NCBI GenBank assembly: GCA_049522255.1
Contig: JBEKOA010000001.1
Location: 4,216 to 68,215, forward strand
Length of the DNA stretch: 64,000 nt
Direction of reading: 5' to 3'
DNA from: Terracidiphilus sp.
Lineage (GTDB): Bacteria > Acidobacteriota > Terriglobia > Terriglobales > Acidobacteriaceae
The position numbers and the translations under genes are program-made. The notes beneath the pieces were generated by a model, which was not told the DNA's origin, did not search any database, and was given only the letters and a program-made list of their open reading frames with translations. This document shows positions 1 to 64,000 of this stretch, piece by piece; positions within the stretch are counted from its first letter, which is position 1, and the number at the start of each line of letters is the position of its first letter.

Positions 1-151
1 CCTGCTCCATGTGCTGCACGTACTCCGGAAATTCGTGAACACGGCGCAGCACCAATTGGACTCCGGGAACTTCCTGAACACCTTCGCAGACAGCCTTTGC
101 AAGCGTCTGAACGTGTCCATAGATTGAGTGATAGACAACCAGAATCTTCAT
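1..151 (-). CDS. wrbA: WrbA-family NAD(P)H:quinone oxidoreductase (N-terminus only, runs off the window edge)
   Basis: Manual translation MKILVVYHSIYGHVQTLAKAVCEGVQEVPG matches the flavodoxin/WrbA N-terminal YxSxYGH motif; GAAGGAG RBS upstream. Confidence 0.7.
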   Translation of the reverse strand, partial: MKILVVYHSIYGHVQTLAKAVCEGVQEVPGVQLVLRRVHEFPEYVQHMEQ

Positions 152-294
152 CGTTCATTCTCCTTCATGCGGATGGTAGTCGCGATCCACCGGCTGTGCT
201 TCGAGATGGAACGCAGTTTTACGGATGGGAATAGCTGGTCTGTCGATTTGCTCAACTGGCCGGCGAGATACACACGGTCGGATTTTTCTGCTCT

Positions 295-1680
295 TTAAAC
301 CAGCGGAGCAGCCATGTCGTGCGTGCGCACCAACTTTTTGTTCACAAACTCCTGGATACCCATGTCGCCGAGTTCGCGTCCATAGCCGGAGTACTTGATT
401 CCCCCGAATGGCAGTTCGGCATCCAACCAGTCGATGTTGTTGATGAACATCATGCCCGTTTCTACACGGCTGGCCACACGCTGTCCGCGCGCAACGTCCT
501 TGGTAAAGACGGAGCCACCCAATCCGAAGTCGGAGTTATTGGCAAGCGCGATTGCTTCATTCTCGTCTTTCACGCGGAAGAACATCGCGACCGGCCCGAA
601 GAACTCGTCGCGGAAGGCTGGGTTGTCAGGCTCGACATCCGTTAGGATTGTCGTCTGCATGAAGGACCCCGGCCGATCGATGCGTTTGCCGCCGAGCACA
701 ATTTTGGCGCCTTTGGCGACCGCTCCATCGACTTGCTCCAACAGCTGCACCAGCGCAGACTCTGTGGACAAGGGACCATGCGTCGTTTTCTCGTCCATCG
801 GGTCGCCCGGCTTTAAGGCGTTAAGCGCCGTCTTGAACTTCTCCAGGAATTTGTCTGCGATTTCCTCGACTACGATAAAGCGCTTCGCTGCACAACAGGT
901 TTGTCCCGCGTTATACATTCGGCCCCAGACTGCCCACGCAATTGTCTTTTCCAGGTCGGCATCCTCCAGCACAATGAATGCGTCGCTTCCCCCAAGTTCC
1001 ATCGACGAAACCTTGAGATTCTGTCCCGCCCTGGCTGCGATGCTTCTGCCCGCAGCCACACTGCCGGTCAACGCTACGCCTTTAATTCGCGCATCATCGA
1101 TCATCTTGTCCGACTGGTCGTGCGAGATCAACAGATTGGTATAGAGTCCAACCGGCGCGCCTGCATCTATCCAGAGCTGCTCAAAGGCGATCGCACACTG
1201 CGGCACGCAGCCTGCGTGCTTCACCATCACGACATTGCCCGCCATCATGTGCGGACCGGCGACCCGAGCCAGTTGATAGAAAGGAAAGTTCCAGGGCTCG
1301 ACGCAGAAGATCACGCCGATCGGGCTGCTCTCCATATGAGCGGTTCCGACCTTAGGATGAAGTGATTCAGGGGCCAGGAATCGTTCGGCATTTTTGGCAT
1401 AGTAGGCCAGAATGTCGGCACTGAACTTCACCTCGCCGCGGGCTTCATTGATGAGCTTTCCCATCTCGAGCGAAGCCAGATGCGCGAACTTGTCAACCTG
1501 TGCATGCATGAGCTCGGCCGCTTTCGCCACGATCACCGCACGCTTCGCATAGGAGGTCATCTTCCAGGTCTCGTAGGTCTTTGCGGCAGTGTCAACCTTC
1601 TTTTCGAGCTGCTCATCGCTCAGTTCGTCGAATTTGGTGAGGGTCTTCCCGTTGTACGGATTAGTGCTTTCATAAGCCAT
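295..1680 (-). CDS. NAD(P)-dependent succinate-semialdehyde dehydrogenase-like aldehyde dehydrogenase
   Basis: PWNFP, FTGS-like LTGS, MELGGSD, GQTCC catalytic Cys, EFFGP, PFGGIKYSGYGRE. Confidence 0.9.
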   Translation of the reverse strand: MAYESTNPYNGKTLTKFDELSDEQLEKKVDTAAKTYETWKMTSYAKRAVIVAKAAELMHAQVDKFAHLASLEMGKLINEARGEVKFSADILAYYAKNAERFLAPESLHPKVGTAHMESSPIGVIFCVEPWNFPFYQLARVAGPHMMAGNVVMVKHAGCVPQCAIAFEQLWIDAGAPVGLYTNLLISHDQSDKMIDDARIKGVALTGSVAAGRSIAARAGQNLKVSSMELGGSDAFIVLEDADLEKTIAWAVWGRMYNAGQTCCAAKRFIVVEEIADKFLEKFKTALNALKPGDPMDEKTTHGPLSTESALVQLLEQVDGAVAKGAKIVLGGKRIDRPGSFMQTTILTDVEPDNPAFRDEFFGPVAMFFRVKDENEAIALANNSDFGLGGSVFTKDVARGQRVASRVETGMMFINNIDWLDAELPFGGIKYSGYGRELGDMGIQEFVNKKLVRTHDMAAPLV

Positions 1681-1938
1681 GAATGATCTCCTCTTTCTCT
1701 CACTTTTGGAAGCGGTATTGTCTGCGCGGTTGGCAAATCTCGATGATCGCGTAAGATCGAGGACCTTTGCGGTTGTCGAATTACCGTCCCAGGAAGACTA
1801 TGAAGCAAACTTCACAGTCCCAATCTGACAGCATGACAGCGCACGAATGGAAAGACTGATTTGTTTTGCTCTAAGACGACTTTCAAGGTTGAGTGAGGAT
1901 CCCGTGGTCATCGATAACCGTCATTGCATCCCAAATTC

Positions 1939-3489
1939 TCACCACGAAGGGGGCTTTTCCTGCGCCGTCTCCCGCGTGAGCCGAAAGGCTTCCGGTATAC
2001 CTTGAAGTAAATCCGTCGCTACCAGTGAATACTCTCCCACAGTCTCGCGCATCACATCTCCAGCAAGCCCGTGTAGATGCACTGCTGCAAGTACAGCCCC
2101 CTGAGTGTTATCCGGGTGCTGTGCCATCAAGCCGGCAATCATTCCTGTCAATAGATCTCCCGTACCGCCGGTCGCCATGCCGGCATTTCCCGTCGTATTT
2201 ACCCAGGCTTCGCCGTCCGGTCGAATCACCAACGTACGATGCCCCTTGAGCACAACGATCAGGTCGTGCTCCTGCGCGAACTTTCGGGCCACTCCCAGTC
2301 GGTCTTTCTGAACCTGGGAAACGCTAGACCCCACCAGCCGCGCCATTTCTCCGGGATGGGGAGTGATCACCAGAGTTTGGCCTCTACCATTCAATTCCTC
2401 CGTGCGGTCCTCAAACGCATTAAGGCCGTCAGCATCCACAACCATGGGAAGTTTCAGTCTTGCCACCAGTATCCTCACCAACTCCGCGGTCTGCTGATCG
2501 CGCGAAATGCCGGGACCAATCGCAAGCACCTTCCTTCCTTTCGCCAATTCTGCGATCTGATCCAACGCTTCGGTCGAGATAGTGCCCGCATTTGTCTCTG
2601 GCAAAGGTTCAGTCATCAACTCGGGATAAAACCCCGCCACGGTCATCAATGCGGATCTCGGTGTGGCCACGGTAGAGAGTCCAGCGCCAACTCGGAGAAG
2701 GGCCATCCCAGCCATCGCCGCCGATCCCGCTTTTCCCAGCGAACCTCCAACTACCAGCACGCTGCCGTAACTGCCTTTGTTCGATACCGGTAGTCGCGGC
2801 TCAATTAAGGGAACGATCTCGCGCGCGGTAATCACATTGAGTTGAAGAGCTGAAACAACCGCGTCCTCAGGCGACCCGATGTCAGCAACTAACGTAGTTC
2901 CCGTTGTCAGCAAACCGAACACATGCGCTAGACGTGGCGCGGTAAAGGTAACGATAGCGTCGGCTCGGGCAATGACCCCGGTCTGTGCGTTCATACCGTC
3001 GGCATCGGCACCAGATGGAATATCGACAGCAATCACGGGAACCCGGCTCGCGTTCAAAATCGCAATCGCGTCCGCATAGAGCCCCTGCACGGGAGGCTTG
3101 AACCCCGTGCCCAGAATGGCATCCAGATACAAGTCCGCAGTCAAGGGGAGATTCTTTAATTCGTCGCTGGACTGCACGACGATCGCCGGGTCCGGCAGTT
3201 TTTCAAACATGTATGCCGCATCGCCCCTCAGCTCGCTGGGACTTGCCAGCAGGATCACCTGAACCTTACGGCCTTCCCGGTGCAACTGCCGCGCGGCGAC
3301 AAAACCGTCGCCGCCATTATTCCCTTTGCCGCAGAAAACGACGATACTATGAGCAGCTGGGTGACACCTCAAAACATAATCCGCAACGGCGGAACCGGCA
3401 TTCTCCATCAGCGTAAAGGAAGGAATGCCGAAGCGTTCGGCGCTGACGCGGTCAATTGAGCGCATTTCCTCTGTCGAAACGATCTTCAT
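1939..3489 (-). CDS. nnr: Bifunctional NAD(P)HX epimerase/dehydratase (YjeF)
   Basis: LMENAG, GKGNNGGDG, DAILGTG, DIPSG, TPHPGEM, GNAGMATGGTGDLLTG. Confidence 0.93.
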   Translation of the reverse strand: MKIVSTEEMRSIDRVSAERFGIPSFTLMENAGSAVADYVLRCHPAAHSIVVFCGKGNNGGDGFVAARQLHREGRKVQVILLASPSELRGDAAYMFEKLPDPAIVVQSSDELKNLPLTADLYLDAILGTGFKPPVQGLYADAIAILNASRVPVIAVDIPSGADADGMNAQTGVIARADAIVTFTAPRLAHVFGLLTTGTTLVADIGSPEDAVVSALQLNVITAREIVPLIEPRLPVSNKGSYGSVLVVGGSLGKAGSAAMAGMALLRVGAGLSTVATPRSALMTVAGFYPELMTEPLPETNAGTISTEALDQIAELAKGRKVLAIGPGISRDQQTAELVRILVARLKLPMVVDADGLNAFEDRTEELNGRGQTLVITPHPGEMARLVGSSVSQVQKDRLGVARKFAQEHDLIVVLKGHRTLVIRPDGEAWVNTTGNAGMATGGTGDLLTGMIAGLMAQHPDNTQGAVLAAVHLHGLAGDVMRETVGEYSLVATDLLQGIPEAFRLTRETAQEKPPSW

Positions 3490-3712
3490 GACTGTGAGCG
3501 CGTGTTCACTATGCCTTCACGCCTTTCTTGGGATTGAGGAGGGTATCGTAAACACACTCTCCGGAAACTAAGTCAGCATCGCACTCGTGGCGGCAACAGG
3601 ATGGTCCGTTCTGCTCATCGCTGGCATCAACCTGCAAGTAGATTCAAAATTGCGGCGAAGTCCTCATTCGGTTTGACCGATCCGCGCCAAGAATCTTCGG
3701 AGAACAAAGATA

Positions 3713-4705
3713 ATGAAAGCGGCTGTTTTCTCTTCAACTCACACTACGCCCCAAGCGTTTCTCCGTGTCGAAGATGTTCCGCGGCCGCAACTCGAAGCAG
3801 GACATGTGTTATTGCGGGTCGTCGCTTGCGGAGTCTGTCGGACAGATCTTCACATTGTCGAAGGAGATCTTTACCCAATTCGACCGAGCCTTATTCCCGG
3901 CCATCAAATCGTGGGCGAAGTAATCGAAGGCGCGACCCAGGAGCTGCCGCTGGGAACGCGTGTCGGTGTTTCCTGGATGGGCGGCGTCGATGGCGACTGC
4001 TGGTACTGCCATCACGGCATGGAAAACCTCTGCGATAAGCCGGTCTTTACCGGATACACCGTGGATGGCGGCTATGCCGAATATGTTCTAGCCCGCGCTG
4101 ACTTCACTTTTCCGCTTCCCCCTGGCCTGGATGACGCGCATGTGGCTCCGTTACTGTGCGCCGGCATCATCGGCTTTCGCAGCTTGCGAGTGGCGGGGGT
4201 TGAGAAGGGAGAGCGAGTCGGACTCTTTGGTTTTGGCAGCTCTGCAAGTTTGGCGATCGCCATTCTGCAATCGTGGAAATGCGAGGTTTATGTCGTAACC
4301 CGAGGTGAATCTCATCGGAAACTTGCGACTTCGCTTGGCGCAACATGGGTTGGCAAAGAAGATGAAAAGCCGGCCGTGATGCTCGACCGTGCGATCACAT
4401 TCGCGCCCAGCGGAAAAGTGGTAGTCAGCGCCCTTGCGTGTCTGCGGAAGGGTGGCGTGGTTGCCATCAACGCCATTCATCTCGATCATGTGCCGGCCTT
4501 CGACTACGACACTTTGCTCTGGGGTGAGCGGCAGATCCGCAGCGTTGCCAATATGACCCGGCAGGATGCAAGCGACTTTCTCAAGATTGCTCATGACCTC
4601 CGCATCCGTCCGAATGTTACGGAATTCGCACTCGACGACGCGAATAAGGCGCTCATAGCAGTCAAAGAAGAGACTGAACATGGATCAGCAGTGATTGTTC
4701 CCTAA
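3713..4705 (+). CDS. Zinc-binding alcohol dehydrogenase (MDR family)
   Basis: CGVCRTD, PGHQIVG, CWYC..ENLC, LCAGIIG, GLFGFG. Confidence 0.9.
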   Translation: MKAAVFSSTHTTPQAFLRVEDVPRPQLEAGHVLLRVVACGVCRTDLHIVEGDLYPIRPSLIPGHQIVGEVIEGATQELPLGTRVGVSWMGGVDGDCWYCHHGMENLCDKPVFTGYTVDGGYAEYVLARADFTFPLPPGLDDAHVAPLLCAGIIGFRSLRVAGVEKGERVGLFGFGSSASLAIAILQSWKCEVYVVTRGESHRKLATSLGATWVGKEDEKPAVMLDRAITFAPSGKVVVSALACLRKGGVVAINAIHLDHVPAFDYDTLLWGERQIRSVANMTRQDASDFLKIAHDLRIRPNVTEFALDDANKALIAVKEETEHGSAVIVP

Positions 4706-4767
4706 TGCAACTTTTACTGGATCGCTCTTTGGCGCGGGGATAATTCAAAGTCCACGAGGACGCTGGT

Positions 4768-6306
4768 CTAGGACCAGAACGCGGACGCATCGCGGAAACC
4801 CTTCAGCGCAGGCTTGAGACTCAGCAGGGCTTTGTGGCCCCGCTGCTTGCTCCATCGCGAAAGTGCGCTCGCCGGTATCGCCAAATCCGGTCGACTGGCA
4901 CTGACAAGCGAGAGAGCAAGACGCTTCGTCACTACAGCGTCGTTGGCCAGTCCGAGGATTTCTTGCAGCGCCTTGCATCGGCTGCGGTAGATCTTCACCG
5001 CTCGATGGCCATAGAGCCCGGCAAGGGATTCGACATCGAAGCACAGTTTCTTGAGCGATTTGCGCAATGCGTGGCGCTTAGTCACCGAAAGGCTATCGGC
5101 GTGACGACCGCGTTGCTTCGCCTTGTAGGCGGCGCGGCGCAGCAACGACGGCGCAAGGGTGCCGAGGCGCTTGCTCATACCGTTGTCGCACAGGGTCGAG
5201 AGATGGGTCGCTCCCCCTTCTGACCAGATCGCCAAGCCCAGCACCAATGCGGTGAACTCGTGCCCGCGCAGGGTGTCCGCCAAAACCGCGTGGGCAAACT
5301 GGCGCGCGACCTCGGCGACGACGTTAAGATCCTCCAGTCGCTCCGTCGGCAAATCCGCCTTCGCTGCCGACAAGGCTTCAAGGCAGAATACGTCCCAGTC
5401 ACGTGCCGCTCCAAGGATCTCTCCAAGGCGACGCAACCTTGTGTTGAAGCGCTCCGCACCAGCTGCGTCGAGGTGATGCTCGAACAACTGCAATACGGCG
5501 CGGGACTCGCGAACGGCGCTGCGGATCTGGTGAAGCGCCTCGGGGTCACCATGCAGGGTCGCCGCAATATTGGCCACCAAATGGCCCAGTGCGCCACCGA
5601 GAATCTCGCGAAACCCCAACGCGGCTTGGGTGGATCTCTCCAGTTTCGGCATCTGCCCGAGCTGTCCGCCTTCCGTCTGACCTGTGCGTAGATGCCAGCC
5701 GCGCGCCGCCTTACTCTCCGCCGAAATCCACATGGGCGCCAGGGCTTGTAGTTCGGCGGCAAGCTGGTACACCGGTAGAATGCTGCCTCTCTTGAGTTCC
5801 AATTCCAGTTCACTGACCGGCTCGCGTGCGGAACCTGCTTCGATGCTCCCTTCATCGATGGCCAATTCCACGACCGTGTTGTCGTCGAGGTGCAGAAGCC
5901 GAACGGTCCGCCGAATATCCGTGACAAATACCGGCTGGAGTCTATCCTTGATGGCCTCGGCGGCCTTCGCGAGCGCTCGGGTTGTCGCAAGCCGGCCTAC
6001 ATCCGGCTTGTTCTGGCCGATCCGCCATTCCCATTCGTTGCGGTCGGTCGAAATCCCACGGCCGGTCGGTCGGGACTTTACTGTCTGAGTATGCACGTTG
6101 CCATTTCGCCGCACCCGAAGCGTCAGCCCGGTCCGGTCCAGCAAATACTCGGCCGTATCGAAATATGTCGTCACTAGATGATGTCGTTTTGATTCAACGG
6201 CGGCAAGCGCGGGACTGGCTTCGAGCGCGACTCGGCTTCCGGGTGGGAGGTAAAACTTCAGCTCGATCTCGCGCGAATTTTCGAATTTGCCCAATCGAGG
6301 TCTCAT
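4768..6306 (-). CDS. CYTH plus CHAD domain protein (YgiF-like inorganic triphosphatase)
   Basis: EIELKF, YFDT, LRVR, ELELELK (CYTH); LHQIR..R and LG.ARDWDV, H.LR..LKKL (CHAD). Confidence 0.88.
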   Translation of the reverse strand: MRPRLGKFENSREIELKFYLPPGSRVALEASPALAAVESKRHHLVTTYFDTAEYLLDRTGLTLRVRRNGNVHTQTVKSRPTGRGISTDRNEWEWRIGQNKPDVGRLATTRALAKAAEAIKDRLQPVFVTDIRRTVRLLHLDDNTVVELAIDEGSIEAGSAREPVSELELELKRGSILPVYQLAAELQALAPMWISAESKAARGWHLRTGQTEGGQLGQMPKLERSTQAALGFREILGGALGHLVANIAATLHGDPEALHQIRSAVRESRAVLQLFEHHLDAAGAERFNTRLRRLGEILGAARDWDVFCLEALSAAKADLPTERLEDLNVVAEVARQFAHAVLADTLRGHEFTALVLGLAIWSEGGATHLSTLCDNGMSKRLGTLAPSLLRRAAYKAKQRGRHADSLSVTKRHALRKSLKKLCFDVESLAGLYGHRAVKIYRSRCKALQEILGLANDAVVTKRLALSLVSASRPDLAIPASALSRWSKQRGHKALLSLKPALKGFRDASAFWS

Positions 6307-6542
6307 ATTGCATGTGCATGCCGATTGCGAGTAATTCTTGCGCTCGCTCTCTTGTTAACTCGTTCAATACGGTTCCGAGTCAAAGCATCCTCTCGGCCAG
6401 ACATTGCAAAGAACTATCAACTGGTCAGTATCGGCGGGCCATCGACACTGTTGGTGATCTTCATATAAGGAGCAGCTGATCAGCTGTTCAATTGGATACC
6501 CTGGTAGCCAGTTGCCCCCGGCGATGCAGATCTTGCGAGTTA

Positions 6543-7388
6543 TCATCTTTGGGACACTTGCGGACGTCGCAGCGAGTAGATCGGTAAAAACGGAATGAGG
6601 ATCGGCACTCTTCGTGAGTAAGCCTCGAAAGCGGCGCTGGAGCCGTAATTCTTGCTTTGCTTCAACTCCAGGCGGCGGCTGGCGCCGATCATCACGAGTA
6701 CGATGAACAGAAATCCAAGGCTCCCGAGCGCCCAGGCGGGCAGACTCCGATAGGTCGACATGGCCGAAACCCAGAAACCGAGCCAAAACACAATCTCGCC
6801 AAAGTAGTTCGGAAAGCGCACGACGCTGTAGAGACCTACATCGCAGAAGCGGGACGGATTTTGCTTCTTAAACCGGGACTTCTGCCAATCTGCGCAAGCC
6901 TCGATGCCAAGGCCTGCCAACATCAGCAAAATGCCCAGGGGAGCCGACGCCAATTCCATTCCGCCTGCCTGCGCTGACATCGTGAGCAGTGCTGGCAAGA
7001 AAAGAAGAACGTAAAAAAACGATACACCGACCCAGATTGCAACCTTCATCGGGCCGCCAACTTTGATGCCTCGAGCTGTGCTTTCCGCTTGCCGCTTCTG
7101 AAAGGAGAGAACGCGCTCTCGAAGGGCGAGAAATATCCCCAGCCTCAAACCGTACGCAAGGAGTAGTGCAGATTGGAGCAACGCAAGATCATTGAGTGTG
7201 TTCCGGTAAAGGAACGAAAAAGCAATCGACTGTGCGGCGACCGATGCCGCGTAACCAAGGCTGACGAAATACTCAACTCGTTTAAACCCCAGTGCCGAGA
7301 AAGTCAGGCAAAGGGCCAGTCCAAGGACCAGAAACTGCCATGGCAACCCAAGCAACTCATGGGACAAATGAGACGCTGAGAACGGCAT
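6543..7388 (-). CDS. DUF1295 / steroid 5-alpha-reductase-like membrane protein
   Basis: Multiple TM segments; ADWQK..FK, GLYSVVRFPNYFGE motif. Confidence 0.8.
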   Translation of the reverse strand: MPFSASHLSHELLGLPWQFLVLGLALCLTFSALGFKRVEYFVSLGYAASVAAQSIAFSFLYRNTLNDLALLQSALLLAYGLRLGIFLALRERVLSFQKRQAESTARGIKVGGPMKVAIWVGVSFFYVLLFLPALLTMSAQAGGMELASAPLGILLMLAGLGIEACADWQKSRFKKQNPSRFCDVGLYSVVRFPNYFGEIVFWLGFWVSAMSTYRSLPAWALGSLGFLFIVLVMIGASRRLELKQSKNYGSSAAFEAYSRRVPILIPFLPIYSLRRPQVSQR

Positions 7389-7399
7389 CGTGTTTTCCT

Positions 7400-8449
7400 T
7401 TATTTGATTACTGCGCTAACTTGTACCACCAGTTTTCCAAAGTTCTTTCCCTGAAGCAATCCGATGAAGGCATCGGGAGCATGTTCGAGCCCATCCACAA
7501 TATCCTCTCTGCATTTGATCTTTCCGGCAACGAACCATTCCGACATCTGTTTTTGAAAATCGCCGAAGTGCGTCCCGTAGTCGTCAAAGATGATGAATCC
7601 CTGCACACGTATGCGGCGCTTCAGGAAGGTCCCCATCACTTGAGCGGTGCGATCTATCCCTTGAGGAGCCTCACGGTCGTTGTAATGCGCGATCAGACCG
7701 CAGAGGGGAATACGCGCCCGTGTATTGAGAAGGGGAAGAACAGCCTCAAACACCGCTCCCCCTACGTTTTCGAAGTAGATGTCAATTCCCTTAGGGCAGG
7801 CCTTTGCGAGCAGGTCCTTCAACGCGGGATCTTGATGGTCAACGCAAGCATCAAGGCCTAGTTCTTCAACAGCAGATCGGCATTTCCTCTCGCCTCCGGC
7901 GATGCCCACCACATGGCATCCTTTGAGTTTTGCAATCTGGCCGACGACGGATCCAACTGCGCCTGTGGCGGCCGCAACGACAACGGTTTCCCCTGCTACT
8001 GGCTGACCAATCTCCAGCAAGCCCATATAAGCTGTGAACCCAGGCATCCCGAGCACTCCGAGAGCATACGAAGGATGCTTCATCTGTGCGTCGAGACGGA
8101 AGACTCCCTTTCCATAGGAAACGGCATAGTCCTGCCAACCGTTTTGGCTCAGCACCAGGTCGCCGACTGCAAAGTCGGGATGATGAGAGATCTCGACTTG
8201 ACTGACAGTTGATCCGACCATGACATCGCCAATTGCTACAGGAGGTGCGTACGAAGGAGCGTCGCTCATTCTGCCGCGCATGTAGGGGTCAAGCGAGAGG
8301 TAGATAGTTCGGAGAAGAATCTGACCTTGGACCGGGACAGGAATGAGCTGTGCCTCGAACCTGAAATCGTTGGGAGTGGGCGCTCCGATTGGTCTGGAAG
8401 CCAGGACGATGCGCCGATTTTCGGAATTGCTCATTCTGAGAATCTCCAT
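7400..8449 (-). CDS. NADP-dependent oxidoreductase (CurA/YncB, prostaglandin-reductase-like MDR); start may be 8434
   Basis: YLSLDPYMRGRM, LGMPGFTAY, AAATGAVGS, YFENVGG, GKNFGK. Confidence 0.9.
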   Translation of the reverse strand: MEILRMSNSENRRIVLASRPIGAPTPNDFRFEAQLIPVPVQGQILLRTIYLSLDPYMRGRMSDAPSYAPPVAIGDVMVGSTVSQVEISHHPDFAVGDLVLSQNGWQDYAVSYGKGVFRLDAQMKHPSYALGVLGMPGFTAYMGLLEIGQPVAGETVVVAAATGAVGSVVGQIAKLKGCHVVGIAGGERKCRSAVEELGLDACVDHQDPALKDLLAKACPKGIDIYFENVGGAVFEAVLPLLNTRARIPLCGLIAHYNDREAPQGIDRTAQVMGTFLKRRIRVQGFIIFDDYGTHFGDFQKQMSEWFVAGKIKCREDIVDGLEHAPDAFIGLLQGKNFGKLVVQVSAVIK

Positions 8450-8550
8450 TCGACTTTCTTCTTGAATTCCCCGGAAGGGCAGGGGTGTTTCGCGAGTTAC
8501 ATGAACCGCAAGTACTTACTCCTCAGATATCGCCAAAGCTACCACACGAG

Positions 8551-9327
8551 CTAAGTCCTCGACCTGATCAGACTCAGGCAAAACAGAAGAGCTGCAACCA
8601 TGACAATTGTGGGTGCAAGGCTGAGGCTCGGAAATACATAGGTATTGACCAGGAAGCCCATGCCTACAGCCAACACGCTGGCAAGCGAGGAAGCAAGCAG
8701 GAAAGCCCCGATACTATTGGCCATGCGTCGGCCGGTTGCGGCCGGGATGATGATCAAGGCTCCAGCGAGCAACGCCCCCATGAATCGAAGTCCTATTAGC
8801 ACGGTCAGGCTAAAGGCAAGCAGAAAGAGGAGGTTCAGTCGATTGAGTTTGATGCCAGTTGCTGCCGCCAGTTCGGGCGAGAACAAATTCAAGATCAGAG
8901 CGCTCTTGCATCTGAAGATAAAGTAGACAATCAGGACAACGGCCAGAACGCCGATGACAAAGGTGAAGCCAGAAATCCGCTCGAACTTGCCGAAGAATGC
9001 ATCTACAAGATCCTCTTTGGGTGTCAGTGCCGCTCCAATCGCAACTGAGCCTGCGAACACCACACCAATCGCTACCTCAGTGGAGAAGCTCTCATTCTTC
9101 TGCAATTGCCAAATCAGCAGCGTCCCAAGGAAGAGTGTTGCTCCGCCTCCGAGTAAGGGATTGAAGTGCCACAAAAAGGCTAAGCCAAGGCCTGGCAGTG
9201 CAACATGAGAGATGACATCGGCAGCAAGGATCATTCGCTTCATCAGGGCGAAACTCCCCACCAAGCCGGCAGCCACGGCAAACAAGAACGCCAGGATAAT
9301 GCTATAGACGGTTCCGGCCTCAGTCAT
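8551..9327 (-). CDS. Zn/Mn-type metal ABC transporter permease (ZnuB-like)
   Basis: DVISHVALPG motif, ~8 TM helices, GALLAGALIIIPAA. Confidence 0.85.
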   Translation of the reverse strand: MTEAGTVYSIILAFLFAVAAGLVGSFALMKRMILAADVISHVALPGLGLAFLWHFNPLLGGGATLFLGTLLIWQLQKNESFSTEVAIGVVFAGSVAIGAALTPKEDLVDAFFGKFERISGFTFVIGVLAVVLIVYFIFRCKSALILNLFSPELAAATGIKLNRLNLLFLLAFSLTVLIGLRFMGALLAGALIIIPAATGRRMANSIGAFLLASSLASVLAVGMGFLVNTYVFPSLSLAPTIVMVAALLFCLSLIRSRT

Positions 9328-10171
9328 GCTCAGCCGCCTTGCGTGGCGGCTTCAGTTCTTCACCGTGCCGGTGTAGGAAGAACTGCGGCGGTGCTGAGTA
9401 CATGGCTTCGAGTGTCGCAGGGGTCAATACTTTCTGCGGAGGACCGAAGCAGACCGTGTCTTTGCTGACGCATAGTACCTTGTTCGCGGCGCGATAAACA
9501 ATGCTGAGTTCGTGCGAGACCATAAGCACCGTGAGATGCTGTTCACTTTGTAAACGCTCCACTAGCTCGTAGACTCTCTCTTCCGCCAGTTCATCGAGAC
9601 TCGCTGTCGGTTCGTCAAATAGCAGCACATTGGGTTCGCCGAGTAATGCAAATGCGATTAGGACTTTCTGGAACTGCCCGCCAGAAATAACGCCGATGCT
9701 CGCGTTCAAGACTTCCGGTGTCAAACCGACCAAAGTGGCCACAGCATCTATGCTCCTGGGATGCAACTTCAGAACATGCGCCTTTGCAGCGAGTAGATCA
9801 TGAACGCGAATAGGCATTTGACGGTCTGCAGCCACCTTCTGGGGAACGTAGCCTAGTCTCACGCCAGGCGACCAGCGGATCTCGCCTTGGTAGGGCAGCA
9901 AACCAAGTAGCGCCTTTAGCAGAACGGTTTTACCCGCGCCGTTAGGCCCGATGATCGCCACGTTATCACCCGCATCCACGTCGAAACTGAGGTTGTGGAT
10001 GACACTGCGATCATCGAACTGAATCCTCAGCGCCTGCACCGAAAGAATGATGCCGGTCGTCAATATGTTTCCATCCTCTTCTCCGCATCGGTCGGCAACT
10101 GTGCTTCCAACTTCTCCGCGCCAGTCATTGTGCCCAGGGCAAAATGGCGGCTGATCCATTCTCCGCTTCAT
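9320..10171 (-). CDS. Metal ABC transporter ATP-binding protein (ZnuC-like); true start probably near TTG 10063
   Basis: Walker A GPNGAGKT, YVPQ, ISGGQFQK, LLFDEPT, SHEL. Confidence 0.88.
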   Translation of the reverse strand: MKRRMDQPPFCPGHNDWRGEVGSTVADRCGEEDGNILTTGIILSVQALRIQFDDRSVIHNLSFDVDAGDNVAIIGPNGAGKTVLLKALLGLLPYQGEIRWSPGVRLGYVPQKVAADRQMPIRVHDLLAAKAHVLKLHPRSIDAVATLVGLTPEVLNASIGVISGGQFQKVLIAFALLGEPNVLLFDEPTASLDELAEERVYELVERLQSEQHLTVLMVSHELSIVYRAANKVLCVSKDTVCFGPPQKVLTPATLEAMYSAPPQFFLHRHGEELKPPRKAAEHD

Positions 10172-10292
10172 CCTTCACAGCCATCAGTGCTTGGTTGGCC
10201 TGATCCATTAAAAAGATAGTGACGCGCGGTTTAATGTTGGGATCGAGCGCGATGAACTCGCGCGTGTCTAGTCGCGTCGGGTTCGCAACGCT
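10125..10292 (-). pseudogene. C-terminal remnant of a Zn-ADH paralogous to 3713..4705
   Basis: SVANPTRLDTREFIALDPNIKPRVTIFLMDQANQALMAVKDEAENGSAAILP aligns with SVANMTRQDASDFLKIAHDLRIRPNVTEFALDDANKALIAVKEETEHGSAVIVP; no N-terminal ADH sequence upstream. Confidence 0.75.
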
Positions 10293-10693
10293 GGCTGTCG
10301 ACACGCTGTCTATGCGTACCGTCCTCTCCCTGAAGTCTGACACCCGCTCCCTGCTACCGCTGAGCAATCGGACACTACGTTGTGTCTTGCATCGCCCGGG
10401 ACGGGACAATCACCTCTCTTCAGCTTCAACTGAGTGAGGGTGTTCATTGGGATCAATCAGTGGGGCGTTGTGACTTCGCCGGCTCGCCGGTCACAGATGA
10501 CAACTATCCACGAGGCGAACGGCATGCCAGCCAGGCCGATCTCAATTAGTTGTGCAATTAGGAACAACAATCTGAGTCGACAATGCCCAGACTGGATTCT
10601 GTGTTCCTTCGCGGCATGAAGTTGTCCAATTCTCGCCGTTTTTGTCAAAAACGCTCCAAAGCAAGAAGCAATTGATATCCAGGAGGCAACCTC

Positions 10694-10939
10694 ATGAAGG
10701 CTAGTACACGGCAACTCGAAGCGGTACCGGAGACATCTGAAGAGCAAAAGAATAGAGCTGACGTCGCTCACATCCTGGAAGAAGACGAGATCAAGCAAAT
10801 CTACCGGGACAGGAGTGCGGAAGACGCTCTCGACGAAGCAGAGGATAATGAAGCCGCAGTAGAAGAGGAAGTCGATGAGTTGGAAGAAGAAGATGACGTA
10901 GTCCGGGCCGCGCAAGGAAGCCGGAATTTGACTCCCTGA
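10694..10939 (+). CDS. Small, very acidic hypothetical protein
   Basis: AGGAGG RBS; E/D-rich 81 aa. Confidence 0.6.
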   Translation: MKASTRQLEAVPETSEEQKNRADVAHILEEDEIKQIYRDRSAEDALDEAEDNEAAVEEEVDELEEEDDVVRAAQGSRNLTP

Positions 10940-10987
10940 TCCTATCGGTGAGCAAGGCCTGAAACAGGAGGGGCAAGAGAAGTCACG

Positions 10988-11182
10988 ATGACAAAGCTTA
11001 CGTATGAGGAGCGGAAGGAACTGCCCGAAGGGGAGTTTGTCTTTCCGAAGACGCGGCGCTACCCGATTGAGGACGCCGGGCACGCGCGAGATGCGCTGGC
11101 CCGGTCCAGCGGAAAGCCGGAACACACGACGGTGGTGGCGGCGGTCAAACGAAAGTATCCAGAGATCGATGTAGAGAAATGA
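10988..11182 (+). CDS. Small protein resembling the DUF6582 family (assignment from memory)
   Basis: ERKELP..EFVFP..RRYPI.D..HAR.AL pattern; CAGGAGG upstream. Confidence 0.65.
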   Translation: MTKLTYEERKELPEGEFVFPKTRRYPIEDAGHARDALARSSGKPEHTTVVAAVKRKYPEIDVEK

Positions 11183-11374
11183 GGAGCGGACTGCTACGGA
11201 GACGCTGGCCGGGCATCGTGGCTCGGGTCCCGTTCCAGATGACCGGCAAAGCCGTCCGTGTCTTTACAGGCTTGGCCCGATCCACGCGCAAGATCTCAGA
11301 CTTGCTTGGATAGCTGCAGCAAATTGAGTTGGGGCTGATTCCACACGATCAGCCCGTTGGCCACTTGGTTTGTG

Positions 11375-11399
11375 TTTTGCCCGCATTTTGCCCGCAAAT
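11375..11399 (+). repeat. Tandem direct repeat, integrase arm-type-like (TTTTGCCCGC x2 + AAAT)
   Basis: 10-mer at 11375 and 11386, 11-nt period, upstream of the tRNA-Ala fragment. Confidence 0.6.
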
Positions 11400-11475
11400 A
11401 GCGCCCAGTGGGCCGTTTTTGCCGGTTATGCCGGTTAGTAAGTACTGTGCCGTCTGTACTTTGCGGTTTGAACTG

Positions 11476-11519
11476 CTCCATGGCATGGAAGGCATCCGTT
11501 CGAATCCTACCAAGTCACC
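11476..11519 (+). pseudogene. Degenerate tRNA-Ala(GGC) 3' fragment (old att core)
   Basis: CTCC-ATGGCAT-GGAAG anticodon arm, GTTCGAATCC T-loop, then ..CCAAGTCACC; no 5' half. Confidence 0.5.
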
Positions 11520-11623
11520 CGCATGCTTGCTCAGATGCGGTTGGAAGGCCGTACTTAGGAAGAAGTCTCGGGCTGAACCTGCACATTCAGCCCACTAGCC
11601 CCACTGCGTTGATTGGTTGGAAA

Positions 11624-11648
11624 ATTTGGTAGCAATTTGGTAGCAAAT
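11624..11648 (+). repeat. Tandem direct repeat, integrase arm-type-like (ATTTGGTAGC x2 + AAAT)
   Basis: 10-mer at 11624 and 11635; related copy ATTTGGTGGCAAAT at 11808-11821. Confidence 0.7.
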
Positions 11649-11723
11649 GGCGCCGATTATGCCAGTTTTGCCGACTCATCCGGTTTATAACTCCTTTGCC
11701 GTCAACAAATCGTCCTACGGTTG

Positions 11724-11773
11724 CCACCTTCACACGGTGGAAGTCGCAGGTTCGAATCCTGCAGCGCCCACCA
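11724..11773 (+). mobile_element. tRNA-Val(CAC) 3' half = att core of an integrative element (not a complete tRNA)
   Basis: CCACC-TTCACAC-GGTGG anticodon arm, AAGTC, GCAGG-TTCGAAT-CCTGC T-arm, AGCGCCC-A-CCA; the upstream 25 nt lack GGGCGCT and a D-arm. Confidence 0.85.
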
Positions 11774-11776
11774 TAA

Positions 11777-11789
11777 AATCAATAACTTA
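11777..11789 (+). promoter_or_regulatory. IHF-binding consensus site next to the att core
   Basis: AATCAATAACTTA matches WATCAANNNNTTR exactly. Confidence 0.6.
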
Positions 11790-12111
11790 CGTCATTTCCG
11801 CAGAGCGATTTGGTGGCAAATGTTGAGAGCCCTTGCACAGCTCAGCCTGCGTCGGCCCCATTGCATTGACGGAACCGACCACCAGCTTCACACTTTCCGG
11901 CAGATTCGTTGGCCGCGGTCTCGGTCTACCTGCACGCCTGCGCCTCGGTCAGCGAGGCCAGAACTTCCATAGGACGCTCCTGGGACTTCTGCAACTTCAT
12001 TCCTCCGGACTCAAGCCTGAAAGCGCTCACGCCCGATCAGCGATCGCTCAGCCGACCGCCAGAGTCCATGGCGGCCTGAAAGCAAAAGCTGTCCGAAGTA
12101 CCGGGACCTCC

Positions 12112-13395
12112 TCAATCTCCCGCTGATTCTGTGTCATATGCAAGAACAGCCTCAGGGGTCTTCCCTTGACGAGTATTGCGATAGCTGAAAACCTGAGCAC
12201 GGCTCAGGGCAGCGGCTGTCCAGGTGAACTTCCAGTGCACGCCAAACTCCAGCAGTAACGCTACGCTGCCGAGCATCAGTCCGGCAAAACACATCAGGCC
12301 GGTCCCATAGCTTCCGAAGATGTCCTTGAGAGCGCCAAGAGCCGACGGAAGAAAGAATCCTCCCAGGCCGCCCGCTGCGCCAACAATGCCGGTGATCAGT
12401 TCAATGTCTGCCGGGAATCGTTGCGGCGCCATCTGAAAGACAGCTCCATTGCCCATACCCAGCATCCCCATGGAGACAAAGAGCATGGGCACCACGACCA
12501 CAATGGGCGGAAGACCACTGACAACCATGAGACAAACTGATATGCAGGCAAAGAGCGCGAGAAGCAATCTGTAACCTCCAATTCTATCGGCAAGCCATCC
12601 TCCGACAGGGCGCAGAAAACTTCCAGAGAGAACAACGATCGTGGTGAAGTCACCTGCCTGCACCTTAGTCAGGTGGTACTGATCGTGAAAGAAGACTGAG
12701 AGAAAGCTTGCCAAGCCCACAAAACCGCCGAATGTGAGGCTATAGAGGAAGCAGAGCCGCCATGTATCGCCCTGCCCAAGCAGTTGTGCGTATTGTCCCA
12801 AGGTTTTTGGTTTTGATTTCGTCGGACTGTTTTTGGCCAGGATCGAAAAGGCTGCTAGCACGAGCAAAACTGGAAGCAGTGCCAGCCCGAAGACAAAATG
12901 CCAACCAAAATGCTGCGCCAGTCGCGGTCCAAAGAAAGTTGCCAGAAGCGTCCCCGAGTTGCCTGCGCCTGCGATGCCCATGGCCAGTCCCTGATGCTCG
13001 GCGGGATACCATCGGCCCGCAAGGGGAAGTGCGACGGCGAAGCTTGCGCCAGCAATGCCCAGCAAGAATCCAATTGCATAGAACTGCCATAGCGCAGTGG
13101 CATAGTGCCAGCCAAGTACGAGGGGAACCAGCGTAAGTGTGAGACCAGTGAGACCAGCACGGCGGCCGCCGATGCGGTCGGCGAGTAACCCAAGAATGGG
13201 CCGGAAAAAAGAACCGCCCAGCAGTGGAATGGCGGTAAGCAATCCCTTTTGAGTTGCGGTCAAATGCATTTGATCAGCAATGAAAGGGGTCATGGGTCCA
13301 AAGAGAACCCACACCATAAAGCTGACGTCGAAGTAGAGAAATGCGGAAACAAGCGTGGGCAAGTGGCCGCTGGAAGCGAAAGATTTCTTGTCCAT
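12112..13395 (-). CDS. narK: NarK/NRT2-family nitrate/nitrite MFS transporter
   Basis: GSFFRPILG, GIAGASFAV, GAGNSG, TFGGFVG, GSFLRPVGGWLADR, GMGNGAVFQ nitrate signatures. Confidence 0.9.
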   Translation of the reverse strand: MDKKSFASSGHLPTLVSAFLYFDVSFMVWVLFGPMTPFIADQMHLTATQKGLLTAIPLLGGSFFRPILGLLADRIGGRRAGLTGLTLTLVPLVLGWHYATALWQFYAIGFLLGIAGASFAVALPLAGRWYPAEHQGLAMGIAGAGNSGTLLATFFGPRLAQHFGWHFVFGLALLPVLLVLAAFSILAKNSPTKSKPKTLGQYAQLLGQGDTWRLCFLYSLTFGGFVGLASFLSVFFHDQYHLTKVQAGDFTTIVVLSGSFLRPVGGWLADRIGGYRLLLALFACISVCLMVVSGLPPIVVVVPMLFVSMGMLGMGNGAVFQMAPQRFPADIELITGIVGAAGGLGGFFLPSALGALKDIFGSYGTGLMCFAGLMLGSVALLLEFGVHWKFTWTAAALSRAQVFSYRNTRQGKTPEAVLAYDTESAGD

Positions 13396-13436
13396 GTGCG
13401 ATCCTCCTGGGGCATTGATTTTGCGAATGAACTAGG

Positions 13437-15650
13437 TTATGAAGTCGGCGCTGCTTTGATGGGAGTGCGTTCGACGCGCACTGCGCATTGCTTGAAGTTG
13501 GGTTCGCGCGAAATGGGATCGAACGCGCTTTGCGTAATCTGATTGGCGTTGCTCTCGACAAAGTGAAAAGGAAGAAAGACCTGTCCTGGAGCAACGATCT
13601 CGGTAATGCGCAACTCAACCTTGCTGACCCGGCCACGCGCAGAGAGCACATCCACGCGATCGTGGGGACGCAAGCCCAGACGCTTCGCGTCCACCGGATT
13701 CATCTCCAGCCATGCGCGCGGAGAAAGGCGCTGCAAAATGTCGATGCCTCCGGTCTTGGTGCGGGTATGCCAGTGTTCTACGGTGCGCCCGGTATTGAGC
13801 ACAAAGGGATATTCTTTGTTGGGTTGCTCTGGAAAAGGAGCCCAGACGGTGGGAATCAGCCTGGCGCGTCCGTCTTCGGTCTGATACTGGCCATCGGTGT
13901 ATAGTCGCCGCGGCACAGTCGGGTCCAAAAAGGCTCCTTGCGGGTAGGGCCACTGGATTCCACCGTTGGACTCGATGGCATCGTAAGTCATGCCGGAGTA
14001 GTCGCAGAGCCTTCCTGCCGAGACGCGGCGCCACTCTTCAAATGCGTCGGTAGGCGTATTCCAGCCGGGGAATAGCTCTTCGCGGCAACCCAATCGTTCG
14101 GCGACAGCAAGAAAGATTTCGAAGTCGCTGCGTGCCTCGGCGGGTGGAGCGACAGCGGCATTGGCTTTGCTGGCGCGGCGTTCTGAGTTGGTGTAGGTCC
14201 CTTCTTTTTCTCCCCAAATGGCAGCAGGCAATACAAGATTGGCTAACTCGGTGGTGGGGGTTGGATGAAATCCATCCTGCACCACAAGAAAGTCCAGATT
14301 ACTCAGCGCATGTTTAAGTACATCGATATTTGGAAAGGAGACCAGGGGATTGGTGCCAATGATCCATAGCGCGCGAATCCTTCCCGCGACAGCAGCTTCG
14401 ATAATGTCAGGATAAGCAAGGCCACGTTGGGTGGGAATGCGCTCGATGGGAATGTTCCATAGGCGAGCCAGTTCTTTGCGGTCCACTTCAGATTCAAATT
14501 TCCGATACCCTGGGAGACCCGAAGCAAAGCCAGCCTCACGAGTGCCCATGGCGTTGCATTGTCCAGTGATGGAGAAAGGCGAAGCCCCGGCGCGCCCGAT
14601 GTTACCAGTAATCAGGGCAAGGTTGTTGATGGCATTAACGGTCTCGGTGCCCTTGGTGCTGTGATTCACCCCCATCGTCCATCCGATGAATGCAGCCTTG
14701 GCATTGCCGTAAAGTAGTGCCGTCCTATGAATCAGTTCCGGCGTGAGACCTGTGATCTTGGCTGCATGCTCCAGCGTGCAGGATTCGAGTGACGCGCGCA
14801 ATTCTTCAAATCCCGTAGTGTAATGCTCGACATATTGCTTGTCATAGAGATCCTCGTTGATGATGATGCGTAGCATGGCATTGATAAGTGCGAGGTCCGA
14901 TCGCGGCTTCAGGGGGAGATATACATCGGCCATCATCGCCGTTTTGGTAACGCGCGGATCGGCCACTATCATCGTTTTGCCGCGATTGCCTTCCAGGCGC
15001 GTACAGAGAATCGGATGATTCTCCGCAACATTGGCTCCGATGAGCAGAATGACATCCGCGGTCTCCAGATCGGCATAGGCGCCGGGCGGTCCATCGCTTC
15101 CAAAAGAACGCTTGTAGCCGGAGACTGCGGTGGACATACAAAGCGTGGTGTTACCGTCATAGTTGCGCGTGCCCAATCCCAGTTGCACCAGCTTGCCCAG
15201 CGCATAGAACTCTTCCGTAAGCAACTGGCCGGTACTGATGACGCCAACCGAATCAGGGCCATATTTGATTTGCGCGGCGCGAAAGCGCTCCACCATAGTT
15301 TCCACCGCTTCGTCCCAACCAACGCGTACTAGCTCATTGTTTTTTCGCAGCAACGGATACCTGGCGCGATCCTTAGCCTCGATTGTGTAGTGCTCTGACA
15401 AGCCTTTTGGACAAAGCTTGCCAAGGTTGACCGGGTGATCGCGATCCCCGCGAACGCTGACAACTTTTCCCTTGCTTACACCTAACTCCATTCCGCAACC
15501 TACAGAGCAGTATCCGCAGGTGCTTTTCACCCACGTTTCCGCATGTTTGCGGGTCGAGGTGAAGCCGAGCACCGGGTCAATCCCGTAACTGTATTTAGCG
15601 GAGAGGTTGTCCAGCCCGCTTTTGCGTAATACCCAGTCCAGCACACTCAT
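13437..15650 (-). CDS. nasA: Cytoplasmic Mo-bisPGD nitrate reductase catalytic subunit (NasA/NarB-type)
   Basis: CGYCSVGC..LCPKG [4Fe-4S]; NTTLCM Mo-Cys; GQCNAMGTRE; EKEGTYTNSERR; ATGA overlap with the upstream gene fixes the start at 15650; no Tat motif. Confidence 0.88.
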   Translation of the reverse strand: MSVLDWVLRKSGLDNLSAKYSYGIDPVLGFTSTRKHAETWVKSTCGYCSVGCGMELGVSKGKVVSVRGDRDHPVNLGKLCPKGLSEHYTIEAKDRARYPLLRKNNELVRVGWDEAVETMVERFRAAQIKYGPDSVGVISTGQLLTEEFYALGKLVQLGLGTRNYDGNTTLCMSTAVSGYKRSFGSDGPPGAYADLETADVILLIGANVAENHPILCTRLEGNRGKTMIVADPRVTKTAMMADVYLPLKPRSDLALINAMLRIIINEDLYDKQYVEHYTTGFEELRASLESCTLEHAAKITGLTPELIHRTALLYGNAKAAFIGWTMGVNHSTKGTETVNAINNLALITGNIGRAGASPFSITGQCNAMGTREAGFASGLPGYRKFESEVDRKELARLWNIPIERIPTQRGLAYPDIIEAAVAGRIRALWIIGTNPLVSFPNIDVLKHALSNLDFLVVQDGFHPTPTTELANLVLPAAIWGEKEGTYTNSERRASKANAAVAPPAEARSDFEIFLAVAERLGCREELFPGWNTPTDAFEEWRRVSAGRLCDYSGMTYDAIESNGGIQWPYPQGAFLDPTVPRRLYTDGQYQTEDGRARLIPTVWAPFPEQPNKEYPFVLNTGRTVEHWHTRTKTGGIDILQRLSPRAWLEMNPVDAKRLGLRPHDRVDVLSARGRVSKVELRITEIVAPGQVFLPFHFVESNANQITQSAFDPISREPNFKQCAVRVERTPIKAAPTS

Positions 15651-17284
15651 GCAGACTCCATGGAGAGATATTCGGTTGCAATGTTGCTGGGAACGACACT
15701 GACAAAGAAGAGATAGCGGCTCACGAATTCGCCGGCAATCAGAAGAAGTGCAACGGGAACAGCCATCCACCGAGTCTGCGCAAAAGGTACAAGCAACAGG
15801 CCCGCGCTGAGCAAAAGGAGGCGCAGCATCAAGAGATTCGAGAGTACGGTGAAAAGCAGGATGAAGACTCCGCGACGCTCATGCGCAGAGGAGCGGGCCA
15901 GCCAAACCATTTTCATGCCGGCGGCAAGAATCGTCGCGATACCGGTAACGATTACCGCCCGTTGCGTAAACGTGGCTGTTCCACTGAGAATGTTGGCGCC
16001 CGCAGAGCCGAGCAGCATGGCGGTCAGAAAGAACTCCACAATAGTGAATGGGGAGTTCCACCCTGGGCGTCCCGGCGCCAAATACAATCGTGCGCTGCAG
16101 CCGACGCCGGCTATGCCAAAGATGACAGTCAATCCACCTAAGACTGTAACTGTATGAGCAGGCAGCATCGCATTGATCTCGCGAAGAAGCAGAACGAGAG
16201 AGGTAGTGAGTTTTTGGAAGACGGCCATGTGTCTAAGATCGAAGCCACCGGGCAAGGTGATCCACAGCGCCGCGGAATACGCAGCCGCGGCGTTGGCAAA
16301 GAGAGTAAACATCAAGACTTCCCGGCTGAGCCATGATCGACGCCACATCTTCAAAGCGCGCACGGCATGAATCGGTCGCCCCAGATGCAGCGTTGAGGCT
16401 CCGAGCGCTACGGTTGCGATCATCAGCGCAACGAGTGCAGCCACGCAGTGCAGGTGAGCACCAAAGATCTGCATCAGCCATATGGAAGAAAATGCGCCTA
16501 CCGAAAGCTGTGTCAGAACGGTCATTACCACCAGCGGCCAATGAGCATGCTCGGGACGAAGACGGTTGAGATCCACTTTGGCGGAATCGCGTGGCATGCG
16601 ATTGGGCAGGGTGATACGCGTTGTGGATAGACTGTCGTCTGCCGAGGGCATCCCTGGCGCGTTTGCGTCGGTGCGATATTGTTCACGCCATTCCGCAGTG
16701 CGCACAATTTCAATGCGAATGGCGCCTTCCGGACAGGCAGAGACGCAGGCTGGATTTTGCCCCTCGGTCAGACGCCCGTAGCACATATCGCATTTACCGA
16801 CGACGCCGCGCTCCGGGTTGTACTGGGGCACGCCGTAAGAACAGTTCCAGGTGCAATATTGGCAACCAATGCAGATATCCGCGTTGTGGCGCACGATTCC
16901 AGTGGGGCCGTCTTTTGAGTAAGCGTCGACCGGGCAGCCCGTCATGCAAGTCGGCTCCAGACAGTGATTGCAGCCGATAGAGAGATAGTTGCGCTGGGTA
17001 TCCGGATAAGTGCCGCCTTCGATTTCGCCGACCCGCCGCCACAGAATGTCGGCAGGATTTCCGTTCTGCTCGTTGCAAGCCACCACGCAACACTTGCAGC
17101 CGATGCACTTGGTCATGTCGAAATGAAAACGATATTGTTCGCCCGGTCCCGGTGGAGGCGGAAGAGGAACATCGACTCCGCTGCCGCACAACTGAACCAA
17201 CCCCTGCCCGGAATTTTGGGCAGAGGTCGTCAGGTTGAAGGCATCGTCGCCGGCCTTGACCCGTTCGAGTAAGGGAAGTTCCAT
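15647..17284 (-). CDS. Fused 4x[4Fe-4S] DmsB/NrfC-type subunit and DmsC/YnfH membrane anchor
   Basis: CIGCKCCVVAC, CNHC..TC..GCP, CIGCQYCTWNC, CDMC..PACVSACP, then ~8 TM with HWPLV.MTVLTQ and S.LHLGRP..A.RA...WRRSWLSRE; GGAG RBS before ATG 17284. Confidence 0.85.
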   Translation of the reverse strand: MELPLLERVKAGDDAFNLTTSAQNSGQGLVQLCGSGVDVPLPPPPGPGEQYRFHFDMTKCIGCKCCVVACNEQNGNPADILWRRVGEIEGGTYPDTQRNYLSIGCNHCLEPTCMTGCPVDAYSKDGPTGIVRHNADICIGCQYCTWNCSYGVPQYNPERGVVGKCDMCYGRLTEGQNPACVSACPEGAIRIEIVRTAEWREQYRTDANAPGMPSADDSLSTTRITLPNRMPRDSAKVDLNRLRPEHAHWPLVVMTVLTQLSVGAFSSIWLMQIFGAHLHCVAALVALMIATVALGASTLHLGRPIHAVRALKMWRRSWLSREVLMFTLFANAAAAYSAALWITLPGGFDLRHMAVFQKLTTSLVLLLREINAMLPAHTVTVLGGLTVIFGIAGVGCSARLYLAPGRPGWNSPFTIVEFFLTAMLLGSAGANILSGTATFTQRAVIVTGIATILAAGMKMVWLARSSAHERRGVFILLFTVLSNLLMLRLLLLSAGLLLVPFAQTRWMAVPVALLLIAGEFVSRYLFFVSVVPSNIATEYLSMESA

Positions 17285-17931
17285 CGATAGCTCCATCGTG
17301 TGCGGCACGCGCAATGTGCGAAGAGGACTGGTGTCAGGGACACGCCGCCCTCGACCGATGACGGTTGCTCTCAGACGTTCGAGCCCCTGTAATTTGTTGG
17401 TGGTTTGGCGATCAGGCCAGGCTCTTCGCGGAGCCAACTGGAAATCACTTCAGCTTGGGGAAGCATCCGGCACACTGGGCCAGACCTTCGCGGTGTGAGC
17501 TCTCTCAAAAGAGTCTCATTCCGCGTGGAGTGATTGCGTTGAGCATAGCGTCAAATAAGAATCAATGCAAGTAGATTCTGGTTTTGAACAATCTGTGCAG
17601 AAATCTCATTCAATATGCGTGGAAAAGCACCTTCCACTCTTGTATTCCCGATTGGATGCGTGTTAAAGCGAAGTCGGAGAGTTTCCCCATTCACCTTGCC
17701 CCGGGCATTCTTCGGGAGGTGATGATTGGGTCATTGCTTCTCTTCAGGCTTCTATCGAGTGTGACCAACGGACTATGTTTTTGCCGATCTTTAATCATGC
17801 GATACTGGAGTTGAAGATTGCTTCGAGTCCGCTGGATTCATGCGGAAATGGAGCGACGCAACTTTGCGCTGCCCGCTCTTCGTATCTTCCATCTGTGTCC
17901 ATTTCTTCTAACCCAGCACACGGAGAGACCC

Positions 17932-19611
17932 ATGCCAGGGGCGAATTTTGAAGGTCTACGGGTTCTGAGTCTGGAAGCACGCCGCGCGAATGAAGTTGCC
18001 AAGCTGATTCACACCTATGGTGGCGAGCCGCTTACGGCGCCGGCGATGCGGGAGATTCCTCTCGAAGAAAATCATCCGGTGATTGAATTCGCTCAGGCCC
18101 TGATGCGGGGAGCCTATGATCTGGTGATCTTCACAACCGGGGTGGGCGTCCGTTCTCTGGTCAAGATCGTCTCCGAGCGTCTGGATCGCGAGCAGTTTCT
18201 TGCTGCCCTGCGCGGCGTGAAGATTGCCGCCCGCGGTCCCAAGTCCTCCAGCGCGTTGCGGGAGTTGCAGATCCCCATCACGGTAGTTTCTCCAGAGCCA
18301 TTCACGTGGCGTGCTCTGATGCCGGCGCTTGAAGAGAAGCTGGGCCCAGAGATGGATGGCATGAACATCGCCGTGCAGGAGTACGGAACATCAAATCCAG
18401 AGTTGCTGACAGCGCTGGCAGAGAAGAGCATTTCAATTACCCGTCTTCTTGTCTATCAATGGGCATTGCCGGAAGACATTCAGCCCTTACGTGAAGCCGT
18501 GCTTGCTCTTGCGCATGGACACGTCGATATCGTGCTCTTCATGAATGCCGGGCAGGTCATGCATCTGTTTCTCATGGCCGAACGCATGGGCTACACAGAG
18601 GCGCTGCATGAAGGACTCCGCTCTACGCTGATCGCTTCGATTGGTCCCAGCACGACCGAAGGAATGTCTGCCTACGGACTGCACCCAGATTTTGAGCCAA
18701 CGCAATCGAAGATGGGCTTCCTGATCAACGAGCTGGCGCAACATGGGCGGTCTCTTTTGAATAAAAAACGCTCCGATGCAGCGTTACATGTTACCAGCAC
18801 TCCACCACCTCCCGTCAGTCCGCTGCTGCAGAGCGGCGCCCAGCCTATTGCAACGGTAGAGCCTGCCATCCCCTCGCCAGTCGATTTTCTGCACGAGATA
18901 GGCAGCCGCATGGCAGCCTCAGACCCGCTGCACACGGTGCTTGATCGCATAGTTGACTTTGCCTGTACAGTCATCAACTGCGATTCTTGTTTTGTCTACG
19001 TGCTGGAAGACAATCAGCTGGTTTTGCGCGCATCCAAAACCCCCCATGCGGATCTGGTGGACCATCTGGGAATCTGGCTTGGCCAAGGCATTACCGGGTG
19101 GGTTGGATGGCATCGCGAGCCGGTTGCGATCTCAGCGAATGCACTGCAGGATCCACGCTTCAAGCGCTTTCCAAATGTGCCGGAAGATGCGTTTGAGGCG
19201 TTTCTTTCCGTTCCAATTCTTTGTCGCGGGAAGCTGGTCGGAGTCATTAATTTGCAGCATCGCAGGCCCTATCAGCATGCAGAAAATGAAGTCCGGCTGC
19301 TGACGACGATCGGCCATCTGGTGGGCGCGGAGTTGGAGCGGGCGCGCCTGGAAACCGAAAACGTCCAACTCTCAGATCGCCTGGAATCGCGCAAACACAT
19401 TGAACGCGCCAAGGGAGTATTGCAGCGCGATTTCGCCCTGGATGAAGAGGCTGCCTACAAGGCCATGCAGCGGGAGAGCCGTCAGCGTCGCAAATCGATG
19501 CGCGAGATTGCCGAGGCAATTATTCTCAACGAAGATCTGCGCAAGAGCCGTTTGGGAGAAGCAAATAGACCGGCAGCGCATGAAGATGGTATAAGGAAAG
19601 CCAAGAATTGA
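17932..19611 (+). CDS. HemD(uroporphyrinogen-III synthase)-like, GAF and ANTAR three-domain fusion
   Basis: N-terminal HemD pattern (IFTTGVGV, ARGPK, VQEYG, SIGPST); GAF (DSCFVYV..LVLRAS..GITGWV..AFLSVPI..GVINL); ANTAR (RKHIERAKGVL..EEAAY..MQRESR); GGAG RBS. Confidence 0.88.
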   Translation: MPGANFEGLRVLSLEARRANEVAKLIHTYGGEPLTAPAMREIPLEENHPVIEFAQALMRGAYDLVIFTTGVGVRSLVKIVSERLDREQFLAALRGVKIAARGPKSSSALRELQIPITVVSPEPFTWRALMPALEEKLGPEMDGMNIAVQEYGTSNPELLTALAEKSISITRLLVYQWALPEDIQPLREAVLALAHGHVDIVLFMNAGQVMHLFLMAERMGYTEALHEGLRSTLIASIGPSTTEGMSAYGLHPDFEPTQSKMGFLINELAQHGRSLLNKKRSDAALHVTSTPPPPVSPLLQSGAQPIATVEPAIPSPVDFLHEIGSRMAASDPLHTVLDRIVDFACTVINCDSCFVYVLEDNQLVLRASKTPHADLVDHLGIWLGQGITGWVGWHREPVAISANALQDPRFKRFPNVPEDAFEAFLSVPILCRGKLVGVINLQHRRPYQHAENEVRLLTTIGHLVGAELERARLETENVQLSDRLESRKHIERAKGVLQRDFALDEEAAYKAMQRESRQRRKSMREIAEAIILNEDLRKSRLGEANRPAAHEDGIRKAKN

Positions 19612-19622
19612 TCGCAACTTGC

Positions 19623-19718
19623 TTGTGATCTCTATCGAGTTGCGCTAGTCTAACCCTAAGAGTGAGACAAGGCTGTCTCCTCGGGTTCTCTCTTCCCCGC
19701 ACCACGCCGTGCCTGGGG
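19623..19718 (+). promoter_or_regulatory. Putative sigma70 promoter and candidate ANTAR-type tandem hairpins in the nirA leader
   Basis: TTGTGA-N17-TAGTCT (19623-19651); GAGAC-AAGGCT-GTCTC (19664-19679); GCAC-CACGCC-GTGC (19699-19712). Confidence 0.5.
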
Positions 19719-19886
19719 CCTTCAGACCACAATCCCTTTACTCCATGCTCCGTGATGAGCCTTGAATTCTCCGCATTGTTTGCGGCATTCATCGGGTCTC
19801 AACGCCGCTTTGCGCACGCGCACACAAGCGCTTTCAACGGGCAGTCCGGTCCTCCTCATGGATGGACTACTGGAAGGAGTGATGGC

Positions 19887-21665
19887 ATGGAAACGCTGGA
19901 TACCCTCAATTCCCAGGATTTCACGGCAGTACAGAAGGAGTATCTTCTCGGCATCTTTTCGACTGCCACGCATCATGGCTTGCGTCCTTTCGCGGGCCAC
20001 ACCGCGACCGGGCTGCTGACCAACGATTCAACTCTTGGCTCGATCAATCTGGCGGAACCGCAAGAGGAGACCTACCACGGAACGCCAGTCTCCGATCTCT
20101 GCCGCGAAGAGCGATGGAAGTATGAGCAGAATCCTCTTGATATCTGGGACAAGCTGCTGGCTCATGCAGATGAAAATCGAACACCGGCAGCGGATGATCT
20201 TTTCCGCTTCAAATTTCACGGGCTATTTTACGTAGCTCCCGCGCAGGACTCCTTCATGCTCAGGCTGCGCGTCCCAGGCGGCATTCTTACCGCTCACCAA
20301 ATGCGCGGCCTGGCGGCGATGGCCTCCGATTGGGGATCGGGCCGCGTGGACATTACGACCCGTGCCAACCTGCAGATTCGCGAATTCCAGCCGAAAGAAA
20401 TTGTTCGCGTGCTCAACAAGCTGCAATCGCTTGGGCTTACCTCGCGCGGTTCAGGCGCAGACAATATTCGTAACATCACGGCTTCGCCGATCACCGGACT
20501 CGATCCCACTGAACTCTGCGATGTGGCGCCGCTGGCCGATGCGCTTCACCATTACATTCTGAATAGCCGCGATCTGTATGGGTTGCCGCGCAAATTCAAC
20601 GTAGCCTTCGACAATGGAGGCGCCATCAGCGTCGTTGCCGATACCAACGATATTGGCTTTGTTGCTGTCCGCGTTGGTGAAGGGCGCAGCCTTCCCACGG
20701 GCGTTTATTTTCGAGTATTGTTGTGCGGCATTACTGGGCACAAACAGTTCGCTACCGATTGCGGCTTGCTGTTACGCGCCGATCAGACCGTGGCTGTTGC
20801 CGCTGCCATGATACGTGTCTTCAGCGAGAACGGCGACCGAACGGATCGCAAAAAAGCGCGCCTGAAATACCTGGTGGATCGCTGGGGCGTCGACAAGTTT
20901 CTGGATGAGACTGAAATGCGTTTGTCCTTCCCGCTGATCCGCGTTCCGATCAATGAGTGCGAGCCGCGCCTGCCGATTGATCGCGCCGGCCACATCGGTG
21001 TTCACGCGCAACGTCAAGACGATCTGCACTATATTGGGATCTCCGTGCCGGTTGGCCGTCTTCCTGCCGCGCAGATGCTGGCCCTGGCTGACATAGCCAG
21101 CAGTTACGGCAGCGGGGAGTTGCGACTCACGGTCTGGCAGAACCTGTTGATCCCAAACATTCCAACCGCTCATCTGGATGCGACGTTGGCTGCGCTTCAA
21201 GCTGTCGGTCTTGATTGCACGGCAGGGACTGTTCTGCGAGGCACTGTTGCCTGCACAGGAAATCGCGGCTGCAAGTATGCATCGACCGACACCAAGACAC
21301 ACGCGGTTGAATTGGCCAGTCTGCTTGATGCACGATTCAAGATTGAACAGCCGGTCAATCTTCATGTGACCGGTTGTCCCCACTCCTGCGCACAACATTA
21401 CATCGGCGATATCGGCCTGCTCGGCATGAAGGTTGGCGGCGCCGAAGGCTATCAAGTGGTAATCGGTGGAGGCTCGGATCTGGACAAAGGCCTGGCGCGC
21501 GAGCTAATCCCTGCTATCGCCTATAGTGATTTGCCCCCCATGATGGAACGGCTCTTTGCCGCCTATATCGAACAGCGGAAGAGAGATGAGTCCTTCCTGG
21601 ATTTCAGCCGTAGACACAGCACTGCGGAGTTGCAATCGTTTTGCGCGGCAAAGGAGCGGAGATAG
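19887..21665 (+). CDS. nirA: Siroheme-[4Fe-4S] nitrite reductase, NirA family
   Basis: FKFHGLF, MLRLRVPGG, ITTRANLQIR, GADNIRN, LPRKFN, ACTG..GC, TGCPHSCAQH; GAAGGAG RBS. Confidence 0.88.
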   Translation: METLDTLNSQDFTAVQKEYLLGIFSTATHHGLRPFAGHTATGLLTNDSTLGSINLAEPQEETYHGTPVSDLCREERWKYEQNPLDIWDKLLAHADENRTPAADDLFRFKFHGLFYVAPAQDSFMLRLRVPGGILTAHQMRGLAAMASDWGSGRVDITTRANLQIREFQPKEIVRVLNKLQSLGLTSRGSGADNIRNITASPITGLDPTELCDVAPLADALHHYILNSRDLYGLPRKFNVAFDNGGAISVVADTNDIGFVAVRVGEGRSLPTGVYFRVLLCGITGHKQFATDCGLLLRADQTVAVAAAMIRVFSENGDRTDRKKARLKYLVDRWGVDKFLDETEMRLSFPLIRVPINECEPRLPIDRAGHIGVHAQRQDDLHYIGISVPVGRLPAAQMLALADIASSYGSGELRLTVWQNLLIPNIPTAHLDATLAALQAVGLDCTAGTVLRGTVACTGNRGCKYASTDTKTHAVELASLLDARFKIEQPVNLHVTGCPHSCAQHYIGDIGLLGMKVGGAEGYQVVIGGGSDLDKGLARELIPAIAYSDLPPMMERLFAAYIEQRKRDESFLDFSRRHSTAELQSFCAAKERR

Positions 21666-21667
21666 CT

Positions 21668-23440
21668 ATGTCCACCAACCCTCCCTATATTCCCGATAAT
21701 GCTCCCTTCACACCAGAACAGCGAGCGTGGCTCAACGGCTTTCTTGCCGGACTGTTTGCAGGCGATGGTCAGCAGGCTGCCGCTGCGGAGTCCAAACCAT
21801 CGCATCGCATTGCGATTCTTTATGCCTCGCAATCCGGCACTGCCGAAGGGCTGGCGCGCAGGCTGGCCAAGGAACTTAAGGCTCAGGGCCATCAGCCAGT
21901 GGTCTCAACATTGGTCGGCTATTCGCCGGCCGCGCTGGCGTCGGAGAAATATGCACTGATCTTTGCCAGCACTTATGGCGATGGTGAAGCTCCCGATGGC
22001 GTTCAGCCATTTTTTGAAGAACTCTGTCTTGAGCACTTTCCTCGCTTCGAGGGATTGTCTTACTCCGTCTTCGCGCTCGGAGATCGCCACTACGAAAACT
22101 TCTGCAAGTTTGGCAACGATCTTGACAGCAAACTGGCTGCATTGGGTGCCAATCGCCTGGCCAATCGTGTCGATTGCGATGTGGATGTCGATGAGCCGTT
22201 AGTGCAATGGAAAGCGGAAGTTCTTCCGCGGCTTAATGAATCGGCGCCAGCACTCAAGCTTTCAAGGGCCGCTTCAACCGCCGTGGCAGTGGCGGAAAGG
22301 CCAGCGCCAAATGCCTCGTTTACGCGCGATAATCCGGTCTTTGCTCCGCTGATTCACAAAAAAGATCTTACGCACAAGACCTCCAGCAAGACGACACTTC
22401 ATCTGGCATTCTCCATTGAGGGAACGGGTATTCAGTATGAATCCGGCGACGCCTGCGGTGTTCTGCCCGCAAACGATTGCAACCTGGTCGCCGAGATCCT
22501 GCAAGCTCTACGCTTCAACGGCAACGAGCGGGTTCAATGCGGTAAGGCAGAAACCATTCCTCTTCACAATGCGTTAACTCACCATCTGCAAATCACCCGC
22601 CTGAATCGCAAGATGGTCACTGAATATGCAAACCTGGGCAAGTGCGCGCTGCTCTCTTCGCTGCTGGAACCCAGGCAGCAGCCGGAACTGGACAGATACC
22701 TCTACGGCCGAGGACTGATTGACCTGTTGATCGAGTATCCTGGCGTGGTGCAGAGCCCGGAAGAACTTGTGGCAATGCTGCCCAAACTTACGCCGCGTCT
22801 CTATTCCATATCCTCCAGCCCCATTGCTCATGCCGGGCAAATTCATACCACAGTGGCCGTGGTGCGCTACAGCGCGCACAACCGTGAGCGCGGAGGAGTG
22901 TGCTCGACGCTCTTTGCCGATCGCGCTTCCGTCTCTGACCGTTTGCCTCTTTACATTCAACCGAACAAGCGGTTCAAATTGCCAAATGATTCCGACGCCC
23001 CCATGATCATGATTGGACCCGGCACGGGCATTGCGCCGTTCCGTGGCTTTCTGCACGAGCGCCGCGCACTGGGGGCCAAGGGAAAAAACTGGCTCTTCTT
23101 TGGTGAGCGCAGCGCAACAACCGATTACCTTTATCGGGACGAGTTGGAGGCCATGCAGGCCGATGGGCATCTGACCCGCTTGGATACTGCTTTCTCGCGC
23201 GATCAGGAAGATAAGATCTACGTGCAGGATCGTATGCTGGAGCAGGCTCCGTTGTTTTGGAGTTGGTTGCAGGATGGGGCTAGTGTTTACGTCTGCGGTG
23301 ACGCGTCACGAATGGCGAAGGATGTGCATGGAGCCTTGCAAACCATTGTTCAAACGCAAGGGGGAATGCCGGCGATTGCTGCGGAGGAATATGTGGAAAC
23401 CCTGAAAGAGCAGCATCGCTACCATCGGGATGTGTACTGA
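21668..23440 (+). CDS. CysJ-like diflavin (FMN/FAD/NADPH) reductase
   Basis: YASQSGTAE, STYGDGEAP, ALGD..Y..FC, PRLYSISSS, MIGPGTGIAPFRGF, YVQD, YVCGDA, YHRDVY. Confidence 0.9.
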   Translation: MSTNPPYIPDNAPFTPEQRAWLNGFLAGLFAGDGQQAAAAESKPSHRIAILYASQSGTAEGLARRLAKELKAQGHQPVVSTLVGYSPAALASEKYALIFASTYGDGEAPDGVQPFFEELCLEHFPRFEGLSYSVFALGDRHYENFCKFGNDLDSKLAALGANRLANRVDCDVDVDEPLVQWKAEVLPRLNESAPALKLSRAASTAVAVAERPAPNASFTRDNPVFAPLIHKKDLTHKTSSKTTLHLAFSIEGTGIQYESGDACGVLPANDCNLVAEILQALRFNGNERVQCGKAETIPLHNALTHHLQITRLNRKMVTEYANLGKCALLSSLLEPRQQPELDRYLYGRGLIDLLIEYPGVVQSPEELVAMLPKLTPRLYSISSSPIAHAGQIHTTVAVVRYSAHNRERGGVCSTLFADRASVSDRLPLYIQPNKRFKLPNDSDAPMIMIGPGTGIAPFRGFLHERRALGAKGKNWLFFGERSATTDYLYRDELEAMQADGHLTRLDTAFSRDQEDKIYVQDRMLEQAPLFWSWLQDGASVYVCGDASRMAKDVHGALQTIVQTQGGMPAIAAEEYVETLKEQHRYHRDVY

Positions 23441-23500
23441 GCCGCAATGGCATCTTTCTTGTATCTGTCATTCCTATTAAAATCAAAACCGGGATGCAGG

Positions 23501-24004
23501 ATGAGAGTCTGCAAGCTATACATTTCGCCAGGGCATAATTTCTTTGGCCACCACGAACAGCCGCCCGGAGAGTATCCGCTGATCGAGTGTGCGGAGCTCC
23601 GTTGTATGGCCGGTCGCGGAGTTGAAGGAGACCGCTTCTTCGACTACAAGGACAACTACAAGGGACAGATCACTTTCTTCTCTTCCGAGGTCTTCGAGGA
23701 ACTCTGTAATCTTCTCGGCGTGCACGACAAGTCTCCGGGGGCAACCCGTCGCAACGTCATCACCGCTGGAGTGGATCTGAATTCCCTGATCGAAAGAGAG
23801 TTTGACGTACAAGGCGTGCGTTTTTCAGGTGTAGCTGAGTGCAGCCCCTGTTATTGGATGGACAAAGCCATCGCACCCGGCGCCGAGGAATTCCTGAAAG
23901 GCCGGGGTGGGTTGCGCGCGCGGATTCTAACGGATGGGGTCCTCGTAGTCGAAGATGAAATTCTCTATCGCCATTCTGCAGATTCTCAGTGTCCCCTACT
24001 TTAA
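23501..24004 (+). CDS. MOSC-domain molybdoprotein (YiiM/mARC-like)
   Basis: GRGVEGDRF, QITFF, TRRNVI..GVDLN, CSPC, GRGGLRARIL..G. Confidence 0.85.
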   Translation: MRVCKLYISPGHNFFGHHEQPPGEYPLIECAELRCMAGRGVEGDRFFDYKDNYKGQITFFSSEVFEELCNLLGVHDKSPGATRRNVITAGVDLNSLIEREFDVQGVRFSGVAECSPCYWMDKAIAPGAEEFLKGRGGLRARILTDGVLVVEDEILYRHSADSQCPLL

Positions 24005-24196
24005 GTTGTTGCATGCGGCTCGAAGCTGCGGAGATTCCTTAACCTCGAAAGCTAATAAGGGACAAGTAACGCCCATCTGCTATCTACAGATCACTTGCGT
24101 TGGCCACTGGTAATGGAACTGCCGGTGAACAGAATGAAGGCACAAGACCCCATGTCGCGGCTTAGCCCCACCCTGGAGTCTGGCGGAGATCAATGC

Positions 24197-24212
24197 AGGG
24201 ACTTTTGTCACT
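24197..24212. promoter_or_regulatory. Copy 1 of a 16-bp CRP/FNR-like operator (AGGGAC-TTTT-GTCACT)
   Basis: Near-identical to 27193 and 31566; centred ~-42 from a TAGACT -10 candidate at 24235. Confidence 0.6.
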
Positions 24213-24380
24213 GAAAGGAGATTGACTGCCGATTTAGACTTGGTGAGTGCGTCCTTCCAGTCGTGTCCTGTTGAGGCACACCGGCCGTTAGGCCTGATAC
24301 AGTTGCCCTTGTGTTGCTTTGTCGGGAGATCTGAACCGCAAGAAGGCTTACACATCAAGTTCTCCCCAGGGGGCGTGTCC

Positions 24381-25616
24381 ATGTCGTTTCGTTCTGTGTT
24401 TGTGGCCGTCGTCATTGCGTTTGCTCTCATACTTTCCGCCTTCCTTGTCAATCGAGCCCGCCCCAAGGTAGAGACCGACCAGCCTACCGCCGACTTTGTT
24501 CGCGCGTCCGGCAAGTGTGCCGAGTGCCATGCCCGGCTTCAATACTCCGTCGTTCACGAATACGAGATGTCCGTACATGCGAAGAAAGGCGTGAATTGCC
24601 TGGACTGTCACGAACCCGGCCCCGGCCAGCAGAAGGTGGATCACCACGGCTTCGTGATCAGTACTCACTTGACGGCAGGCAACTGCCGCTCCTGTCACGA
24701 AGGCATCTATCAGGAGTTTCTGCGCAGCCGTCACGCCGCGCCCAGTTGGGCGGCCGTGCATGGCGAAGCGGGATTGAGTGCGGAGCAGGTTGCCTTCAGC
24801 GAGCAGTTCCAGCCCGGGGGAACGAAGCGTCCGCCCAACCCACTTACGGTTCCTGAGGGGCATCCAGCAATCACTTCGGGTTGCGAACAGTGCCACGCCA
24901 TTGGCAAGCCGAACGACGACGGCACGATTGGCAGTTGCACCGAATGCCACTCGCGCCACAGCAACTCTGTTGCTCTCGCCCGCCTGCCCACCACCTGCGG
25001 CCAGTGCCATATGGGGCCCGACCACTCCCAGGTTGAGATCTATAACGAGTCAAAGCACGGCGTGATGTTCGCCGCCCAAAGCAACCTTCTTCGGCTCGAC
25101 GCCGATCCTCGCACGTTGACGACTCGCGACATGTTCGTGCCAACCTGCGCGACCTGCCATATGAGCGGCATCAACGGCCTGAAGGTTACTCACAATCCGT
25201 CCGATCGACTCGGCTGGTATCTCGCCGACGCTGTCACGACCCATCGTCCAAACTACCTTCAGGCCCAGATCAATATGAAGCAGGTCTGCACCCAATGCCA
25301 CACCCCGGCGCGTATCGACCGAGTCTACGACCAGGGTGAAGAGGTCATCAAGGGCACAAACGCCAAGGTTCTTGCCGCCAAGGACATCATGGATGGATTG
25401 CACAAAGACGGAACCCTGACGGGCCCTCCGTTTAGCCACCCGATTGACTTTACCTACTTCAATCTGTGGCACTACGACGGCCGCACCAGCAAGCACGGAG
25501 CCTTCATGGGAGGCGCCGACTTCGTCCAATGGCACGGCAATTACGAAATGCTGTCGAAGACCGTCGAACTTCAGCACGACGCCGACGAACTACGGAGAGA
25601 GCATGCTCACAAGTAA
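24381..25616 (+). CDS. Membrane-anchored octaheme c-type cytochrome, hydroxylamine-oxidoreductase (HAO) family, reductive type
   Basis: 8 CxxCH (CAECH, CLDCH, CRSCH, CEQCH, CTECH, CGQCH, CATCH, CTQCH); HMGPDHSQ.EIY.ESKHG and DGR..HGAFMGGADFVQWHG HAO signatures; N-terminal TM. Confidence 0.85.
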   Translation: MSFRSVFVAVVIAFALILSAFLVNRARPKVETDQPTADFVRASGKCAECHARLQYSVVHEYEMSVHAKKGVNCLDCHEPGPGQQKVDHHGFVISTHLTAGNCRSCHEGIYQEFLRSRHAAPSWAAVHGEAGLSAEQVAFSEQFQPGGTKRPPNPLTVPEGHPAITSGCEQCHAIGKPNDDGTIGSCTECHSRHSNSVALARLPTTCGQCHMGPDHSQVEIYNESKHGVMFAAQSNLLRLDADPRTLTTRDMFVPTCATCHMSGINGLKVTHNPSDRLGWYLADAVTTHRPNYLQAQINMKQVCTQCHTPARIDRVYDQGEEVIKGTNAKVLAAKDIMDGLHKDGTLTGPPFSHPIDFTYFNLWHYDGRTSKHGAFMGGADFVQWHGNYEMLSKTVELQHDADELRREHAHK

Positions 25617-26547
25617 ACTGCTCCTTCGCATTCAGAAGATCATTCTCGACCCGCGCCTGCTGTGGGTGCACGATCTCACGCTTTGGGTCGAGCTGTTTGT
25701 CACCGTGAATCTGGCGATTCTTGCCGCGGACATTTACCTCGCACATTCGGTGAATCATTTTCAAAAGGCGGCGGAGTATATCCCGCTCTACTTTTCAATG
25801 GGCTCGCCGGTAGTGCTCGCGGCCGTGATCGCCCTGCGCTGGATAGGTCGATTTGAAGCTCCTTGGCGCGACGTAGGCTACCTGGTCGGTGGTCTTTCAG
25901 TGCTGGTCGGGTTAGGCGGAGTGCTTTACCACTTGGAGAGCCGGTTCTTTCTGGATCGCACGTTGAAGAGCCTCACCTACGCAGCGCCTTTTGCCGCGCC
26001 GCTCGCGTATACCGGCCTCGGCTTTCTCCTCTTGATGAATCGCATGGTGGCTGCGCGAAGTGCCGAGTGGGCACGTTGGGTGATCCTCCTGGCGCTGGGC
26101 GGCTTCTTCGGGAACTTCGTTCTGTCGTTGACCGACCACGCATCCAATGGCTTCTTTGCAAGAACCGAATGGATTCCCGTTGTTTCTTCGGCATTTGCTA
26201 CCGGATTCCTGATCGTCCTCCTCATGGCGGTGGTGACGCGCCGATTTCTCGACGCTTGCCTTGTGGTAATGTTCGCGCAGGCCTTCGTCGGTGTTTTGGG
26301 ATTCTGGTTTCATCTGCGCGCGAATCTGTTCGAGCCCGGCAGCAGCGTCTTCGACAAACTCGTCAATGGCGCTCCCCCAATGGCTCCGCTGCTATTTCCG
26401 AATCTCGTTGGACTGGCTCTGATCGGACTGTGGGCTTTGATTCCTCATTTACCGGAAGCGCCATCAAGCCGTTCCTGGCTGGGTGCAACTTACGCGTGGG
26501 TGCATCCCGGAGTGGAAACGGGTGCGTCAGATGGGCACGTTCGCTGA
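25603..26547 (+). CDS. Integral membrane protein with internal duplication and 4 conserved His; probable HAO partner
   Basis: Overlaps the hao stop; two halves each with H..N.F...E.IP, VG..G..(Y/F)HL and AP..AP. Confidence 0.75.
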   Translation: MLTSKLLLRIQKIILDPRLLWVHDLTLWVELFVTVNLAILAADIYLAHSVNHFQKAAEYIPLYFSMGSPVVLAAVIALRWIGRFEAPWRDVGYLVGGLSVLVGLGGVLYHLESRFFLDRTLKSLTYAAPFAAPLAYTGLGFLLLMNRMVAARSAEWARWVILLALGGFFGNFVLSLTDHASNGFFARTEWIPVVSSAFATGFLIVLLMAVVTRRFLDACLVVMFAQAFVGVLGFWFHLRANLFEPGSSVFDKLVNGAPPMAPLLFPNLVGLALIGLWALIPHLPEAPSSRSWLGATYAWVHPGVETGASDGHVR

Positions 26548-26631
26548 TCAGGCATTTCCATTGGCGCTTACTCGCATTCAACTTGCAGCCTGGAGATGTT
26601 CGACGCTGGAGCGTCGTGACCAGGCAGAAAC

Positions 26632-27174
26632 GTGAGAACTAACTTGGCGGTACAAATAGGCGCAAAACCGGACAGCGGATTCGACGATCCAATTGGGATG
26701 CTAGTGGACTGCCACCGCAGGGTCGAAGGCTTTCTTGGGATTTTATGCGCTGTAGTTGAGCGCGCCAAAAACAGAGAATTGACCGATGAAGAGAAGAGCG
26801 CGGTTCAATCGGCTCTTCAGTATTTCCAACTGGGTGGGCAGCGGCATACTGCCGATGAGGAGGAGTCTCTGTTTCCTCGGTTGCGGGGAAAACCAAATCC
26901 AGCAATCGACGCGATTGCCGGGCTGCAATCGGACCATCGCCGCGCCAATCGGTTGCATGATTCGATCGAGAGGATATATCTGACCTGGATCTCCAGCGGA
27001 AGACTGACACCCGAAGAGACAGAACGACTACTGTCTCAGACAGGTGAACTCAAAGAACTCTACTCAGCCCATATATTGATGGAGGAAACCGTCGTGTTCC
27101 CCTACGCAGCGAAGGTATTGGACGGCGAGGTTATTGCCAAAATTGCCGCCGAATTCAAGATGCGGAGAAAATGA
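26632..27174 (+). CDS. Hemerythrin-like (HHE) di-iron protein
   Basis: H..VE, HTADEEESLFP, DHRR, HILMEETVVFP. Confidence 0.85.
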   Translation: MRTNLAVQIGAKPDSGFDDPIGMLVDCHRRVEGFLGILCAVVERAKNRELTDEEKSAVQSALQYFQLGGQRHTADEEESLFPRLRGKPNPAIDAIAGLQSDHRRANRLHDSIERIYLTWISSGRLTPEETERLLSQTGELKELYSAHILMEETVVFPYAAKVLDGEVIAKIAAEFKMRRK

Positions 27175-27192
27175 CGGCGATTCTTCAATTGA

Positions 27193-27208
27193 AGTGACCA
27201 AAGTCGCT
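27193..27208. promoter_or_regulatory. Copy 2 of the 16-bp operator (AGTGAC-CAAA-GTCGCT)
   Basis: Centred -41.5 from a TACGCT -10 candidate at 27230, upstream of ric. Confidence 0.65.
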
Positions 27209-27254
27209 GTGGTTCATAATCCGAAGTCCTACGCTGTGGTTAAAGGAGATCGAA

Positions 27255-27974
27255 ATGACCCCAAACCCACAGACCGTTCGCGAAATCGCCCTGGAACAGC
27301 CATCTTCAATAAGAGTTTTTGAGAGATTTGGAATCGACTATTGCTGCGGGGGCCGCAAGCCTCTCAGCGAAGCGTGTATGGCCGGAAATCTTGAGGTAGA
27401 CATTGTGATCGCCGCGTTGGAAGCGGCTGCAAAGGCGCCGGATTCAGAAGTTGAAAACTGGTCCGGTAAGTCGTTGGAGAGCCTGAGCGCGCATATCGTC
27501 ACCACGCACCATGCCTACGTAAAGCGAGAACTGCCTAGACTCGCCGTGCTCGCCGAGAAGGTTGTGAATCGTCATGGCGCAACAAAGACGGAATTGCCGG
27601 GAATCGCTGGAACACTAGCGCGGCTCGACGGGGAACTCACGCAGCATCTGGCGAAAGAAGAAGCCGTCCTGTTTCCCTACATTGCGGATCTTGAACGGGC
27701 CGTTTCGAATCATGCCGCGAAGCCACGCAGTTGCTTCGGGACGGTTGCCAACCCGATCGCGATGATGACGCAGGAACACGATGCTGCCGGAACGCTCCTC
27801 GCTGAAATTCGTCGTCTCAGCCACAATTTCACCACGCCTGAGGATGCCTGCCCTACCTTTCATGCCTTCTACGGCGGGCTAAAGGAATTTGAACAGGACC
27901 TGCACCAGCACATTCATTTGGAGAACAACATACTGTTTCCGCGTGCAATAGAGATGGAGAAAGCCGCATCCTAA
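27255..27974 (+). CDS. ric: Iron-sulfur cluster repair di-iron protein (RIC/YtfE/ScdA)
   Basis: GIDYCCGG, HH.YVKRELP, HLAKEEAVLFP, EHD..G, HIHLENNILFP. Confidence 0.93.
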   Translation: MTPNPQTVREIALEQPSSIRVFERFGIDYCCGGRKPLSEACMAGNLEVDIVIAALEAAAKAPDSEVENWSGKSLESLSAHIVTTHHAYVKRELPRLAVLAEKVVNRHGATKTELPGIAGTLARLDGELTQHLAKEEAVLFPYIADLERAVSNHAAKPRSCFGTVANPIAMMTQEHDAAGTLLAEIRRLSHNFTTPEDACPTFHAFYGGLKEFEQDLHQHIHLENNILFPRAIEMEKAAS

Positions 27975-28007
27975 TCGATACTGGCCCAACTCAATAGCCA
28001 GGAAGAG

Positions 28008-29807
28008 TTACTCGTCGACTGGGGCTGTCTTCCTCGCCCCGCGGAACGGTGGACGAACGTGCAGGACGCGTTCCCGGCTGCGCTCCTCAGAGAGGTTGCG
28101 GGCGCGCGCACTCAGCATGTCATCGAGCGAAATCATGCCTAAGATTCTGCGTTCTTCGCCGCTATCCACCACCGGCATCCTCGTGAAACCCGTTTCTGCC
28201 ATGCGATAAACTAGAGTTCGCAGCGACTCATCTGCAACCGCCACGACGGGGTCGCGGCGTGCAATGTCGGACAGCAAGGCGCGATCGCTACTGCACTTGG
28301 CCAAATCCTTGCGGGTGATTACACCCCTCAGGCGGTGATTTGCATCGATCACGGGATAAAGGTGCTGCCCGCGAGAAGGATGGCCATTCTTCAACATTCT
28401 CAGTGCATCGTCGAGCGTGCCGCTCCCCTCGAACGCGAGTATTTGTGTACGCATCACTTCGCTAGCGAATAGCACCTCCAGCGGATCCACGCTGTACTCG
28501 CGGCTGAGATGAAAGCCGCGTCGAGCCACCTTCTCAGTCAGGATCGAACGCTTCAACACCAACACCGTGAACGTGTGCGCAATGACGGCGGCTACGATGA
28601 GTGGCAGGATCATGTTCACGTCGTGCGTCAGCTCGATTGCGAATACGATTCCGGTGAATGGCGAACGCATGGTGCCGGCAAGGATCGCTCCCATGCTGAC
28701 AAGTGGCCAGAAGCCGGGTCCGGCCGCGGGAAGAAACAAAGCTTCAAGGCCGCCCAATGCGCCACCCATCATCAGCAACGGGGCAAGAACCCCGCCCGAT
28801 GTTCCCGATCCCAACGATACCGCCCAGATAGTGGACTTCACCAGCAGGATTCCCAGCAGCAGGCCAATGGCGCCGTTGCCCTCAAGGAGAGTGGCAATTG
28901 TGTCGTAACCAACGCCGAGGGCCTGCGGAAAGATCATGCCTCCCAGCCCGATCACCAGGCCTCCGATAGCCGGCCACCACATCCAGTGGATCGGCAGCTT
29001 TGCGAAGGCATCCTCGGCGGCGTAGACGGCGCCGGTAAGCAATGCAGATAACGCACCCGCGAGCAGTCCGCAGACGACGCAGCCCATGAGCCCGCCAGGA
29101 CCAATGAATACAGAATGCGCCGGTGTAGGAAAGAGCGGGCCGAGACCGATCAGGTATCGCCGTGCTGCGCATGCAGTTGCACTGGCCAGCGCCACCGGAA
29201 TCAGACTGCGCGGCTTCCACTCGAAGAGCAGCAACTCGACCGCAAGAAGAATCGCCGAGAGTGGCGCGGCAAATGTGGCCGACATGCCGGCCGCCGCTCC
29301 GGCCACAAGCAAGGTCTTTCGTTCAGCGCTGGTGAGATGAAAAAACTGTGCGATCATCGACCCGAACGCGCCGCCCGTCATGATGATGGGGCCCTCCGCG
29401 CCGAATGGCCCGCCGGTTCCTATTGAAAGCGCTGCCGAGAGCGGCTTCAGAATTGCCAGCTTCGGATGCACCCTGCTGCCGCCGATCAAGATCGATTCGA
29501 TGGCCTCCGGTATGCCATGCCCGCGAATCCGTTCTGATCCGTAGCGTGCCATCAGGCCAATGATCAACCCGCCGGCTACTGGCACCAGAACAGCCCACCA
29601 GCCAAGGTGATTTTCCGCGGGTGAGACCAAGCTGCTTCCGATTCGCTGATAGTAGAAGAGATTGGTGAAGAACCCGATCAGCCGTAGCAGTGCAAGCGCA
29701 ACGTAGGCGCCGATGAGACCGATCACCATCGCCAGGCCGGCGATTGGCAGCACGCGACTCGTAGTTGTGAAATCGCCCAGCTTCTTAAGTTCCGCACAGA
29801 GTTTCAT
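28008..29807 (-). CDS. ClC-family anion channel/antiporter with a CBS pair
   Basis: GHGIP, GAEGP, GSGTSGGVLAP, FAIELT; C-terminal CBS (HLYPVID, RMPVVD). Confidence 0.9.
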   Translation of the reverse strand: MKLCAELKKLGDFTTTSRVLPIAGLAMVIGLIGAYVALALLRLIGFFTNLFYYQRIGSSLVSPAENHLGWWAVLVPVAGGLIIGLMARYGSERIRGHGIPEAIESILIGGSRVHPKLAILKPLSAALSIGTGGPFGAEGPIIMTGGAFGSMIAQFFHLTSAERKTLLVAGAAAGMSATFAAPLSAILLAVELLLFEWKPRSLIPVALASATACAARRYLIGLGPLFPTPAHSVFIGPGGLMGCVVCGLLAGALSALLTGAVYAAEDAFAKLPIHWMWWPAIGGLVIGLGGMIFPQALGVGYDTIATLLEGNGAIGLLLGILLVKSTIWAVSLGSGTSGGVLAPLLMMGGALGGLEALFLPAAGPGFWPLVSMGAILAGTMRSPFTGIVFAIELTHDVNMILPLIVAAVIAHTFTVLVLKRSILTEKVARRGFHLSREYSVDPLEVLFASEVMRTQILAFEGSGTLDDALRMLKNGHPSRGQHLYPVIDANHRLRGVITRKDLAKCSSDRALLSDIARRDPVVAVADESLRTLVYRMAETGFTRMPVVDSGEERRILGMISLDDMLSARARNLSEERSRERVLHVRPPFRGARKTAPVDE

Positions 29808-30229
29808 CCGCCATCCAGTACGCCGCTTAGCGTTTTCATCAGTTCAGGCCCTTTGGCCCGCAATTCTTCATGGTGCGCGAGAGACAACCTTTGCAACAAT
29901 GACTCTCCCTCACTCGTGAGCCGAACAAGCACTTCACGATGATCTGTTTCTGCCGCCACCCGCTCTACCATCCCGTGTTCCGTCATCCTGTTCACCAGTT
30001 CAACAGTGCTGTGATGGCGAATCAGCATCCGCGTCGCCAGCTCGCCGATCGTAGGCTTCACGCCATCCGGCAAGCCCTTGATGGCCAGCAAAAGCTGATG
30101 CTGTTGCGGCTCGATCCCATGAGTGCGTGCCTGATCTTCGCTGAACCGCAAAAACCGGCGGATCTGGTAACGAAATTCGGCCAGGTCTTGAAATTCGCGA
30201 GTCGTGAGCCGAGCTCTTCTTGCTGTCAT
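29804..30229 (-). CDS. MarR-family regulator
   Basis: IEPQQHQLLLAI, IGELA, HHSTVELVNRM..G.V.R...DHREVLVRLT.EG; overlaps the clc start. Confidence 0.88.
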   Translation of the reverse strand: MTARRARLTTREFQDLAEFRYQIRRFLRFSEDQARTHGIEPQQHQLLLAIKGLPDGVKPTIGELATRMLIRHHSTVELVNRMTEHGMVERVAAETDHREVLVRLTSEGESLLQRLSLAHHEELRAKGPELMKTLSGVLDGG

Positions 30230-30264
30230 CTATATATCGTATCACGATATATCGCCACACTCAA
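30230..30264 (-). promoter_or_regulatory. sigma70 promoter (TTGAGT-N17-TACGAT) overlapping a 9-3-9 inverted repeat; probably leaderless
   Basis: ATATATCGT-ATC-ACGATATAT at 30232-30252; -10 ends 6 nt before the ATG. Confidence 0.7.
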
Positions 30265-30419
30265 TTGGCCGCATCAGTTCGAGACCCGGCCAGGTCTGGA
30301 CGGTGCTGAAAACCCCGCTTTTTGAGCATCGGAGTTGACTGGCGAAGTCGCGCTATCGGTGGATGGGAGCCAACGCTAGCTGATCCGAAGCCCCGAATTC
30401 CCTGAAGGGACAGGGCGGA

Positions 30420-31529
30420 TCACATGCCGGGATGGGACAATTCGTTCGCGTGTGGCACGAGACGCAAATAGACTGAGCGCGGGATATTTGTCTGCCAGTG
30501 ATTTGTGGCTCGGGCAAATAGCATCAGTCCGAAAAAGATATACGCGAGAACGGCGGTGACGGCCAGAGGTCCAAGTGTGCGGCGAAACCATCGATGCGAG
30601 GCTGCCGCGCCGCGTCTCGGTGCAAGTGCGAATTGAAGCGCATCCTGCCGTGGGCAAACTGCCACGCATGCCAGGCACGCGTTGCACTCTGCCGACCGGA
30701 TCTGTGTCAGGCGGTCGACCGGCAGGCTTGCCGGACAAGCTCGCGCGCACTTTCCGCAATCGAGGCAGTGCTCTGCGTCTCGGCGAATCTTGACAGGACT
30801 AAGAAGCGAAACGAGCCCCATCAGCGCGCCGTAAGGACAGAGGTAGCGGCACCAGAAGTTCTTGAGCAGCAGGGAGCCGAAAACCAGAATGGCAAGGACG
30901 ATGGCGGCGGTCTGCCCCATATCGCGAAAGAAGTTCAACATCTTCACGTCTGCCACCAGGCCATAAGGAGTGTTCATGAAGCTCTCCAATGCCTCGCCGG
31001 ACATAGCGCCAATGACGAGAACGAAGAATCCGAGCAACAGGTATTTCAGCCCGCGTAAAGGGCTGTCGGCCCAACGGGGAAGTCGCAGATTGCGCCCGAA
31101 GATCCTTCGCCCTATCTTCCACAGATACTCTGAGAGTGTTCCCACTGGGCAAAGCCAGGAGCAGAAGGCCTTCTTCAGCAAAAGACTCATCAGCAGAAAG
31201 GCAATCAACAAAAACATGGCCGCAGGGTGAATGGACGGCACGCGCCCGGTAAATAGAAGGTACTTGAGATTCATCAGACCGGCGATGGGCAGCCAGCCCT
31301 CGGCCCCGGGAGGGCGAGGCACGTAAAATCCCTCACCTCCGTGTTCGAAATAGCGGACCCACAGAATGAACTGAACCCCAAGCCAGCCGTTCAAAGCCAC
31401 AAACAGCAACTGCACAAGGTGCCTGATCCGTTGGGAGTTGTCCGCCACGGGCCGGCGAATTAGCGGCTTCTTCTCGTTGAGGCGAGAAACTCCTTTTGCT
31501 GACTGGGTCTCCATGGCCGATTCTTCCAT
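30420..31529 (-). CDS. YccM/NapH-like membrane polyferredoxin
   Basis: CSWLCP, CRYLCP, CLDCGKCARACP, CNACLACVAVCP; TM helices. Confidence 0.85.
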   Translation of the reverse strand: MEESAMETQSAKGVSRLNEKKPLIRRPVADNSQRIRHLVQLLFVALNGWLGVQFILWVRYFEHGGEGFYVPRPPGAEGWLPIAGLMNLKYLLFTGRVPSIHPAAMFLLIAFLLMSLLLKKAFCSWLCPVGTLSEYLWKIGRRIFGRNLRLPRWADSPLRGLKYLLLGFFVLVIGAMSGEALESFMNTPYGLVADVKMLNFFRDMGQTAAIVLAILVFGSLLLKNFWCRYLCPYGALMGLVSLLSPVKIRRDAEHCLDCGKCARACPASLPVDRLTQIRSAECNACLACVAVCPRQDALQFALAPRRGAAASHRWFRRTLGPLAVTAVLAYIFFGLMLFARATNHWQTNIPRSVYLRLVPHANELSHPGM

Positions 31530-31565
31530 CTCGACCCAAGACTATAGCAAGAGAACAAGACGAAC

Positions 31566-31581
31566 AGCGACTTTTGTCACA
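31566..31581. promoter_or_regulatory. Copy 3 of the 16-bp operator (minus strand TGTGAC-AAAA-GTCGCT)
   Basis: Centred ~-40 from an extended -10 TGcTATAGT (31541-31549, minus). Confidence 0.65.
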
Positions 31582-31775
31582 GCAGTACCCAGAACAAAGC
31601 GGAGACTTCTTTGTACGCGATTTGCTTTCAGGATTCGGCAATCGTCGCATTGCTTGAATTGCCGGCATTCTTATGATCAGCAAGTGGACCGGTTTCAGCA
31701 CTTATCGCGGGTCTGACACCCGCCGCCTCTCTAAAGACCGAGTCCAAGGGCCTACCGCCCTCGAACAGGCCTGCA

Positions 31776-31803
31776 AGAAAGATCCGGCCCCGCGGGGGGC
31801 CGG
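31776..31803 (-). terminator. Rho-independent terminator candidate
   Basis: CCGGCCCC-N4-GGGGCCGG followed by ATCTTTCTT on the minus strand. Confidence 0.55.
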
Positions 31804-31845
31804 CTCGGATGGCTGATCGATCGGATAGTTATCCGACAGGTCTGC

Positions 31846-32402
31846 TTACTTCACGGTGATCGTAAAAGTTTGCGTGCTCTTGCATCCGCTGGTGTTAGTG
31901 TAGGTGGCCACATACAAGTCTGCGCCTACGGTCAACGGAATGCTGTTGATTTGACGCAAGGTCGACGTGTACTTGTTAGGGCCGGTCCAGCTCCATGATC
32001 CGCCGCTGGATGGCTGCGGGCCGAGGTCCACAACCGTTGAGGTGGAACTTGCCGTTGCTCTGGATTCCTCCGTCCAGGTTGCGCCCCCATTGATTGAGAT
32101 GTACGGAGTGATAGTGGTCGGCGTGCAGTTGACCGTCAAGGCAATCGTCGTGCTGGCGGTCAGGCTGGCGGAGGTTCCTTTGACGGTGATCGTAGCCGAG
32201 CCTACCGGGGCCGAACTGCTTGGAGTGAGGGTGAGCATGCTGCTTCCGTTGGTTGGGTTAGAGGCAAAGGTTGCAGCCACGCCGCTGGGCAGGCCGGAGG
32301 CGGCAAGCGTCACGCTGCCGGTGAATCCGTTCTGCCCTGTCACAGTGACGGTAGATTTTCCTGAAGTACCCTGGGCTATGCTCAGCGATGCAGGCGAAGC
32401 GC
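31846..32402 (-). pseudogene. 3' fragment of a secreted Ser/Thr-rich Ig-like repeat protein
   Basis: SPASLSIAQG..TVTVTGQNGFTGSVTL.ASGLPSGV.ATF plus C-terminal LGPQP..GGSWSWTGP domain; no signal peptide or credible start. Confidence 0.65.
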
Positions 32403-32423
32403 CGCCCCTGTTATTCTTGAAGC

Positions 32424-32996
32424 GTGATTCATCACTCAAGACTCCATGGATTTGCCGCGATGAGCCTGCTGTTGGCAGTGACTCTCTTCGCATGCCACAA
32501 GGAAGAGCAGGCTGTGGTGGGCGTGGCCAAGACCGCGGTCAACGCCGAAAAACAGGCTCGAGCCACGGCTCAAGAGAACGCAACCGAAAGCGACCAGAAC
32601 CGCGCGGCCCTGGCACTGATCCCGCTGCCTACCAAGAGCATGTATGTGGACGTGCACGAGCCCGGCGCGTGGGTCAATCCCTTTCTCTCCGTCGATACCG
32701 ATACCCTCAACCTGCGCATCACGATGGCCGACGCCAACACTAGCTCCGTGGGCCAGGGAACCATGTTGCGGCCCGAGGCCGCCCGCCGCCAGGAGATCCA
32801 GATTCGTCCCGCCGATCTCGCAAAGGCACTGATCGCACTGCCCCCCGGCGCATGGCGATATGGCCGCGTGATCGCCGTGGCCGAGTCGCCCGTAGCCAGC
32901 AAAAAGGACCGCCCCACTGTCCGCCGCAACGTTGAAGCCGCCATCAAGCAGCTCAACGATCTCGGCATTGTTGTCGAGGAGTGGCCCACGCGCTAG
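32424..32996 (+). CDS. Hypothetical lipoprotein
   Basis: Hydrophobic stretch ending LFAC (lipobox-like); high-GC codon pattern. Confidence 0.65.
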   Translation: MIHHSRLHGFAAMSLLLAVTLFACHKEEQAVVGVAKTAVNAEKQARATAQENATESDQNRAALALIPLPTKSMYVDVHEPGAWVNPFLSVDTDTLNLRITMADANTSSVGQGTMLRPEAARRQEIQIRPADLAKALIALPPGAWRYGRVIAVAESPVASKKDRPTVRRNVEAAIKQLNDLGIVVEEWPTR

Positions 32997-33057
32997 CGTT
33001 TTTGCGGTTGACATTGAATTTCGCTGCGGAGCCTCTGGCAGTTCTGCCCAAGACTTA

Positions 33058-33909
33058 TCAATGCAGTAGAGAACCTACCCGTTGCCGCATTTTACCGAGT
33101 GCCAGCAGGATGCCGTGGAGCAGCGCCTCCGGGCGAGGCGGGCATCCGGGGATGTAGACGTCAACCGGAATCACCGCATCCACTCCGCCCAGCGAGGCGT
33201 AGTTGGCGCCGAAGATGCCTCCACTGATGCCGCATGCGCCCACGGCGACCACGATCTTTGGATCAGGCGTCGCGGCCCAGACCTTGCGCAATGCCAGTTC
33301 CATGTTGCGCGTGACCGGGCCGGTGACCAGCAGCATGTCGGCATGACGCGGCGATGCCACGAAGTGAATGCCAAATCGTTCAATGTCATGTACCGGATTA
33401 TTCAACGCAACGATCTCCTGCTCGCAGCCGTTGCACGAGCCTGCATCGACTTGGCGAATCGCAAGCGACCGTCCGAGCAGGTTTTGAATTGCCGCCGCGA
33501 TTCGCTTGCCGGGCTCATCAAGGACCGGGCCACATGTGGACGATTGCAGCGTGGCATGGGTGGCATCGGGATTGAGCGTGTATTTGGCGGTCAGCACGAG
33601 ATCGCGGCGATCGCCGGCCGCAAGCTCGAACTTTCGCGTCATGCGCACTGCACTGTCTGCATTGGCCGCCTCGCATTCGCCGCAAAAAATGCACCGGCCG
33701 TAGTCAACGGTGACCTGTCGCAGGCCGTCGGAGTCGCGGAGGGCGATGGCTCCAGTGGGGCAAGCCTCGGCCGCGGGACGCGCATCGTGCCAAATTTCAA
33801 ACTCAAACTCAGGGCATCCGCGAAACTGCTCGGCCAGGCGCGGTGAAACGTTTGGATAGTCGGCCGTCGCCGTGCCGATGCTGAACGATTTTTGGAGGAT
33901 CTTGAACAT
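33058..33909 (-). CDS. ehrS: Ehr/group-4 small subunit (NuoB/HycG-like) fused to an N-terminal ferredoxin (NuoI/HycF-like)
   Basis: DAGSCNGCE, SPRHAD, GACG.SGG, PGCPP; N-terminal ACPTGAI and CIFCGEC. Confidence 0.85.
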   Translation of the reverse strand: MFKILQKSFSIGTATADYPNVSPRLAEQFRGCPEFEFEIWHDARPAAEACPTGAIALRDSDGLRQVTVDYGRCIFCGECEAANADSAVRMTRKFELAAGDRRDLVLTAKYTLNPDATHATLQSSTCGPVLDEPGKRIAAAIQNLLGRSLAIRQVDAGSCNGCEQEIVALNNPVHDIERFGIHFVASPRHADMLLVTGPVTRNMELALRKVWAATPDPKIVVAVGACGISGGIFGANYASLGGVDAVIPVDVYIPGCPPRPEALLHGILLALGKMRQRVGSLLH

Positions 33910-33913
33910 CGTG

Positions 33914-35491
33914 TTACCGATCCGTTCCCGAGTAGGACAAGTTGAAACTCTTGTTGATCACCGGAAAATCCGCAATGATGTTGCCCTCGACGGCTTCCAC
34001 GATCCCCGGCCAGTTATTGATGGATGGATCTTTGACCTTGCAACGTTCAATGCGATTGCCTTCGCCGGTGCGGACCCAGTGAATGATTTCGCCGCGCCAG
34101 CCTTCGACGGCACTCATCGCGCAGCGGCCCGGCGGAATGGGCGCGGTTGGTGCGCGATGCGGACCCTCAGGAAGAAGTGAAACCGCCGCGCGGATCATCT
34201 GGATCGACTCGCCCACCTCATCGATGCGAACCAGCATTCGATGGCGCACGTCGCCCACATGATATACAGGGACTTTGAATGGGAGCTGGTTGTAGGCCTC
34301 GTAAGGATGGTCGCGCCGGATATCGCGATCGACGCCGGAGGCGCGCCCTGCCACGCCGACGACTCCAAGTATGGCTGCCTTATCCGGGCGCAGGATTCCA
34401 GTGTGCTCCAGGCGGTCGCGGGTCGAGTCGGAGGATTGAATGATCGCCACCAGATCGCGGAATTCGCGTTCCACTGTTTTAAGCGTTCTTGTGATGGCTT
34501 CGACCTGATCCGGCTGCCAGTCTCGGCGCACGCCGCCAATGGCGACCATTCCGCGCAACACGCGGCTTCCGGTGAGTGTCTCGTTCAAGCCCAGCACATC
34601 CTCTCGAATTCGTCCCGCATGCGCGTTGGCAATGGCAAAACCGACATCGGTGGCGATGGCTCCGACATCGGCGATGTGATTTGAAATGCGTTCGAGCTCA
34701 AGGAGAATGACACGCATGAATTGCGCCCGTGCCGGGACATCGATCTCCGCCGCCCGTTCGACCGCCTGGCAAAATGCTGCGCCGTGAGAAAAGGCCGAGT
34801 CGCCTGAAATGCTCTCAGCAAGAAACACGGCGCGATGAATCGGGAGACTCTCAAAAAGCTTCTCGGTCCCTTTGTGCGTGTAAAACATGCGGAGTTGCAA
34901 GTAGAGGATCGGCTCTCCGGCGACGGCGAAATTGAAGTGACCGGGCTCAATGATGCCGGCATGAACCGGCCCGACGGGAATCTGAAAGACGCCTTCACCG
35001 TACGTCGGCCGGTAGACGTGCTGCTCTCCTGAAAATGTAGGCAGCACGGTGTCGAGCGCGAAGCTTTTGCGCAGCGGATGCACATCGGGCCAGTTATCGT
35101 GGAGCGCGACACGGCGCGGGTTCGGATGGCCCACAGCTTCGAGGCCGAACCAATCCTGAATCTCGCGCTCCTGCCAGTTGATGGCCGGCAACTCCGCGGC
35201 CAGCGATGAGAATGACGGAAATCGCTCGGGGATGGGAGCCTTCAGAATGACCCAGCTTGCCTCGCCCGGCCGGTCGAAGACATAGTAGTTATAAAAGACG
35301 CCTTCCGCACTTACTCGATCCTCGGCAAAGACAGTCACGATCCTCGCCTGGTGTTCGATGAGGAAGTGCCGGACAATCCCTGTGACATTGGGGCTGTTCA
35401 ATAAAACCACAACCTGATCGGGAACGGCTTCTTCCACCGACCGGACAATACCCGGGAATCGATCGTGAAGTTCATCGAAGAATGTTGTCAT
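33914..35491 (-). CDS. ehrL: Ehr large subunit (NuoC+NuoD/HyfG-like) lacking Ni-binding cysteines
   Basis: W.EREI.D.FG, GPVHAG, YTHKGTEK, ESISGDS in place of RxCGxC, EGWRGE, C-terminal DFPVINKSFNLSYSG in place of DPCxxC; ATGA overlap sets the start. Confidence 0.87.
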   Translation of the reverse strand: MTTFFDELHDRFPGIVRSVEEAVPDQVVVLLNSPNVTGIVRHFLIEHQARIVTVFAEDRVSAEGVFYNYYVFDRPGEASWVILKAPIPERFPSFSSLAAELPAINWQEREIQDWFGLEAVGHPNPRRVALHDNWPDVHPLRKSFALDTVLPTFSGEQHVYRPTYGEGVFQIPVGPVHAGIIEPGHFNFAVAGEPILYLQLRMFYTHKGTEKLFESLPIHRAVFLAESISGDSAFSHGAAFCQAVERAAEIDVPARAQFMRVILLELERISNHIADVGAIATDVGFAIANAHAGRIREDVLGLNETLTGSRVLRGMVAIGGVRRDWQPDQVEAITRTLKTVEREFRDLVAIIQSSDSTRDRLEHTGILRPDKAAILGVVGVAGRASGVDRDIRRDHPYEAYNQLPFKVPVYHVGDVRHRMLVRIDEVGESIQMIRAAVSLLPEGPHRAPTAPIPPGRCAMSAVEGWRGEIIHWVRTGEGNRIERCKVKDPSINNWPGIVEAVEGNIIADFPVINKSFNLSYSGTDR

Positions 35492-36975
35492 TGTCCGCTC
35501 ACCACCTTTGCCGCACCACGAATCAGTTCGAGCAGCGGAGCCGGCACCCAGAATCCGATGACCACAAGCACTGTGACTAATGCAAGCAACGAACCATCGC
35601 GCCACGGGCGGCGCGGCGCCACCGGCATATCGCCCTTGGGGCCGAGAATCATGCCGCCGACATGCAGCAGCGCGCCGGCGAAGACGCCCGTTCCGAAGAG
35701 CACAAAGAGCACGCCGGTAAGAAGGTGTCCGCCATCGAAGGCCGCGCGCACAATCAGGAACTCGCTCTGAAAGAGGCTGAAGGGTGGCGTGCCGATGATG
35801 GCCAGCATGGCCATGAGAAAGATAACACCCGTGAGCGGCATGACTCGTATGACACTGCCCTTGATCTCGGAGAAGAGGTCGGTCTTGAAGTGCTGCCGCA
35901 CGTTGCCCGCGCAGAGGAAGAGCAGCGATTTCGCAATGGTGTGAAAGGTCATGTGCAGCATCAGACCCAGGGTGCCGAGCGGGCCGCCGAGCCCCAGCGC
36001 CGTGACCATGATACCGGAGTGATCGATGGTGTGATAGGCCAGCAAGCGGCGATAGTTCTTCTGTACCAGGATGAATGGAACGGAGATGCCCATCGAGAGC
36101 AATCCGAAGAGCAGCAGCAAATGGCTGGGGTATTCCGTGCCGAGAGAACGGCTGGTGAGGATGTAGAAACGGATGAGGCCATAGAGCGCGCAGTTGAGCA
36201 TTGCCGACGAAAGAATCGCGGCGGATGGCACCGGGGCTTCGCTATATGCGTCCGGCTTCCAGGTGTGCATCGGCGCAAGGCCAGCCTTGGTTCCATAGCC
36301 CATGAGGATCAGCACAAAGGCCAAGCGCATCGACGTCTTGTCGAGCAGCTCGGCGTGCTGCGCCAGCACCGACCAATTCAATCCGGCGAGCGCATCAGAG
36401 CCGGCCAGGCGGTGGCCGGCGTAGTAAGTCACCAAGGTGCCGAAGAGCGCCATCGACAAACCAACGCCGCCGATGATGGCATACTTCCATGCGGCCTCGA
36501 GCGATGTGACCTTGCCGTAAAAGGTGACAAGGAAAACCGAGACCAGCGTGGTAGCTTCAATCGCTGCCCACATCACGCCCAGATTGTTGGCCACCGCTAC
36601 AAACATCATGGAAAAAACAAACAACGGAGTCAGCGTCGAATACATGCGAAGCTGTGCGATCTGTTCCTCGACTTCTTCTCCGAGTTCGCCGCTCTCTTGG
36701 TCATCGCGCAAATAGCCAATGGAATAAGTTGCGCAGACCAGCGCAACCAATGCGGTAAGAAGGATCACCAGCGCGCTCAACGCGTCGGCATAAAAGAATC
36801 CGTTTGCCAGCGAGACCGTGCCGTGGGCGAGCACCTGTGCGGCCAGAGCGATGGCGATAAGAAACGTCAGGCCAAAACCAGTTAGATTGGCCCGTTCCAT
36901 CTCTTCGCGGCGGCGTGCGAAATAGGACGCGGCGGCGGTGGAAATCGGAATCAGCAATAGAGCGATCAGCAGCAT
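35488..36975 (-). CDS. hyfF: HyfF-like proton-translocating membrane subunit
   Basis: WAAIEATT, EAAWKY, GYGTKAGLAPMHTWKPDA, KSLLFL. Confidence 0.87.
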   Translation of the reverse strand: MLLIALLLIPISTAAASYFARRREEMERANLTGFGLTFLIAIALAAQVLAHGTVSLANGFFYADALSALVILLTALVALVCATYSIGYLRDDQESGELGEEVEEQIAQLRMYSTLTPLFVFSMMFVAVANNLGVMWAAIEATTLVSVFLVTFYGKVTSLEAAWKYAIIGGVGLSMALFGTLVTYYAGHRLAGSDALAGLNWSVLAQHAELLDKTSMRLAFVLILMGYGTKAGLAPMHTWKPDAYSEAPVPSAAILSSAMLNCALYGLIRFYILTSRSLGTEYPSHLLLLFGLLSMGISVPFILVQKNYRRLLAYHTIDHSGIMVTALGLGGPLGTLGLMLHMTFHTIAKSLLFLCAGNVRQHFKTDLFSEIKGSVIRVMPLTGVIFLMAMLAIIGTPPFSLFQSEFLIVRAAFDGGHLLTGVLFVLFGTGVFAGALLHVGGMILGPKGDMPVAPRRPWRDGSLLALVTVLVVIGFWVPAPLLELIRGAAKVVSGQ

Positions 36976-36976
36976 C

Positions 36977-37657
36977 CTATCCTCGCAACCTCCGCAACAG
37001 GCTTACATCCATCGACTCGAAGGATTCGCGAATGCGGTAGACGAGAATGCCCAGTACCATCGCGGCTACCAGCACGTCGAAGAGAATTCCCAATTCCACA
37101 ATCAGCGGCATCCCATAGGTGAGCGAAATGGCCGCGAGAAAGAGGCCGTTTTCCAACGACAACAAGGCCAGCACCTGCGTAAGCGCCTTGCGGCGATTGA
37201 TCATGGTGAAGAAACCGATCAGAAAAAGAGAAATGGCCACCGCAAGCTCGTTGTGGCCCAGGCCCGGCTCGTCCGGCTTATAAAACGATTCGGCCACCAC
37301 GTAGCCCAACAAGGTCAGCCCGCCTGAGATCACTACGGAGAGCGGCACGTTGATGATCGGCTTGATCTCTTCGCGGATGTCCATGCGCACTACAAGGCGT
37401 TCAAAGAGAATGGGCACCAGGATTACCTTCACCACCAGGGTAAGCGCGGCAGCAATATAGATATGGGGCGCGTGATTGAACCAGGCGATCGTCGCGGCAA
37501 TCATGGCGAGAAGAAACGATTGAATGGCGAAGATGCGAATGTGGGTGACGATCCAGCGCTGCGCCACCACGGCAATTTGCAGGACGAGCACCAGCGCCGC
37601 CATCAGTGTGATGATTCGTTCGCCGAATTGCATATCGAGAAACGGTTTCATAAGCAT
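36977..37657 (-). CDS. hyfE: HyfE-like (NuoK-related) membrane subunit
   Basis: RRKALTQVL.LL.LENG, MPLIVELG..FD; TGATG overlap with hyfC. Confidence 0.82.
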   Translation of the reverse strand: MLMKPFLDMQFGERIITLMAALVLVLQIAVVAQRWIVTHIRIFAIQSFLLAMIAATIAWFNHAPHIYIAAALTLVVKVILVPILFERLVVRMDIREEIKPIINVPLSVVISGGLTLLGYVVAESFYKPDEPGLGHNELAVAISLFLIGFFTMINRRKALTQVLALLSLENGLFLAAISLTYGMPLIVELGILFDVLVAAMVLGILVYRIRESFESMDVSLLRRLRG

Positions 37658-38598
37658 CAGAAGAGGAAAGTAGAAACCAGCGCGAGCGAGCCCAATGTAA
37701 ATGCGACGGCGAGCAGTTCCGGCACGCGGAAGAGCCGCATCTTGGCGTTGACGGTTTCGAGTAGAACAATAGCGCAACTCAAAAGAAGCAGCTTGGCAAG
37801 CAGCCAAACGATTCCGATGAGAGCGCCGAAGCCAAACCAGGTTGGTTGCAGTCCAACAGGCCAGAAGCAGTTGATCAACAGCGTCATCAGGACCAGTTGC
37901 TTGATGGAGGCAGCCCATTCAACCAGCGCCAGGTAGGGGCCGGAGTATTCAAGGATCATGGCCTCGTGAATCATCGTAAGTTCGAGATGCGTTGCTGGGT
38001 TGTCGACTGGGATGCGGCCCGTCTCCGCGATGAGCACCACTGCAAGCGCGGCGAATGCGAACATTTGCGCCGGAGCGAGAAATCGCCAGGTTTGCCCGAT
38101 CGCTGCTCCGGCGATTTCAGTGAGGCCCGTCGATCCTGCGCCGATAGCGACCGTAAAGATCGCCAGCATCATCGCTGGTTCGGCCAGGGCTGAGATGGTC
38201 ATCTCGCGGCTGCTGCCGAGGCCCCCGAATGAGCCGCCGGTATCGAGTCCGCTGAGCGCCAGAAAGAATCGTCCCAGGCCAAGAAGATAAATCACCGCCA
38301 GCGCGCCGCCGAACAACCCGAGCGGTGCATCGGCTGCGACCATGGGAATCATCAGGCCAGCCAGAATCGTGCTGAAAAAAACGATCCACGGCGCGGCCGA
38401 GAAGATCCACGATGCGGTTTCCGGAATCACCATGCCCTTGCGAAAGAGCTTCAGGAGATCTCGATACGGCTGAAGAATGCCGGGACCGCGCCGTGTTTGC
38501 AGGCGCGCCTTGAGCGTGCGAATGACACCAGTCACCAGCGGCGCCAGCGCCAGCAGCAAGAGGAGTTGCGATACGGATTCGAGGATTCGTTCCGTCAT
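37657..38598 (-). CDS. hyfC: HyfC/NuoH-like membrane subunit
   Basis: RRGPGILQPYRDLLKL, GGLGSSRE, AETGRIPVD, HLELTMIHEAMILEYSG. Confidence 0.88.
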   Translation of the reverse strand: MTERILESVSQLLLLLALAPLVTGVIRTLKARLQTRRGPGILQPYRDLLKLFRKGMVIPETASWIFSAAPWIVFFSTILAGLMIPMVAADAPLGLFGGALAVIYLLGLGRFFLALSGLDTGGSFGGLGSSREMTISALAEPAMMLAIFTVAIGAGSTGLTEIAGAAIGQTWRFLAPAQMFAFAALAVVLIAETGRIPVDNPATHLELTMIHEAMILEYSGPYLALVEWAASIKQLVLMTLLINCFWPVGLQPTWFGFGALIGIVWLLAKLLLLSCAIVLLETVNAKMRLFRVPELLAVAFTLGSLALVSTFLF

Positions 38599-40625
38599 GG
38601 GCGCACCGCAAACAGCAGCAACAGGATCAGCGTGATAAAGATGTAGGCGAGATAGGCATTGATGCTGCCGGCCTGAATCGCTCTCATGCGCTCTGCCGCG
38701 GCCATGATCCTATGGCGCAGCGGCTCGTAGAGATGTTTTTCAAATGTTGGCTCGATCTCGCTCTCGAAGCGGATCGCGCTCGGGTAGTAAGGCGAGACTT
38801 CGTACTCCGCTTGGATCTCACGGCGCGGGCGATAGAGGACAGAGAAGATCATGCGCAGCGGTTTTGAAAATGCCGTGGCAGTGTATTCGTTGTCTGCGGT
38901 CAAACCTGGCAGGCCGCAATCCCACGCCGGCCCTTTGACGATGCGACGGCGCAAGCGCAGAGCGAGCGGCAACGCAAAGGCCGCTCCGGCAAGCAAGAAG
39001 AGCAATGCCATTCCGGCTGTCGAAATCGTGCCGCCATGAGCTGTTCCCGGCGAGAGCGCCATGCCGTGAGCCACAACCATCGCCGAACTAGCGCTTACGC
39101 CCAGCGTCTGTTGCGTGATCGGATCGAAAATCCGCACAAGCCACGTTGCGCCCAGGCCAAGCGCGACGCATCCCACCGCCAGCACCGCCATCCCGGCGCG
39201 CATTGTCGGTGAGGCTTCTCGCGCATCCGCGGCTTGCTCACTGCGCGGCAACGCGAGAAACGGAATGGCGAATGCTTTCACAAAACAGGTCGCCGCCAGA
39301 GCCGCTGTCAGCGCCAGCAGCGCGCCGGCGATGGGGAACATCAAACGTGTGAGACTCTGTGTGGTGCCGAAGCCGGCCAGCAGCGCCTGGTAGGTGAGCC
39401 ACTCGCTGACAAATCCATTGAGAGGCGGCAGCCCGGAGATGGCTACAGCGCCGACGAGAAAGCAGACTGCCGTCACAGGCATCAGCCGGATCAGCCCACC
39501 CATCTTCTCCATATTGCGCGTATGCGTTGACTGCACCACAGACCCGGCGCAGAGAAAGAGCAATCCTTTGAACGTGGCGTGGTTGAAGGTGTGATACAGC
39601 CCTGCAATCAGGGCGAGAGCCGCCAAATTCGGCTGGCCTAACGAGCGAAACATCAGCGCCGCGCCAAAGCCCATGAGGATGATGCCGATGTTCTCGATGC
39701 TGTGCCATGCCAGCAGACGCTTCAGGTCGTGCTCCATCAGCGCATAGAGTACTCCGAGCAATGCGGATATGACGCCCAGCGCCAGCACAACGGTTCCCAT
39801 CCAAAGAGGCGGCGGCCCATAGAAATCGAAGAAAACCCTGGCCATGCCGTAGATGCCGGTCTTGATCACGATGCCGGACATCAAAGCCGAGACATTGCTG
39901 GGAGCGACGGGATGAGCCTCCGGAAGCCAGATGTGGACCGGGACCAGACCGGCCTTCACGCCGAAGCCGAAGAGAAAAAGCAGAAAGACCGCGCCCTGCC
40001 GAAACGGCGAAAGACTCGAAGCCAACTCATGAAAACTGGCAAAATCCAGACTGCCAAATGCGGATGTGAGGATCATAAACGCAATCAGCAGCAGGCCCGT
40101 GCCCGCGTGCGACATGACCAGGAAGAGCACCCCGGCATTGCGCGCTTCTTTCTTTTCGTGTTCGAAGCTCACCAAACAAAATGCTGAAAGCGCCATCACC
40201 TCCCACGCCACCAGGAAGAAGAAGACATTGGATGCGGTAAAGACCAGCGCCAGGCTCATCAGCAGCAGATTGAAAAAGAATCCAAAGGCACCCAGGTTCC
40301 GGCTTCCTTCCATCTCCTTCAAATATCCGAAAGAGTAGAGCGAAACGGCCGTCGCCAGTACCCCGAGCGTTATGTTGAAGTAGGCCGATAGCGGGTCCAG
40401 CCTGATAGACCAGTAAAAGATTGGGTTACCGAAAGGCAGGTCGATCAGTGCCGAGCTGCTGCTGAAAATCGCCGCAGTCGAGCCAGCCAGATCGAGCAGC
40501 GAACCTGCCAGCGCCGCCCCGCACGCCACTCGGCGAGAGGCAGCCGGTCTGTGCCAAAGAACAAGACTGGCCAGTGCGCCCGCGAGCCAGACGACGATTC
40601 CGCTCAGAAAAATCCCAGAGGTCAT
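38595..40625 (-). CDS. hyfB: HyfB-like antiporter-type membrane subunit
   Basis: AWEVM, KAGLVPVHIWLPEAHPVAPS, HSIENIG, HATFKGLLF, PPLNGFVSEW. Confidence 0.9.
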   Translation of the reverse strand: MTSGIFLSGIVVWLAGALASLVLWHRPAASRRVACGAALAGSLLDLAGSTAAIFSSSSALIDLPFGNPIFYWSIRLDPLSAYFNITLGVLATAVSLYSFGYLKEMEGSRNLGAFGFFFNLLLMSLALVFTASNVFFFLVAWEVMALSAFCLVSFEHEKKEARNAGVLFLVMSHAGTGLLLIAFMILTSAFGSLDFASFHELASSLSPFRQGAVFLLFLFGFGVKAGLVPVHIWLPEAHPVAPSNVSALMSGIVIKTGIYGMARVFFDFYGPPPLWMGTVVLALGVISALLGVLYALMEHDLKRLLAWHSIENIGIILMGFGAALMFRSLGQPNLAALALIAGLYHTFNHATFKGLLFLCAGSVVQSTHTRNMEKMGGLIRLMPVTAVCFLVGAVAISGLPPLNGFVSEWLTYQALLAGFGTTQSLTRLMFPIAGALLALTAALAATCFVKAFAIPFLALPRSEQAADAREASPTMRAGMAVLAVGCVALGLGATWLVRIFDPITQQTLGVSASSAMVVAHGMALSPGTAHGGTISTAGMALLFLLAGAAFALPLALRLRRRIVKGPAWDCGLPGLTADNEYTATAFSKPLRMIFSVLYRPRREIQAEYEVSPYYPSAIRFESEIEPTFEKHLYEPLRHRIMAAAERMRAIQAGSINAYLAYIFITLILLLLFAVRP

Positions 40626-40960
40626 CGGGGAGAGTCCTCAAATTCCACTTCTCCAAGCATCTGAACAGCGTCCGCGAGGCTGGCCTGGAAATACCGGCGC
40701 ATGATGTCGAGAACCTCCACCAGCATCTTATTCCGAATCGAATAAAACACCTGGTTGCCCTCTTTGCGATTTACAACGATCTGGTGGCTCCTCAGGATTG
40801 CCAGATGCTGCGAGAGATTCGCCTGTTCGAGGCCGAGCTTTTCCTGGATGGCCCGTGCGGAGAGTTCCCGGTCGCGCAACAGCTCAAGGATAGCAATGCG
40901 TGTGGGATGGGAGAGCGCGCGAAAGATGCTGGCTTTATATCTGCGCAATGTCTCCTGCAT
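40622..40960 (-). CDS. ArsR/SmtB-family repressor heading the ehr operon
   Basis: FRALSHPTRIAILELL, SQHLAILR, RKEGNQVFYSI. Confidence 0.9.
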   Translation of the reverse strand: MQETLRRYKASIFRALSHPTRIAILELLRDRELSARAIQEKLGLEQANLSQHLAILRSHQIVVNRKEGNQVFYSIRNKMLVEVLDIMRRYFQASLADAVQMLGEVEFEDSPR

Positions 40961-40996
40961 ATGCGTCAGTATATTCGATCATGCGAATATACGCAA
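40961..40996 (-). promoter_or_regulatory. sigma70 promoter (TTGCGT-N17-TATACT) overlapping a 9-6-9 inverted repeat; probably leaderless
   Basis: GTATATTCG-ATCATG-CGAATATAC at 40969-40992; -10 ends 7 nt before the ATG; no SD. Confidence 0.72.
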
Positions 40997-41308
40997 TAAA
41001 CGCGGACATTGGGTGGGTCGGCTTACGAGTTGCGATCCTGCAATCATATCGAGCTGCTCTTACATGGGGTTCTCACCGTCTACGCACGCAGTTATTTCCA
41101 GGATTCAGGTCAAGGCGGAACCATCCCCGCAACAGCCCTTGTTGCCTAATTCTCATTTTTGTAATGAATTGACCAGAAATCGAACGGAATCGTCTCTAGA
41201 ATGCGGGCATTGATCTACTGGAGCCGTTCCTTGCGCGAGGCCGAGATTCATCTCGCTCTCGGCTCCGCGGCAAGTCCACCTTCGTAAACAAGACAACCGG
41301 TCGGAGGA

Positions 41309-42313
41309 GTGAAGGGGGCCATGTCTTTGAAGCCTGCCATGCGAAAGGTCGTGCTCTTCCTAGCGTTCGTGATTTCTGCCTGTCCGCCCGGCCATGCGCA
41401 GGCAGCCCTGCTCATGGAAGAGCCTTACGGCTTCTTTGGCGCCTTGAACCCCACCGGTCACGAAGCTATCTACTTTGCGCGCATCTGCGCCGAAACCCCC
41501 ATCAGATTGCGCCGGTGCGCGGCGGGCGAGCCGGGCTCGGTCTTCACCCGCTACCAGGGAATCGCCGGCTACGACTGGGTAGCCATGCCGCTGATTGCCT
41601 ATCTTTACTCCGTCGAAGATCCATCCGCGGTTCCCGTTCGCGCTGACCGGAAAACTGTGACTCGCCTGCGCGAACAATACCACGAGGCTCATCTGCTCAG
41701 CCTGGGCAAAGACCTGCCCGAGGGTGGCGCCTTCCAGCGAGGGTGGAATCAGTTGGTGGGCGTGGCCTACGAGCGCCGGATGACCGCCTTTCGGTTTACA
41801 ACCACCGAAGAGCAGGACGACGCGCTCATCGTGAAAATGAACAGCGGAGCGAACCACTCTCGCTACAGCCTTGTCTTCTGGAACTGCGCCGATTTTTCCA
41901 GCGCCATTTTGAATTTCTATTTTCCCCGCGCATTCCGGCGCAGCCTGTTTCCCGACGCGGGCATCACCACCCCCATGCAGGTTACCTATGAACTGGTTCG
42001 CTACGCACGCAAACACCCTGGGACCCAGTTGTCGGTGCTTGCGATTCCCCAGGTTCCCGGCTGCCGTGGCCGCAGCAGACCCAACAAGAGCATCGCTCAA
42101 TCGCTCATCGTCCGCGGCTATATCATTCCCCTTGCGGCCGTCTGTCCTGCTTGCGCCGGTGGCCTGCTCGTCGATTGGCTGGCGTGGGGACGCTATTCCC
42201 TCCATATCGAGCATCCGCAGACTCTAACCCCCGCGGATATGACTCCCCTGACATCCCCCGCCCGGACGGTCTTCTCTCAAAGCTCGCAAAAAAGCATCAG
42301 GCTGGCGGACTAG
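41309..42313 (+). CDS. Exported hypothetical protein, possibly a permuted papain-like (His..Cys) enzyme
   Basis: Signal peptide; PTGHEAIYF and YSLVFWNCADF. Confidence 0.65.
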   Translation: MKGAMSLKPAMRKVVLFLAFVISACPPGHAQAALLMEEPYGFFGALNPTGHEAIYFARICAETPIRLRRCAAGEPGSVFTRYQGIAGYDWVAMPLIAYLYSVEDPSAVPVRADRKTVTRLREQYHEAHLLSLGKDLPEGGAFQRGWNQLVGVAYERRMTAFRFTTTEEQDDALIVKMNSGANHSRYSLVFWNCADFSSAILNFYFPRAFRRSLFPDAGITTPMQVTYELVRYARKHPGTQLSVLAIPQVPGCRGRSRPNKSIAQSLIVRGYIIPLAAVCPACAGGLLVDWLAWGRYSLHIEHPQTLTPADMTPLTSPARTVFSQSSQKSIRLAD

Positions 42314-42470
42314 CGTCAGGGGACAACCTAGCAGAATGCAGGAAAGCTCGGTCGGGAGGTAGGCCGGAATCGTCAAGCCTCTACTGTCGGACGCCGTCAG
42401 ATCGCAGCCAATCACGAGAGATTCTCCTAAGCAATGTCACGCGGCCTTCCAAACGCGCTACCATTGCCCC

Positions 42471-45400
42471 GTGGCCACTCCGCCTCTTTCCGTCCTGATG
42501 AACCAGCCGCCGCTGGAGCATGAGCGCTTTGCTGCGCACCGTGAGTTGGAAGCTCTCCTCAAGGCCACACTTCGCGGAGATGTTCGGTTCGACCTGGGCT
42601 CGCGGGCGCTCTACGCGGCCGACTCGTCGAACTACCGCCAGCTTCCGGTGGGCGTCGTTGTGCCCCGCGATGCCGCAGACGTAGAGGCCGCTCTCGCCGC
42701 CTGCCGCGCAACAGGAGCCGCAGTCTTGCCGCGGGGCGCGGGCACCAGCCTGGCCGGCCAATGTGCCAACGTGGCCGTGGTCTTCGACTACTCGAAGTAC
42801 ATGCGCGGCCTGACGTCGATCGATCCCGATGCAAAGTTGGCGCGCGTCGAGCCGGGTCTGGTTCTCGACCGGTTGCGCGAGGCCGCCGAACGGCATCACC
42901 TGACCTACGCTCCCGACCCTGCGACGCATTCGCGCTGCACGCTGGGCGGCATGATCGGTAACAACAGTTGCGGTGTCCACGGATTGCTGGGGGGTAAGGT
43001 CGTGGACAACGTCGAATCACTCGATCTGATCTTGTATGACGGAACGCGAATGACAGTGGGCCGCACCAGCCCCGCAGAGCTTGAGAGATTGATTCGCTCT
43101 GGTGGTCGCGCAGGCCAGATCTATGCAGGTCTCGCACGTCTTCGCGATCGCTACGGAAACCTTGTCCGCGAGAAGTTTCCACGCATTCCACGGCGCGTCT
43201 CCGGCTACAACCTCGATGAATTGCTCGACGAGAATGGCTTCAATGTGGCCCGTGCGCTGGTGGGATCGGAGGGCACCTGCGCTACCGTCGTCTCAGCCAC
43301 GCTGAACCTCATCGCCAGTCCGCCCTTTCGCATACTCACGGCATTGGCCTTTGCCGACGCATTCCAGGCCGCCGACGCCGTGCCGCGCGTGCTTGAACTC
43401 GGGCCCATCGGCCTGGAAGGCTTTGACGCTATGCTCGTCGATTTCATGCGCCGCAAGGGTCTGGCCGTGGACGATGTTGCGCTGCTGCCCCAGGGAGGCG
43501 GGTTCCTGCTGGTCGAAATGGGCGCATGGAACGAGGCTGAGGCGCAGGCAAAAACCGACGCACTCGTCAGTGCGTCCCAAAGCTGGTCGGTCTCACCAGT
43601 AGCCCGCATCTACAACGCTGCCGACGCCGCCCGCATCTGGCATGTGCGCGAATCGGCACTGGGTGCAACCGTCTTCGTCCCCGGCGAGCCCGACGGCTGG
43701 GAAGGCTGGGAAGACGCAGGCATTCCTCCTGCTAGGCTGGGCGCCTACCTGCGCAAGTTGGTCGCGCTGTTGGGTGAGTATGGCTATCGCAGCCCGCTCT
43801 ACGGTCATTACGGACAGGGCTGCGTGCACCTGCGCATCAACTTTGACTTCCGTAGCGAAGAGGGGCTGCGCAAATACCGCGAGTTCATCGAGAGAGCCGC
43901 CGACCTGGTGCTCAGCTTTGGCGGGTCGCTCAGCGGCGAACACGGTGACGGACAGTCTCGCGCCGCTCTCTTGCCCAAGATGTTTGGTCCGGAGCTGATG
44001 CAGGCCTTCCGCGAGTTCAAGGCGCTGTGGGACCCGGAGAACCGCATGAATCCCGGCAAGCTGGTGGATGCGGTGCGCGTCTACGACCCCGTCGAGAATC
44101 TTCTCCACGGCTTGCCCGCAGCGCCGGGTCACGCGCACTCCAAACCGGAGACGCATTTCGTCTTTGCCGCCGATGGTGGATCGCTGCGGCGCGCCACCGA
44201 GCGCTGCGTGGGTGTGGGCGCATGCCGCAAGAGTGAGGGCGGCGTGATGTGTCCCAGTTACCGCGCTACGGGCGAGGAACAGCACTCCACGCGCGGCCGC
44301 GCACGACTGCTCTGGGAGATGCTGGCCGGCGCGCTGCGCGAAGAGGGCTTCAAGAGCCGCGCCGTGCATGAAGCGCTCGATCTCTGCCTCAGTTGCAAAG
44401 CCTGCAAGAGCGAGTGCCCGGTGCAAGTAGACATGGCAGCTTATAAGTCGGAGTTTCTGGCGCAGCACTATGAGGGACGGATGCATCCACTGCATCACTA
44501 CATCTTTGGCTTTGCCGACCGGCTTGCGCGGCTGGGCTCGTTCGCTCCGGCGCTGACCAATGCCATCCTGACCGGTCCGATCACAAGCCCTCTGATCAAG
44601 CACATCGTAGGCATTGCGCAAGAGCGGCAACTGCCTCGATTGGCAGCCAAGAGCTACCAGCAGAGCCGCACCTCAATTCGCGCTCAGCAAAGACTGGGAT
44701 ACGATGAACCCCATCCGGTTACCTCAAGTCTCGATTCTGAGACCTGGGAAACTACGAAACTCAAGCAGGTCTTACTTTGGCCTGACACGTGGAATAACTA
44801 TTATCATCCGCAAACGCTGGCTGCGGCGGAATCCGTTCTCACTTTGGCTGGCTTCCGCGTTGAAGTTCCGCGCGGACATATCTGCTGCGGAAGGCCGCTT
44901 TATGACTTCGGCCTGCTCGACGCAGCCCGCGTGTATCTTGCCAGGGTCCTCAACCGCATGGATTCGCAGATCGAAGCTGGGCTGCCTTTCATTTTTCTCG
45001 AACCCAGTTGCGCCAGTGTCTTCAAGGATGAGTTACTGGAACTATTCCCAAAAGACACGCGCGCGCGGCGCATGAGCGGGCAAGTCTGGCTGCTAGCCGA
45101 CTTTCTCGCCGCCAAGGCTCCGAAGTTCTGGGCCGGTCGACTTACCGGAGCGCAGATTCTGCTTCATGGCCACTGCCACCACAAAGCGGTCTTCGGCGGA
45201 CCAGCCAGTGAAATAGCCCTGCTGCGCAAGGCCGGCGCCACGGTCGAACCCATCCAGGCCGGCTGCTGCGGCATGGCCGGCCCGTTTGGATTTGAGGCGG
45301 ACAAGTTCGAGGTTTCCAAAAAGATTGCCGAAGACAGTCTGCTGCCTGCTGTCCGGTCCGCAGGACCCATGACCATCATCGTCGCCGATGGCTTCAGTTG

Positions 45401-45485
45401 CCGCGAGCAGATCAGTCAGCTCGGAGCTCGCGAGACCATGCACTTCGCAGAAGTCCTGGCCCGCAGTTGTGGCTGCGGAAAATGA
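42471..45485 (+). CDS. FAD-binding and Fe-S oxidoreductase (YdiJ/D-lactate dehydrogenase-like)
   Basis: PRGAGTSLAGQ, GGMIGNNSCG, GSEGT, SGEHGDG, CVGVGAC, CLSCKACKSECP, CCG repeats. Confidence 0.9.
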   Translation: MATPPLSVLMNQPPLEHERFAAHRELEALLKATLRGDVRFDLGSRALYAADSSNYRQLPVGVVVPRDAADVEAALAACRATGAAVLPRGAGTSLAGQCANVAVVFDYSKYMRGLTSIDPDAKLARVEPGLVLDRLREAAERHHLTYAPDPATHSRCTLGGMIGNNSCGVHGLLGGKVVDNVESLDLILYDGTRMTVGRTSPAELERLIRSGGRAGQIYAGLARLRDRYGNLVREKFPRIPRRVSGYNLDELLDENGFNVARALVGSEGTCATVVSATLNLIASPPFRILTALAFADAFQAADAVPRVLELGPIGLEGFDAMLVDFMRRKGLAVDDVALLPQGGGFLLVEMGAWNEAEAQAKTDALVSASQSWSVSPVARIYNAADAARIWHVRESALGATVFVPGEPDGWEGWEDAGIPPARLGAYLRKLVALLGEYGYRSPLYGHYGQGCVHLRINFDFRSEEGLRKYREFIERAADLVLSFGGSLSGEHGDGQSRAALLPKMFGPELMQAFREFKALWDPENRMNPGKLVDAVRVYDPVENLLHGLPAAPGHAHSKPETHFVFAADGGSLRRATERCVGVGACRKSEGGVMCPSYRATGEEQHSTRGRARLLWEMLAGALREEGFKSRAVHEALDLCLSCKACKSECPVQVDMAAYKSEFLAQHYEGRMHPLHHYIFGFADRLARLGSFAPALTNAILTGPITSPLIKHIVGIAQERQLPRLAAKSYQQSRTSIRAQQRLGYDEPHPVTSSLDSETWETTKLKQVLLWPDTWNNYYHPQTLAAAESVLTLAGFRVEVPRGHICCGRPLYDFGLLDAARVYLARVLNRMDSQIEAGLPFIFLEPSCASVFKDELLELFPKDTRARRMSGQVWLLADFLAAKAPKFWAGRLTGAQILLHGHCHHKAVFGGPASEIALLRKAGATVEPIQAGCCGMAGPFGFEADKFEVSKKIAEDSLLPAVRSAGPMTIIVADGFSCREQISQLGARETMHFAEVLARSCGCGK

Positions 45486-45518
45486 GTGACAAGTCCCGCG
45501 GCCCCGAAGAGTGTTGTC

Positions 45519-48353
45519 CTAAAAATTCAACGTAATCTTAGCCGTCAGCGCTCGCGGAGTTACGTAATGCGTGCCGCTGAAGGTGGAGAGGAAGTTATAC
45601 AGCGCGTACTTGTTGGTAACATTGATCGCCGTCAGATCGAGATTCATCTTATAGCGATCTTTGTGGAAGAGATTGTCTTTGCCGATGGAGGCGTCGAAGA
45701 GGTCGCGGGGCGCGATGCGCTGGGGGTTGTGGTCGTTGTCGCCCTTGCCCGGCGCGGGAATGCTGATCAGGTTTGAGGTAAACTGCGAGGCCGGGCAGAC
45801 AGGTTGCAGCCCTTGCGAGGTCATGGTCTCAATCGGATTGCCGGGCGTCGCCTTCACGCCTCCACAGGCGAACCCAGCCTGAAATTCCTGGTCGGCAGTT
45901 AACGGGAGAGCGACACTCGCGCCAGTCACAGGGTTGATGGTTGGGGCTATGTTGGTGTCCACCATTGCTATCGTAGGCTGGCCGCCCGGCGTGATTGAAC
46001 TGTTTGCGCAGGGAGTGTTCGGATCGGTCAGGCCATAGCACGGTGTCGACCCGGCGACCAAGCCCGAGTCATAACGCCAGTTAAAGCCGCCCCAGAGGCC
46101 GTTCAGCGCTTTGCCGCGCGAGAACGTGTATTGCAGGTGGGTGGTCTGATTGAACTTCTCGTCGTGGTCGATGCGGAAAGGCAAGCCTGTCTGGCCGACG
46201 GTAGCACCGGCCCCTGCCACCTGCGGCGGAAAGAAGCGCGCAGCCACCGAAGAGGCGACGAGATAGGCGCTCATGCCATGGAACTGAGGAATATCCGCGC
46301 GCAGGGCATATCCGGGAATCTTCGAGTTATGCCAGTCAATGGGGAAAGTTATCGGCGTGTTACCCAGAACGCTGAAGTCGAAGGCGTTATGGGTGTACTT
46401 CCAAATATATTCGCCGCTCACTACCACTCTCTTGCCGAAGGCCTGTTGAAGGCCTGCATGGAATTCATTCTTGAATCCGGGCTGAAGCGTTCCCGCAACG
46501 CCAGAGGTGCAGTTCAGCAGCGGTGCCAGCACAGCGTTCGAGCAGCCATTGTTCGAGAGCACGAGGTTCTCGTTGAAGGGCGTCTCCAGCGTGCGCGCAT
46601 AAGAGACGCGAAGCACCGTCGTTGTCGGCTTGATGTTATACGCAATGCCAACGCGCGGCTGTGTCTGATTCGCATCGGTCAGGCCGTTGTAAACGTCCTC
46701 GCGCAGTCCCAGATTAAAGAGCCAGTTGCCGACCTTGATCTGGTCTTCCGCAAAGAGGCCCAGTTCCTTTACATCCGTATGGCCCAGGAAGTTATACTCA
46801 CTGCCGCCGCGAGTCAAATCGTAACGCGCGAGAACGGGATTGTAGTTAGGATTCTGGAGCGCTATAACGCCATCGCAAGGCGTCGGACCCGTGGGACCAG
46901 TGTATCCAGCCAGAGGGTTGCCATTTACATCCATGCAGGGAGCGCTGAGCGGATAAGTCGGCTCGACGATGCCCAATTTGTCGTCTTCGTCCAGGAAAGT
47001 TTGCCCGTACTGTGCGCCAGCCTTGAAGTTATGGATTCCCTTTGCATAAGAAATGTCGGAGTGGACGGCGGAGTTGGTCAGAGAGCGATCCTGCGCGATC
47101 GAGGAGGTTTGCAGGTCGGCAGGTCCAAGATCGGCCAGAGGATTGCCGCTGGGATAATAGTTATACTCGTCCCGTCGAACAAAGCCACCGAGATTGAAGA
47201 CGGTGTTATTGCCTATAACTCGCGTGTAAGTGGGCGAAACGTTGATAGTTCCGATCTTGGAGTGCTGGTCGGCATTGCCCACGTTGCCAAAGACCGGGCC
47301 GGCGCTCGCGCCGCCGCTGACTACATTTTGAACATTCAGATTATCGAATGAGTTAGGTGTCTGGAACCACGAGCGGGAGTAATTCACGTCCAGATGGATC
47401 GAATCGACCGGGGTAAAGCTATAGTCCACGCGATCAAAGACATTTTGCTCGTTGCCCTTGTCGTGGAACACCGAGAACTCCGGCGGATCGAGAAAGCGGC
47501 CGGAGTTGAGGCCGTCGGCCTCGATGAAATCTCCCCACTTGCTGCCGCCATAGGCCAGATCGAAACCGGCAGATGCCGATCCGAAGGCGCCATAGGAGGT
47601 ATTGATGCTGCCTGTCGGTTTCGTGACACCCTGACCTGAGCGCGTGGTGGCCACGATCACCAGGCTGGTTTTGCCGCCGTATTCGGCCGGGGGCGCGCCG
47701 CTGATCACCTCGATGGATTGGATCGAGTTAGAGGGAATCTGGTTGGAGAAGACTTTGCTTTGCTGATCGGTGATCGACTGGCCGTCTACGGAAAATGAAT
47801 TGGATGCGTGATCCCCCAGTCCGTGGAAGAGACCGTTGGAGTCGGCCGAAACGCCGGGCGTGGAAAGAGTGACCAGGGAACTGAGGCCGGACGATTCGCT
47901 TTCCAGCGGCACCTTGACGAACATCTCGCGATCCACATCGGTGTGGAAGGTGGGATCGGTCTCGACCAGGTCGCCGGACGACTCCACCGTAACCGTTTGA
48001 GAGCCGCCGGCAATCTCGAGAACCAGGTTCAGCGTGTTTCCCACCACCGAACGAATTTCAAAACCGCGGCTCAAGGAGTTGAATCCGCTGGCTGAGACAG
48101 TGATCCGGTAAGGGTTGAAAGGGATGTTGGCAAAGAGAAACTGGCCGGTCGCGTCTGTGGAGACAATGCGGTCGAGCCCACTGACCTCGTTGGTCAGATG
48201 CACCGTTGCACCGGGAATCACGGCCCCGGATGGGTCTGTGACGGTGCCGCGCACCGAGCCCGAGTTGCTGCCCTCGGCAAGCACATAGAGCGAGGCAAAG
48301 ATCAAGATAAGGATAGAAATTATGCGAAGTGTAGGGCCGTGATGGAACGGCAT
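45519..48353 (-). CDS. TonB-dependent receptor with an N-terminal carboxypeptidase-regulatory-like domain
   Basis: Signal peptide; G.VTDPSGAVIPGATV; plug PAEYGGK; C-terminal aromatic ..KITLNF. Confidence 0.9.
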   Translation of the reverse strand: MPFHHGPTLRIISILILIFASLYVLAEGSNSGSVRGTVTDPSGAVIPGATVHLTNEVSGLDRIVSTDATGQFLFANIPFNPYRITVSASGFNSLSRGFEIRSVVGNTLNLVLEIAGGSQTVTVESSGDLVETDPTFHTDVDREMFVKVPLESESSGLSSLVTLSTPGVSADSNGLFHGLGDHASNSFSVDGQSITDQQSKVFSNQIPSNSIQSIEVISGAPPAEYGGKTSLVIVATTRSGQGVTKPTGSINTSYGAFGSASAGFDLAYGGSKWGDFIEADGLNSGRFLDPPEFSVFHDKGNEQNVFDRVDYSFTPVDSIHLDVNYSRSWFQTPNSFDNLNVQNVVSGGASAGPVFGNVGNADQHSKIGTINVSPTYTRVIGNNTVFNLGGFVRRDEYNYYPSGNPLADLGPADLQTSSIAQDRSLTNSAVHSDISYAKGIHNFKAGAQYGQTFLDEDDKLGIVEPTYPLSAPCMDVNGNPLAGYTGPTGPTPCDGVIALQNPNYNPVLARYDLTRGGSEYNFLGHTDVKELGLFAEDQIKVGNWLFNLGLREDVYNGLTDANQTQPRVGIAYNIKPTTTVLRVSYARTLETPFNENLVLSNNGCSNAVLAPLLNCTSGVAGTLQPGFKNEFHAGLQQAFGKRVVVSGEYIWKYTHNAFDFSVLGNTPITFPIDWHNSKIPGYALRADIPQFHGMSAYLVASSVAARFFPPQVAGAGATVGQTGLPFRIDHDEKFNQTTHLQYTFSRGKALNGLWGGFNWRYDSGLVAGSTPCYGLTDPNTPCANSSITPGGQPTIAMVDTNIAPTINPVTGASVALPLTADQEFQAGFACGGVKATPGNPIETMTSQGLQPVCPASQFTSNLISIPAPGKGDNDHNPQRIAPRDLFDASIGKDNLFHKDRYKMNLDLTAINVTNKYALYNFLSTFSGTHYVTPRALTAKITLNF

Positions 48354-48541
48354 TTCGAACCTCCTGGCGAGATCTGCATATGTGCAAAGCAGGCCGTGGC
48401 AGCAACCGCCGCGGCATCCTCTGTGCGAAGAGTCATCGATCCGATTCCAGAGTCAGTTTGAGGGGAAACGCCGGAGAAGCGCCCGCAATAGGATCATTGA
48501 GCGACCGGTCGAAGACTGAGACGGGAGATCGGGAAGAGGCT

Positions 48542-48856
48542 CTAGCAGAAGTCAGGCGGGGGACGCGTAAAGAGTTTGGGGTGCCAATGCCGGATAACGG
48601 CGCGCGCCTCGTAGACCTGAGCAGCGGCCTGTATCCGGATCAGGACAACCACGGCTGCAACGGCTGCAACCGGCGCAGCCGAGTGCATCGCGATGCAGAG
48701 CTGACAATGGTCCGCATCGCTTTCGATCGCGTGGAAGTGGGCCACTTGCACCACGACCAGCAGAGCCAGCAGGGCCAGACACAATAGAGCTCCTGCCCCG
48801 AAAGCGCTTGGCTTCGGGCGGCGATCTTCGCTCATATGGGCCTGAAATTTTGTCAA
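48542..48856 (-). CDS. DUF2946 (CruR/CutF-like) small protein with CxxC and C-terminal RPPP
   Basis: TM segment, HFH..DHCQLC..MH, ends FTRPPPDFC; directly upstream of the TonB receptor. Confidence 0.75.
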   Translation of the reverse strand: MTKFQAHMSEDRRPKPSAFGAGALLCLALLALLVVVQVAHFHAIESDADHCQLCIAMHSAAPVAAVAAVVVLIRIQAAAQVYEARAVIRHWHPKLFTRPPPDFC

Positions 48857-49004
48857 TCGACCATCCTAAACTAAAGGATACACAGTATTGGACGTCGCTG
48901 CTGCGGTCTGGGATGCTCCTTTCTAACCTGAATTTCTCCAAATTGTGCCCGCCAATGGACAGCTAAGCCGTCTAAACTGTTCAGTTATGAACTGTTTTTG
49001 TTCA

Positions 49005-50051
49005 ATGCGTTGTGCGGCAAAGGCTGCCTTGGCGCTCCTGCTGGCGGTGGCCGCAGCCGGCGCCGCCCAGAATCAGGTCCAACCCCAACCCCAGCCTCAA
49101 TCGCAGAAGCCATTGGCGCTCAAGCCCGACCTGCCCGGAATGGCTACCAATCATCGCCTCATTCTGAAGGACGGAAGTTATCAGATCGTTCGCAGGTATG
49201 AGATTGTGGGCGACCGCGTGCGCTACATCTCCATGGAGCGCGGCGGCGATTGGGAAGAGCTGCCCGTGGATCTCGTTGACTGGGATGCCACGCGGAAGTG
49301 GGAACGGGATCATGCCAGCCAGCCCGAGGAAGAGGCCTCTCCGGCAATGAAAGAAGCTGCCAATATCGACAAGGAAGAGGCCGCCGAGCGCGCCGAGCAA
49401 CTGGCGCGGCGGCCCGAAGTCGCCAAGGGGCTCGAGCTGCCCGATGAGGACGGCGTCTTTGCCCTGGATACATTTCAAGGCTCGCCGGAGTTGGTGGAAC
49501 TGCTGCCGGTCGACCTGGCGCTGAATGCGAAGAACAGACACGGGCTGAGTACGTTGAATCCGCTGGCCGGCGCAAAAGCCAGCCTGGAGTTGGACGGCCA
49601 GCACGCCAAGATTCATCTTCACGTGAACGATCCGGCGATCTATCTGGCGCTGGCCGCGAGCGACAACTCTGAGAAGGTGCTCTCACACGCCCTGACGGTG
49701 GAGACCAAAGGCGCGAAAGAGGTAGCCAACCGCAAGCACGGCGCTCATTCGACTGCTTCAGGGTTTGCCATTGTCCGCGCGGATGAGCGCAAGGCGGTGC
49801 GGATCGTCGGCGCCATTCACATGAGCCCCAGCGGCTCTGTCACCCAGGACGAGAATGTGATTCCCGCCAAGGTCGAGGTGGTGGCCGGCAAGCACTGGCT
49901 CAAGATCACTCCCAACGATCCACTTGCCATTGGAGAATATGCGCTGGTAGAGATCATCTCCGCCTCCGACATCAATCAAACGGTGTGGGATTTCCGCGTT
50001 GACCCGCAGTTGGGAGACAACGAGGGGTCGTTGGGGCCGATCTTCAAATAG
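49005..50051 (+). CDS. Exported hypothetical protein
   Basis: Signal peptide and Q/P linker; long high-GC ORF. Confidence 0.7.
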   Translation: MRCAAKAALALLLAVAAAGAAQNQVQPQPQPQSQKPLALKPDLPGMATNHRLILKDGSYQIVRRYEIVGDRVRYISMERGGDWEELPVDLVDWDATRKWERDHASQPEEEASPAMKEAANIDKEEAAERAEQLARRPEVAKGLELPDEDGVFALDTFQGSPELVELLPVDLALNAKNRHGLSTLNPLAGAKASLELDGQHAKIHLHVNDPAIYLALAASDNSEKVLSHALTVETKGAKEVANRKHGAHSTASGFAIVRADERKAVRIVGAIHMSPSGSVTQDENVIPAKVEVVAGKHWLKITPNDPLAIGEYALVEIISASDINQTVWDFRVDPQLGDNEGSLGPIFK

Positions 50052-50551
50052 AGGGACTGGCGCCGGCTATGCTGAATGGGCTAAAGAGGTTGAACACACC
50101 CCGCGCGACCGCCGTGACTCCTCTCGAAAGCGCGCTTTCAGAGCATCAAAAAAGCTCCTGATCCTCCCTTGTCTGTTCTGGTTCCCAGGAGTATATTCCC
50201 TTGAGTGCGGACGCCCCATCGCGACCGTGTACCGCAGAAAGCTTCCGGCTCCGTGCGCCGGGGTAGAATTTCCGGCACGCGCGGCCTATCCGGAATGAAT
50301 GCTTGCAAGCGGTGTTTTGAAGCACTTCCGCTTGCATGCGACTTCTCCAACTTTGTACCAGCGATCTGATTTGCCTGCGCGCGGCTCCGGCAGCTCCGGG
50401 GCGCAAACGCGGGGCGTGAACCATGCCCTTCCCCCGGCATGGAGCGCAGCGGACACGCGAGAGACCACGGCTCGGAATTTGTTCCTCGCTGCCGGCCGAA
50501 CTTCGTCTGGCGCAACCTCCACGGGATACCCCATCGGAGAAGGAGTCAGCT

Positions 50552-52144
50552 ATGTCAAATTCCAAAAGAGTTGCCCTTAAGGGCAGTGAACGCGTCCCGC
50601 TGCCGGGAGCGCGCGCGATCGGTCCTACCGATCCCCATCAACTCATTGAAATCTCTCTAGTGCTCAAGCACCGCCAGCCTCTTGAGACGGCCCACCACTC
50701 CGGCAAATTCATCACTCACAGTGAGTTTGCCGTGAAGTATGGCGCCGATCCAACCCATGTGGACATCGTCAGGAAGTTTGCTGAATTCAATAAACTGCAA
50801 GTGCTGGAACGGGGCGACGAGGTCATGCGGCGCACCGTCACCCTGGCCGGAACAGCCTCAAAGATGGAGAAGGCCTTTGGCATCGAGCTGATCGATTACG
50901 ACCATCCGGACGGAAACTACCGCGGACGCACGGGCGCGATTCAGCTCCCAGAGGAGATTGCTCCGTTTGTGAAGGGCGTCTTTGGACTGGACGACCGGCC
51001 GGTGGCCAAACCGCACTTCCGCTACCGTAGCAACAATCGCGCCTTTGGCGTCCGCGCAACCAATAAGTCGTTTTCTCCAACGGAAGTGTCGAAGCTCTAT
51101 GACTTTCCGCAGGATGTGAACGGGACAGGTCAGGTGATCGGTCTCGTCGAACTGGGCGGCGGCTATCGCCCGGCCGACATTCAGGACTACTTCAAGTCGA
51201 TAGGACTTCCGGCGCCGCAGGTCAAAACCTCGTCAGTAGACCAGGCGAAGAACCGCCCCTCCACGGCAAACAGCGCCGATGGCGAGGTGATGCTCGACAT
51301 TGAGATAGCAGGGGCGGTCGCCCCTGGGGCGATGATCGTTGCCTACTTTTGCCCCAATACTTCACGCGGATTTCAGGATGCGCTCAGCATGGCGGTTCAC
51401 GACCAGCTCCGCAAGCCGACCGTGATCTCGATCAGTTGGGGAGGGCCGGAGTCGGGTTGGACCGGCCAGTCAATGCAGAACTTTGACGATGTGGCCCAGG
51501 AGGCCGGCTTGCTGGGTATCGCCATTACCGTGGCGGCCGGCGATGACGGTTCGAGCGACGGACTGAACGACGGCCAGAATCACGTGGACTTCCCGGCTTC
51601 GAGCCCGCATGTGCTGGCAGCGGGCGGCACGCGGTTGATTGCGTCGCAGAGCGTCATCGCCAGCGAGACCGTGTGGAACGACGGCGCGCAAGGCGGGGCC
51701 ACCGGTGGAGGATTCAGCACCTTCTTTGCGCGGCCCGACTGGCAGGCCAACGAGGGAGCGCAGCCCAACCGCGGAGTGCCCGATGTGGCCGGCAACGCCG
51801 ATCCAGAGACCGGTTACAACGTGCTTGTGGATGGGCAGCAGATGGTGGTTGGCGGCACCAGCGCGGTTGCGCCGCTTTGGGCGGGACTCATCGCCTTGCT
51901 CGGCCAGAAGCTCCAATCCCGCATTGGGTTCATCAACCCGGCCCTCTACAGCACCGATGAATCGACCTGCTTCCGGGATATTACTTCGGGCAACAATGGC
52001 GCATTTTCCGCCGGCCCCGGCTGGGATCCAACGACTGGGCTGGGATCGCCGGTGGGAATCCAAATCATGCACTCGATGCAGGGAGTCACCGCACAAACCC
52101 ATGCCGAAAAGGGGGCTCGCGTGCACTCGTCGCCTTCGCATTAA
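50552..52144 (+). CDS. S53 (sedolisin/kumamolisin) peptidase with pro-domain
   Basis: EVMLD, AAGDDG, GGTSAVAP, Ca-site DIT.GNNG..GWDPTTGLGSP; AAGGAG RBS. Confidence 0.92.
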   Translation: MSNSKRVALKGSERVPLPGARAIGPTDPHQLIEISLVLKHRQPLETAHHSGKFITHSEFAVKYGADPTHVDIVRKFAEFNKLQVLERGDEVMRRTVTLAGTASKMEKAFGIELIDYDHPDGNYRGRTGAIQLPEEIAPFVKGVFGLDDRPVAKPHFRYRSNNRAFGVRATNKSFSPTEVSKLYDFPQDVNGTGQVIGLVELGGGYRPADIQDYFKSIGLPAPQVKTSSVDQAKNRPSTANSADGEVMLDIEIAGAVAPGAMIVAYFCPNTSRGFQDALSMAVHDQLRKPTVISISWGGPESGWTGQSMQNFDDVAQEAGLLGIAITVAAGDDGSSDGLNDGQNHVDFPASSPHVLAAGGTRLIASQSVIASETVWNDGAQGGATGGGFSTFFARPDWQANEGAQPNRGVPDVAGNADPETGYNVLVDGQQMVVGGTSAVAPLWAGLIALLGQKLQSRIGFINPALYSTDESTCFRDITSGNNGAFSAGPGWDPTTGLGSPVGIQIMHSMQGVTAQTHAEKGARVHSSPSH

Positions 52145-52166
52145 GCGCGGCTTGGAATTGTTCTAA

Positions 52167-52212
52167 GGCGTCCCACCCTCGCGCCAGAAAAAAGGCGCAA
52201 GGGTGGGACGCC
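52167..52212. repeat. REP-like palindrome / bidirectional terminator
   Basis: GGCGTCCCACCCT-CGCGCC-AGAAAAAA-GGCGC-A-AGGGTGGGACGCC between convergent genes. Confidence 0.55.
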
Positions 52213-52265
52213 CAGCCGATTCTGATTCCCTTTCATAAGACCAGAAGAGTCAAATTGCAGCGCGA

Positions 52266-53054
52266 TCAATTCGTCTGCCGTTGCACTCTAGGCTGATCAC
52301 TGCTTGCGTTGTCAGAGTCGTTGATTCCGGCTCGCACGCTTCGAGCGGATCGATTAGCCACATCTCCACCTATCACTTTTAGGCTAGTGAGAACTCTCCG
52401 CTCGGTCTCGGGGGACATACCGCCTCCGTCACCCCCGCCAGCGAGCTCGCATATTCCCTTTTGATCCTTTGGTGGAAACCTCGTCAGCGTCGTGACAAAT
52501 TCCTTTGGATTGCGCTCCAGCGACTCGCCGTAGAAGTCGCCAAGTATCTCGGCAAGTGCTCCATCGCTATAGCGCCAGCCCTCCAGAAGCGGGCGCAGAA
52601 TTCCCTTATGTCCTTGTTTGCGAAGCTTGATCAATAGGTCGGCTGTGTCCTCGTTGCAGCTGTGGCCGAAGTCATTGGTTACGCAGCCGCGCCAGACCGT
52701 CAGCAACTCTTCTAGGTTGAGCTCGTAATCGTGACCAAGCGTTGCCAGAAAATAATTGGCTAGTTGCTTTCTGTCCAAGTCAGTTTCATTGCGCTTGACA
52801 GATTTCAGCAATCGAATCGCCCGCGCCTTCTCGAGAGGTTTCAATTTCAGCGAACTGGCGGGTACGCCGTCCGGGGCCAACTCTTCAAGGATACCTTTGG
52901 GTTCGATTACGCCAATTCCTTCGGTCTGTGCAGGTGCTGTTAGTCCAGAAACTGCGGCGCAGCTAGCCATAAACACCATAGAAACCAGCGTGAATTTGAA
53001 AGAGCAAGAACGGAAAACCACAAATCTACCTCCGGCGTTTGCAGACCCAACCAC
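52266..53054 (-). CDS. Exported hypothetical protein (start uncertain)
   Basis: Signal-like N-terminus; 262-aa ORF. Confidence 0.55.
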   Translation of the reverse strand: MVGSANAGGRFVVFRSCSFKFTLVSMVFMASCAAVSGLTAPAQTEGIGVIEPKGILEELAPDGVPASSLKLKPLEKARAIRLLKSVKRNETDLDRKQLANYFLATLGHDYELNLEELLTVWRGCVTNDFGHSCNEDTADLLIKLRKQGHKGILRPLLEGWRYSDGALAEILGDFYGESLERNPKEFVTTLTRFPPKDQKGICELAGGGDGGGMSPETERRVLTSLKVIGGDVANRSARSVRAGINDSDNASSDQPRVQRQTN

Positions 53055-53151
53055 CCGAAACGTCCCGCTCGCGGGCCGAACGAGTCGCGAATCGGAACCG
53101 AGAACCGGAATCTCGTTTCGTCAACTTCCACTTGCGGTAGATGTGGCTCCG

Positions 53152-53688
53152 CTACGGCACCACATCGGGTGCCGGCAACACTTTCAAATGAGCGTCAGCG
53201 AGAGGCAAGTTCTCGTCAACATTCGTAAATTCAAGATCCAGAACATATGCCTCTCCTTTCTTTGCCTGAAAACCGCCAAGAAAGAAATCCATTTGCGTCC
53301 CATCCCAGCGGCGGCAAGCGCTTTGTTCACGGTAGGATTTCTCGTTCGGTCCTTGAGCGACAACCTGCGCGCCATCCCACAGCGTCCAACTCGCCTGGAT
53401 GCGATGACTTGGATTGCTGGTGCACGCGGGATAAGAAGATCCATTATCCCCGTCAGCCTTGATCAGGCAGCACCATTCGAAATGGGGAAGGTCAGTCCTG
53501 ACAATTACATCGATTAAATACGGACGTTTCTTGATGCTGAAGGCCGGGGTCCTAATATGCCCATTCGTGAGCTGGAACGGCATGTCAATTCCTGTCTTCT
53601 CGTGCTGCGCCAGCGCCGGGTGCGAAGACCATGCCATTGTGAGAAAGACACCCAGTAGGATCTCTCTTCTGATCGGAGTCCTATTCAT
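53152..53688 (-). CDS. Exported hypothetical protein
   Basis: MNRTPIRREILLGVFL..ALAQ signal peptide. Confidence 0.6.
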   Translation of the reverse strand: MNRTPIRREILLGVFLTMAWSSHPALAQHEKTGIDMPFQLTNGHIRTPAFSIKKRPYLIDVIVRTDLPHFEWCCLIKADGDNGSSYPACTSNPSHRIQASWTLWDGAQVVAQGPNEKSYREQSACRRWDGTQMDFFLGGFQAKKGEAYVLDLEFTNVDENLPLADAHLKVLPAPDVVP

Positions 53689-53780
53689 CGTTCATGGCTC
53701 CCTTCGGTTGATCGTTCAGTTCCATCACCAGGGGGACTTGGATCTCGATTCTGAAATGCGAAGTTTACCTCGTTGGATCG

Positions 53781-55136
53781 TTATTCGCGCACGCTGATGC
53801 CTAGCGTCTTCATCTTGCGGTAGAGGTGGCTGCGCTCTAAGCCTAACAGCTCGGCGGCGCGGCTGACGTTGTTGCGGGCTTCTTCGACTTTCTTGAGGAT
53901 GAATTCGCGCTCGTAAGCGTCGCGGGCCTGTTGCAGCGTCGAAAACTCCTCTGTCGAGCGCGTGCCGGCCTTGTGGGTCAGCGGCGGCAGATGCTTGCGC
54001 TCGATGCGCAGGGTGCGGGGATTGAGGATGAGAACCCGCTCGACGACATTCTTCAATTCGCGCACATTGCCGGGCCAGTGGTACTGCGCCAGCGCGTCCA
54101 GGGCCTCGTCGCCGATCTCCATGCGCGGTCGGCCATACTGGCGGCCGAATTCTGCGAGAAACTCGCGCGCCAGCGGCGGAATATCCTGCTTGCGCTCGCG
54201 CAGCGGCGGCACAAAGAACGGGACCACATTCAGACGGTAAAAAAGGTCCTCGCGGAAGTTGCCCTTGGCGATCTCCTCTTCGAGATCCTTGTTGGTAGAG
54301 GCGATCAGCCGCGCGTCGATTCGAATCGGCTGTGTGCCCCCTACCGGCGTGAACTGCTGATCGTCGAGCGCCGAGAGCACCTTGGATTGCGTCTTGAGGC
54401 TCATGTCGCCGACTTCGTCGAGGAAGAGCGTACCACCGTCGGCTCTCTCCAGCGTGCCGCGCTGCTCGGGAAGGCCTCCGGGTTGCGCTCCGTGCCGGTA
54501 GCCGAAGAGCTCGGCCTCGATGTGCGCCTCGGGGATGGCGGCGCAGTTCAGCTCGACAAAAATCTGATCTTTGCGCAGGCTCTCGGCGTGAATGGCGCGG
54601 GCGATCAGTTCCTTGCCTGTGCCCGATTCGCCATAGATGAGCACGCGGCCGTTGGTCGGCGCCATGAGACGAATCTGCTGTCGCAAGGCTTTGACGGGCA
54701 CGCTCTCCCCGGTTATCACCGAGCCCACGCTGAACTGGCGCTTGAATTCCTGATTCTCGGTGCGCAGCCGGCGCGCTTCAACTGCATTTTTCAAGACGAT
54801 CAGCGTGCGGTCCAGCGAGAGTGGCTTCTCAAGAAAGTCATAGGCGCCCAGCTTGGTGGCCTTCACGGCGGTCTCGATCGAGCCGTGGCCGCTGATGATG
54901 ACAACCTCGGGGCGCGTCGCGGCACCCTGGCGGTGAATGTCGCTGAGCACATCGAGGCCGTCGCGATCGGGCAGCCAGATATCGAGCAGGACCACGTCGT
55001 AGGCGGCATCCTCCAGCAGCACCTGCGCCTCGGCCGCGGTGGCCGCGCTGGCCACGCCGTAACCCTCCTCGCGCAAGATGTCTTCGAGAGAGGTGCGAAT
55101 CTCCGCCTCGTCGTCCACCACCAGAATGTGATTCAT
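53781..55136 (-). CDS. ntrX: NtrX-like REC-AAA+-Fis response regulator
   Basis: LVVDDE, LLDIWLP, GESGTGKE, FLDEVG, WPGNVREL, C-terminal HTH. Confidence 0.88.
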   Translation of the reverse strand: MNHILVVDDEAEIRTSLEDILREEGYGVASAATAAEAQVLLEDAAYDVVLLDIWLPDRDGLDVLSDIHRQGAATRPEVVIISGHGSIETAVKATKLGAYDFLEKPLSLDRTLIVLKNAVEARRLRTENQEFKRQFSVGSVITGESVPVKALRQQIRLMAPTNGRVLIYGESGTGKELIARAIHAESLRKDQIFVELNCAAIPEAHIEAELFGYRHGAQPGGLPEQRGTLERADGGTLFLDEVGDMSLKTQSKVLSALDDQQFTPVGGTQPIRIDARLIASTNKDLEEEIAKGNFREDLFYRLNVVPFFVPPLRERKQDIPPLAREFLAEFGRQYGRPRMEIGDEALDALAQYHWPGNVRELKNVVERVLILNPRTLRIERKHLPPLTHKAGTRSTEEFSTLQQARDAYEREFILKKVEEARNNVSRAAELLGLERSHLYRKMKTLGISVRE

Positions 55137-57436
55137 TCGTGCAGCCCTCCGGGCGGCGCGTCAGAGTTGGAAAGCGCGGCCGCGCTTGCCTGCGGCAACG
55201 GCTCCGGCAATGGGTCCAGCAGGGGCAGCCGCAGCAGAAAGCGCGCCCCCTTGGGGCTGTTGGACTCGGCGCTCAGCGATCCGCCATGCTCCTGAACGAT
55301 CTTGGCTGCGATCGAGAGCCCCAGCCCCGTGCCGCGTTGTTTGGTCGAGTAGAAGGGCAGAAAGAGCCGTTCGCGAATCTCATCGGTAAGGCCGTGCCCG
55401 GTGTCTGAGACCTGGAGCTCGACCGACGCGTTGTCTTCGCTGAGCGAGCTCGAAATGCCGAGCACACGCAGTAAACTGCCCTGCATGGCCTCGGCCGCGT
55501 TGTCGATGAGATTGGCCAGGGCGCGGCGGATGGCTTCGGGGTCGGCCAGCACCGGAGGTAATCCAGGCTCGAGATCACGCTGAATTGTGATGCCGTCGAG
55601 CCGGCCGGCAAAGAGCGTCAGCGCCTCTTCGGCTACCTTATTCATGTCGCAGGCGCGGGGTTGCGGCGCGGGAAACTCAGCCAGCGCCGAGAACTGATCC
55701 ACCAGCGTGCGCAGTGTCGCCACGCAGCCCAGAATTACCTCGCTGCACTTGCGGATAACAGCAGGCGAGTCGGGCTGGCCGCGGTCCAGATGACGGGCAA
55801 TCCGCTCGGCGGAGAGCGCGATAGGCGTCAGCGGATTCTTGATTTCGTGGGCCACGCGCTGGGCCACCTCTTTCCACGCCAACTGCCGCTGCGCGCGCAG
55901 CAGCTCGGTCGTGTCCTCGACCACCAGCACAGTTCCCGGCCGGCCGTGAGTCAGCTCAAAGCGCGCGCTGGTAATCGCCAGGTGCATGGTGCGGCCCGCG
56001 GTGTGGAGCTCGATCTCAGTGAAGGCGGCGCCCATGCGGCGGCTGCGGCGAATGACGCCGGACAGATCTTCGGCGCACTCGGCAGGAAAGAGCGTCTCAA
56101 TCTTCTCCCCCCCCAGGCCAATATCCACGCGCCGGCCCATCAGCGCGGCAAAGGCGCGATTCGATTGCAGGATCGTGCCCGCGCCATCCAGCGTGACGAC
56201 GCCGGAGGGGATGGTCTCGACGATCGTTTCCAGCTCGCGGCGGCGCTCTTCAATGGCCAGGTTGGCTGCGGTCAATTGTGCTGAAGAACTCTCGGCCAAC
56301 TGCCGGCTGGTGTCAAGATCGGCCGCCATGTGGTTGAAGGCCCGCACCAGCTCGCCCATCTCTCCCGTGGCGGCAAGCGCCACGCGATGGTCGTACTTGC
56401 CGGCCGCGATCTCGGCCATCGCCACGCCCAACCCCTCCACCGGGCGGGTGATCTGGTTCGACAGAAACCGCGCCATCCACACGCTCAGAAAGAAGACAAA
56501 GACGGTAATCAGCAGCAAGAGAAGGAAAAACATGGTGCGAATGCGATTGCGCGCGCGGAAGAGCTCAGAGTAAGTGGCCGAGCCGGAGCGAATGCGCTTG
56601 GCAGTCTGGCTCAGTCCCTGGGGCATGGGAAGCGCCGTCACAACCACTTTGCCCGAAACGGTAGCCGATATGCCGAGCGCGTACTCCGCGCCCGCCACGC
56701 TGATCACCGGCTCGTCGCTGCGCCGCGCCGCGGAAAGCAGACTCGCCGAGAGCGGCCCATGCAGCAATACAGATTTTTCCTGCTCTCCTTCGTCCAGCCA
56801 AGGCAGCAGGCTGGCGGGGCTCGTCTCCGGCGGCGCCTGAAAGCTGGTGATGACGCGCCCGTCCTTGCCGTAGACGATGGCAAACCCGCCATCCAGCGTG
56901 GTGCGACGCGAACTCAACACATCCTGAAGCTCCGGCAGACTCTTCTCCGCCGCGCCAGAAGCCGCTACGGATTCTGCCTCTCCGCGCGCATTGCTGGTGA
57001 CGTACTGCGCCAGTTCCTGGACGACGCGGGTCGAGTCCTCGCGCAACTGAGAGGTATTCGGAGAAAACCATCGGTCCAGCGATCGGTTCATCAACTGATA
57101 GCTGAAGAGAAACATGAAGACCGCGGGCGTGAGCGCAATCAACACCGCGCCCAGCACCATTCGTGAGCGCAGCCGCGCGCCCAGGCCGCTGCTGCCCTGG
57201 CCGGCATAGATCTTGAGAATGTTTCTCAACAGCAGCATCAGCAACAACAGCAGCAGCAGGAAGACGAGCCCGGTCAGGCCGGTGAAGATCAGAGTCTCGC
57301 CCGCCGTCTCAGGGTTAAGAAAGTGAACATTCGAGGTATTGAACGCCTGAAGCGCCCCGAGCAAGGCGAAAAACAACAGCACTCCGCCGGCATAAAAGGC
57401 AACCAGCCGCCGCCGAGGATCGCCGCTGAAGAGCAT
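55133..57436 (-). CDS. ntrY: NtrY-like HAMP-PAS histidine kinase
   Basis: TM/periplasmic region, HAMP, PAS, AHEIKNPLTPI, NLIDNA, DTG.G, F.STK..GTGLGL. Confidence 0.88.
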   Translation of the reverse strand: MLFSGDPRRRLVAFYAGGVLLFFALLGALQAFNTSNVHFLNPETAGETLIFTGLTGLVFLLLLLLLMLLLRNILKIYAGQGSSGLGARLRSRMVLGAVLIALTPAVFMFLFSYQLMNRSLDRWFSPNTSQLREDSTRVVQELAQYVTSNARGEAESVAASGAAEKSLPELQDVLSSRRTTLDGGFAIVYGKDGRVITSFQAPPETSPASLLPWLDEGEQEKSVLLHGPLSASLLSAARRSDEPVISVAGAEYALGISATVSGKVVVTALPMPQGLSQTAKRIRSGSATYSELFRARNRIRTMFFLLLLLITVFVFFLSVWMARFLSNQITRPVEGLGVAMAEIAAGKYDHRVALAATGEMGELVRAFNHMAADLDTSRQLAESSSAQLTAANLAIEERRRELETIVETIPSGVVTLDGAGTILQSNRAFAALMGRRVDIGLGGEKIETLFPAECAEDLSGVIRRSRRMGAAFTEIELHTAGRTMHLAITSARFELTHGRPGTVLVVEDTTELLRAQRQLAWKEVAQRVAHEIKNPLTPIALSAERIARHLDRGQPDSPAVIRKCSEVILGCVATLRTLVDQFSALAEFPAPQPRACDMNKVAEEALTLFAGRLDGITIQRDLEPGLPPVLADPEAIRRALANLIDNAAEAMQGSLLRVLGISSSLSEDNASVELQVSDTGHGLTDEIRERLFLPFYSTKQRGTGLGLSIAAKIVQEHGGSLSAESNSPKGARFLLRLPLLDPLPEPLPQASAAALSNSDAPPGGLHE

Positions 57437-57509
57437 GGGGCGATTATAGAACTGCCGGTCGGCATGGGACAGGAATCAGATGGAAGCGTAGCGGGCTACG
57501 CGGCATGGC

Positions 57510-58280
57510 TTACCTCCAGACCAGGAACTTCAGCCATCCCTCCCACACGTCGGTCCACGCATGGACGACGATGTTTGCGCGAACATTCCCGCGCCATGCA
57601 GCCAGTGCGCCATACAGGATGCCGAGGACGCTGATGACGGCAACGTTCCTCCAGCCCTGGTAGCTGTGAAAGAGGCCAAAGATCACGCCCTGCGCCAGCA
57701 CTGCCACCACGATGCTCCCACTCAGCGCATGGAACTGGCGCTGCACGAAGCCGCGAAACACCATCTCCTCGCAAACGCCCGCGGTAACGCACATCGCGAT
57801 CCAAACGAGTACCTCATGCAGACTCTGCGGCAACAGGCTGTCGACCGTCTTCGCGCTGCCCGACCCCAGCAGTCGAGGGTCCAGCAGCCAATGAACGCCG
57901 TAGGCCGCGCCCTCCCACAACAGCCAGAACGGCAAAGCGATTCCAAGGTCAACCACGACGCTTTTCCACGAGGTCCATCGTCCGCCCGACAATGTTCTCA
58001 GGTTGCCATCGTGATGGTGCACGGCGGCCCAGCAGTAATAAAGCAGAGCCCAGTCCATGAAGATTGCCATCAGGTAAATTGGAATGGCCTTGTTGTGGCT
58101 GGCAAACTCGCCGGGCGCCGCTCCGCCGCCTCCGGCAGGTGCATGTTGAGCCAGGAAGCCGAATGCAACTACACCAACCCCAATCAGCAGAAAGCCAACC
58201 AGCCTGCCCCATGAAGCGATCTGCTCCGGCCTTTGACGTTGATTTGAATTCCCTGACGCAGCCATTTCATCTCCCTGCAT
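57510..58280 (-). CDS. CPBP (Abi/CAAX type II) intramembrane metalloprotease
   Basis: CEEMVFRG, FGLFHSYQG, H..TD. Confidence 0.85.
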   Translation of the reverse strand: MQGDEMAASGNSNQRQRPEQIASWGRLVGFLLIGVGVVAFGFLAQHAPAGGGGAAPGEFASHNKAIPIYLMAIFMDWALLYYCWAAVHHHDGNLRTLSGGRWTSWKSVVVDLGIALPFWLLWEGAAYGVHWLLDPRLLGSGSAKTVDSLLPQSLHEVLVWIAMCVTAGVCEEMVFRGFVQRQFHALSGSIVVAVLAQGVIFGLFHSYQGWRNVAVISVLGILYGALAAWRGNVRANIVVHAWTDVWEGWLKFLVWR

Positions 58281-58869
58281 GCTTTTTCTCTTTCTTTGTC
58301 TCTGAAAGACTTCGCTGCTTTTTCGCGATCTTGCGCAACTCGTCCAGCGTTTCTTCGCCCCAGCGCAGGTGCGACTTCACTTCCAACAGTCCGAAACGCA
58401 GCGCCATCATCCAGTAGGGGGAATCGGGGTACTCTTTGTTTTTGGCGAGTTGTTCCTCTATCTGCTTGAACCCGCGAAGAGCCCCGCTCTCGTTCTCCAC
58501 CATGCGCTCCACGTGTTGAATCGCAATCTCCGCAGAGGCCTGCGCAGAGAAGAAGAGCTTCAACAGCAGTTCGTTGCGGGGAATCTCCGGCTGCGGCTTG
58601 ACCGCCAGCCACGCCACCAGTCGCTCCCGGCCCTTCTTCGTGATGGAGTAGATGTGCCGGTCCGGCTTGCCCTTCTGACGCTCCTTCTCCGACTTCACAA
58701 ACCCTCCGGCCTCCAGCGCTTTCAGGTTGGGATAAATCTGCCCATAGCTCTCATTCCAGAAATGACCGACTGAGCCGCGGATGGTCTGCCCCAGGTCGTA
58801 GCCCGACATGGGCGCGACCGTCAACAGGCCGAGAAGAACTTCCATGCTGGAGCTTGATCGCTTTGCCAT
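58267..58869 (-). CDS. PadR-family regulator with Vir_act_alpha_C tail
   Basis: SGYDL, W..SYGQIYP.L..LE..G, Y.IT.KGRE, NELLLKLFF. Confidence 0.88.
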   Translation of the reverse strand: MAKRSSSSMEVLLGLLTVAPMSGYDLGQTIRGSVGHFWNESYGQIYPNLKALEAGGFVKSEKERQKGKPDRHIYSITKKGRERLVAWLAVKPQPEIPRNELLLKLFFSAQASAEIAIQHVERMVENESGALRGFKQIEEQLAKNKEYPDSPYWMMALRFGLLEVKSHLRWGEETLDELRKIAKKQRSLSETKKEKKHAGR

Positions 58870-58987
58870 ATGACTAATAGATATATTTCTGTCAGATATT
58901 AGTGTCAATGGAATTCTTTCCATAGTCTTTTTGCACCTGGTTGCGGGCGAGCGCCCCATTCTGCGATCATGGCCCCCGGAGGAAGCG

Positions 58988-59353
58988 ATGAAGAGATCCA
59001 TCTTGGTAATACTGCTCCTGGTGTCCGCGACGGCCTGGGCGGAGAAGGTCAAGCCGAATCCGGCGGACTACACCGTTGCCGTCCATGTCCGCTCCTCGCA
59101 CCTGTTGGATGATTGCAACAACGATAGAGTATTTTTCCAATGCCCTGGAATTCAGCACCTGATCGTAGTGATCGACGCAAAAACTTACGAGCTCGCAGGA
59201 GCGCCGGAGCATGCTGAAGTATTGCGGATCGGCGACTACAAAGCGAAGATTGTCCAGGATGGAAAGCCGCAAGACTACGAGTATCGCCGCATTTACGAGT
59301 TTCTGTTTCCAGATGGAACGACGAGGCGGTTCTGGGTTGTAGGCGAAGAGTAG
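58988..59353 (+). CDS. Small exported hypothetical protein
   Basis: MKRSILVILLLVSATAWA signal peptide; GGAGG RBS. Confidence 0.7.
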   Translation: MKRSILVILLLVSATAWAEKVKPNPADYTVAVHVRSSHLLDDCNNDRVFFQCPGIQHLIVVIDAKTYELAGAPEHAEVLRIGDYKAKIVQDGKPQDYEYRRIYEFLFPDGTTRRFWVVGEE

Positions 59354-59393
59354 TGGCCAACGGCTGGAAGCATTGAGGTCTCACAGCCAGGCT

Positions 59394-60509
59394 TCACGCA
59401 ATCAAGCCAGTCGCAGGCGTCCACGGCCGCAGTTGGCTCTCGGCCACGCCACGGCAGGTGAGCTTGCCCAGCCAGGTGTTCAACCCCTCTGACAGGCCAG
59501 CATCCTGTCGCAGGGCCTCGCGCACCCCAAGATTCGCCATGCGCAGAAGATACTGAAATGTCGCATTGGTCAGGGCGAGCGTGGACGTATTCGGCACCGC
59601 GCCGGGCATGTTGGTGACGCAGTAGTGCACCACGCCATCGACAACGTAACTCGGGTTGGAGTGCGAGGTGGGCCGCGCCGTCTCCACGCAGCCGCCCTGG
59701 TCGATGGCTACGTCCACAATGACCGCGCCCTTCTTCATCTGGGCTACCATGGCGCGGGTCACGAGCCGGGGCGCGGTCGCGCCGGGAATCAGCACCGCGC
59801 CAATGACCAGATCTGCCTCGCGGGTGGCATGGGCGAGGTTGTAGCTGTTCGAGGCAAGCGTCGAGAGCCGCCCGCCGAAGTGGTCGTCCAGCTCACGGAG
59901 GCGATTGAGGTTGACGTCGACGATGGTTGTCTTGGCGCCAAGCCCAACGGCGATCCTTGCCGCATTCGTGCCCACCACCCCGCCGCCGATGATGGTGACA
60001 TGCGCCGGAGGGACACCCGGCACGCCGCCCAGCAGAATGCCGCGTCCGCCGCGTTCTCTTTCAAGATATGCGGCTCCCACCTGCACGCTCATGCGGCCCG
60101 CGACTTCGCTCATGGGAGTCAGCAGCGGCAAGGTGCCCTGGCGGTCGCGGACAGTCTCGTAGGCAATGCCGATGACCTTCGATTCGAGCAGTGTGCCGGT
60201 CAGCATGGGCTGCGGCGCAAGGTGCAGGTAAGTGAACAGGACCAGGCCTTCGCGAAAGAACGCATACTCTTTCTCGATGGGCTCTTTGACTTTGACTATG
60301 ATTGCGGCCTTTCCCCAGACATAGCCTGCCTCGCCGACGATCTCCGCCCCGGCATTCTGGTACTCCTCGTCGGGAAAGCCGGATTGCGCGCCGGCCTGCG
60401 TCTCGACGAGCACCGAGTGGCCCGCCTCGGCCAGCGCCTTGACGCCCGCCGGGGTCACGCCGACCCGGGCTTCGCTGTCCTTGACCTCTCTTGGAACGCC
60501 TATAATCAT
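59394..60509 (-). CDS. ald: Alanine dehydrogenase
   Basis: [58 protein letters not shown]. Confidence 0.95.
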
Positions 60510-60739
60510 TTGGCTTGCTCCTAACCTCCCTTAGCCCCGTTCAATTGGATGCGAGGGCCGGGAAAGGGCTTCGGGCATTGGCAGAAAGCCGGTATGTTCC
60601 GAGGATGTCGCCGGCCGCATCCACTCTTCGGCTCCGGCAGGTGACCTTGGATGAGCCTGGCGCAAGTTTAGGGTTTTCACGGACGGCAATTTGTGCTGCA
60701 ATTTGATTAACTCCAACGATCAGGAAGAGGGGGTGGCTG

Positions 60740-62056
60740 ATGGACGAGGATGCACGGTTTCCCAATCGAAAAAAGAGACAAGATTGGGACATATCGGCTC
60801 TCGACAAGCCTGTCGGGGCTGACCCGCTCGCTTCTGGCGGCGAGCAAGCCGAAGATGCCCCGCTGCCTGTCAATGTCTACCGTGTCGTTGAATCAGCCGG
60901 GAAGAGCCCAGAAGAGGAACGCAAGGAGCGTGAGGAGCTTTATTCCTTTCGAGAGTCCATTCCAGAAGCTCATCGAGCGAGCGTGGAGGCTCCGGTCTTT
61001 CTGCCCATCGCTGAAGCTCCCGCTTTCTATCAACCGCTTCATCAAGCCAAGGAGCCACCTCGTCACGGATTGAGGGAACGGATTCGGAAGTTCGCCGAGA
61101 GCCAGACGAGAGTCTATGCCGCGATCGGCCTGGGCCTGGGAATCCTGCTTGGCGTGATCGTCGCCAGCGTTACCTGGCTTACGGGCGCCCCGAATGGGCG
61201 GTACGACCTGGGGCCGGTCAGTTCCAGCGCGGCCGGCTTGAAGGGCCATCTATTCGTCGAATGGGACAAGAGTCTCAATTACCGGTTGACGGTCGAACCC
61301 GACGATCAAGAACGGCTTGCGGCCTTTGCGCTGGCAGTCGCCAATTCGCCGCACCCTCTATCGGTTGAGATCCATCTTCAGGATTCTCAGGGCTTTGTGT
61401 TGTGCTCCAAGGAAATCCTGCTGAAGTTTGATGCTGCAAACGCCGGAAATCTTGCCGTGCCAAGTCCGGATGCCCAGAGCGGGAAGACGGATGGGTCAAC
61501 GGCCACCAGCGACCAGCCGGCGCCAGGAGGCGATGCTGCGCAAGCGGAAGATCAGGAAGCTGCGCGTGAGAAGGGAAAAGACATCTTCAAGAATCAAGTC
61601 GGGCCAGACGGGCAGATCACTGGCCTCAGCGCGCAAGGCGGAATCCCGTGCCCGGCGAAATCCTATGAAAAAGCCGTTGCCTGGAGTTTCTCGTCTACGC
61701 TTCCAACCATTGCCGAACAGGATGAGATGCTGGATCACCACAAGGAGCAGGCCAACGGAGGGCGCTCAGCCGCTCAGACATCCGCCGCCCGCAATAAAGT
61801 GGTCGCAAAGCCCGTGCAGAAGCTCTTGACCTTTTCCAGCGAAGGTGACGATACCATTGTCGACTTCGATGGCTCTCGCGGAATCATCGAAACCGGCGCG
61901 GGAAAGGTCTTCTTCATCGACCAGGCAGGAGGGGCCGTCTCTGACCCCAGATGGCAGGACTACCCTGTCGAGGTTCACTACCGGTGCGACCGGAGCTCGG
62001 AATGCATCCTCATGCACTCCGGCGCGGGCGCCCTGCATGTGAGACTGCGTCGATAG
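60740..62056 (+). CDS. Single-TM hypothetical protein
   Basis: GAGGGGG RBS; charged N-terminus, one TM (AAIGLGLGILLGVIVASV), large C-terminal domain. Confidence 0.7.
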   Translation: MDEDARFPNRKKRQDWDISALDKPVGADPLASGGEQAEDAPLPVNVYRVVESAGKSPEEERKEREELYSFRESIPEAHRASVEAPVFLPIAEAPAFYQPLHQAKEPPRHGLRERIRKFAESQTRVYAAIGLGLGILLGVIVASVTWLTGAPNGRYDLGPVSSSAAGLKGHLFVEWDKSLNYRLTVEPDDQERLAAFALAVANSPHPLSVEIHLQDSQGFVLCSKEILLKFDAANAGNLAVPSPDAQSGKTDGSTATSDQPAPGGDAAQAEDQEAAREKGKDIFKNQVGPDGQITGLSAQGGIPCPAKSYEKAVAWSFSSTLPTIAEQDEMLDHHKEQANGGRSAAQTSAARNKVVAKPVQKLLTFSSEGDDTIVDFDGSRGIIETGAGKVFFIDQAGGAVSDPRWQDYPVEVHYRCDRSSECILMHSGAGALHVRLRR

Positions 62057-62263
62057 ATCAGGGCCTTCCATATCGAAAACAAGCAACCAGGTCGGCGCCG
62101 CGCTTTGGATGGGGACGATTGTCTTCTTGATTTTGGTTGAATGACAGCTATTTATAGCATTTTCGGAAATGTAGACCGAATCCATGACCTCAAGTTGGCG
62201 CGACCAGCAGGGAGCGACAACCCATGATGAAGTAATTAAGTTCACACAATTTCCGCAAATGCT

Positions 62264-62758
62264 CTAAACCCGATTCTCGTGAATGCCGGTGATGAGCAGC
62301 CACGCTGCTGAAATAAAGAAAGCGAAGGAAAGCACCATAGCTGCCGAGGCCACGTAGAGTCCGGCAACATATCCCGAAATAAGCAAGACAGAACCTATGA
62401 TCTGAGCTACGTAACAGGCTGTGCCCACGATGAAGCGGCCGATGCTGAGACCTACGGAGCTTCTGCCTATTTTTGTGGCCTGGACGTAGACTCGAATGTA
62501 AGTAATCGTCGGGACGAGTGTAACAACCAGCCATTCAACGCCGATCCATTGATAGTTTTGATTTCCAATAAGGGCGAATGCACAGATCATGAAGACGGCA
62601 GTGAAGCCCGTCAACGTTGCTACGGCGCGATTCTTATGGGTTGCATCCCGAGTGATGATCGAAAGATTCATCGACATGGCTATAAACACCAGGCCCGCGA
62701 GAGCCGCCGCTCCGCCTCCAACCATAAGGAAGAAATTGTTCCATTGGTCTATGTTCAT
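62264..62758 (-). CDS. Hypothetical 5-TM membrane protein
   Basis: W.NFF..VGG.AAAL.GL.F.A.S.N pattern. Confidence 0.65.
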   Translation of the reverse strand: MNIDQWNNFFLMVGGGAAALAGLVFIAMSMNLSIITRDATHKNRAVATLTGFTAVFMICAFALIGNQNYQWIGVEWLVVTLVPTITYIRVYVQATKIGRSSVGLSIGRFIVGTACYVAQIIGSVLLISGYVAGLYVASAAMVLSFAFFISAAWLLITGIHENRV

Positions 62759-62965
62759 TACAGCTTATGATACTCGAGAGAAAATAAATCGGCCAGGTTT
62801 TTCGTTCTGTGAGCCTTTTATTTCTATTGAATTTGGCATAACTACCGGCAACTGAGCAAGGCCGCACGGCGCACTCTGAGCCGCATGCGCCGCTGTTCCC
62901 ATTTGATCGCCTACTTCTGGAAGCAGGCTTCTGGATGGACAGAATAACTCTGAATTATGCGGGAT

Positions 62966-63895
62966 TCAATAAGTTGCGGGTTGCAGACTCTGAACGCATT
63001 CGATCCGGTTTCGGCCATTCTGTTTGGCTTTATAGAGCGCCTCATCGGCTTGGTGAAGCAGTTCGTCGCGCTGTTCCACCGAGACAGGAGAGGCGGTATT
63101 GACCCCGATGCTCAGCGTGACCACGATTTCATTGTCCCGTGCGATGATCGGATGGTCGGCCACCCCCAGACGTATGCGATCGGCTACTTCGCAGACCGTT
63201 TCCGGATCGCATCCTGGAACGAGGACGAGAAACTCTTCTCCGCCGTATCGTCCGAGGAAATCGTAGGGGCGCAATGAGGCCTGCATCCGCCGGGCGATGT
63301 CGCGCAGCGCAATGTCGCCGCAGACGTGGCCGAATTGATCGTTGATGATCTTGAAGTGATCGACGTCGGCGATGAGAATCCCGATCACCGATTTTTCCCG
63401 CGCCGCCTTGGCGCACTCGCGAGAGAACAGATCCAGGATGGCGGGCCGGTTCCAGATTTCGGTCAGAGAGTCATGCGTAGCCTGGTATTTTTGCGTCTCA
63501 TAGGCGATATGGAGTTTGTTTTGCAGGTCGATGATACGCTGTCCGGAACGCAAACGGGCCTGCAACTCCGGCGTGTTGACCGGCTTGGTCATGTAGTCGT
63601 CGGCGCCGGCGTCGAGGCCGCTCAGCAGATCCTGCTGATTTGTCCTTGCGGTCAGTAGAACGACGTAGGTATAGGGCCGGTCCTTGAGAGTGCGGATGTG
63701 CTTGCAGAGAACCGTCCCATCCATGCCCGGCATCATCCAGTCCAGCAGCACCAGCGGCGGGGCGTCGTCGGCCTGCAGGATTCTCCACGCCTCCTCGCCG
63801 TCCTCGGCGACCAGCGTTTCGTATCCCCAAGAGGAGATGCAGCGCGTCAGGTACAAGCGTTGCATAGGATCGTCATCGGCGATCAGCACGCGCAT
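62966..63895 (-). CDS. REC plus GGDEF diguanylate cyclase
   Basis: LIADDD, LDWMMP, GADDY; DVDHFK.INDQFGH..GD, RYGGEEF, ADEALYKAK..GRN. Confidence 0.92.
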   Translation of the reverse strand: MRVLIADDDPMQRLYLTRCISSWGYETLVAEDGEEAWRILQADDAPPLVLLDWMMPGMDGTVLCKHIRTLKDRPYTYVVLLTARTNQQDLLSGLDAGADDYMTKPVNTPELQARLRSGQRIIDLQNKLHIAYETQKYQATHDSLTEIWNRPAILDLFSRECAKAAREKSVIGILIADVDHFKIINDQFGHVCGDIALRDIARRMQASLRPYDFLGRYGGEEFLVLVPGCDPETVCEVADRIRLGVADHPIIARDNEIVVTLSIGVNTASPVSVEQRDELLHQADEALYKAKQNGRNRIECVQSLQPATY

Positions 63896-63998
63896 GGGTC
63901 TCCTTTCCCAATTCGGCGACAGCGGCGCTGAACTCGCATAGATGCTTCTCCATGAGAGCTAGAACTTCTTGAGCTTGCGCCAGGCCGTAATTGAGCGC
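63873..63998 (-). CDS. C-terminal end of an upstream CDS (helical, possibly HPt/kinase tail), partial
   Basis: Open frame ALNYGLAQAQEVLALMEKHLCEFSAAVAEL.. overlapping the DGC start. Confidence 0.3.
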   Translation of the reverse strand, partial: ALNYGLAQAQEVLALMEKHLCEFSAAVAELGKETHARADRR

Positions 63999-64000
63999 CA

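What the first reader, a model, noticed from the sequence alone, without database searches (positions are those of the whole stretch)
24381..25616. Compact reductive-type octaheme HAO-like cytochrome downstream of assimilatory nitrite genes
Seen: 8 CxxCH, an N-terminal anchor, ~410 aa, and C-terminal GADFVQWHG. Established: oxidative HAO has a Tyr cross-link to heme P460, while reductive epsilon-HAO-type enzymes have Trp at that site and reduce nitrite/hydroxylamine to ammonium. By-eye alignment places Trp here. Inference: a periplasmic nitrite/NH2OH/NO reductase (NrfA-independent ammonification or detoxification), unusual beside nas/nir and NO-stress genes.
Basis: partly seen in the sequence, partly recalled or inferred. 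Interest (0 to 1): 0.75.

Follow-up and report, generated by a model that had tools for sequence, protein, structure and literature searches.

The report
Acidobacterial octaheme N-oxide reductase module
A peat acidobacterium encodes an eight-heme enzyme related to hydroxylamine oxidoreductase but lacking its oxidising tyrosine; it is always paired with an undescribed membrane protein among nitric-oxide-stress genes, so it probably removes nitrite, NO or hydroxylamine rather than nitrifying.

Summary
ORF 24381-25616 (+) encodes a 411-aa protein with eight CxxCH motifs, a predicted N-terminal membrane helix and the C-terminal GADFVQWHG. It belongs to the HAO/IhOCC octaheme family. The closest solved structure is Ignicoccus IhOCC.

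No tyrosine lies in the cross-link loop. My alignments put NeHAO Tyr467 on Gln383; the published epsilon-Hao convention (Met, seven residues, Trp) puts it on Trp384. The Asp-His pair and seven distal histidines are conserved. A reductive role is therefore well supported by homology.

- The gene overlaps a 314-aa, eight-helix protein with four invariant histidines and no known family. That protein sits directly downstream in 80 of 80 Acidobacteriaceae species loci.
- The nas/nir neighbourhood is incidental (about 1 of 80 loci).
- The recurrent neighbours are qNOR, YtfE/RIC, a CRP/FNR regulator and Hcp. A shared palindromic operator, GKGAC-N4-GTCRC, precedes hao, ytfE and a napH-like gene in this window.

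Peat metatranscriptomes contain hao, ytfE and napH-like transcripts but none from nirA or cysJ.

Best reading: a quinol-fed periplasmic nitrite/NO/hydroxylamine reductase in a nitrosative-stress regulon. The product (ammonium or NO) and the partner's cofactors are untested. I rate it a new variant of a known kind.

The parts
24381..25616 (+). hao-like gene: 411-aa Tyr-less octaheme cytochrome c of the HAO/IhOCC family
   Evidence: ORF and translation. Pfam PF13447. PDB best hit 4qo5, 3.7e-29, rising to 6e-83 with a profile. Foldseek top hits 4qo5, 6h5l and 1fgj. More than 4000 homologues, all Acidobacteriota where a source names an organism.
24387..24455 (+). Predicted N-terminal membrane helix (residues 3-25), a signal anchor
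   Evidence: Hydrophobic stretch. AF2 helix 3-25 with pLDDT 84-88. Conserved in the family. Whether it is cleaved was not tested.
24882..24896 (+). CEQCH, heme-4 motif; aligns with the catalytic P460 heme motif CTMCH of NeHAO
   Evidence: phmmer and hmmsearch alignments to 1fgj residues 229-233.
25020..25025 (+). Asp214-His215, equivalent to the NeHAO Asp267-His268 distal pair
   Evidence: Alignment of GPDH with GVDH. Conserved in 120 of 120 close homologues and 43 of 55 distant representatives.
25506..25544 (+). Cross-link loop M376-GGADFVQWHGN-Y388. No Tyr between D380 and N387. Gln383 or Trp384 occupies the NeHAO Tyr467 column.
   Evidence: hhalign. Four MAFFT modes. M376, F381, Q383, W384 and H385 are invariant in 120 of 120 close homologues. 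The Met-x7-Trp rule is quoted in PMC8940962.
25603..26547 (+). Partner gene: 314-aa, 8-TM protein with no known family, an internal 4+4 TM duplication, and invariant H48, H110, H179, H237 at the predicted periplasmic ends of TM1/3/5/7. It overlaps the hao stop codon by 14 nt.
   Evidence: Lies directly downstream of hao in 80 of 80 species loci. A 28%-identical orthologue sits next to a 40%-identical hao relative. An RNA contig spans the hao/partner junction.
24198..24211 (.). Operator-like palindrome GGGACTTTTGTCAC, 183 nt upstream of the hao ATG
   Evidence: One of only 3 exact GKGAC-N4-GTCRC sites in 64 kb (0.57 expected). Found upstream of hao in 51 of 70 loci at about -175 to -200, whatever the upstream gene.
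24294..24303 (+). Conserved CTGnTAnAnT element (extended -10-like), 78 nt before the hao ATG
   Evidence: Invariant columns in an alignment of 13 upstream regions. Its function is inferred only.
26632..27174 (+). Hemerythrin-domain gene, probably co-transcribed with the partner gene
   Evidence: Pfam PF01814. An RNA contig at 26471-26654 bridges the partner 3' end and this gene.
27194..27207 (.). Second operator copy, GTGACCAAAGTCGC, 61 nt upstream of ytfE
   Evidence: The same position before ytfE recurs in L013, L029, L045, L076, L082 and L083.
27255..27974 (+). ytfE/RIC gene (iron-sulfur cluster repair di-iron protein)
   Evidence: NCBIfam TIGR03652, 239.6 bits against a cut-off of 204.7. 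High contig depth in metatranscriptomes.
30420..31529 (-). NapH/MauN-like membrane ferredoxin gene, heading a napH-like / marR / ClC operon
   Evidence: Pfam Fer4_5 x2 and NCBIfam napH subfamily, below cut-off. MarR and ClC were called in the 99%-identical strain L010. An RNA contig at 30008-31055 bridges marR and napH-like.
31567..31580 (.). Third operator copy (GTGACAAAAGTCGC on the minus strand), 38 nt upstream of the napH-like start

Best explanation
The gene encodes a membrane-anchored, periplasm-facing octaheme cytochrome c of the HAO/IhOCC family. It cannot form the Tyr-heme P460 cross-link and therefore works reductively.

Proposed electron path: quinol pool, then the co-translated 8-TM partner (whose four invariant histidines at the predicted periplasmic face may hold two b hemes), then the seven bis-His hemes, then the five-coordinate heme 4 (CEQCH) with its Asp214-His215 pocket. 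There nitrite, NO and/or hydroxylamine are reduced, most likely to ammonium.

The hao-partner pair is a fixed two-gene module of Acidobacteriaceae. It belongs to a nitrosative-stress regulon that also includes qNOR, YtfE/RIC, Hcp, hemerythrin and a NapH-like protein. The regulon is marked by a GKGAC-N4-GTCRC operator and is probably run by a Cys-poor CRP/FNR-family regulator. Its likely role is to clear nitrite-derived N-oxides from the periplasm in acidic peat, not nitrification and not assimilation.

Shown here: family membership, absence of Tyr, conserved ligands, fixed gene pairing, neighbourhood statistics, operator enrichment, in-situ transcription.
Inferred: substrate, product, the partner as quinol dehydrogenase with b hemes, the identity of the regulator, and NO responsiveness.
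For: Family and catalytic features:
- Pfam PF13447; PDB hits IhOCC, NeHAO, KsHOX, HDH and Kustc0458; fold search gives the same set.
- No Tyr in D380-N387; Tyr467 aligns to Gln383; the M376-x7-W384 epsilon-Hao signature is present.
- Asp-His pair and seven non-motif histidines (66, 88, 118, 193, 226, 271, 364) are invariant in 120 of 120 close homologues.
- Characterised Tyr-less relatives are reductases: epsilon-Hao and HAOr (PMC8042395), and IhOCC, called an octaheme nitrite reductase in PMC9250108.

Partner:
- Directly downstream of hao in 80 of 80 species loci, with the same short overlap in 67 of 80.
- Retained next to 39-40%-identical hao relatives outside this family.
- Four invariant histidines and a 4+4 TM duplication.

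Neighbourhood:
- Divergent qNOR in 36 of 65 loci; Hcp in 4 of 65.
- ytfE in 45 of 80, CRP/FNR in 43 of 80, hemerythrin in 9 of 80.

Operator:
- 3 exact sites in the window against 0.57 expected, all in promoter regions of hao, ytfE and napH-like.
- 108 sites in 673 kb of loci.
- Also found before the crp/fnr genes.

RNA:
- hao, partner, ytfE and napH-like contigs are present in four peat metatranscriptomes; none maps to 17.5-24.2 kb, the nirA/cysJ/MOSC region.
Against: - There is no biochemical evidence for any member of this clade, and no paper on it was found.
- The AF2 model is mediocre (pLDDT 62) and the trimer could not be modelled, so the residue that faces heme 4 of the neighbouring subunit is not known.
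- The partner model is poor (pLDDT 50). It has no homologue of known function, so heme b binding and quinol oxidation are conjecture.
- All four histidines lie on the same predicted membrane face, which is unusual for dihaem cytochromes b.
- The operator lies about 180 nt from the hao ATG and only about 73 nt from norB, so it may serve norB mainly.
- In some genomes (L001-L004) the module lies after secG with no NO-related genes within 10 kb.
- Contig-based RNA depth is a weak measure of expression.
- No CRP/FNR gene of this type lies in the window.
Confidence: 0.5

Rival explanations
1. The enzyme is an NO-forming nitrite reductase, like anammox HAOr/Kustc0458. It would stand in for NirK/NirS and feed the divergently encoded qNOR, giving Acidobacteriaceae a truncated, N2O-producing denitrification pathway (nitrite to NO to N2O).
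For: - HAOr, a Tyr-less HAO, reduces nitrite to NO (PMC8042395).
- Kustc0458 is the second-best structural match.
- hao is divergently paired with qNOR and shares one operator with it in 36 of 65 loci.
- From my own knowledge, untested here: a nitrite reductase, a nor gene, a CRP/FNR regulator and an NnrS-sized membrane protein make up the layout of NnrR/DNR regulons in denitrifiers.
Against: - The closest sequence relatives with measured activity (IhOCC, epsilon-Hao) make ammonium.
- The window lineage and the secG-context genomes carry the module without norB nearby.
- HAOr's dihaem partner is absent here.
- There are no product data.
Confidence: 0.2
2. It acts on a non-nitrogen substrate or serves as an electron conduit. 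Examples are sulfite, tetrathionate, Fe(III) or humic reduction in peat, or electron storage. The N-oxide activities would then be side reactions, as for several multiheme cytochromes.
For: - All multiheme cytochromes of this superfamily show nitrite or NO reductase activity in vitro, whatever their physiological role (PMC9250108).
- The physiological role of IhOCC is unsettled (PMC4429474).
- In some genomes the module has no N-related neighbours.
Against: - The HAO-type Asp-His pocket is strictly conserved.
- The recurrent neighbours and the shared operator are all NO/nitrite-related.
- No sulfur or metal-respiration genes recur in the neighbourhood.
Confidence: 0.12
3. It is part of the nitrate/nitrite assimilation system beside it, for example scavenging periplasmic nitrite or hydroxylamine to ammonium for growth, co-regulated with nasA, nirA and cysJ.
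For: It lies 376 nt downstream of nirA-cysJ-MOSC on the same strand in this window and in near-identical strains.
Against: - The adjacency is rare: among 80 species loci, cysJ appears once and MOSC never within the flanks.
- hao has its own conserved promoter region and operator.
- The metatranscriptomes contain hao contigs but no nirA, cysJ, MOSC or ANTAR contigs.
Confidence: 0.05
4. It is a true hydroxylamine dehydrogenase (EC 1.7.2.6), as JGI/KEGG-style annotation states, and oxidises NH2OH in heterotrophic nitrification.
For: Source annotations read 'hydroxylamine dehydrogenase'. It is homologous to NeHAO.
Against: - No Tyr at or near the cross-link column.
- No haoB, c554 or cM552 genes; compare the AOB cluster in L093.
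- The partner is unrelated to HaoB (hhalign probability 0.07%).
- Tyr-less HAOs do not oxidise NH2OH (PMC8042395).
Confidence: 0.03

Closest known systems
IhOCC (Igni_0955, PDB 4qo5), the membrane-associated octaheme cytochrome c of Ignicoccus hospitalis
   Same: It is the best sequence and fold match among solved structures. Both have eight hemes, no Tyr cross-link, and the GxAM...D...G C-terminal motif. IhOCC is treated in the literature as an octaheme nitrite reductase (PMC9250108).
   Different: IhOCC is archaeal and 521 aa. It has the long insertion after heme 4 (GS...WPN.GxGRxNPDGS) that is deleted here, and its loop reads NGQDWTTFKRG. About 19% identity in the structural alignment. No homologue of the 8-TM partner is reported for it in the papers I could read.
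Epsilon-Hao / HaoCA of Campylobacterota (Haase et al. 2017)
   Same: Tyr-less and reductive (nitrite and NH2OH to ammonium). The 'Trp plus Met eight residues earlier' signature is matched here by M376/W384. Both are proposed to be membrane-bound and quinol-linked.
   Different: The epsilon-Hao gene sits downstream of haoC, a NapC/NrfH-type tetrahaem quinol dehydrogenase (my recollection of the abstract; the paper was not held). Here no second multiheme gene exists in 64 kb. The partner is a heme-c-free 8-TM protein encoded downstream.
HAOr (Kustc0458/Kustc0457) of Kuenenia stuttgartiensis, PDB 6h5l
   Same: Tyr-less HAO paralogue and second-best fold match. Experimentally a reductase of nitrite, NO and NH2OH (PMC8042395).
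   Different: HAOr is soluble, sits in the anammoxosome, forms an alpha6beta6 complex with a dihaem cytochrome c, and its product is NO. Its loop reads AQQDVSWWWGQ.
Nitrosomonas europaea HAO (1fgj) with HaoB, c554 and cM552
   Same: Same fold and heme order. The Asp267-His268 pair and most distal histidines align.
   Different: NeHAO has Tyr467 (GGWTYTEGW), the P460 cofactor and an oxidative function. It is 546-570 aa and has a haoB-cycA-cycB gene set. None of these is present here.
NrfHA / NrfABCD cytochrome c nitrite reductase systems
   Same: They work alike: a periplasmic multiheme reductase fed from the quinol pool through a membrane subunit. From my own knowledge, NrfA also detoxifies NO.
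   Different: NrfA is pentahaem with a CxxCK Lys-ligated active heme. Sequence similarity is only marginal (E about 0.002-0.5). Its partners are NrfH or NrfBCD, not this 8-TM protein.

Membership tests
HAO/IhOCC octaheme cytochrome c family (Pfam PF13447) | Eight CxxCH motifs in the family's order and spacing | tested here: met
   Eight motifs. Invariant columns across 22 diverse relatives. PF13447 at 86 bits against a cut-off of 21.9.
HAO/IhOCC octaheme cytochrome c family (Pfam PF13447) | Seven bis-His hemes plus one five-coordinate heme 4, that is, seven conserved non-motif histidines | tested here: met
   H66, H88, H118, H193, H226, H271 and H364 are conserved in 119-120 of 120 close homologues and in most distant ones. 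Their ligand roles are inferred from alignment, not from a structure.
HAO/IhOCC octaheme cytochrome c family (Pfam PF13447) | Distal Asp-His pair at the catalytic heme (NeHAO D267/H268) | tested here: met
   D214/H215 in GPDH align with GVDH. Conserved in 120 of 120 close homologues.
HAO/IhOCC octaheme cytochrome c family (Pfam PF13447) | HAO fold and homotrimer | tested here: inconclusive
   Foldseek top 11 hits are all HAO-family chains (E 1.7e-11 to 1.2e-06, TM about 0.5), but the model has pLDDT 62. The trimer could not be modelled.
Oxidative HAO / hydroxylamine dehydrogenase EC 1.7.2.6 | Cross-linking Tyr (NeHAO Tyr467) forming P460 | tested here: not met
   The column holds Gln383 by hhalign and four MAFFT modes, or Trp384/His385 by published conventions. 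There is no Tyr in residues 380-387.
Oxidative HAO / hydroxylamine dehydrogenase EC 1.7.2.6 | haoB, c554 and cM552 genes alongside | tested here: not met
   An AOB cluster for comparison is in L093. The window has no other ORF with two or more CxxCH. The partner is unrelated to HaoB.
Oxidative HAO / hydroxylamine dehydrogenase EC 1.7.2.6 | 460-475 nm absorbance and NH2OH oxidation | not testable with these tools
   Needs purified protein.
Epsilon-Hao (HaoCA) subfamily | Trp at the Tyr position with a conserved Met eight residues earlier | tested here: met
   M376 and W384 are eight residues apart and invariant in 120 of 120 close homologues. The rule is as quoted in PMC8940962.
Epsilon-Hao (HaoCA) subfamily | Adjacent haoC encoding a NapC/NrfH-type tetrahaem cytochrome | tested here: not met
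   The upstream gene is MOSC and the downstream gene is the heme-c-free 8-TM partner. No other multiheme ORF in the window.
Epsilon-Hao (HaoCA) subfamily | Nitrite and hydroxylamine reduction to ammonium | not testable with these tools
   Needs an enzyme assay.
HAOr (Kustc0458/7) type | Dihaem cytochrome c partner subunit | tested here: not met
   No dihaem ORF in the window.
NrfA cytochrome c nitrite reductase | Five hemes with a CxxCK active-site motif | tested here: not met
   Eight CxxCH and no CxxCK. NrfA models score far below cut-off.
Partner as HaoB (PF27869), NrfD/DmsC-type anchor, or any known family | Detectable sequence or profile similarity | tested here: not met
   No Pfam or NCBIfam hit even at E 1-10. 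hhalign against HaoB gives 0.07% and against a DmsC domain 0.3%. PDB profile search gives no hit.
Partner as membrane dihaem cytochrome b / quinol dehydrogenase | Pairs of conserved transmembrane His ligands; bound heme b; a quinol site | tested here: inconclusive
   Four invariant histidines, one pair per 4-TM repeat. All lie at the same predicted membrane face. The model is poor (pLDDT 50). Heme content cannot be tested here.
CRP/FNR-type NO/nitrite-responsive regulon | Shared palindromic operator with N4 spacing before co-regulated genes and before the regulator's own gene | tested here: met
   GKGAC-N4-GTCRC: 3 sites in the window against 0.57 expected and 108 in 673 kb of loci, before hao, norB, ytfE, napH-like and crp. 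Binding and the effector were not tested. The regulator lacks the FNR Cys cluster.

The most novel reading that the evidence does not exclude
The hao-partner pair is a new kind of respiratory nitrite reductase complex. A heme-c-free, internally duplicated 8-TM protein that binds two b hemes through four histidines on the predicted periplasmic side oxidises menaquinol. It feeds a Tyr-less octaheme enzyme that makes NO for the divergently encoded qNOR. Under this reading, abundant peat and soil Acidobacteriaceae, usually regarded as non-denitrifiers, would be hidden sources of NO and N2O from nitrite. Much of the 'hao' signal in acidic-soil metagenomes would then report this pathway rather than nitrification.
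Probability: 0.15. Interest if true: 0.85.

Novelty: new variant of a known kind. Interest (0 to 1): 0.6.

Why it matters
1. The family is large: more than 4000 sequence clusters and at least 186 species genomes, mostly Terracidiphilus and other Acidobacteriaceae from peat and acid soils. I found no paper describing it.

2. Pipelines label it 'hydroxylamine dehydrogenase'. Peat and soil surveys count hao as a nitrification gene (PMC13298671, PMC12502596, 10.1101/2025.11.04.686510). If this clade is reductive, those counts are misread wherever Acidobacteriaceae dominate.

3. It adds a fourth electron-input solution to the HAO family, alongside c554/cM552, HaoC and the Kustc0457 dihaem protein. 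This one uses a membrane protein family with no known relatives.

4. The conserved operator and the qNOR/YtfE/Hcp neighbourhood define a testable nitrosative-stress regulon in a phylum whose regulation is almost unstudied. This is relevant to survival in acidic, nitrite-decomposing environments and to NO/N2O budgets.

5. A cultured strain with a complete genome and two copies of the module, Telmatobacter bradus DSM 23630, makes all of this directly testable.

Tried and rejected
- Profile searches against PDB sequences to read the Tyr467 column directly. The HMMER alignments stop at NeHAO residue 409-411, before the loop. I therefore recovered a Nitrosomonas-type C-terminus (P0271) by searching with the printed 1fgj fragment.
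- My first by-eye guess put Tyr467 on Phe381, because many relatives read PDY there. I rejected it: it needs a 3-residue gap, and no alignment method gave it.
- Structure of the partner. The AF2 model has pLDDT 50 and its fold search gave only meaningless hits, with no E-value at or below 0.001.
- Partner as HaoB, as a DmsC/NrfD-like anchor, or as any Pfam, NCBIfam or PDB family. All negative.
- Canonical FNR box TTGAT-N4-ATCAA. Not enriched and absent upstream of hao.
- Generic sigma-70 and terminator scans and Rfam. Nothing informative.
- The 442-aa membrane protein in the crp-ytfE operons reminded me of NnrS. No Pfam or NCBIfam hit supports that, so I do not claim it.
- Haase 2017 and Dietl 2019 could not be read.
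The scan with close sequences therefore under-samples distant lineages.
Full report
**1. The observation**

The ORF at 24381-25616 (+) starts with ATG and encodes 411 residues. It carries eight CxxCH motifs at residues 46, 73, 102, 168, 186, 206, 256 and 303. The six-frame translation of the whole 64-kb window holds only 16 such motifs, and no other ORF has two or more. Residues 3-25 are hydrophobic and are modelled as a helix with pLDDT 84-88. GADFVQWHG occupies residues 378-386. The longer TTG-started ORF from 24222 is not the gene: all 120 best homologues are 411-412 aa and begin MSFRS. A metatranscriptome contig from a related strain loses similarity exactly upstream of 24381.

**2. Family**

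Pfam gives PF13447 (2.9e-24). Against PDB sequences the best hit is 4qo5, the Ignicoccus hospitalis octaheme cytochrome IhOCC (3.7e-29). Next come N. europaea HAO, Kuenenia HOX, HDH and Kustc0458. A profile built from 22 diverse relatives raises the IhOCC hit to 6e-83.

The AlphaFold model is mediocre (pLDDT 62). Its first 11 Foldseek matches are nevertheless all HAO-family chains, led by 4qo5 and the reductive Kustc0458.

Alignment to NeHAO places CEQCH (168-172) on the P460 heme motif and D214-H215 on the catalytic Asp267-His268. Seven non-motif histidines (66, 88, 118, 193, 226, 271, 364) and the Asp-His pair are invariant in 120 close homologues and largely kept in 55 full-length representatives at 30-57% identity. 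That is the ligand count expected for seven bis-His hemes and one open heme.

**3. The cross-link site**

PDB alignments stop before the loop. I therefore recovered a Nitrosomonas-type C-terminus (P0271, 84% identical to the 1fgj fragment). It reads ...[23 protein letters not shown]. Counting from TNRP (408-411) makes the Tyr of GGWTY residue 467.

hhalign of the two family profiles and four MAFFT strategies all anchor on G373=G456, A379=P462 and G386=G470. All of them place Tyr467 on Gln383. An AOB-type sequence without the one-residue insertion (P0273) aligns ungapped to the same column.

The literature uses slightly different registers. PMC8940962, following Haase 2017, describes a Trp at the Tyr position with a conserved Met eight residues earlier; that pattern is M376/W384 here. 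PMC12758564 speaks of His at the key site.

The robust statement is that D380-F-V-Q-W-H-G-N387 contains no tyrosine, and that M376, F381, Q383, W384 and H385 are invariant in the clade. Which side chain faces the neighbouring heme 4 needs a trimer structure.

Characterised Tyr-less HAOs are reductases (PMC8042395; PMC9250108).

**4.

The hao stop codon overlaps by 14 nt an ORF at 25603-26547. It encodes a 314-aa protein with eight predicted helices and no Pfam, NCBIfam or PDB relative. It has about 3900 homologues, all annotated 'hypothetical'.

A scan of species-representative genomes found it in 186 genomes. The best 80 are all Acidobacteriaceae, Terracidiphilus or Telmatobacter. In 80 of 80 of those loci a hao-like gene lies directly upstream, with the same short overlap in 67.

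Across these distances H48, H110, H179 and H237 are invariant. The N-terminal four helices align with the C-terminal four (hhalign 97.3%, E 1.7e-11), pairing H48 with H179 and H110 with H237. By the positive-inside rule, all four histidines sit at the periplasmic ends of TM1, 3, 5 and 7. This is my reading of the sequence.

The protein is unrelated to AOB HaoB (0.07%) and to a DmsC domain (0.3%). I propose that it is the electron-input subunit, possibly binding two b hemes. This is inference only.

**5. Neighbourhood**

In this window the module follows narK, a NasA/NasC-like molybdoenzyme, a HemD-GAF-ANTAR regulator, a NirA-family protein, a CysJ-like flavoprotein and a MOSC protein. It precedes a hemerythrin, YtfE/RIC, ClC, MarR and a NapH-like protein.

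That nas/nir adjacency is almost unique. Among 80 species loci, cysJ appears once and MOSC never within the flanks. In two other genomes the module follows secG, among unrelated genes.

The recurrent neighbours are:
- a divergently transcribed qNOR in 36 of 65 loci with full flanks (Pfam PF22085 plus COX1);
- Hcp in 4 of 65;
- ytfE in 45 of 80;
- a CRP/FNR gene in 43 of 80;
- an unassigned 442-aa membrane protein in 44 of 80;
- hemerythrin in 9 of 80.

Telmatobacter bradus DSM 23630, a cultured strain, has two copies, each followed by a convergent crp-ytfE-442aa operon.

**6. A shared operator**

Upstream regions of hao from 70 loci share TGCAGGGACTTTAGTCAC. The core is a 14-bp palindrome, GKGAC-N4-GTCRC, present in 51 of 70 loci, mostly at about -175 to -200.

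In the 64-kb window the exact pattern occurs three times, against 0.57 expected; only 2 of 100 shuffles reach three. The three sites are:
- 24198-24211, 183 nt before hao;
- 27194-27207, 61 nt before ytfE;
- 31567-31580, 38 nt before the napH-like gene.

In 673 kb of fetched loci there are 108 exact sites, where I would expect about six by scaling the window's shuffle expectation. They lie in the norB-hao intergenic region (71-84 nt from the norB start in most loci), about 60 nt before plus-strand ytfE genes, and 20-30 nt before the crp/fnr genes. The site stays at -180 to -200 from hao where norB is absent (window, L032, L038, L049).

A second conserved element, CTGnTAnAnT, lies 78 nt before the ATG and looks like an extended -10.

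The neighbouring regulator has the E--SR-type recognition helix and lacks the FNR cysteine cluster. That makes it a DNR/NnrR/NssR-like candidate, an assignment from my own knowledge. No such gene lies in this window.

**7. Expression**

The window sequence is held almost completely by peat and wetland metagenomes. In four metatranscriptomes of one study, contigs at 95% identity or more cover:
- hao (depth 3-9);
- the hao-partner junction (25560-25731);
- the partner-hemerythrin junction (26471-26654);
- ytfE (30-67);
- ClC;
- the napH-like gene (17-39).

Nothing maps to 17.5-24.2 kb, which holds the ANTAR regulator, nirA, cysJ and MOSC. Contig depth is a weak measure. Even so, the pattern agrees with the operator-defined set and not with co-expression with the assimilation genes.

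**8. Mechanism and rivals**

The best-supported reading is a quinol-fed periplasmic reductase for nitrite, NO and/or hydroxylamine that belongs to a nitrosative-stress regulon (confidence 0.5).

The main rival keeps the same chemistry at heme 4 but a different product. In that reading the enzyme forms NO from nitrite, as HAOr does, and feeds the adjacent qNOR (0.2). The sequence data do not separate the two.

The other rivals are less likely for the reasons listed in the report sections:
- a non-nitrogen substrate or electron conduit (0.12);
- a role in assimilation (0.05);
- true hydroxylamine oxidation (0.03).

**9. Comparison and novelty**

It works like IhOCC, epsilon-Hao and NrfHA-type systems. 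It is a member of the HAO/IhOCC family.

It fails the defining tests for three narrower groups:
- oxidative HAO: no Tyr and no haoB/cycAB genes;
- the epsilon-Hao HaoCA module: no haoC;
- HAOr: no dihaem partner.

The compact clade, its obligatory 8-TM four-His partner and its operator-defined regulon were not found in any paper in the searchable library. I rate it a new variant of a known kind, with interest 0.6.

Its practical weight is that it is very abundant in acid soils and peat. It is routinely annotated, and counted, as a nitrification gene.

Noticed in passing
window 24198-24211, 27194-27207, 31567-31580; also L013-L092: A 14-bp palindrome, GKGAC-N4-GTCRC, marks the promoter regions of hao, ytfE and a napH-like gene here. 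In other genomes it marks norB, ytfE and a crp/fnr gene. It looks like the operator of an undescribed acidobacterial NO/nitrite-stress regulon.
   Followed up: yes
window 24294-24303: A conserved CTGnTAnAnT element (extended -10-like) lies 78 nt before the hao ATG. Its key columns are invariant across 13 aligned upstream regions. It implies a leader of about 70 nt, with the operator about 105 nt upstream of the putative transcription start.
   Followed up: partly
window 17818-19611 (+): A regulator that fuses a uroporphyrinogen-III-synthase-like (HemD) domain to GAF and ANTAR domains sits divergent from the nitrate reductase genes and ahead of nirA. It is an unusual architecture for a nitrate/nitrite-assimilation antiterminator.
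   Followed up: no
window 13437-17437 (-): A NasA/NasC-like molybdopterin enzyme is followed by a single protein that fuses a DmsB-like 4Fe-4S subunit to a DmsC-like membrane anchor. This suggests a membrane-anchored, quinol-linked form of an otherwise 'assimilatory-type' nitrate reductase.
   Followed up: no
window 19662-24004 (+): A NirA-family hemoprotein (NCBIfam NF007126, 807 bits), a CysJ-like diflavin reductase and a small MOSC protein lie in a row. CysJ plus MOSC recalls the E. coli CysJ/YcbX system for N-hydroxylated compounds (my own knowledge). No RNA contigs mapped here.
   Followed up: partly
L019:4186-5514 (-), L028:3984-5312 (-), and 44 of 80 species loci: A 442-aa multi-pass membrane protein with no Pfam or NCBIfam match is the last gene of the crp-ytfE operon next to hao-partner. 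It is absent from this window. Its size and a GHGHAQMFGW motif recalled NnrS, but that is unverified.
   Followed up: partly
window 28008-31529 (-): An apparent operon of napH-like, marR and a CBS-domain ClC channel sits behind an operator copy. The ClC 3' end and ytfE have the highest RNA contig depths in the region (50-100). ClC genes also flank hao in 9 of 80 loci.
   Followed up: partly
window 33058-40625 (-): A run of genes for NuoB-like, fused 30/49-kDa NuoCD-like and several proton-antiporter-like subunits. It looks like a group-4 hydrogenase or Mbx/Hyf-like membrane complex.
   Followed up: no
L019 and L028 (NZ_CP184532.1): Telmatobacter bradus DSM 23630 carries two full copies of hao-partner with crp-ytfE-442aa, each with two operator sites in a longer upstream region. 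It is a cultured handle for experiments.
   Followed up: partly
L030 (NZ_JBAURI010001292.1): A 1.9-kb contig binned into a 'Bradyrhizobium sp.' MAG encodes a partner protein 83% identical to the window's. This is most likely a binning error rather than horizontal transfer.
   Followed up: no
L005:3322-4875 and 2243-2965; L008: A 40%-identical hao relative with a partner orthologue sits after a 517-aa mono/dihaem cytochrome c gene and a divergent CRP/FNR gene. Another relative (P0135) lacks the partner and is followed by an NqrA-like protein beside DsrC/DsrE-like genes. Electron partners therefore differ between clades.
   Followed up: no
A1 and (family-wide): Many distant relatives read PDY three residues before the conserved Trp (Tyr in 29 of 55 representatives at the Phe381 column). 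Alignment choices could wrongly score these as 'Tyr present', which may explain inconsistent oxidative/reductive calls in surveys.
   Followed up: partly

Follow-up and report, generated by a model that had tools for sequence, protein, structure and literature searches.

A duplicated eight-helix membrane protein encoded with Hao-like octaheme cytochromes as a probable link to the quinone pool

Increasingly, Hao-like octaheme cytochromes of non-nitrifiers are called upon to explain how nitrite is ammonified, and NO and hydroxylamine turned over, in soils, peat, sediments and sponges; their electron supply is mostly unknown. Outside Campylobacterota, it has been treated as an open question what donates electrons to Hao-like nitrite reductases, and several speculative electron routes to Hao have been offered for Caldithrix (PMC5317091). 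In the 64-kb stretch of DNA analyzed here as a whole (hereafter, the window), a hao-like gene is followed by an open reading frame for an integral membrane protein of 314 amino acids (25603-26547, plus strand) with eight predicted transmembrane (TM) helices and four conserved histidines. The family of this protein provides a concrete candidate for the donor: it is a single gene, operon-wise always joined to one Hao clade and expressed in peat.

The upstream gene (24381-25616, plus strand) encodes a Hao-like octaheme cytochrome c of 411 amino acids that contains eight CxxCH motifs, has a hydrophobic helix (MSFRSVFVAVVIAFALILSAFLV) near its N-terminus and matches the Pfam family Multi-haem_cyto with an E-value of 4.6e-24. 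The mechanical open reading frame begins at TTG 24222; we took the shorter start at ATG 24381 because the homologues in other genomes are called at 405-443 amino acids. The best match in the PDB was the Ignicoccus octaheme cytochrome 4qo5 (E 3.7e-29), the N. europaea HAO (1fgj/4fas) was matched at E ~1e-20, and the values for HAO, KsHOX and HDH ranged from 1e-14 to 1e-20. Judging from the eight CxxCH motifs and the similarity to solved HAO structures, the predicted product belongs to the HAO family. An N-terminal TM helix conserved in sequence is present in each of the 116 complete partner Haos, which suggests a helix-helix contact within the membrane. In 109 of these 116, F comes after a G..M.G.D motif; in the same region R. 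pomeroyi HaoA reads GGFTY, the correspondence of residues being our own reading. The C-terminal region is not confidently alignable to HAO, and when it was aligned to the HAOs of the PDB in search of the cross-link tyrosine, only a spurious match to adiponectin was obtained.

As read from the sequence, the membrane protein starts at ATG 25603 and hao ends at TAA 25614-25616, which begins 11 nt past this ATG, so that the two frames overlap by 14 nt. The open reading frame and its overlap with the hao stop, as given in the initial annotation, are thus real. A Shine-Dalgarno-like GGAGAG lies within the 3′ end of hao (25594-25599, plus strand), 3-4 nt ahead of the ATG by the same reading, and such an arrangement of stop and start would be compatible with translational coupling. 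Contigs of a peat metatranscriptome cover both genes, and one RNA contig crosses the junction (25468-25677). Among the gene-called loci of relatives, for which overlap lengths were determined, a 4- or 14-nt overlap was seen in Telmatobacter, a Sandaracinaceae MAG, Poribacteria and two other contigs.

The pairing extends far beyond the window. A Hao homologue was found directly upstream of the family gene in 121/121 informative loci from five or more phyla, i.e., in every locus with enough upstream sequence (44 further loci were too short to judge); 115 of them have an intact open reading frame with eight CxxCH motifs, and in six hao is split by a frameshift. The coupling to hao, which the initial annotation had put forward, is therefore effectively obligate, and no informative locus carried the family gene without a Hao-like cytochrome. 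In distant taxa, Hao is the sole conserved neighbour (15/15), and all other neighbours from the window are found in 0/15. Such co-occurrence shows that the two proteins work together and says nothing on what the membrane protein does. Indeed, the strict one-to-one pairing with an overlapping stop and start would equally fit a chaperone or a scaffold, that is, a non-redox assembly or maturation factor of the anchored Hao that serves, e.g., to hold the trimer or to handle heme or apoprotein. A role of this kind would agree with the fact that Hao is itself anchored in the membrane, with the lack of a recognisable redox cofactor motif in the membrane protein, and with the example of HaoB of nitrifiers, which is co-transcribed with haoA and whose role is still unknown (PMC3772326). 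Nevertheless, we regard it as unlikely, given that the invariant His/Asp/Asn/Glu constellation described below is unusual for a passive scaffold, that neither Pfam nor the fold revealed any similarity to CcmC, CcmF or CcsA, and that relatives devoid of the membrane protein carry in its stead a quinol dehydrogenase gene and no chaperone gene.

These relatives are the Hao-like genes (28-30% identity) on two plasmids, of Desulfosarcina and Desulfobaculum (Desulfobacterota), which are preceded by a NapC/NirT-family gene and lack a protein of the type studied here; their products have cleavable-looking signal peptides. Finding NapC/NirT in the place of our membrane protein fits a non-orthologous functional replacement. 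On the Desulfosarcina plasmid, the Hao-like gene adjoins NorR, qNor and Crp, the NO-stress setting that is also seen in Acidobacteriaceae; in this one case, then, the setting of a NapC/NirT-Hao locus is like that of the family.

Is there another route for electrons to the pair? The window contains no other CxxCH-rich open reading frame anywhere, and a second multiheme one within ~6 kb is absent from 78/80 genome loci, which leaves the pair without another candidate connection to the quinone pool close by. The earlier statement that neither a NapC/NrfH/CycB nor an NrfD-type partner is encoded here thus holds for multiheme proteins and needs amendment otherwise, because the window does contain a NapH/MauN-family protein (30420-31529, minus strand) and a fusion of an FeS protein with a DmsC-like anchor (15647-17437, minus strand). 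A NapH-family protein co-occurs in 19/66 Acidobacteriaceae loci as well as in the window; in these cases it could serve as the donor instead, which argues against the quinol link considered below. The DmsC-like anchor domain of the window showed no relationship to our family in an hhalign comparison (probability 0.4%).

The family itself comprises at least 3923 matches in 655 clusters at 50% identity and is present in at least 416 of ~186,000 species-level genomes; it is widespread in Acidobacteriota and Planctomycetota of soil and peat, with further members in Verrucomicrobiota, Myxococcota and Poribacteria. The protein from the window had no match in Pfam or NCBIfam, and a search of PDB sequences returned nothing even at E 10. 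Foldseek comparison of the AF2 model with the PDB gave no significant match (TM <= 0.33 overall), the best one, CydDC (E 0.42, TM 0.20), being treated as noise. A plasmid search with the protein sequence had no match, a full-text literature search found no description of the protein, and eight longer members checked for domain fusions yielded just one GNAT read-through, which is uninformative. The protein thus founds an unannotated membrane-protein family, in line with the initial description of it as uncharacterised.

Since HaoB (TIGR04392) of nitrifiers, methanotrophs and Ruegeria pomeroyi is likewise encoded directly downstream of an HAO-family gene and co-transcribed with it (PMC3772326), the protein might be sought among HaoB (orf2) orthologues. 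Such orthology was rejected: the protein and 23 diverse relatives remained unmatched to TIGR04392 even at E <= 5, whereas the HaoB of Ruegeria pomeroyi annotated by PGAP, used as a positive control, scored 380 bits against a cut-off of 200 bits (haoB_nitrify). Moreover, hhalign of the family profile with this HaoB gave a probability of 0.09%, HaoB consists of one N-terminal helix and a soluble domain of ~300 amino acids in contrast to eight TM helices here, and PGAP labels the Telmatobacter bradus homologue a 'hypothetical protein' (the strain DSM 23630 has two copies of the pair). The chance of HaoB orthology is therefore practically nil. A further parallel in position is the small unexplained membrane protein FHQ18_08730 that adjoins Hao in Deferribacter (PMC6896113), which is also uncharacterised and encoded beside a reductive Hao.

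The AF2 model of the protein (pLDDT 89.6, pTM 0.88) consists of eight TM helices, which are also backed by hydropathy (residues 25-49, 56-82, 85-118, 128-148, 154-181, 187-208, 213-242 and 261-282); by both approaches, no soluble domain is present. The two homologous halves noticed at the outset were readily recovered. Comparison of the N- and C-terminal halves by hhalign gave a probability of 98.3% (E 2.6e-14, 100 columns), and the local self-alignment score was 67 vs. 32.2 +/- 4.8 for shuffled sequences (z = 7.3). The internal duplication is thus far above chance, and the protein is a tandem copy of a four-helix unit. Repeat 1 (TM1-TM4, residues 35-142; 25705-26028, plus strand) includes N36, D43, H48, N51, E58, P61, G103, G106, H110, Y126 and APFAAP, and repeat 2 (TM5-TM8, residues 170-271; 26110-26415, plus strand) includes N171, D178, H179, N182, E189, W190, G230, G233, H237 and APPMAP. 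All the motifs quoted in the initial annotation were found, namely AHSVNHF (47-53), EYIP (58-61), VGLGGVLYHL (102-111) and APFAAP (128-133) in the first half, and DHASNGF (178-184), EWIP (189-192), VGVLGFWFHL (229-238) and APPMAP (257-262) in the second. The half-to-half alignment pairs H48 with H179, H110 with H237, N36 with N171, D43 with D178, N51 with N182 and E58 with E189.

The conservation of these residues was assessed in 378 family members. His is found at H48 (end of TM1; codon 25744-25746) in 364/378, where ten of the remainder are gaps; at H110 (near the outer end of TM3; 25930-25932) in 375/378; at H179 (end of TM5, right after the invariant D178; 26137-26139) in 372/378; and at H237 (near the outer end of TM7; 26311-26313) in 368/378, all four codons being on the plus strand. 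Histidines at matching positions of the two halves are thus kept in 96-99% of the members, with exceptions that are mostly gaps, and their possible variability, which would have weakened the whole proposal, did not come to light. The second histidine of AHSVNHF, H52, is not conserved (His in 153/378). According to hydropathy, the AF2 model and the conservation pattern, the four conserved histidines all lie at the same end of TM1, TM3, TM5 and TM7, at the boundary of the hydrophobic core. The loops on the histidine side are conserved at 1.8-3.1 bits, compared with 1.0-1.45 bits for the opposite loops and 0.3-0.5 bits for the termini. In the family, the loops on the histidine side are net acidic and the opposite side is net basic; on the basis of this moderate charge bias, the histidine face is probably periplasmic.

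One reading of such a pattern is a di-heme cytochrome b, in which H48 and H110 would hold one b-heme, H179 and H237 a second one, and quinol would be oxidised and Hao fed through these hemes. The four near-invariant histidines, two per four-helix repeat, are located on alternate helices (TM1/TM3 and TM5/TM7), and the helix faces below H110 and H237 are rich in glycine: on the same face as the respective histidine, invariant glycines precede it by one and two turns (G106 and G103; G233 and G230), which by helix-periodicity reasoning may leave room for a flat macrocycle. The protein has no CxxCH or any other Cys motif, its single Cys being not conserved, and hence it cannot carry c-heme or FeS clusters, which leaves b-heme in a better position. 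The known di-heme cytochromes b, such as NarI, FdnI and cytochrome b561/CybB, also have four conserved histidines on the TM helices of four-helix bundles, but their His pairs are placed at two depths and the hemes span the membrane, whereas here all four histidines are at one face, at the membrane-water boundary. A transmembrane pair of hemes is therefore unlikely, and two hemes would have to sit side by side at one surface; we know of no di-heme membrane cytochrome b built in this way. Furthermore, PDB sequence search, Foldseek and Pfam revealed no sequence or fold relationship to NarI, FdnI, cytochrome b561 or similar proteins and no match to a Pfam cytochrome b family, and conserved Asp/Asn/Glu residues like those beside the histidines are more often a mark of sites for metal, protons or quinol. 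Thus, the di-heme-b quinol oxidase of a new family feeding the octaheme enzyme, as originally proposed, stands as to the new family, the invariant histidines and the coupling to Hao, and falls short as to its resemblance to known cytochromes b and the location of the histidines; as a special case of a quinol link, b-heme binding appears possible but doubtful.

The near-invariant pseudo-symmetric residues clustered on one membrane face (H48/H179, H110/H237, D43/D178, N36/N171, N51/N182 and E58/E189) allow one more interpretation, since Asp, Asn and Glu beside His would fit a quinol/proton site and a non-heme metal site equally well. The four histidines together with D43/D178 and E58/E189 might bind Fe, Cu or Zn, the protein being then a catalytic or sensing subunit (e.g., for NO or hydroxylamine) or a metal transporter that serves Hao. 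A pseudo-symmetric set of four His, two Asp, two Glu and Asn is found at one membrane surface, and the D-x4-H and D-H motifs recall the membrane metal sites of, e.g., PmoC and NiCoT transporters. When 24 members were compared with Pfam at E <= 5, three gave weak matches to the membrane metal-hydrolase family Ceramidase (best E 0.0066), but these matches are below threshold and inconsistent. Neither Met nor Cys is conserved in the family, Foldseek found no transporter or metalloenzyme, and the obligate pairing with one cytochrome across phyla would be hard to explain for a transporter. We therefore hold a metal-dependent enzyme, sensor or transporter to be very unlikely.

The quinol link remains our preferred reading: from its context, the membrane protein is probably the missing link between the Hao-like enzyme and the membrane quinone pool. 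More specifically, it may be the membrane-integral subunit of an enzyme made up of two subunits from two genes, the other being the upstream Hao, and connect quinol to a Hao-like reductase, a reading to which we give an about even chance. In such an enzyme, the histidine face would look towards the periplasm and dock the heme domain of Hao; (mena)quinol would be oxidised at a site formed by this face, and the electrons would pass to the nearest c-heme of Hao, either directly or via one or two b-hemes for which the His pairs near the periplasmic surface would provide the ligands. Protons would be released on the same, periplasmic side, so that the quinol step would be electroneutral. Hao would then reduce nitrite, NO or hydroxylamine in a detoxifying or ammonifying role.

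The membrane protein would thereby do for Hao the job of NapC/NrfH-type tetrahaem proteins through an unrelated fold. NapC/NirT/NrfH (NrfH of NrfHA; cM552/CycB of nitrifiers) are similar to it as membrane links of the quinone pool to a periplasmic multihaem N-oxide enzyme encoded by an adjacent gene, but they have four CxxCH motifs and one N-terminal TM helix, whereas our protein has no CxxCH, eight TM helices and an unrelated sequence. NrfD/PsrC/DmsC share with it eight TM helices in two units of four, conserved polar residues near the outer membrane face and the lack of an obvious cofactor motif. A relationship to NrfD/DmsC was rejected at the sensitivity used, as 24 members gave no match to Pfam NrfD/DmsC (E <= 5), and an NrfD/PsrC-like fold was rejected as well, there being no such structure among the Foldseek PDB matches. 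Neither the window nor five gene-called distant loci have a four-cluster FeS subunit of the NrfC/PsrB/DmsB type beside the pair. It speaks against the quinol link that Foldseek, Pfam, NCBIfam and hhalign detected no known quinol-oxidising protein that resembles the family in sequence or fold, and that the periplasmic orientation of the histidine face is suggested only by a moderate charge bias.

Should the protein be a quinol dehydrogenase, electron transfer in respiration or detoxification would gain a new protein family, with a possibly unusual surface-located heme or metal site, and such Hao modules could be recognised in metagenomes as complete units. It is conceivable, although with a chance somewhat short of even, that we are dealing with a previously unrecognised class of membrane quinol dehydrogenases, where a duplicated four-helix unit has a four-His site at the periplasmic surface that holds two side-by-side b-hemes or a non-heme metal, and which together with the anchored Hao makes up a self-contained nitrite, NO or hydroxylamine reductase. 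Besides c554/cM552 and NapC/NrfH, this would be a third independent way to connect enzymes of the HAO family with the quinone pool. If not a quinol dehydrogenase, the protein is still an obligate and wholly unannotated subunit of a widespread enzyme of the N cycle. As to the surroundings of the pair in the window, their nitrate-assimilation setting is rare in the family (1-4 of 66 loci), and being atypical, it was given no part in our interpretation.

The ORF at 25603-26547 (+) encodes a membrane protein of 314 aa. Its ATG, preceded by GGAGAG (25594-25599, +), lies 11 nt ahead of the TAA stop codon (25614-25616) of the hao gene, such that the two ORFs overlap by 14 nt. Both this overlap and the motifs quoted in the initial annotation were found as described there. 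The hao gene (24381-25616, +) codes for a Hao-like octaheme cytochrome bearing eight CxxCH motifs; its start is best read at ATG 24381 (411 aa), as the gene calls for homologues run to 405-443 aa. The cytochrome matches the Pfam family Multi-haem_cyto and, in the PDB, the Ignicoccus octaheme cytochrome 4qo5 (E 3.7e-29) and N. europaea HAO (E about 1e-20). No other multiheme ORF was found across the 64-kb window.

The pairing of the two genes was surveyed in 81 close and 84 more distant loci. An intact ORF with eight CxxCH motifs abuts the membrane-protein gene in 72 of the close loci, while the Hao homologue is split by frameshifts in six, and the upstream sequence is too short in three. Among the distant loci, the intact ORF was found in 43 and a split one in none; in the other 41 the upstream sequence is too short, and the truncated ORFs, where present, carry only as many CxxCH motifs as their length permits. 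Co-occurrence with HAO-like genes, which the initial annotation had proposed to examine, was seen in every informative locus of both sets, and no such locus lacked Hao; the pairing is effectively obligate. Overlaps of 4 or 14 nt recur in independent gene calls from Telmatobacter, a Sandaracinaceae MAG, two Poribacteria MAGs and two further contigs. Where the distant loci have flanks of 4-8 kb, Hao is present in 15/15 and every other neighbour from the window in 0/15. The membrane-protein family and one clade of Hao-like octaheme cytochromes form a fixed two-gene unit. Contigs of four peat/wetland metatranscriptomes map to both genes at ≥95% identity, and one of them (25468-25677) spans the junction between the hao stop and the start of its partner; this fits co-transcription, though such contigs could derive from close strains or DNA carry-over. 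In the six loci with a split hao (L041, L070, L072, L073, L074 and L079; mostly uncultured-MAG assemblies), hao is broken into several ORFs and the membrane-protein gene is readable over most of its length.

A word-indexed search gave more than 3900 relatives of the membrane protein, and an exhaustive search of 1.84 billion cluster representatives gave 655 clusters at 50% identity; in a species-level genome set, at least 416 stretches encode a relative. Members with a named source belong to Acidobacteriota (Terracidiphilus, Telmatobacter), Planctomycetota (Gemmataceae, Urbifossiella), Verrucomicrobiota, Myxococcota (Sandaracinaceae) and Poribacteria. All source names read "hypothetical protein", including those that NCBI assigns in the complete genome of Telmatobacter bradus. 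The protein and 23 diverse relatives had no match in Pfam or NCBIfam even at E ≤ 5, the protein itself had none among PDB sequences at E ≤ 10, and a Foldseek search of its model against the PDB gave no hit surpassing E 0.42 or TM 0.33. The suggestion that the family is uncharacterised was thus upheld, and in the literature collection searched in full text no description of it was found. The family is real, widespread and wholly unannotated. The T. bradus genome (NZ_CP184532.1) bears two copies of the pair, near 0.22 Mb and 3.71 Mb. An 83%-identical copy lies on a 1.9-kb contig binned as Bradyrhizobium sp.; the other close relatives are all from Acidobacteriaceae, and this assignment is probably a binning error.

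The proposed internal duplication was confirmed by self-alignment (score 67 vs. 32.2 ± 4.8 for shuffles, z = 7.3) and by hhalign of the N- and C-terminal halves of the family (probability 98.3%, E 2.6e-14, 100 columns). Eight membrane helices, four per repeat, are indicated by hydropathy and by a confident AlphaFold2 model of the protein (pLDDT 89.6, pTM 0.88). In an alignment of 378 members (Neff about 83), the matching histidines of the two halves are near-invariant: H48 in 364, H110 in 375, H179 in 372 and H237 in 368, the rest being mostly gaps; H52 showed no conservation. Also near-invariant are N36, D43, A47, N51, F53, E58, P61, G96, G103, G106, Y126, P129, A132 and P133 in repeat 1, and N171, D178, N182, E189, W190, G230, G233, P258 and P262 in repeat 2. 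The four histidines share one end of TM1, TM3, TM5 and TM7, at the edge of the hydrophobic core. Loops on this side show 1.8-3.1 bits of conservation per position, those on the opposite side 1.0-1.45, and the termini 0.3-0.5. The His side is net acidic and the opposite side net basic; under the positive-inside rule, this argues with moderate strength for a probably periplasmic His face. On this face, residues 111-130 combine strong conservation with the lowest pLDDT of the membrane domain (66), as would suit a surface ordered only against a partner.

What the conserved face might hold bears on the initial annotation, which regarded the protein as a candidate di-heme-b quinol dehydrogenase. In favour of heme b, each four-helix repeat has two histidines on alternating helices, and glycine faces lie below H110 and H237. 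Against the classical arrangement, all four histidines lie at one surface and the protein resembles no known cytochrome b. Heme b is a candidate cofactor here, and a di-heme site of the classical form is unlikely. The flanking Asp, Asn and Glu residues would be equally compatible with a quinol/proton site that has no cofactor and with a non-heme metal site. We consider a metal-site role for the protein distinctly improbable. Of the explanations at hand, the best is the more general one in the initial annotation, a quinol-linked partner of a new kind.

A strongly hydrophobic N-terminal helix is present in 116/116 complete partner Haos, and beyond hydrophobicity its sequence is itself conserved between phyla (SVFVAVVIAFALILSAFLI in Acidobacteria, SIFISVFLGTALIVAALIF in Poribacteria); probably, it packs against the membrane protein. 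Since Hao carries its own membrane helix, the partner is not needed merely as an anchor. We regard a pure scaffold or a maturation factor as a rather improbable role, if a somewhat better candidate than a metal-site protein.

In Acidobacteriaceae, the pair usually lies within a NO-stress island (66 loci), together with RIC/YtfE (43/66), Crp/Fnr (40/66), qNorB (36/66), hemerythrin (31/66) and a 442-aa protein without a Pfam domain (37/66), which in a Telmatobacter bradus locus (L001, 10984-12312, −) is encoded immediately after the pair, on the other strand. A NapH-like protein of the NapH/MauN family, with a membrane part and 4Fe-4S clusters (30420-31529, −, in the window), is encoded within 6 kb of the pair in 19/66 of these loci and 0/15 distant ones; in this lineage, electrons could take an extra or alternative route through it. 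In three 2025 metatranscriptome runs, contig depth over the RIC/YtfE gene (27255-27974, +) was about 30-97 vs. about 2-13 for the pair, pointing to nitrosative stress under way in the sampled peat.

A tblastn search of plasmids with the window Hao as a query yielded three records for comparison. In Ruegeria pomeroyi, a gene that PGAP names haoB comes after the HAO gene. The possibility that our protein is HaoB was rejected: R. pomeroyi HaoB scores 380 bits on NCBIfam TIGR04392 and consists of a single N-terminal helix plus a soluble domain, in contrast to eight membrane helices, and hhalign showed no relationship between the two (probability 0.09%). HaoB itself is known only as a HaoA-associated protein of unknown role (PMC3772326). 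The Hao-like genes of Desulfosarcina ovata and Desulfobaculum bizertense (28-30% identity) encode cleavable-looking signal peptides and follow a tetrahaem gene of the NapC/NirT family; the Desulfosarcina copy adjoins NorR, nitric-oxide reductase and Crp/Fnr genes. Thus, in a like genomic setting, one Hao lineage is accompanied by a classical quinol dehydrogenase and the other by the new membrane protein. Because each accompanies its Hao lineage in the same kind of setting, the two may be functional analogues; this comparison is the strongest argument, still indirect. The D. ovata genes (plasmid Do28_1, 136 kb, mobilizable; 3233-9158: NapC/NirT, Hao-like, ferredoxin, NorR, nitric-oxide reductase large subunit) constitute a plasmid-borne NO/nitrite module.

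In the best-supported reading, to which we give an even chance, the protein is the membrane subunit through which the anchored Hao-like enzyme is coupled to the quinone pool. The conserved periplasmic face would be its working site, and Hao would reduce nitrite, NO or hydroxylamine with quinol electrons, a direction suggested by the NO-stress neighbourhood and the closeness to the Ignicoccus-type octaheme protein. For the Caldithrix Hao, several speculative electron routes have been put forward (PMC5317091). What is new here is the protein family; the proposed role is already known from other systems.

The nitrate-assimilation setting is particular to this genome, since such neighbours (NirA, CysJ-like, MOSC, Mo-enzyme, MFS) recur in only 1-4/66 loci each. 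NirA, a CysJ-like flavoprotein and a small MOSC-domain protein (19662-24004, +), a trio found beside the pair in 1-3/66 loci, may represent an NADPH-driven nitrite reductase and a reductase of N-hydroxylated compounds. Directly upstream of nirA, a single ORF (17818-19611, +) joins a uroporphyrinogen-III synthase (HemD) domain to GAF and ANTAR domains; such a union of a siroheme-pathway enzyme domain and a NasT/NasR-type RNA-binding antiterminator is unusual. The region 12112-17437 (−), oriented divergently to the nirA operon, encodes a molybdopterin oxidoreductase (13437-15770), a 4Fe-4S dicluster/DmsC-like anchor fusion (15647-17437) and an MFS transporter; the listed coordinates of the first two overlap by about 120 nt. 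The arrangement resembles a membrane-anchored nitrate reductase set in a cluster that otherwise has an assimilatory look.

Follow-up and report, generated by a model that had tools for sequence, protein, structure and literature searches.

A window of 64,000 nucleotides of DNA from Terracidiphilus sp. (Acidobacteriota) carries on its minus strand a short open reading frame (ORF) followed by a gene for a TonB-dependent receptor, with a gene for a secreted protein read divergently on the other side (Table 1). An earlier note on this DNA had read a signal or transmembrane segment, HFH, CQLC, a further His and a C-terminal RPPP in the short ORF, and all of these are seen on direct reading of the minus strand, where HFH, DHCQLC and MH are followed at the C-terminus by RPPP, DFC and the stop. 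The gap to the receptor that it described is real as well, but we count 188 nt and not 189. At the position of the leader's TTG the N-termini of homologues read M/L/V-T-G-F/L-Q, and an in-frame ATG at 48835 is an alternative start that leaves 97 codons. The N-terminal hydrophobic segment (ALLCLALLALLVVVQV, about 20 residues) comes after basic residues, and AF2 models the 92-aa form of the leader as a helical hairpin (mean pLDDT 79.5) with a helix at residues 6-27.

Table 1. Features of the leader-receptor locus, with positions in the window
Feature	Positions	Strand	Details
TonB-dependent receptor, 944 aa	45519..48353	minus	N-terminal CarboxypepD_reg (PF13620, 4.6e-18) and Plug (PF07715, 2.6e-6)
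Receptor Shine-Dalgarno and start	48351..48365	minus	AGGAGG 48365-48360, ATG 48353-48351; direct reading
Conserved intergenic hairpin GCCGCGGC-N7-GCCACGGC	48393..48415	minus	59 loci
TCTCCGGCG, anti-Shine-Dalgarno of the earlier note	48469..48477	minus	present; Shine-Dalgarno pairing P 0.00 in context
C-rich, G-poor rut-like tract	48505..48595	minus	covers the stall site and runs ~40 nt past the stop; from C/G
GAGCCUCUU, predicted anti-Shine-Dalgarno of this locus	48534..48542	minus	MFE structure: paired with AGGAGGUUC
Leader ORF	48542..48856	minus	TTG 48856, 104 codons; stop TAG 48544-48542
Putative arrest peptide R-x-W-H-x-x-L-F-x-R-P-P-P	48554..48592	minus	RPPP codons CGT CCC CCG CCT, 48565-48554
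Candidate metal-ligand cluster	48683..48739	minus	HxH 48739-48731, D-H-C-x-x-C 48712-48695, H 48685-48683
Putative transmembrane or signal-anchor segment	48740..48802	minus	hydrophobic, basic residues ahead; direct reading
Probable RNA 5' end and promoter-like TGTGTATCCTT	48856..48885	minus	5' end 48856-48863, behind TGTGTATCCTT at 48885-48875
Secreted 348-aa protein, weakly CopC-like beta-sandwich	49005..50051	plus	divergent; no Pfam family

The probable 5' end of the RNA is marked by wetland metatranscriptome contigs: X1 and X4 end at 48863 and X2 at 48856, and in X1 and X2 the end is followed by Illumina adapter. Contigs from three metatranscriptome studies cover the leader, and in two of these studies there are contigs bridging leader, intergenic region and receptor start. 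Upstream of the leader there is no match to the sigma-70 consensus; the TGTGTAT(T/C)C 8-mers occur in 30 and 21 of 94 unique upstream regions. A homologue of the divergent neighbour lies upstream of the leader, likewise divergent, in 55 of 79 loci. This 348-aa protein has no match in a Pfam search, and its residues 148-337 align with CopC, PcoC and PmoD at VIA-align Z-scores of 5.4-6.1 in a model of mean pLDDT 63.7, so that we take the possible CopC-like fold only as a lead. For the receptor, phmmer against all PDB chains gave no match at E ≤ 1e-3 and NCBIfam gave weak generic TonB matches, and neither search linked it by sequence to CrtA or OprC, which transport copper; because TonB receptors diverge fast, these searches are a weak test of such a likeness.

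Relationship to DUF2946 leaders and distribution

The Pfam family DUF2946 (PF11162) misses the window ORF (7.8 bits, E 7.6, gathering score 23.7), and no match was found at E ≤ 0.1. Eighteen of 21 close relatives match PF11162 below its cut-off, the best at 5.2e-4, and two of 68 distant representatives of the RPPP family pass it (27.8 and 25.4 bits). As a lead only, the nearest Pfam-bearing cluster in the Atlas is DUF2946 (score 0.92). With BLASTP, the leader matches L026, an acidobacterial DUF2946 leader (30.3 bits), at E 3e-9 with 27% identity over 91 aa; the A2 profile matches the L026 ORF at 3e-7, and hhalign aligns A2 with A3 at a probability of 93.1% (E 3.2e-7). The above-threshold acidobacterial DUF2946 leaders that are linked to the window ORF in this way end in RGPP or RAPP. 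Within one genus, L026 (...WRFEMASRGPP) and L115 (...WRFEMASRPPP) are near-orthologues that differ only by RGPP versus RPPP at the same position. Together, the BLASTP and hhalign ties and the exchange of the two motifs argue for a divergent arrest leader of the CruR type. We consider it probable, from homology, the CxxC, its spacing and synteny, that this small gene serves as a regulatory leader of the CruR/DUF2946 type, in a branch that extends across the Acidobacteriaceae and has RPPP as the arrest core in place of RAPP. The central proposal of the earlier note, a metal-sensing arrest leader of this kind in a new lineage and ahead of a TonB receptor, thus holds at the level of sequence. What it gave as established for CruR and CutF needs one correction, as CutF carries CxxxC and PPP rather than CxxC and RAPP.

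The leader has 378 homologues at E ≤ 0.01, and its family, taken at E ≤ 1e-3, falls into 417 clusters of 50% identity. Within the genus 33 of 36 genomes carry it, and within the family 17 of 22; elsewhere in the phylum it occurs in 1 of about 278. The leader is followed by a TonB receptor in 78 of the 79 loci that were fetched, and in 19 of 20 loci from relatives, the twentieth of which (L018) ends 51 nt past the leader. A receptor start could be located for 71 of the 105 leaders (not for the other 34), and in 70 of these 71 the intergenic region measures 160-239 nt. This genome has four R[AGP]PP leaders before TonB receptors, two with RPPP and two with RGPP, and a CsoR-type repressor (79.5 bits) is encoded near a paralogous locus on its contig C219; such a gene is found in 4 of 79 loci.

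Conservation of the arrest motif and the ligand cluster

The motifs are no chance occurrence: RPPP is present in all 105 related leaders, none of which has RAPP, and when the family was clustered at 50% identity, 115 of the best 150 representatives had it. The segment from -9 to -1 before it is conserved, with W at -7 in 101 of 105 leaders; of 116 distant representatives, 88 have L at -3 and 84 have F at -2. The tail behind it varies in sequence and length (2-8 residues; three in the window leader and in 82 of 105). The CxxC lies 43 residues before RPPP in the window and in 85 of 105 leaders, and 44 residues before it in 16. Among the distant RPPP-bearing representatives the spacing could be measured in 109 of 115, as 43 (75), 44 (28), 45 (5) or 46 (1) residues, and in the other six no CxxC was found ahead of RPPP; in these distant representatives the residues in between drift and the spacing stays. 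In CruR the distance from CxxC to RxPP is reported as 45 residues, plus or minus 1-2, and its RAPP stands about three residues from the C-terminal end (PMC9426467). In the long ORFs of this genome RPPP is depleted to 0.61 of expectation, versus values of 1.3-3.1 for APPP, TPPP and LPPP. Arrest has been reported for RxPP with G, A, S or P as x, the change of A to P in RAPP being partly to nearly fully permissive, and in CruR and ApdA/ApdP codons three and four of RxPP occupy the P and A sites at the stall (PMC12992588). From the invariance of the motif, the conserved -9 to -1 segment and the codon bias described below, we infer a stall at the corresponding P- and A-site codons of the window RPPP.

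Could the conserved product be a stable protein instead, that is, an inner-membrane metal-binding protein of two helices that works with the receptor in cargo handover or sensing, with RPPP serving structure or interaction or lowering the copy number? The confident helical hairpin of the AF2 model and the conservation of the second hydrophobic segment in close relatives would agree with this, as would CzcI-like DUF2946 proteins without a proline motif, which have been discussed as regulators or sensors (PMC9973294). We regard it as unlikely, because a structural role does not fit a sequence between CxxC and the motif that varies in distant relatives at a spacing fixed at 43-44, post-RPPP residues that are free in both sequence and number, or the synonymous-site bias in the RPPP codons. 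It is also at odds with the interchange of RGPP and RPPP at one position and with the constant placement of RPPP near the stop, before a long conserved intergenic region. Mature CruR and CutF are moreover reported as undetectable (PMC9426467, PMC9973294).

A simpler role for the motif itself would be that of a polyproline brake, through which output is tied to the activity of EF-P or the growth state and no ligand is sensed. RPPP is reported as the strongest staller among XPPP motifs in E. coli without EF-P, and as the strongest EF-P-dependent one (PMC4176338), the stall at the PPP of CutF depends on EF-P, and this genome has genes for EF-P (222 bits) and for a paralogue of it (178 bits). Such a brake leaves the invariant His/Cys cluster at fixed spacing and the conserved tunnel segment unexplained, and the near-orthologue L026 has RGPP, which is reported to be refractory to EF-P (PMC12992588); we therefore hold this explanation to be very improbable.

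The putative transmembrane helix, HxH and DHCxxC are kept across the 105 leaders examined, and the candidate ligand residues H, H, D, H, C and C are the same in every one of 21 aligned leaders. By analogy with CruR and CutF, this cluster may bind metal, and copper is the best candidate, although a weak lead. The signal could also be of another kind, with the arrest peptide responding to the force of membrane insertion or secretion, in the style of SecM or MifM, or to thiol-disulfide exchange at the CxxC, so that the receptor tracks the state of the envelope or its redox balance. The leader has a putative membrane anchor at its N-terminus, arrest peptides of the RAPP-like kind are reported commonly to monitor Sec or YidC (PMC12992588), and CxxC is also a redox motif, the disulfide of CutF having been proposed to add pulling force. 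The gene downstream is, however, a TonB receptor and not a component of Sec or YidC, and the invariant set (3-4 His, two Cys and Asp) consists of classic ligands of soft and borderline metals. With copper-responsive proteins as the nearest characterised homologues, and metal-regulator genes of the CsoR type flanking paralogous loci, a signal other than metal appears quite unlikely to us.

Codon bias and RNA pairing at the leader-receptor junction

The second Pro codon of RPPP is CCT in 73 of 105 leaders, versus 13.9% of the 2967 Pro codons in 66 receptor genes, and the CCG share is 19-23% within RPPP versus 64% in PP dipeptides of the receptors. The bias survives thinning at 60% identity (19 of 23 clusters). 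Through this bias to CCU, the codons form CCUCC, which is complementary to the receptor Shine-Dalgarno (SD): CCTCC lies within the RPPP codons in 56 of 65 unique loci, and GGAG lies within -20 to -1 of the receptor start in 59 of 65. Pairing between the SD and the stall footprint is predicted at P > 0.5 for 36 of 59 loci, and for 11 of 59 after recoding to CCG. When the footprint is removed in silico, the SD stays paired (mean P 0.79, with 0 of 59 loci below 0.5). The bias to CCU and CCC could arise instead from selection for slow Pro codons, a basis suggested by published work (PMC8129111), or for a C-rich rut site.

In the window, the RPPP codons CCC CCG CCT do not contain CCUCC. Here the predicted anti-SD is GAGCCUCUU, whose pairing with the SD has a mean P of 0.69 (partition function, 261-nt leader-to-receptor RNA). 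It begins some 17 nt to the 3' side of the presumed P-site, and it would be barely reached by a ribosome stalled at RPPP and would be covered by a terminating one. The earlier note had named TCTCCGGCG as the anti-SD. This sequence does lie at 48477-48469, and an isolated duplex with the SD is possible (-15.1 kcal/mol), but the partition function of the 261-nt RNA gives the pairing P 0.00 and the sequence is not conserved in the 16-locus alignment, so that the proposed pairing is not supported. The fold from leader to receptor is not more stable than shuffled sequences (z-score 0.43), and RNAalifold gave no consensus structure. Across 59 loci, 80.2% of cells in the intergenic hairpin are paired, compared with 32-53% in slid controls; six of its eight pairs have changed on both sides, and its covariation score was reached by 0 of 500 shuffles.

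The ratio of C to G is about 2 from -30 to +60 of the Arg codon and about 1 elsewhere (mean of 65 unique loci). Because the C-rich tract lies over the stall site, both unmasking of the ribosome-binding site (RBS) and Rho antitermination are possible. Rho was not found in this assembly, and its RNA-binding domain is present in 24 of 24 other genomes of the genus (about 122 bits).

Proposed mechanism and comparison with known systems

Stalling, the response to metal and the control of the receptor are all matters that we infer, and in combination they suggest the following mechanism. A ribosome translating the leader would stall when Pro codons two and three of RPPP occupy its P and A sites, aided by the tunnel segment of the putative arrest peptide. 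At this point HxH...DHCxxC..H would lie 43-58 residues back, which would place it at the exit port or just beyond it, behind the membrane anchor. The stalled ribosome would cover the C/U-rich stretch of Pro codons and the first bases past the stop, which holds CCUCC in the Pro codons of most relatives and GAGCCUCUU just past the stop in the window. As the covered stretch is complementary to the receptor SD and is rut-like, the receptor would be ON during the stall. Binding of the cognate metal to the nascent ligand cluster would relieve the stall, as proposed for CruR, so that the leader is completed and released and the receptor turned OFF by re-masking of the RBS, Rho-dependent termination or both. 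Repression of an importer by its own cargo would be the physiologically sensible direction.

A more specific version of this mechanism, which we put forward tentatively, is that the same nine nucleotides encode the Pro-Pro-Pro arrest core and act as anti-SD (CCN-CCU-CCN giving CCUCC) of a receptor 190 nt downstream, in a hybrid of the CruR and CutF designs. If the nine nucleotides double as arrest codons and silencer, the stalled ribosome would sit on the silencer, and with a true polyproline core the switch would integrate metal status and EF-P activity. This genome would then run at least four such leaders, two with RPPP and two with RGPP, on different TonB receptors, as a translational layer of control over outer-membrane import, of which none has been described in the phylum.

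The closest known system is CruR (Bp2923) of Bordetella pertussis, a DUF2946 (PF11162) protein and the leader of cruR-bfrG(crtA)-bp2921 (PMC9426467; PMC12914433), for which arrest has been reported in vitro (PMC12992588). Both are small first genes before a TonB-dependent transporter, with an intergenic region of 162 nt in CruR and 188 nt here, and both have an N-terminal export or anchor segment (putative here), an invariant CxxC and a tract of C over G at the 3' end of the leader; their homology is detectable through acidobacterial intermediates. They differ in the core (RAPP in CruR, RPPP here), in the additional invariant HxH and DH before the CxxC here, and in the score of the window ORF below the Pfam threshold. 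Relief of the arrest by copper and Rho-dependent termination also belong to the CruR model. The receptor here is of the CarboxypepD_reg type and has no detectable likeness to a solved transporter (phmmer, PDB), a PepSY gene is absent downstream, and the Pro-codon bias that forms CCUCC against the receptor SD is not described for CruR.

CutF of Rhodobacter capsulatus, another DUF2946 protein, has CxxxC and a PPP motif (PMC9973294; bioRxiv 10.1101/2025.02.05.636593). It resembles the leader in its C-terminal PPP stall motif after a basic residue, in a stall that has been proposed to free the SD of the following gene, and in the possible involvement of EF-P. Unlike the leader, which has CxxC and an anchor-like N-terminus that looks uncleaved, CutF combines CxxxC with a cleavable Sec signal, and it stands directly before a stem-loop and a detoxifying oxidase, not 188 nt before an importer. 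Copper induces the stall of CutF, so that it is ON with metal, and we expect the opposite sign here.

ApdA, ApdP, ApcA and SecM-like RAPP/RGPP peptides share with the leader a C-terminal R-x-P-P with an irreplaceable Arg, a conserved family-specific segment N-terminal to this core, and a small protein, secreted or in the membrane, whose gene lies upstream of the one under control; RAPP/RGPP upstream ORFs ahead of TonB receptors have been reported to be universal among Gram-negative bacteria (PMC10951233, PMC10987492, PMC12992588). In that work, RPPP figures only as an engineered A-to-P substitution (PMC12992588). The surveys extracted RAPP and RGPP only; RPPP leaders are uncatalogued, and RPPP turns up only incidentally in supplementary lists. 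The principle of the arrest leader is known, and neither the Acidobacteriaceae branch nor its putative stalling motif has been described. In TnaC-tnaA, a ribosome stalled at the end of the leader masks an adjacent rut site and blocks Rho termination. TnaC differs in that its ligand is free tryptophan in the tunnel, its stall is at the stop codon, and it has no membrane anchor or metal ligands.

If the leader is merely a diverged CruR that works as in Bordetella, the gain would be one of annotation, for many small ORFs that Pfam misses and that are called hypothetical. The leader family is also a natural test of arrest codons that double as anti-SD, and a natural RPPP core with RGPP counterparts at the same position would help to separate stalling of the RAPP type from that of the polyproline/EF-P type. 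If our reading is true, the principle of CruR and CutF would extend beyond Proteobacteria. Acidobacteria are among the most abundant bacteria of soil and peat, and they have very many CarboxypepD_reg TonB receptors, for most of which neither cargo nor regulation is known. A nascent-peptide switch across the family would offer a way to learn what these receptors import, and when they do so.

Leader layout and distribution

The earlier note described a leader ORF in front of a TonB receptor, with coordinates and motifs that proved correct on direct reading, and a leader-to-receptor gap of 189 nt that becomes 188 nt by count. The leader has basic residues ahead of a 20-residue hydrophobic helix, continues with HFH, DADHCQLC, MH and a second hydrophobic stretch, in this order, and ends in RHWHPKLFT-RPPP-DFC before the stop. 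The receptor is a TonB-dependent protein of 944 aa that has a CarboxypepD_reg domain at its N-terminus as well as a Plug domain, and it matched no PDB sequence. Because a YdiJ-like FAD oxidase gene converges on its 3' end, we take the unit to consist of leader and receptor.

Coordinates of the features in and around the leader-receptor unit
Feature	Position	Strand	Remark
Leader ORF	TTG 48856 (in-frame ATG 48835) to TAG 48544-48542	minus	direct reading
Receptor Shine-Dalgarno (SD) sequence and start	AGGAGG 48365-48360, ATG 48353	minus	
Hairpin, 8-bp, GC-rich, conserved	48415-48393	minus	30-55 nt upstream of the receptor SD
119-codon frame	48058-48417	minus	opened by an ATG within the conserved ATGCCGCGGC hairpin
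TGTGTAT(T/C)CTT element	48875-48885		divergent promoter region
CAGTTTAGACG element	48969-48979		divergent promoter region
Divergent neighbour, secreted 348-aa protein, no Pfam family	49005-50051	plus	

The 119-codon frame is out of frame with the receptor in the window and in frame in some relatives (e.g. loci L007 and L012); it is probably incidental to the RNA element.

Protein searches with the leader returned 378 matches at E<=0.01, the named ones being from Terracidiphilus MAGs. Of 36 other genomes in the genus, 33 have the leader in six-frame searches, and as a single query it was found in none of the 24 genomes of a neighbouring family (G041, G046, G047, G048, G050 and G052 among these are flagged unpublished). 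A profile of 21 members picked it up across several genera of its own family (17 of 22 other genomes) and, at E<=1e-5, in just 1 of the ~278 genomes sampled elsewhere in the phylum. Another 79 loci came from Acidobacteriaceae/Terracidiphilus MAG records. Homologues have an ATG, GTG or TTG start at the position of TTG 48856, so that the 104-codon form of the leader is likely.

All 105 leaders compared, which come from 100 loci, carry RPPP; the spacer from CxxC to RPPP has 43 residues in 85 and 44 in 16, and the tail after RPPP has 3 residues in 82 and otherwise 2-8, with a free sequence. In the alignment of 21 sequences, the residues H, H, D, H, C, C, R, P, P, P do not vary. When 1.84 billion cluster representatives were searched with a profile, 417 matched at E<=1e-3; among the best 150 of these, 115 end in RPPP (spacing 43 in 75, 44 in 28, 45 in 5 and 46 in 1), 2 in RAPP and 1 in HAPP, and 30 have no such ending, many of them apparently truncated. 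In distant members the sequence from CxxC to the C-terminus is largely free and R(-9)-x-W(-7)-H-x-x-L(-3)-F(-2)-x-RPPP is kept. The constant distance between the two fixed motifs, the conserved stretch of tunnel length before the second of them and the free tail are together the signature of a regulatory nascent peptide and not of a folded domain. Five loci (L017, L068, L069, L091 and L095) have a tandem pair of RPPP leaders, spaced by 0.9-1 kb, in front of one receptor; no long ORF lies between the two leaders, and in L068 an ORF judged by eye to be DtxR/MntR-like lies upstream.

Relation to DUF2946 leaders and the putative arrest motif

The Pfam model DUF2946, to which the copper-responsive stalling leaders CruR and CutF belong, does not match the window leader at E<=0.1 (7.8 bits). 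It does match 18 of the 21 relatives weakly, over the half from CxxC to RAPP (best E 5.2e-4), and its cut-off is passed by 2 RPPP-bearing distant representatives. A six-frame scan found DUF2946 above the cut-off in 3 of 201 genomes of the phylum, each time as a small ORF ending in RGPP or RAPP directly before a CarboxypepD_reg TonB receptor. One of these, from the same family (L026:1474-1785, minus strand), reads ...DHCPVCMAMHSALP...WRFEMASRGPP and shows homology to the window leader at a BLASTP E of 3e-9, spanning the transmembrane segment, HxH, DHCxxC-AMHSA-P and RxPP. Profile-profile comparison of the window leader family with DUF2946 leaders gave a probability of 93%. In L115, a locus of the same genus that is near-identical to L026 around the arrest site, ...WRFEMASRPPP stands where L026 has ...WRFEMASRGPP, which on sequence is a natural RGPP/RPPP swap of the putative arrest core. 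Taken together, the DUF2946 matches, the BLASTP alignment, the profile comparison and the swap indicate that the RPPP leader family is a divergent branch of DUF2946, one that current models mostly miss.

CruR carries a CXXC, a RAPP three residues from its end and 45 +/- 1-2 residues between the two, and it has an export signal and is the first gene before a TonB transporter, with an intergenic region of 162 nt (PMC9426467). The window leader shares these hallmarks, its hydrophobic helix being a putative export signal or anchor; it departs from CruR in having Pro for the Ala of RAPP and in its low Pfam score. On sequence, the earlier description of a CruR/DUF2946-like leader with RPPP in place of RAPP is supported by both homology and hallmarks.

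Published work on related motifs makes RPPP a plausible arrest core. The Arg of RAPP-type arrest is reported as irreplaceable, random screens yielded RxPP with G, A, S or P at x, and an Ala-to-Pro change leaves arrest partly kept in ApdA (12.9 vs 3.0 units) and nearly fully kept in ApdP in B. subtilis (2.4 vs 1.9 units) (PMC12992588). In E. coli lacking EF-P, RPPP stalls more strongly than any other XPPP (PMC4176338); it is also included among the RAPP-like motifs searched in PMC10987492, and CutF carries a PPP motif that depends on EF-P (bioRxiv 10.1101/2025.02.05.636593). The Terracidiphilus genome itself encodes EF-P and a paralogue. In its long ORFs (2,167, a crude set) RPPP occurs at 0.61 of expectation, RAPP at 0.34 and RGPP at 0.05, with APPP, TPPP and LPPP at 1.3-3.1.

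Codon bias and RNA elements at the putative stall site

Of the 105 leaders, 73 have CCT as the second Pro codon of RPPP; at the first Pro, CCC is used in 40 and CCT in 35, and at the third, CCC in 50. In 66 receptor genes with 2,967 Pro codons, the share of CCT is 13.9%, and CCG accounts for 64% in PP dipeptides. The codon bias is still seen in 19 of 23 clusters when the set is thinned at 60% identity. Its outcome in 56 of 65 unique loci is a CCUCC within the putative arrest codons, complementary to the receptor GGAGG. A caveat is that CCC and CCU are also reported as the slowest Pro codons (PMC8129111), so that the bias could reflect selection for slow codons. In partition-function calculations, 36 of 59 loci have the receptor SD paired at P>0.5 with the stretch from -6 to +21 about the Arg codon (mean 0.58), and 11 of 59 after in-silico recoding to CCG (mean 0.22). 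Removal of the stall footprint in silico did not free the SD (mean paired 0.79), the leader-to-receptor fold is not unusually stable, and RNAalifold found no consensus over the leader-to-receptor region (16 loci) or the last 100 nt (59 loci).

The window leader is atypical in that its Pro codons are CCC CCG CCT. Its predicted anti-SD, GAGCCUCUU, starts with the final nucleotide of the TAG stop, just out of reach of an RPPP-stalled ribosome yet beneath a terminating one. The anti-SD that had been proposed earlier at 48469-48477, as pairing with the receptor ribosome-binding site, is viable as an isolated duplex, but we rejected it with a P of 0.00 in context and no conservation.

From the same codon bias there arises a C-rich, G-poor tract (C/G ~2, -30 to +60) that looks like a rut site, and the rut site of CruR was mapped to the equivalent place (PMC9426467). 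A Rho gene was not found in the organism's own assembly (98.7% complete, 264 contigs), where the best TIGR00767 match scores 53.7 bits. Since the Rho RNA-binding domain is found at ~122 bits in all 24 other genus genomes searched, this absence is probably an assembly gap.

The hairpin before the receptor SD has covariation support, with compensatory changes in 6 of its 8 pairs (59 loci), in a test for which it was chosen by eye. It lacks a U-tract, matches no Rfam family and may act in polymerase pausing or in processing. Over 48250-49050 no Rfam family was found at E<=1.

The leader is transcribed: three metatranscriptome studies yield contigs that cover it, and contigs from two of these studies (X1 record 8, X2 record 15 and X5 record 25) continue through the intergenic region into the receptor. 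Contigs end at 48863 (X1 and X4) and 48856 (X2), with Illumina adapter beyond the end in X1 and X2; these adapter-flanked ends hint at an RNA 5' end 0-7 nt before TTG 48856. Depth is higher in leader-proximal contigs than in distal receptor contigs, from which we draw no conclusion on attenuation, because the depth of contigs does not allow one part of a gene to be ranked against another, and the breaks at ~47940 coincide with loose ends resembling strain variants. The TGTGTAT(T/C)CTT element just upstream of the contig ends is conserved. Among 94 unique upstream regions, TGTGTAT(T/C)C 8-mers occur in 30 + 21 and the CAGTTTAGACG element in ~38-51; the two elements are probably two promoters or an operator. 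A sigma-70 scan found no promoter, and a terminator scan found a single terminator-like site, within the leader ORF, which is no more than in shuffles.

Neighbouring genes and proposed regulation

Synteny extends to the divergent 348-aa protein, whose gene lies upstream on the opposite strand at 55 of 79 loci and which has an invariant H-x3-H-x-H, a candidate metal-binding site. The best structural matches of its C-terminal beta-sandwich are CopC, PcoC and PmoD (Z 5.4-6.1), in a model of mean pLDDT 63.7 that has no Foldseek match at E<=1e-3. A second RPPP leader in the same genome, 52% identical (C219:1863-2132; L024:1369-1695), precedes a paralogous CarboxypepD_reg TonB receptor, and ~1 kb upstream on the other strand lies a gene for a CsoR/RcnR-type metal-sensitive repressor (PF02583, 79.5 bits); a CsoR-type neighbour is also present in 4 of the 79 fetched loci. 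Copper is sensed by CruR and CutF (PMC9426467; bioRxiv 10.1101/2025.02.05.636593), and these homologues, the CsoR neighbours and the CopC-like divergent protein are weak leads to the identity of the metal.

Elsewhere in the genome, contigs C166 (L022:1393-1761) and C5 (ORF end 17914, minus strand) carry two small ORFs with a terminal RGPP, at 5 and 6 residues from the stop; the two have a CCRR-x-G-x-HHC motif in common and directly precede other TonB receptors. They represent a different leader type that would use the same principle. The genome holds 59 ORFs with a C-terminal R[AGP]PP, and in 4 of them a TonB receptor is next.

We read the window gene as a CruR-type metal-responsive arrest leader. 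By analogy with CruR, CutF and the RAPP literature, which would supply the stalling, the metal response and its sign, a stall at RPPP would hold the receptor on, and metal on the nascent HxH/DHCxxC cluster would relieve the stall and turn the receptor off, through SD masking, Rho termination or both.

The stalling-leader principle has been published for Proteobacteria with CruR and CutF (PMC9426467; bioRxiv 10.1101/2025.02.05.636593), and RAPP/RGPP uORFs are reported to stand before TonB receptors universally among Gram-negative bacteria (PMC12992588). The papers that we searched on DUF2946, on CruR in Acidobacteria and on RPPP stalling describe neither an RPPP-type branch nor acidobacterial members. 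The supplements of the CruR paper (PMC9426467) contain no Acidobacter*, Terracidiphilus, Granulicella, Terriglobus or RPPP, and the EMBO J 2025 supplementary lists, in the 10 files searched, cover RAPP and RGPP only, with RPPP incidental inside RAPP entries. The RPPP leader branch is thus not a new principle; what is gained is a solid annotation, a natural RGPP/RPPP pair and a testable dual-use-codon hypothesis.
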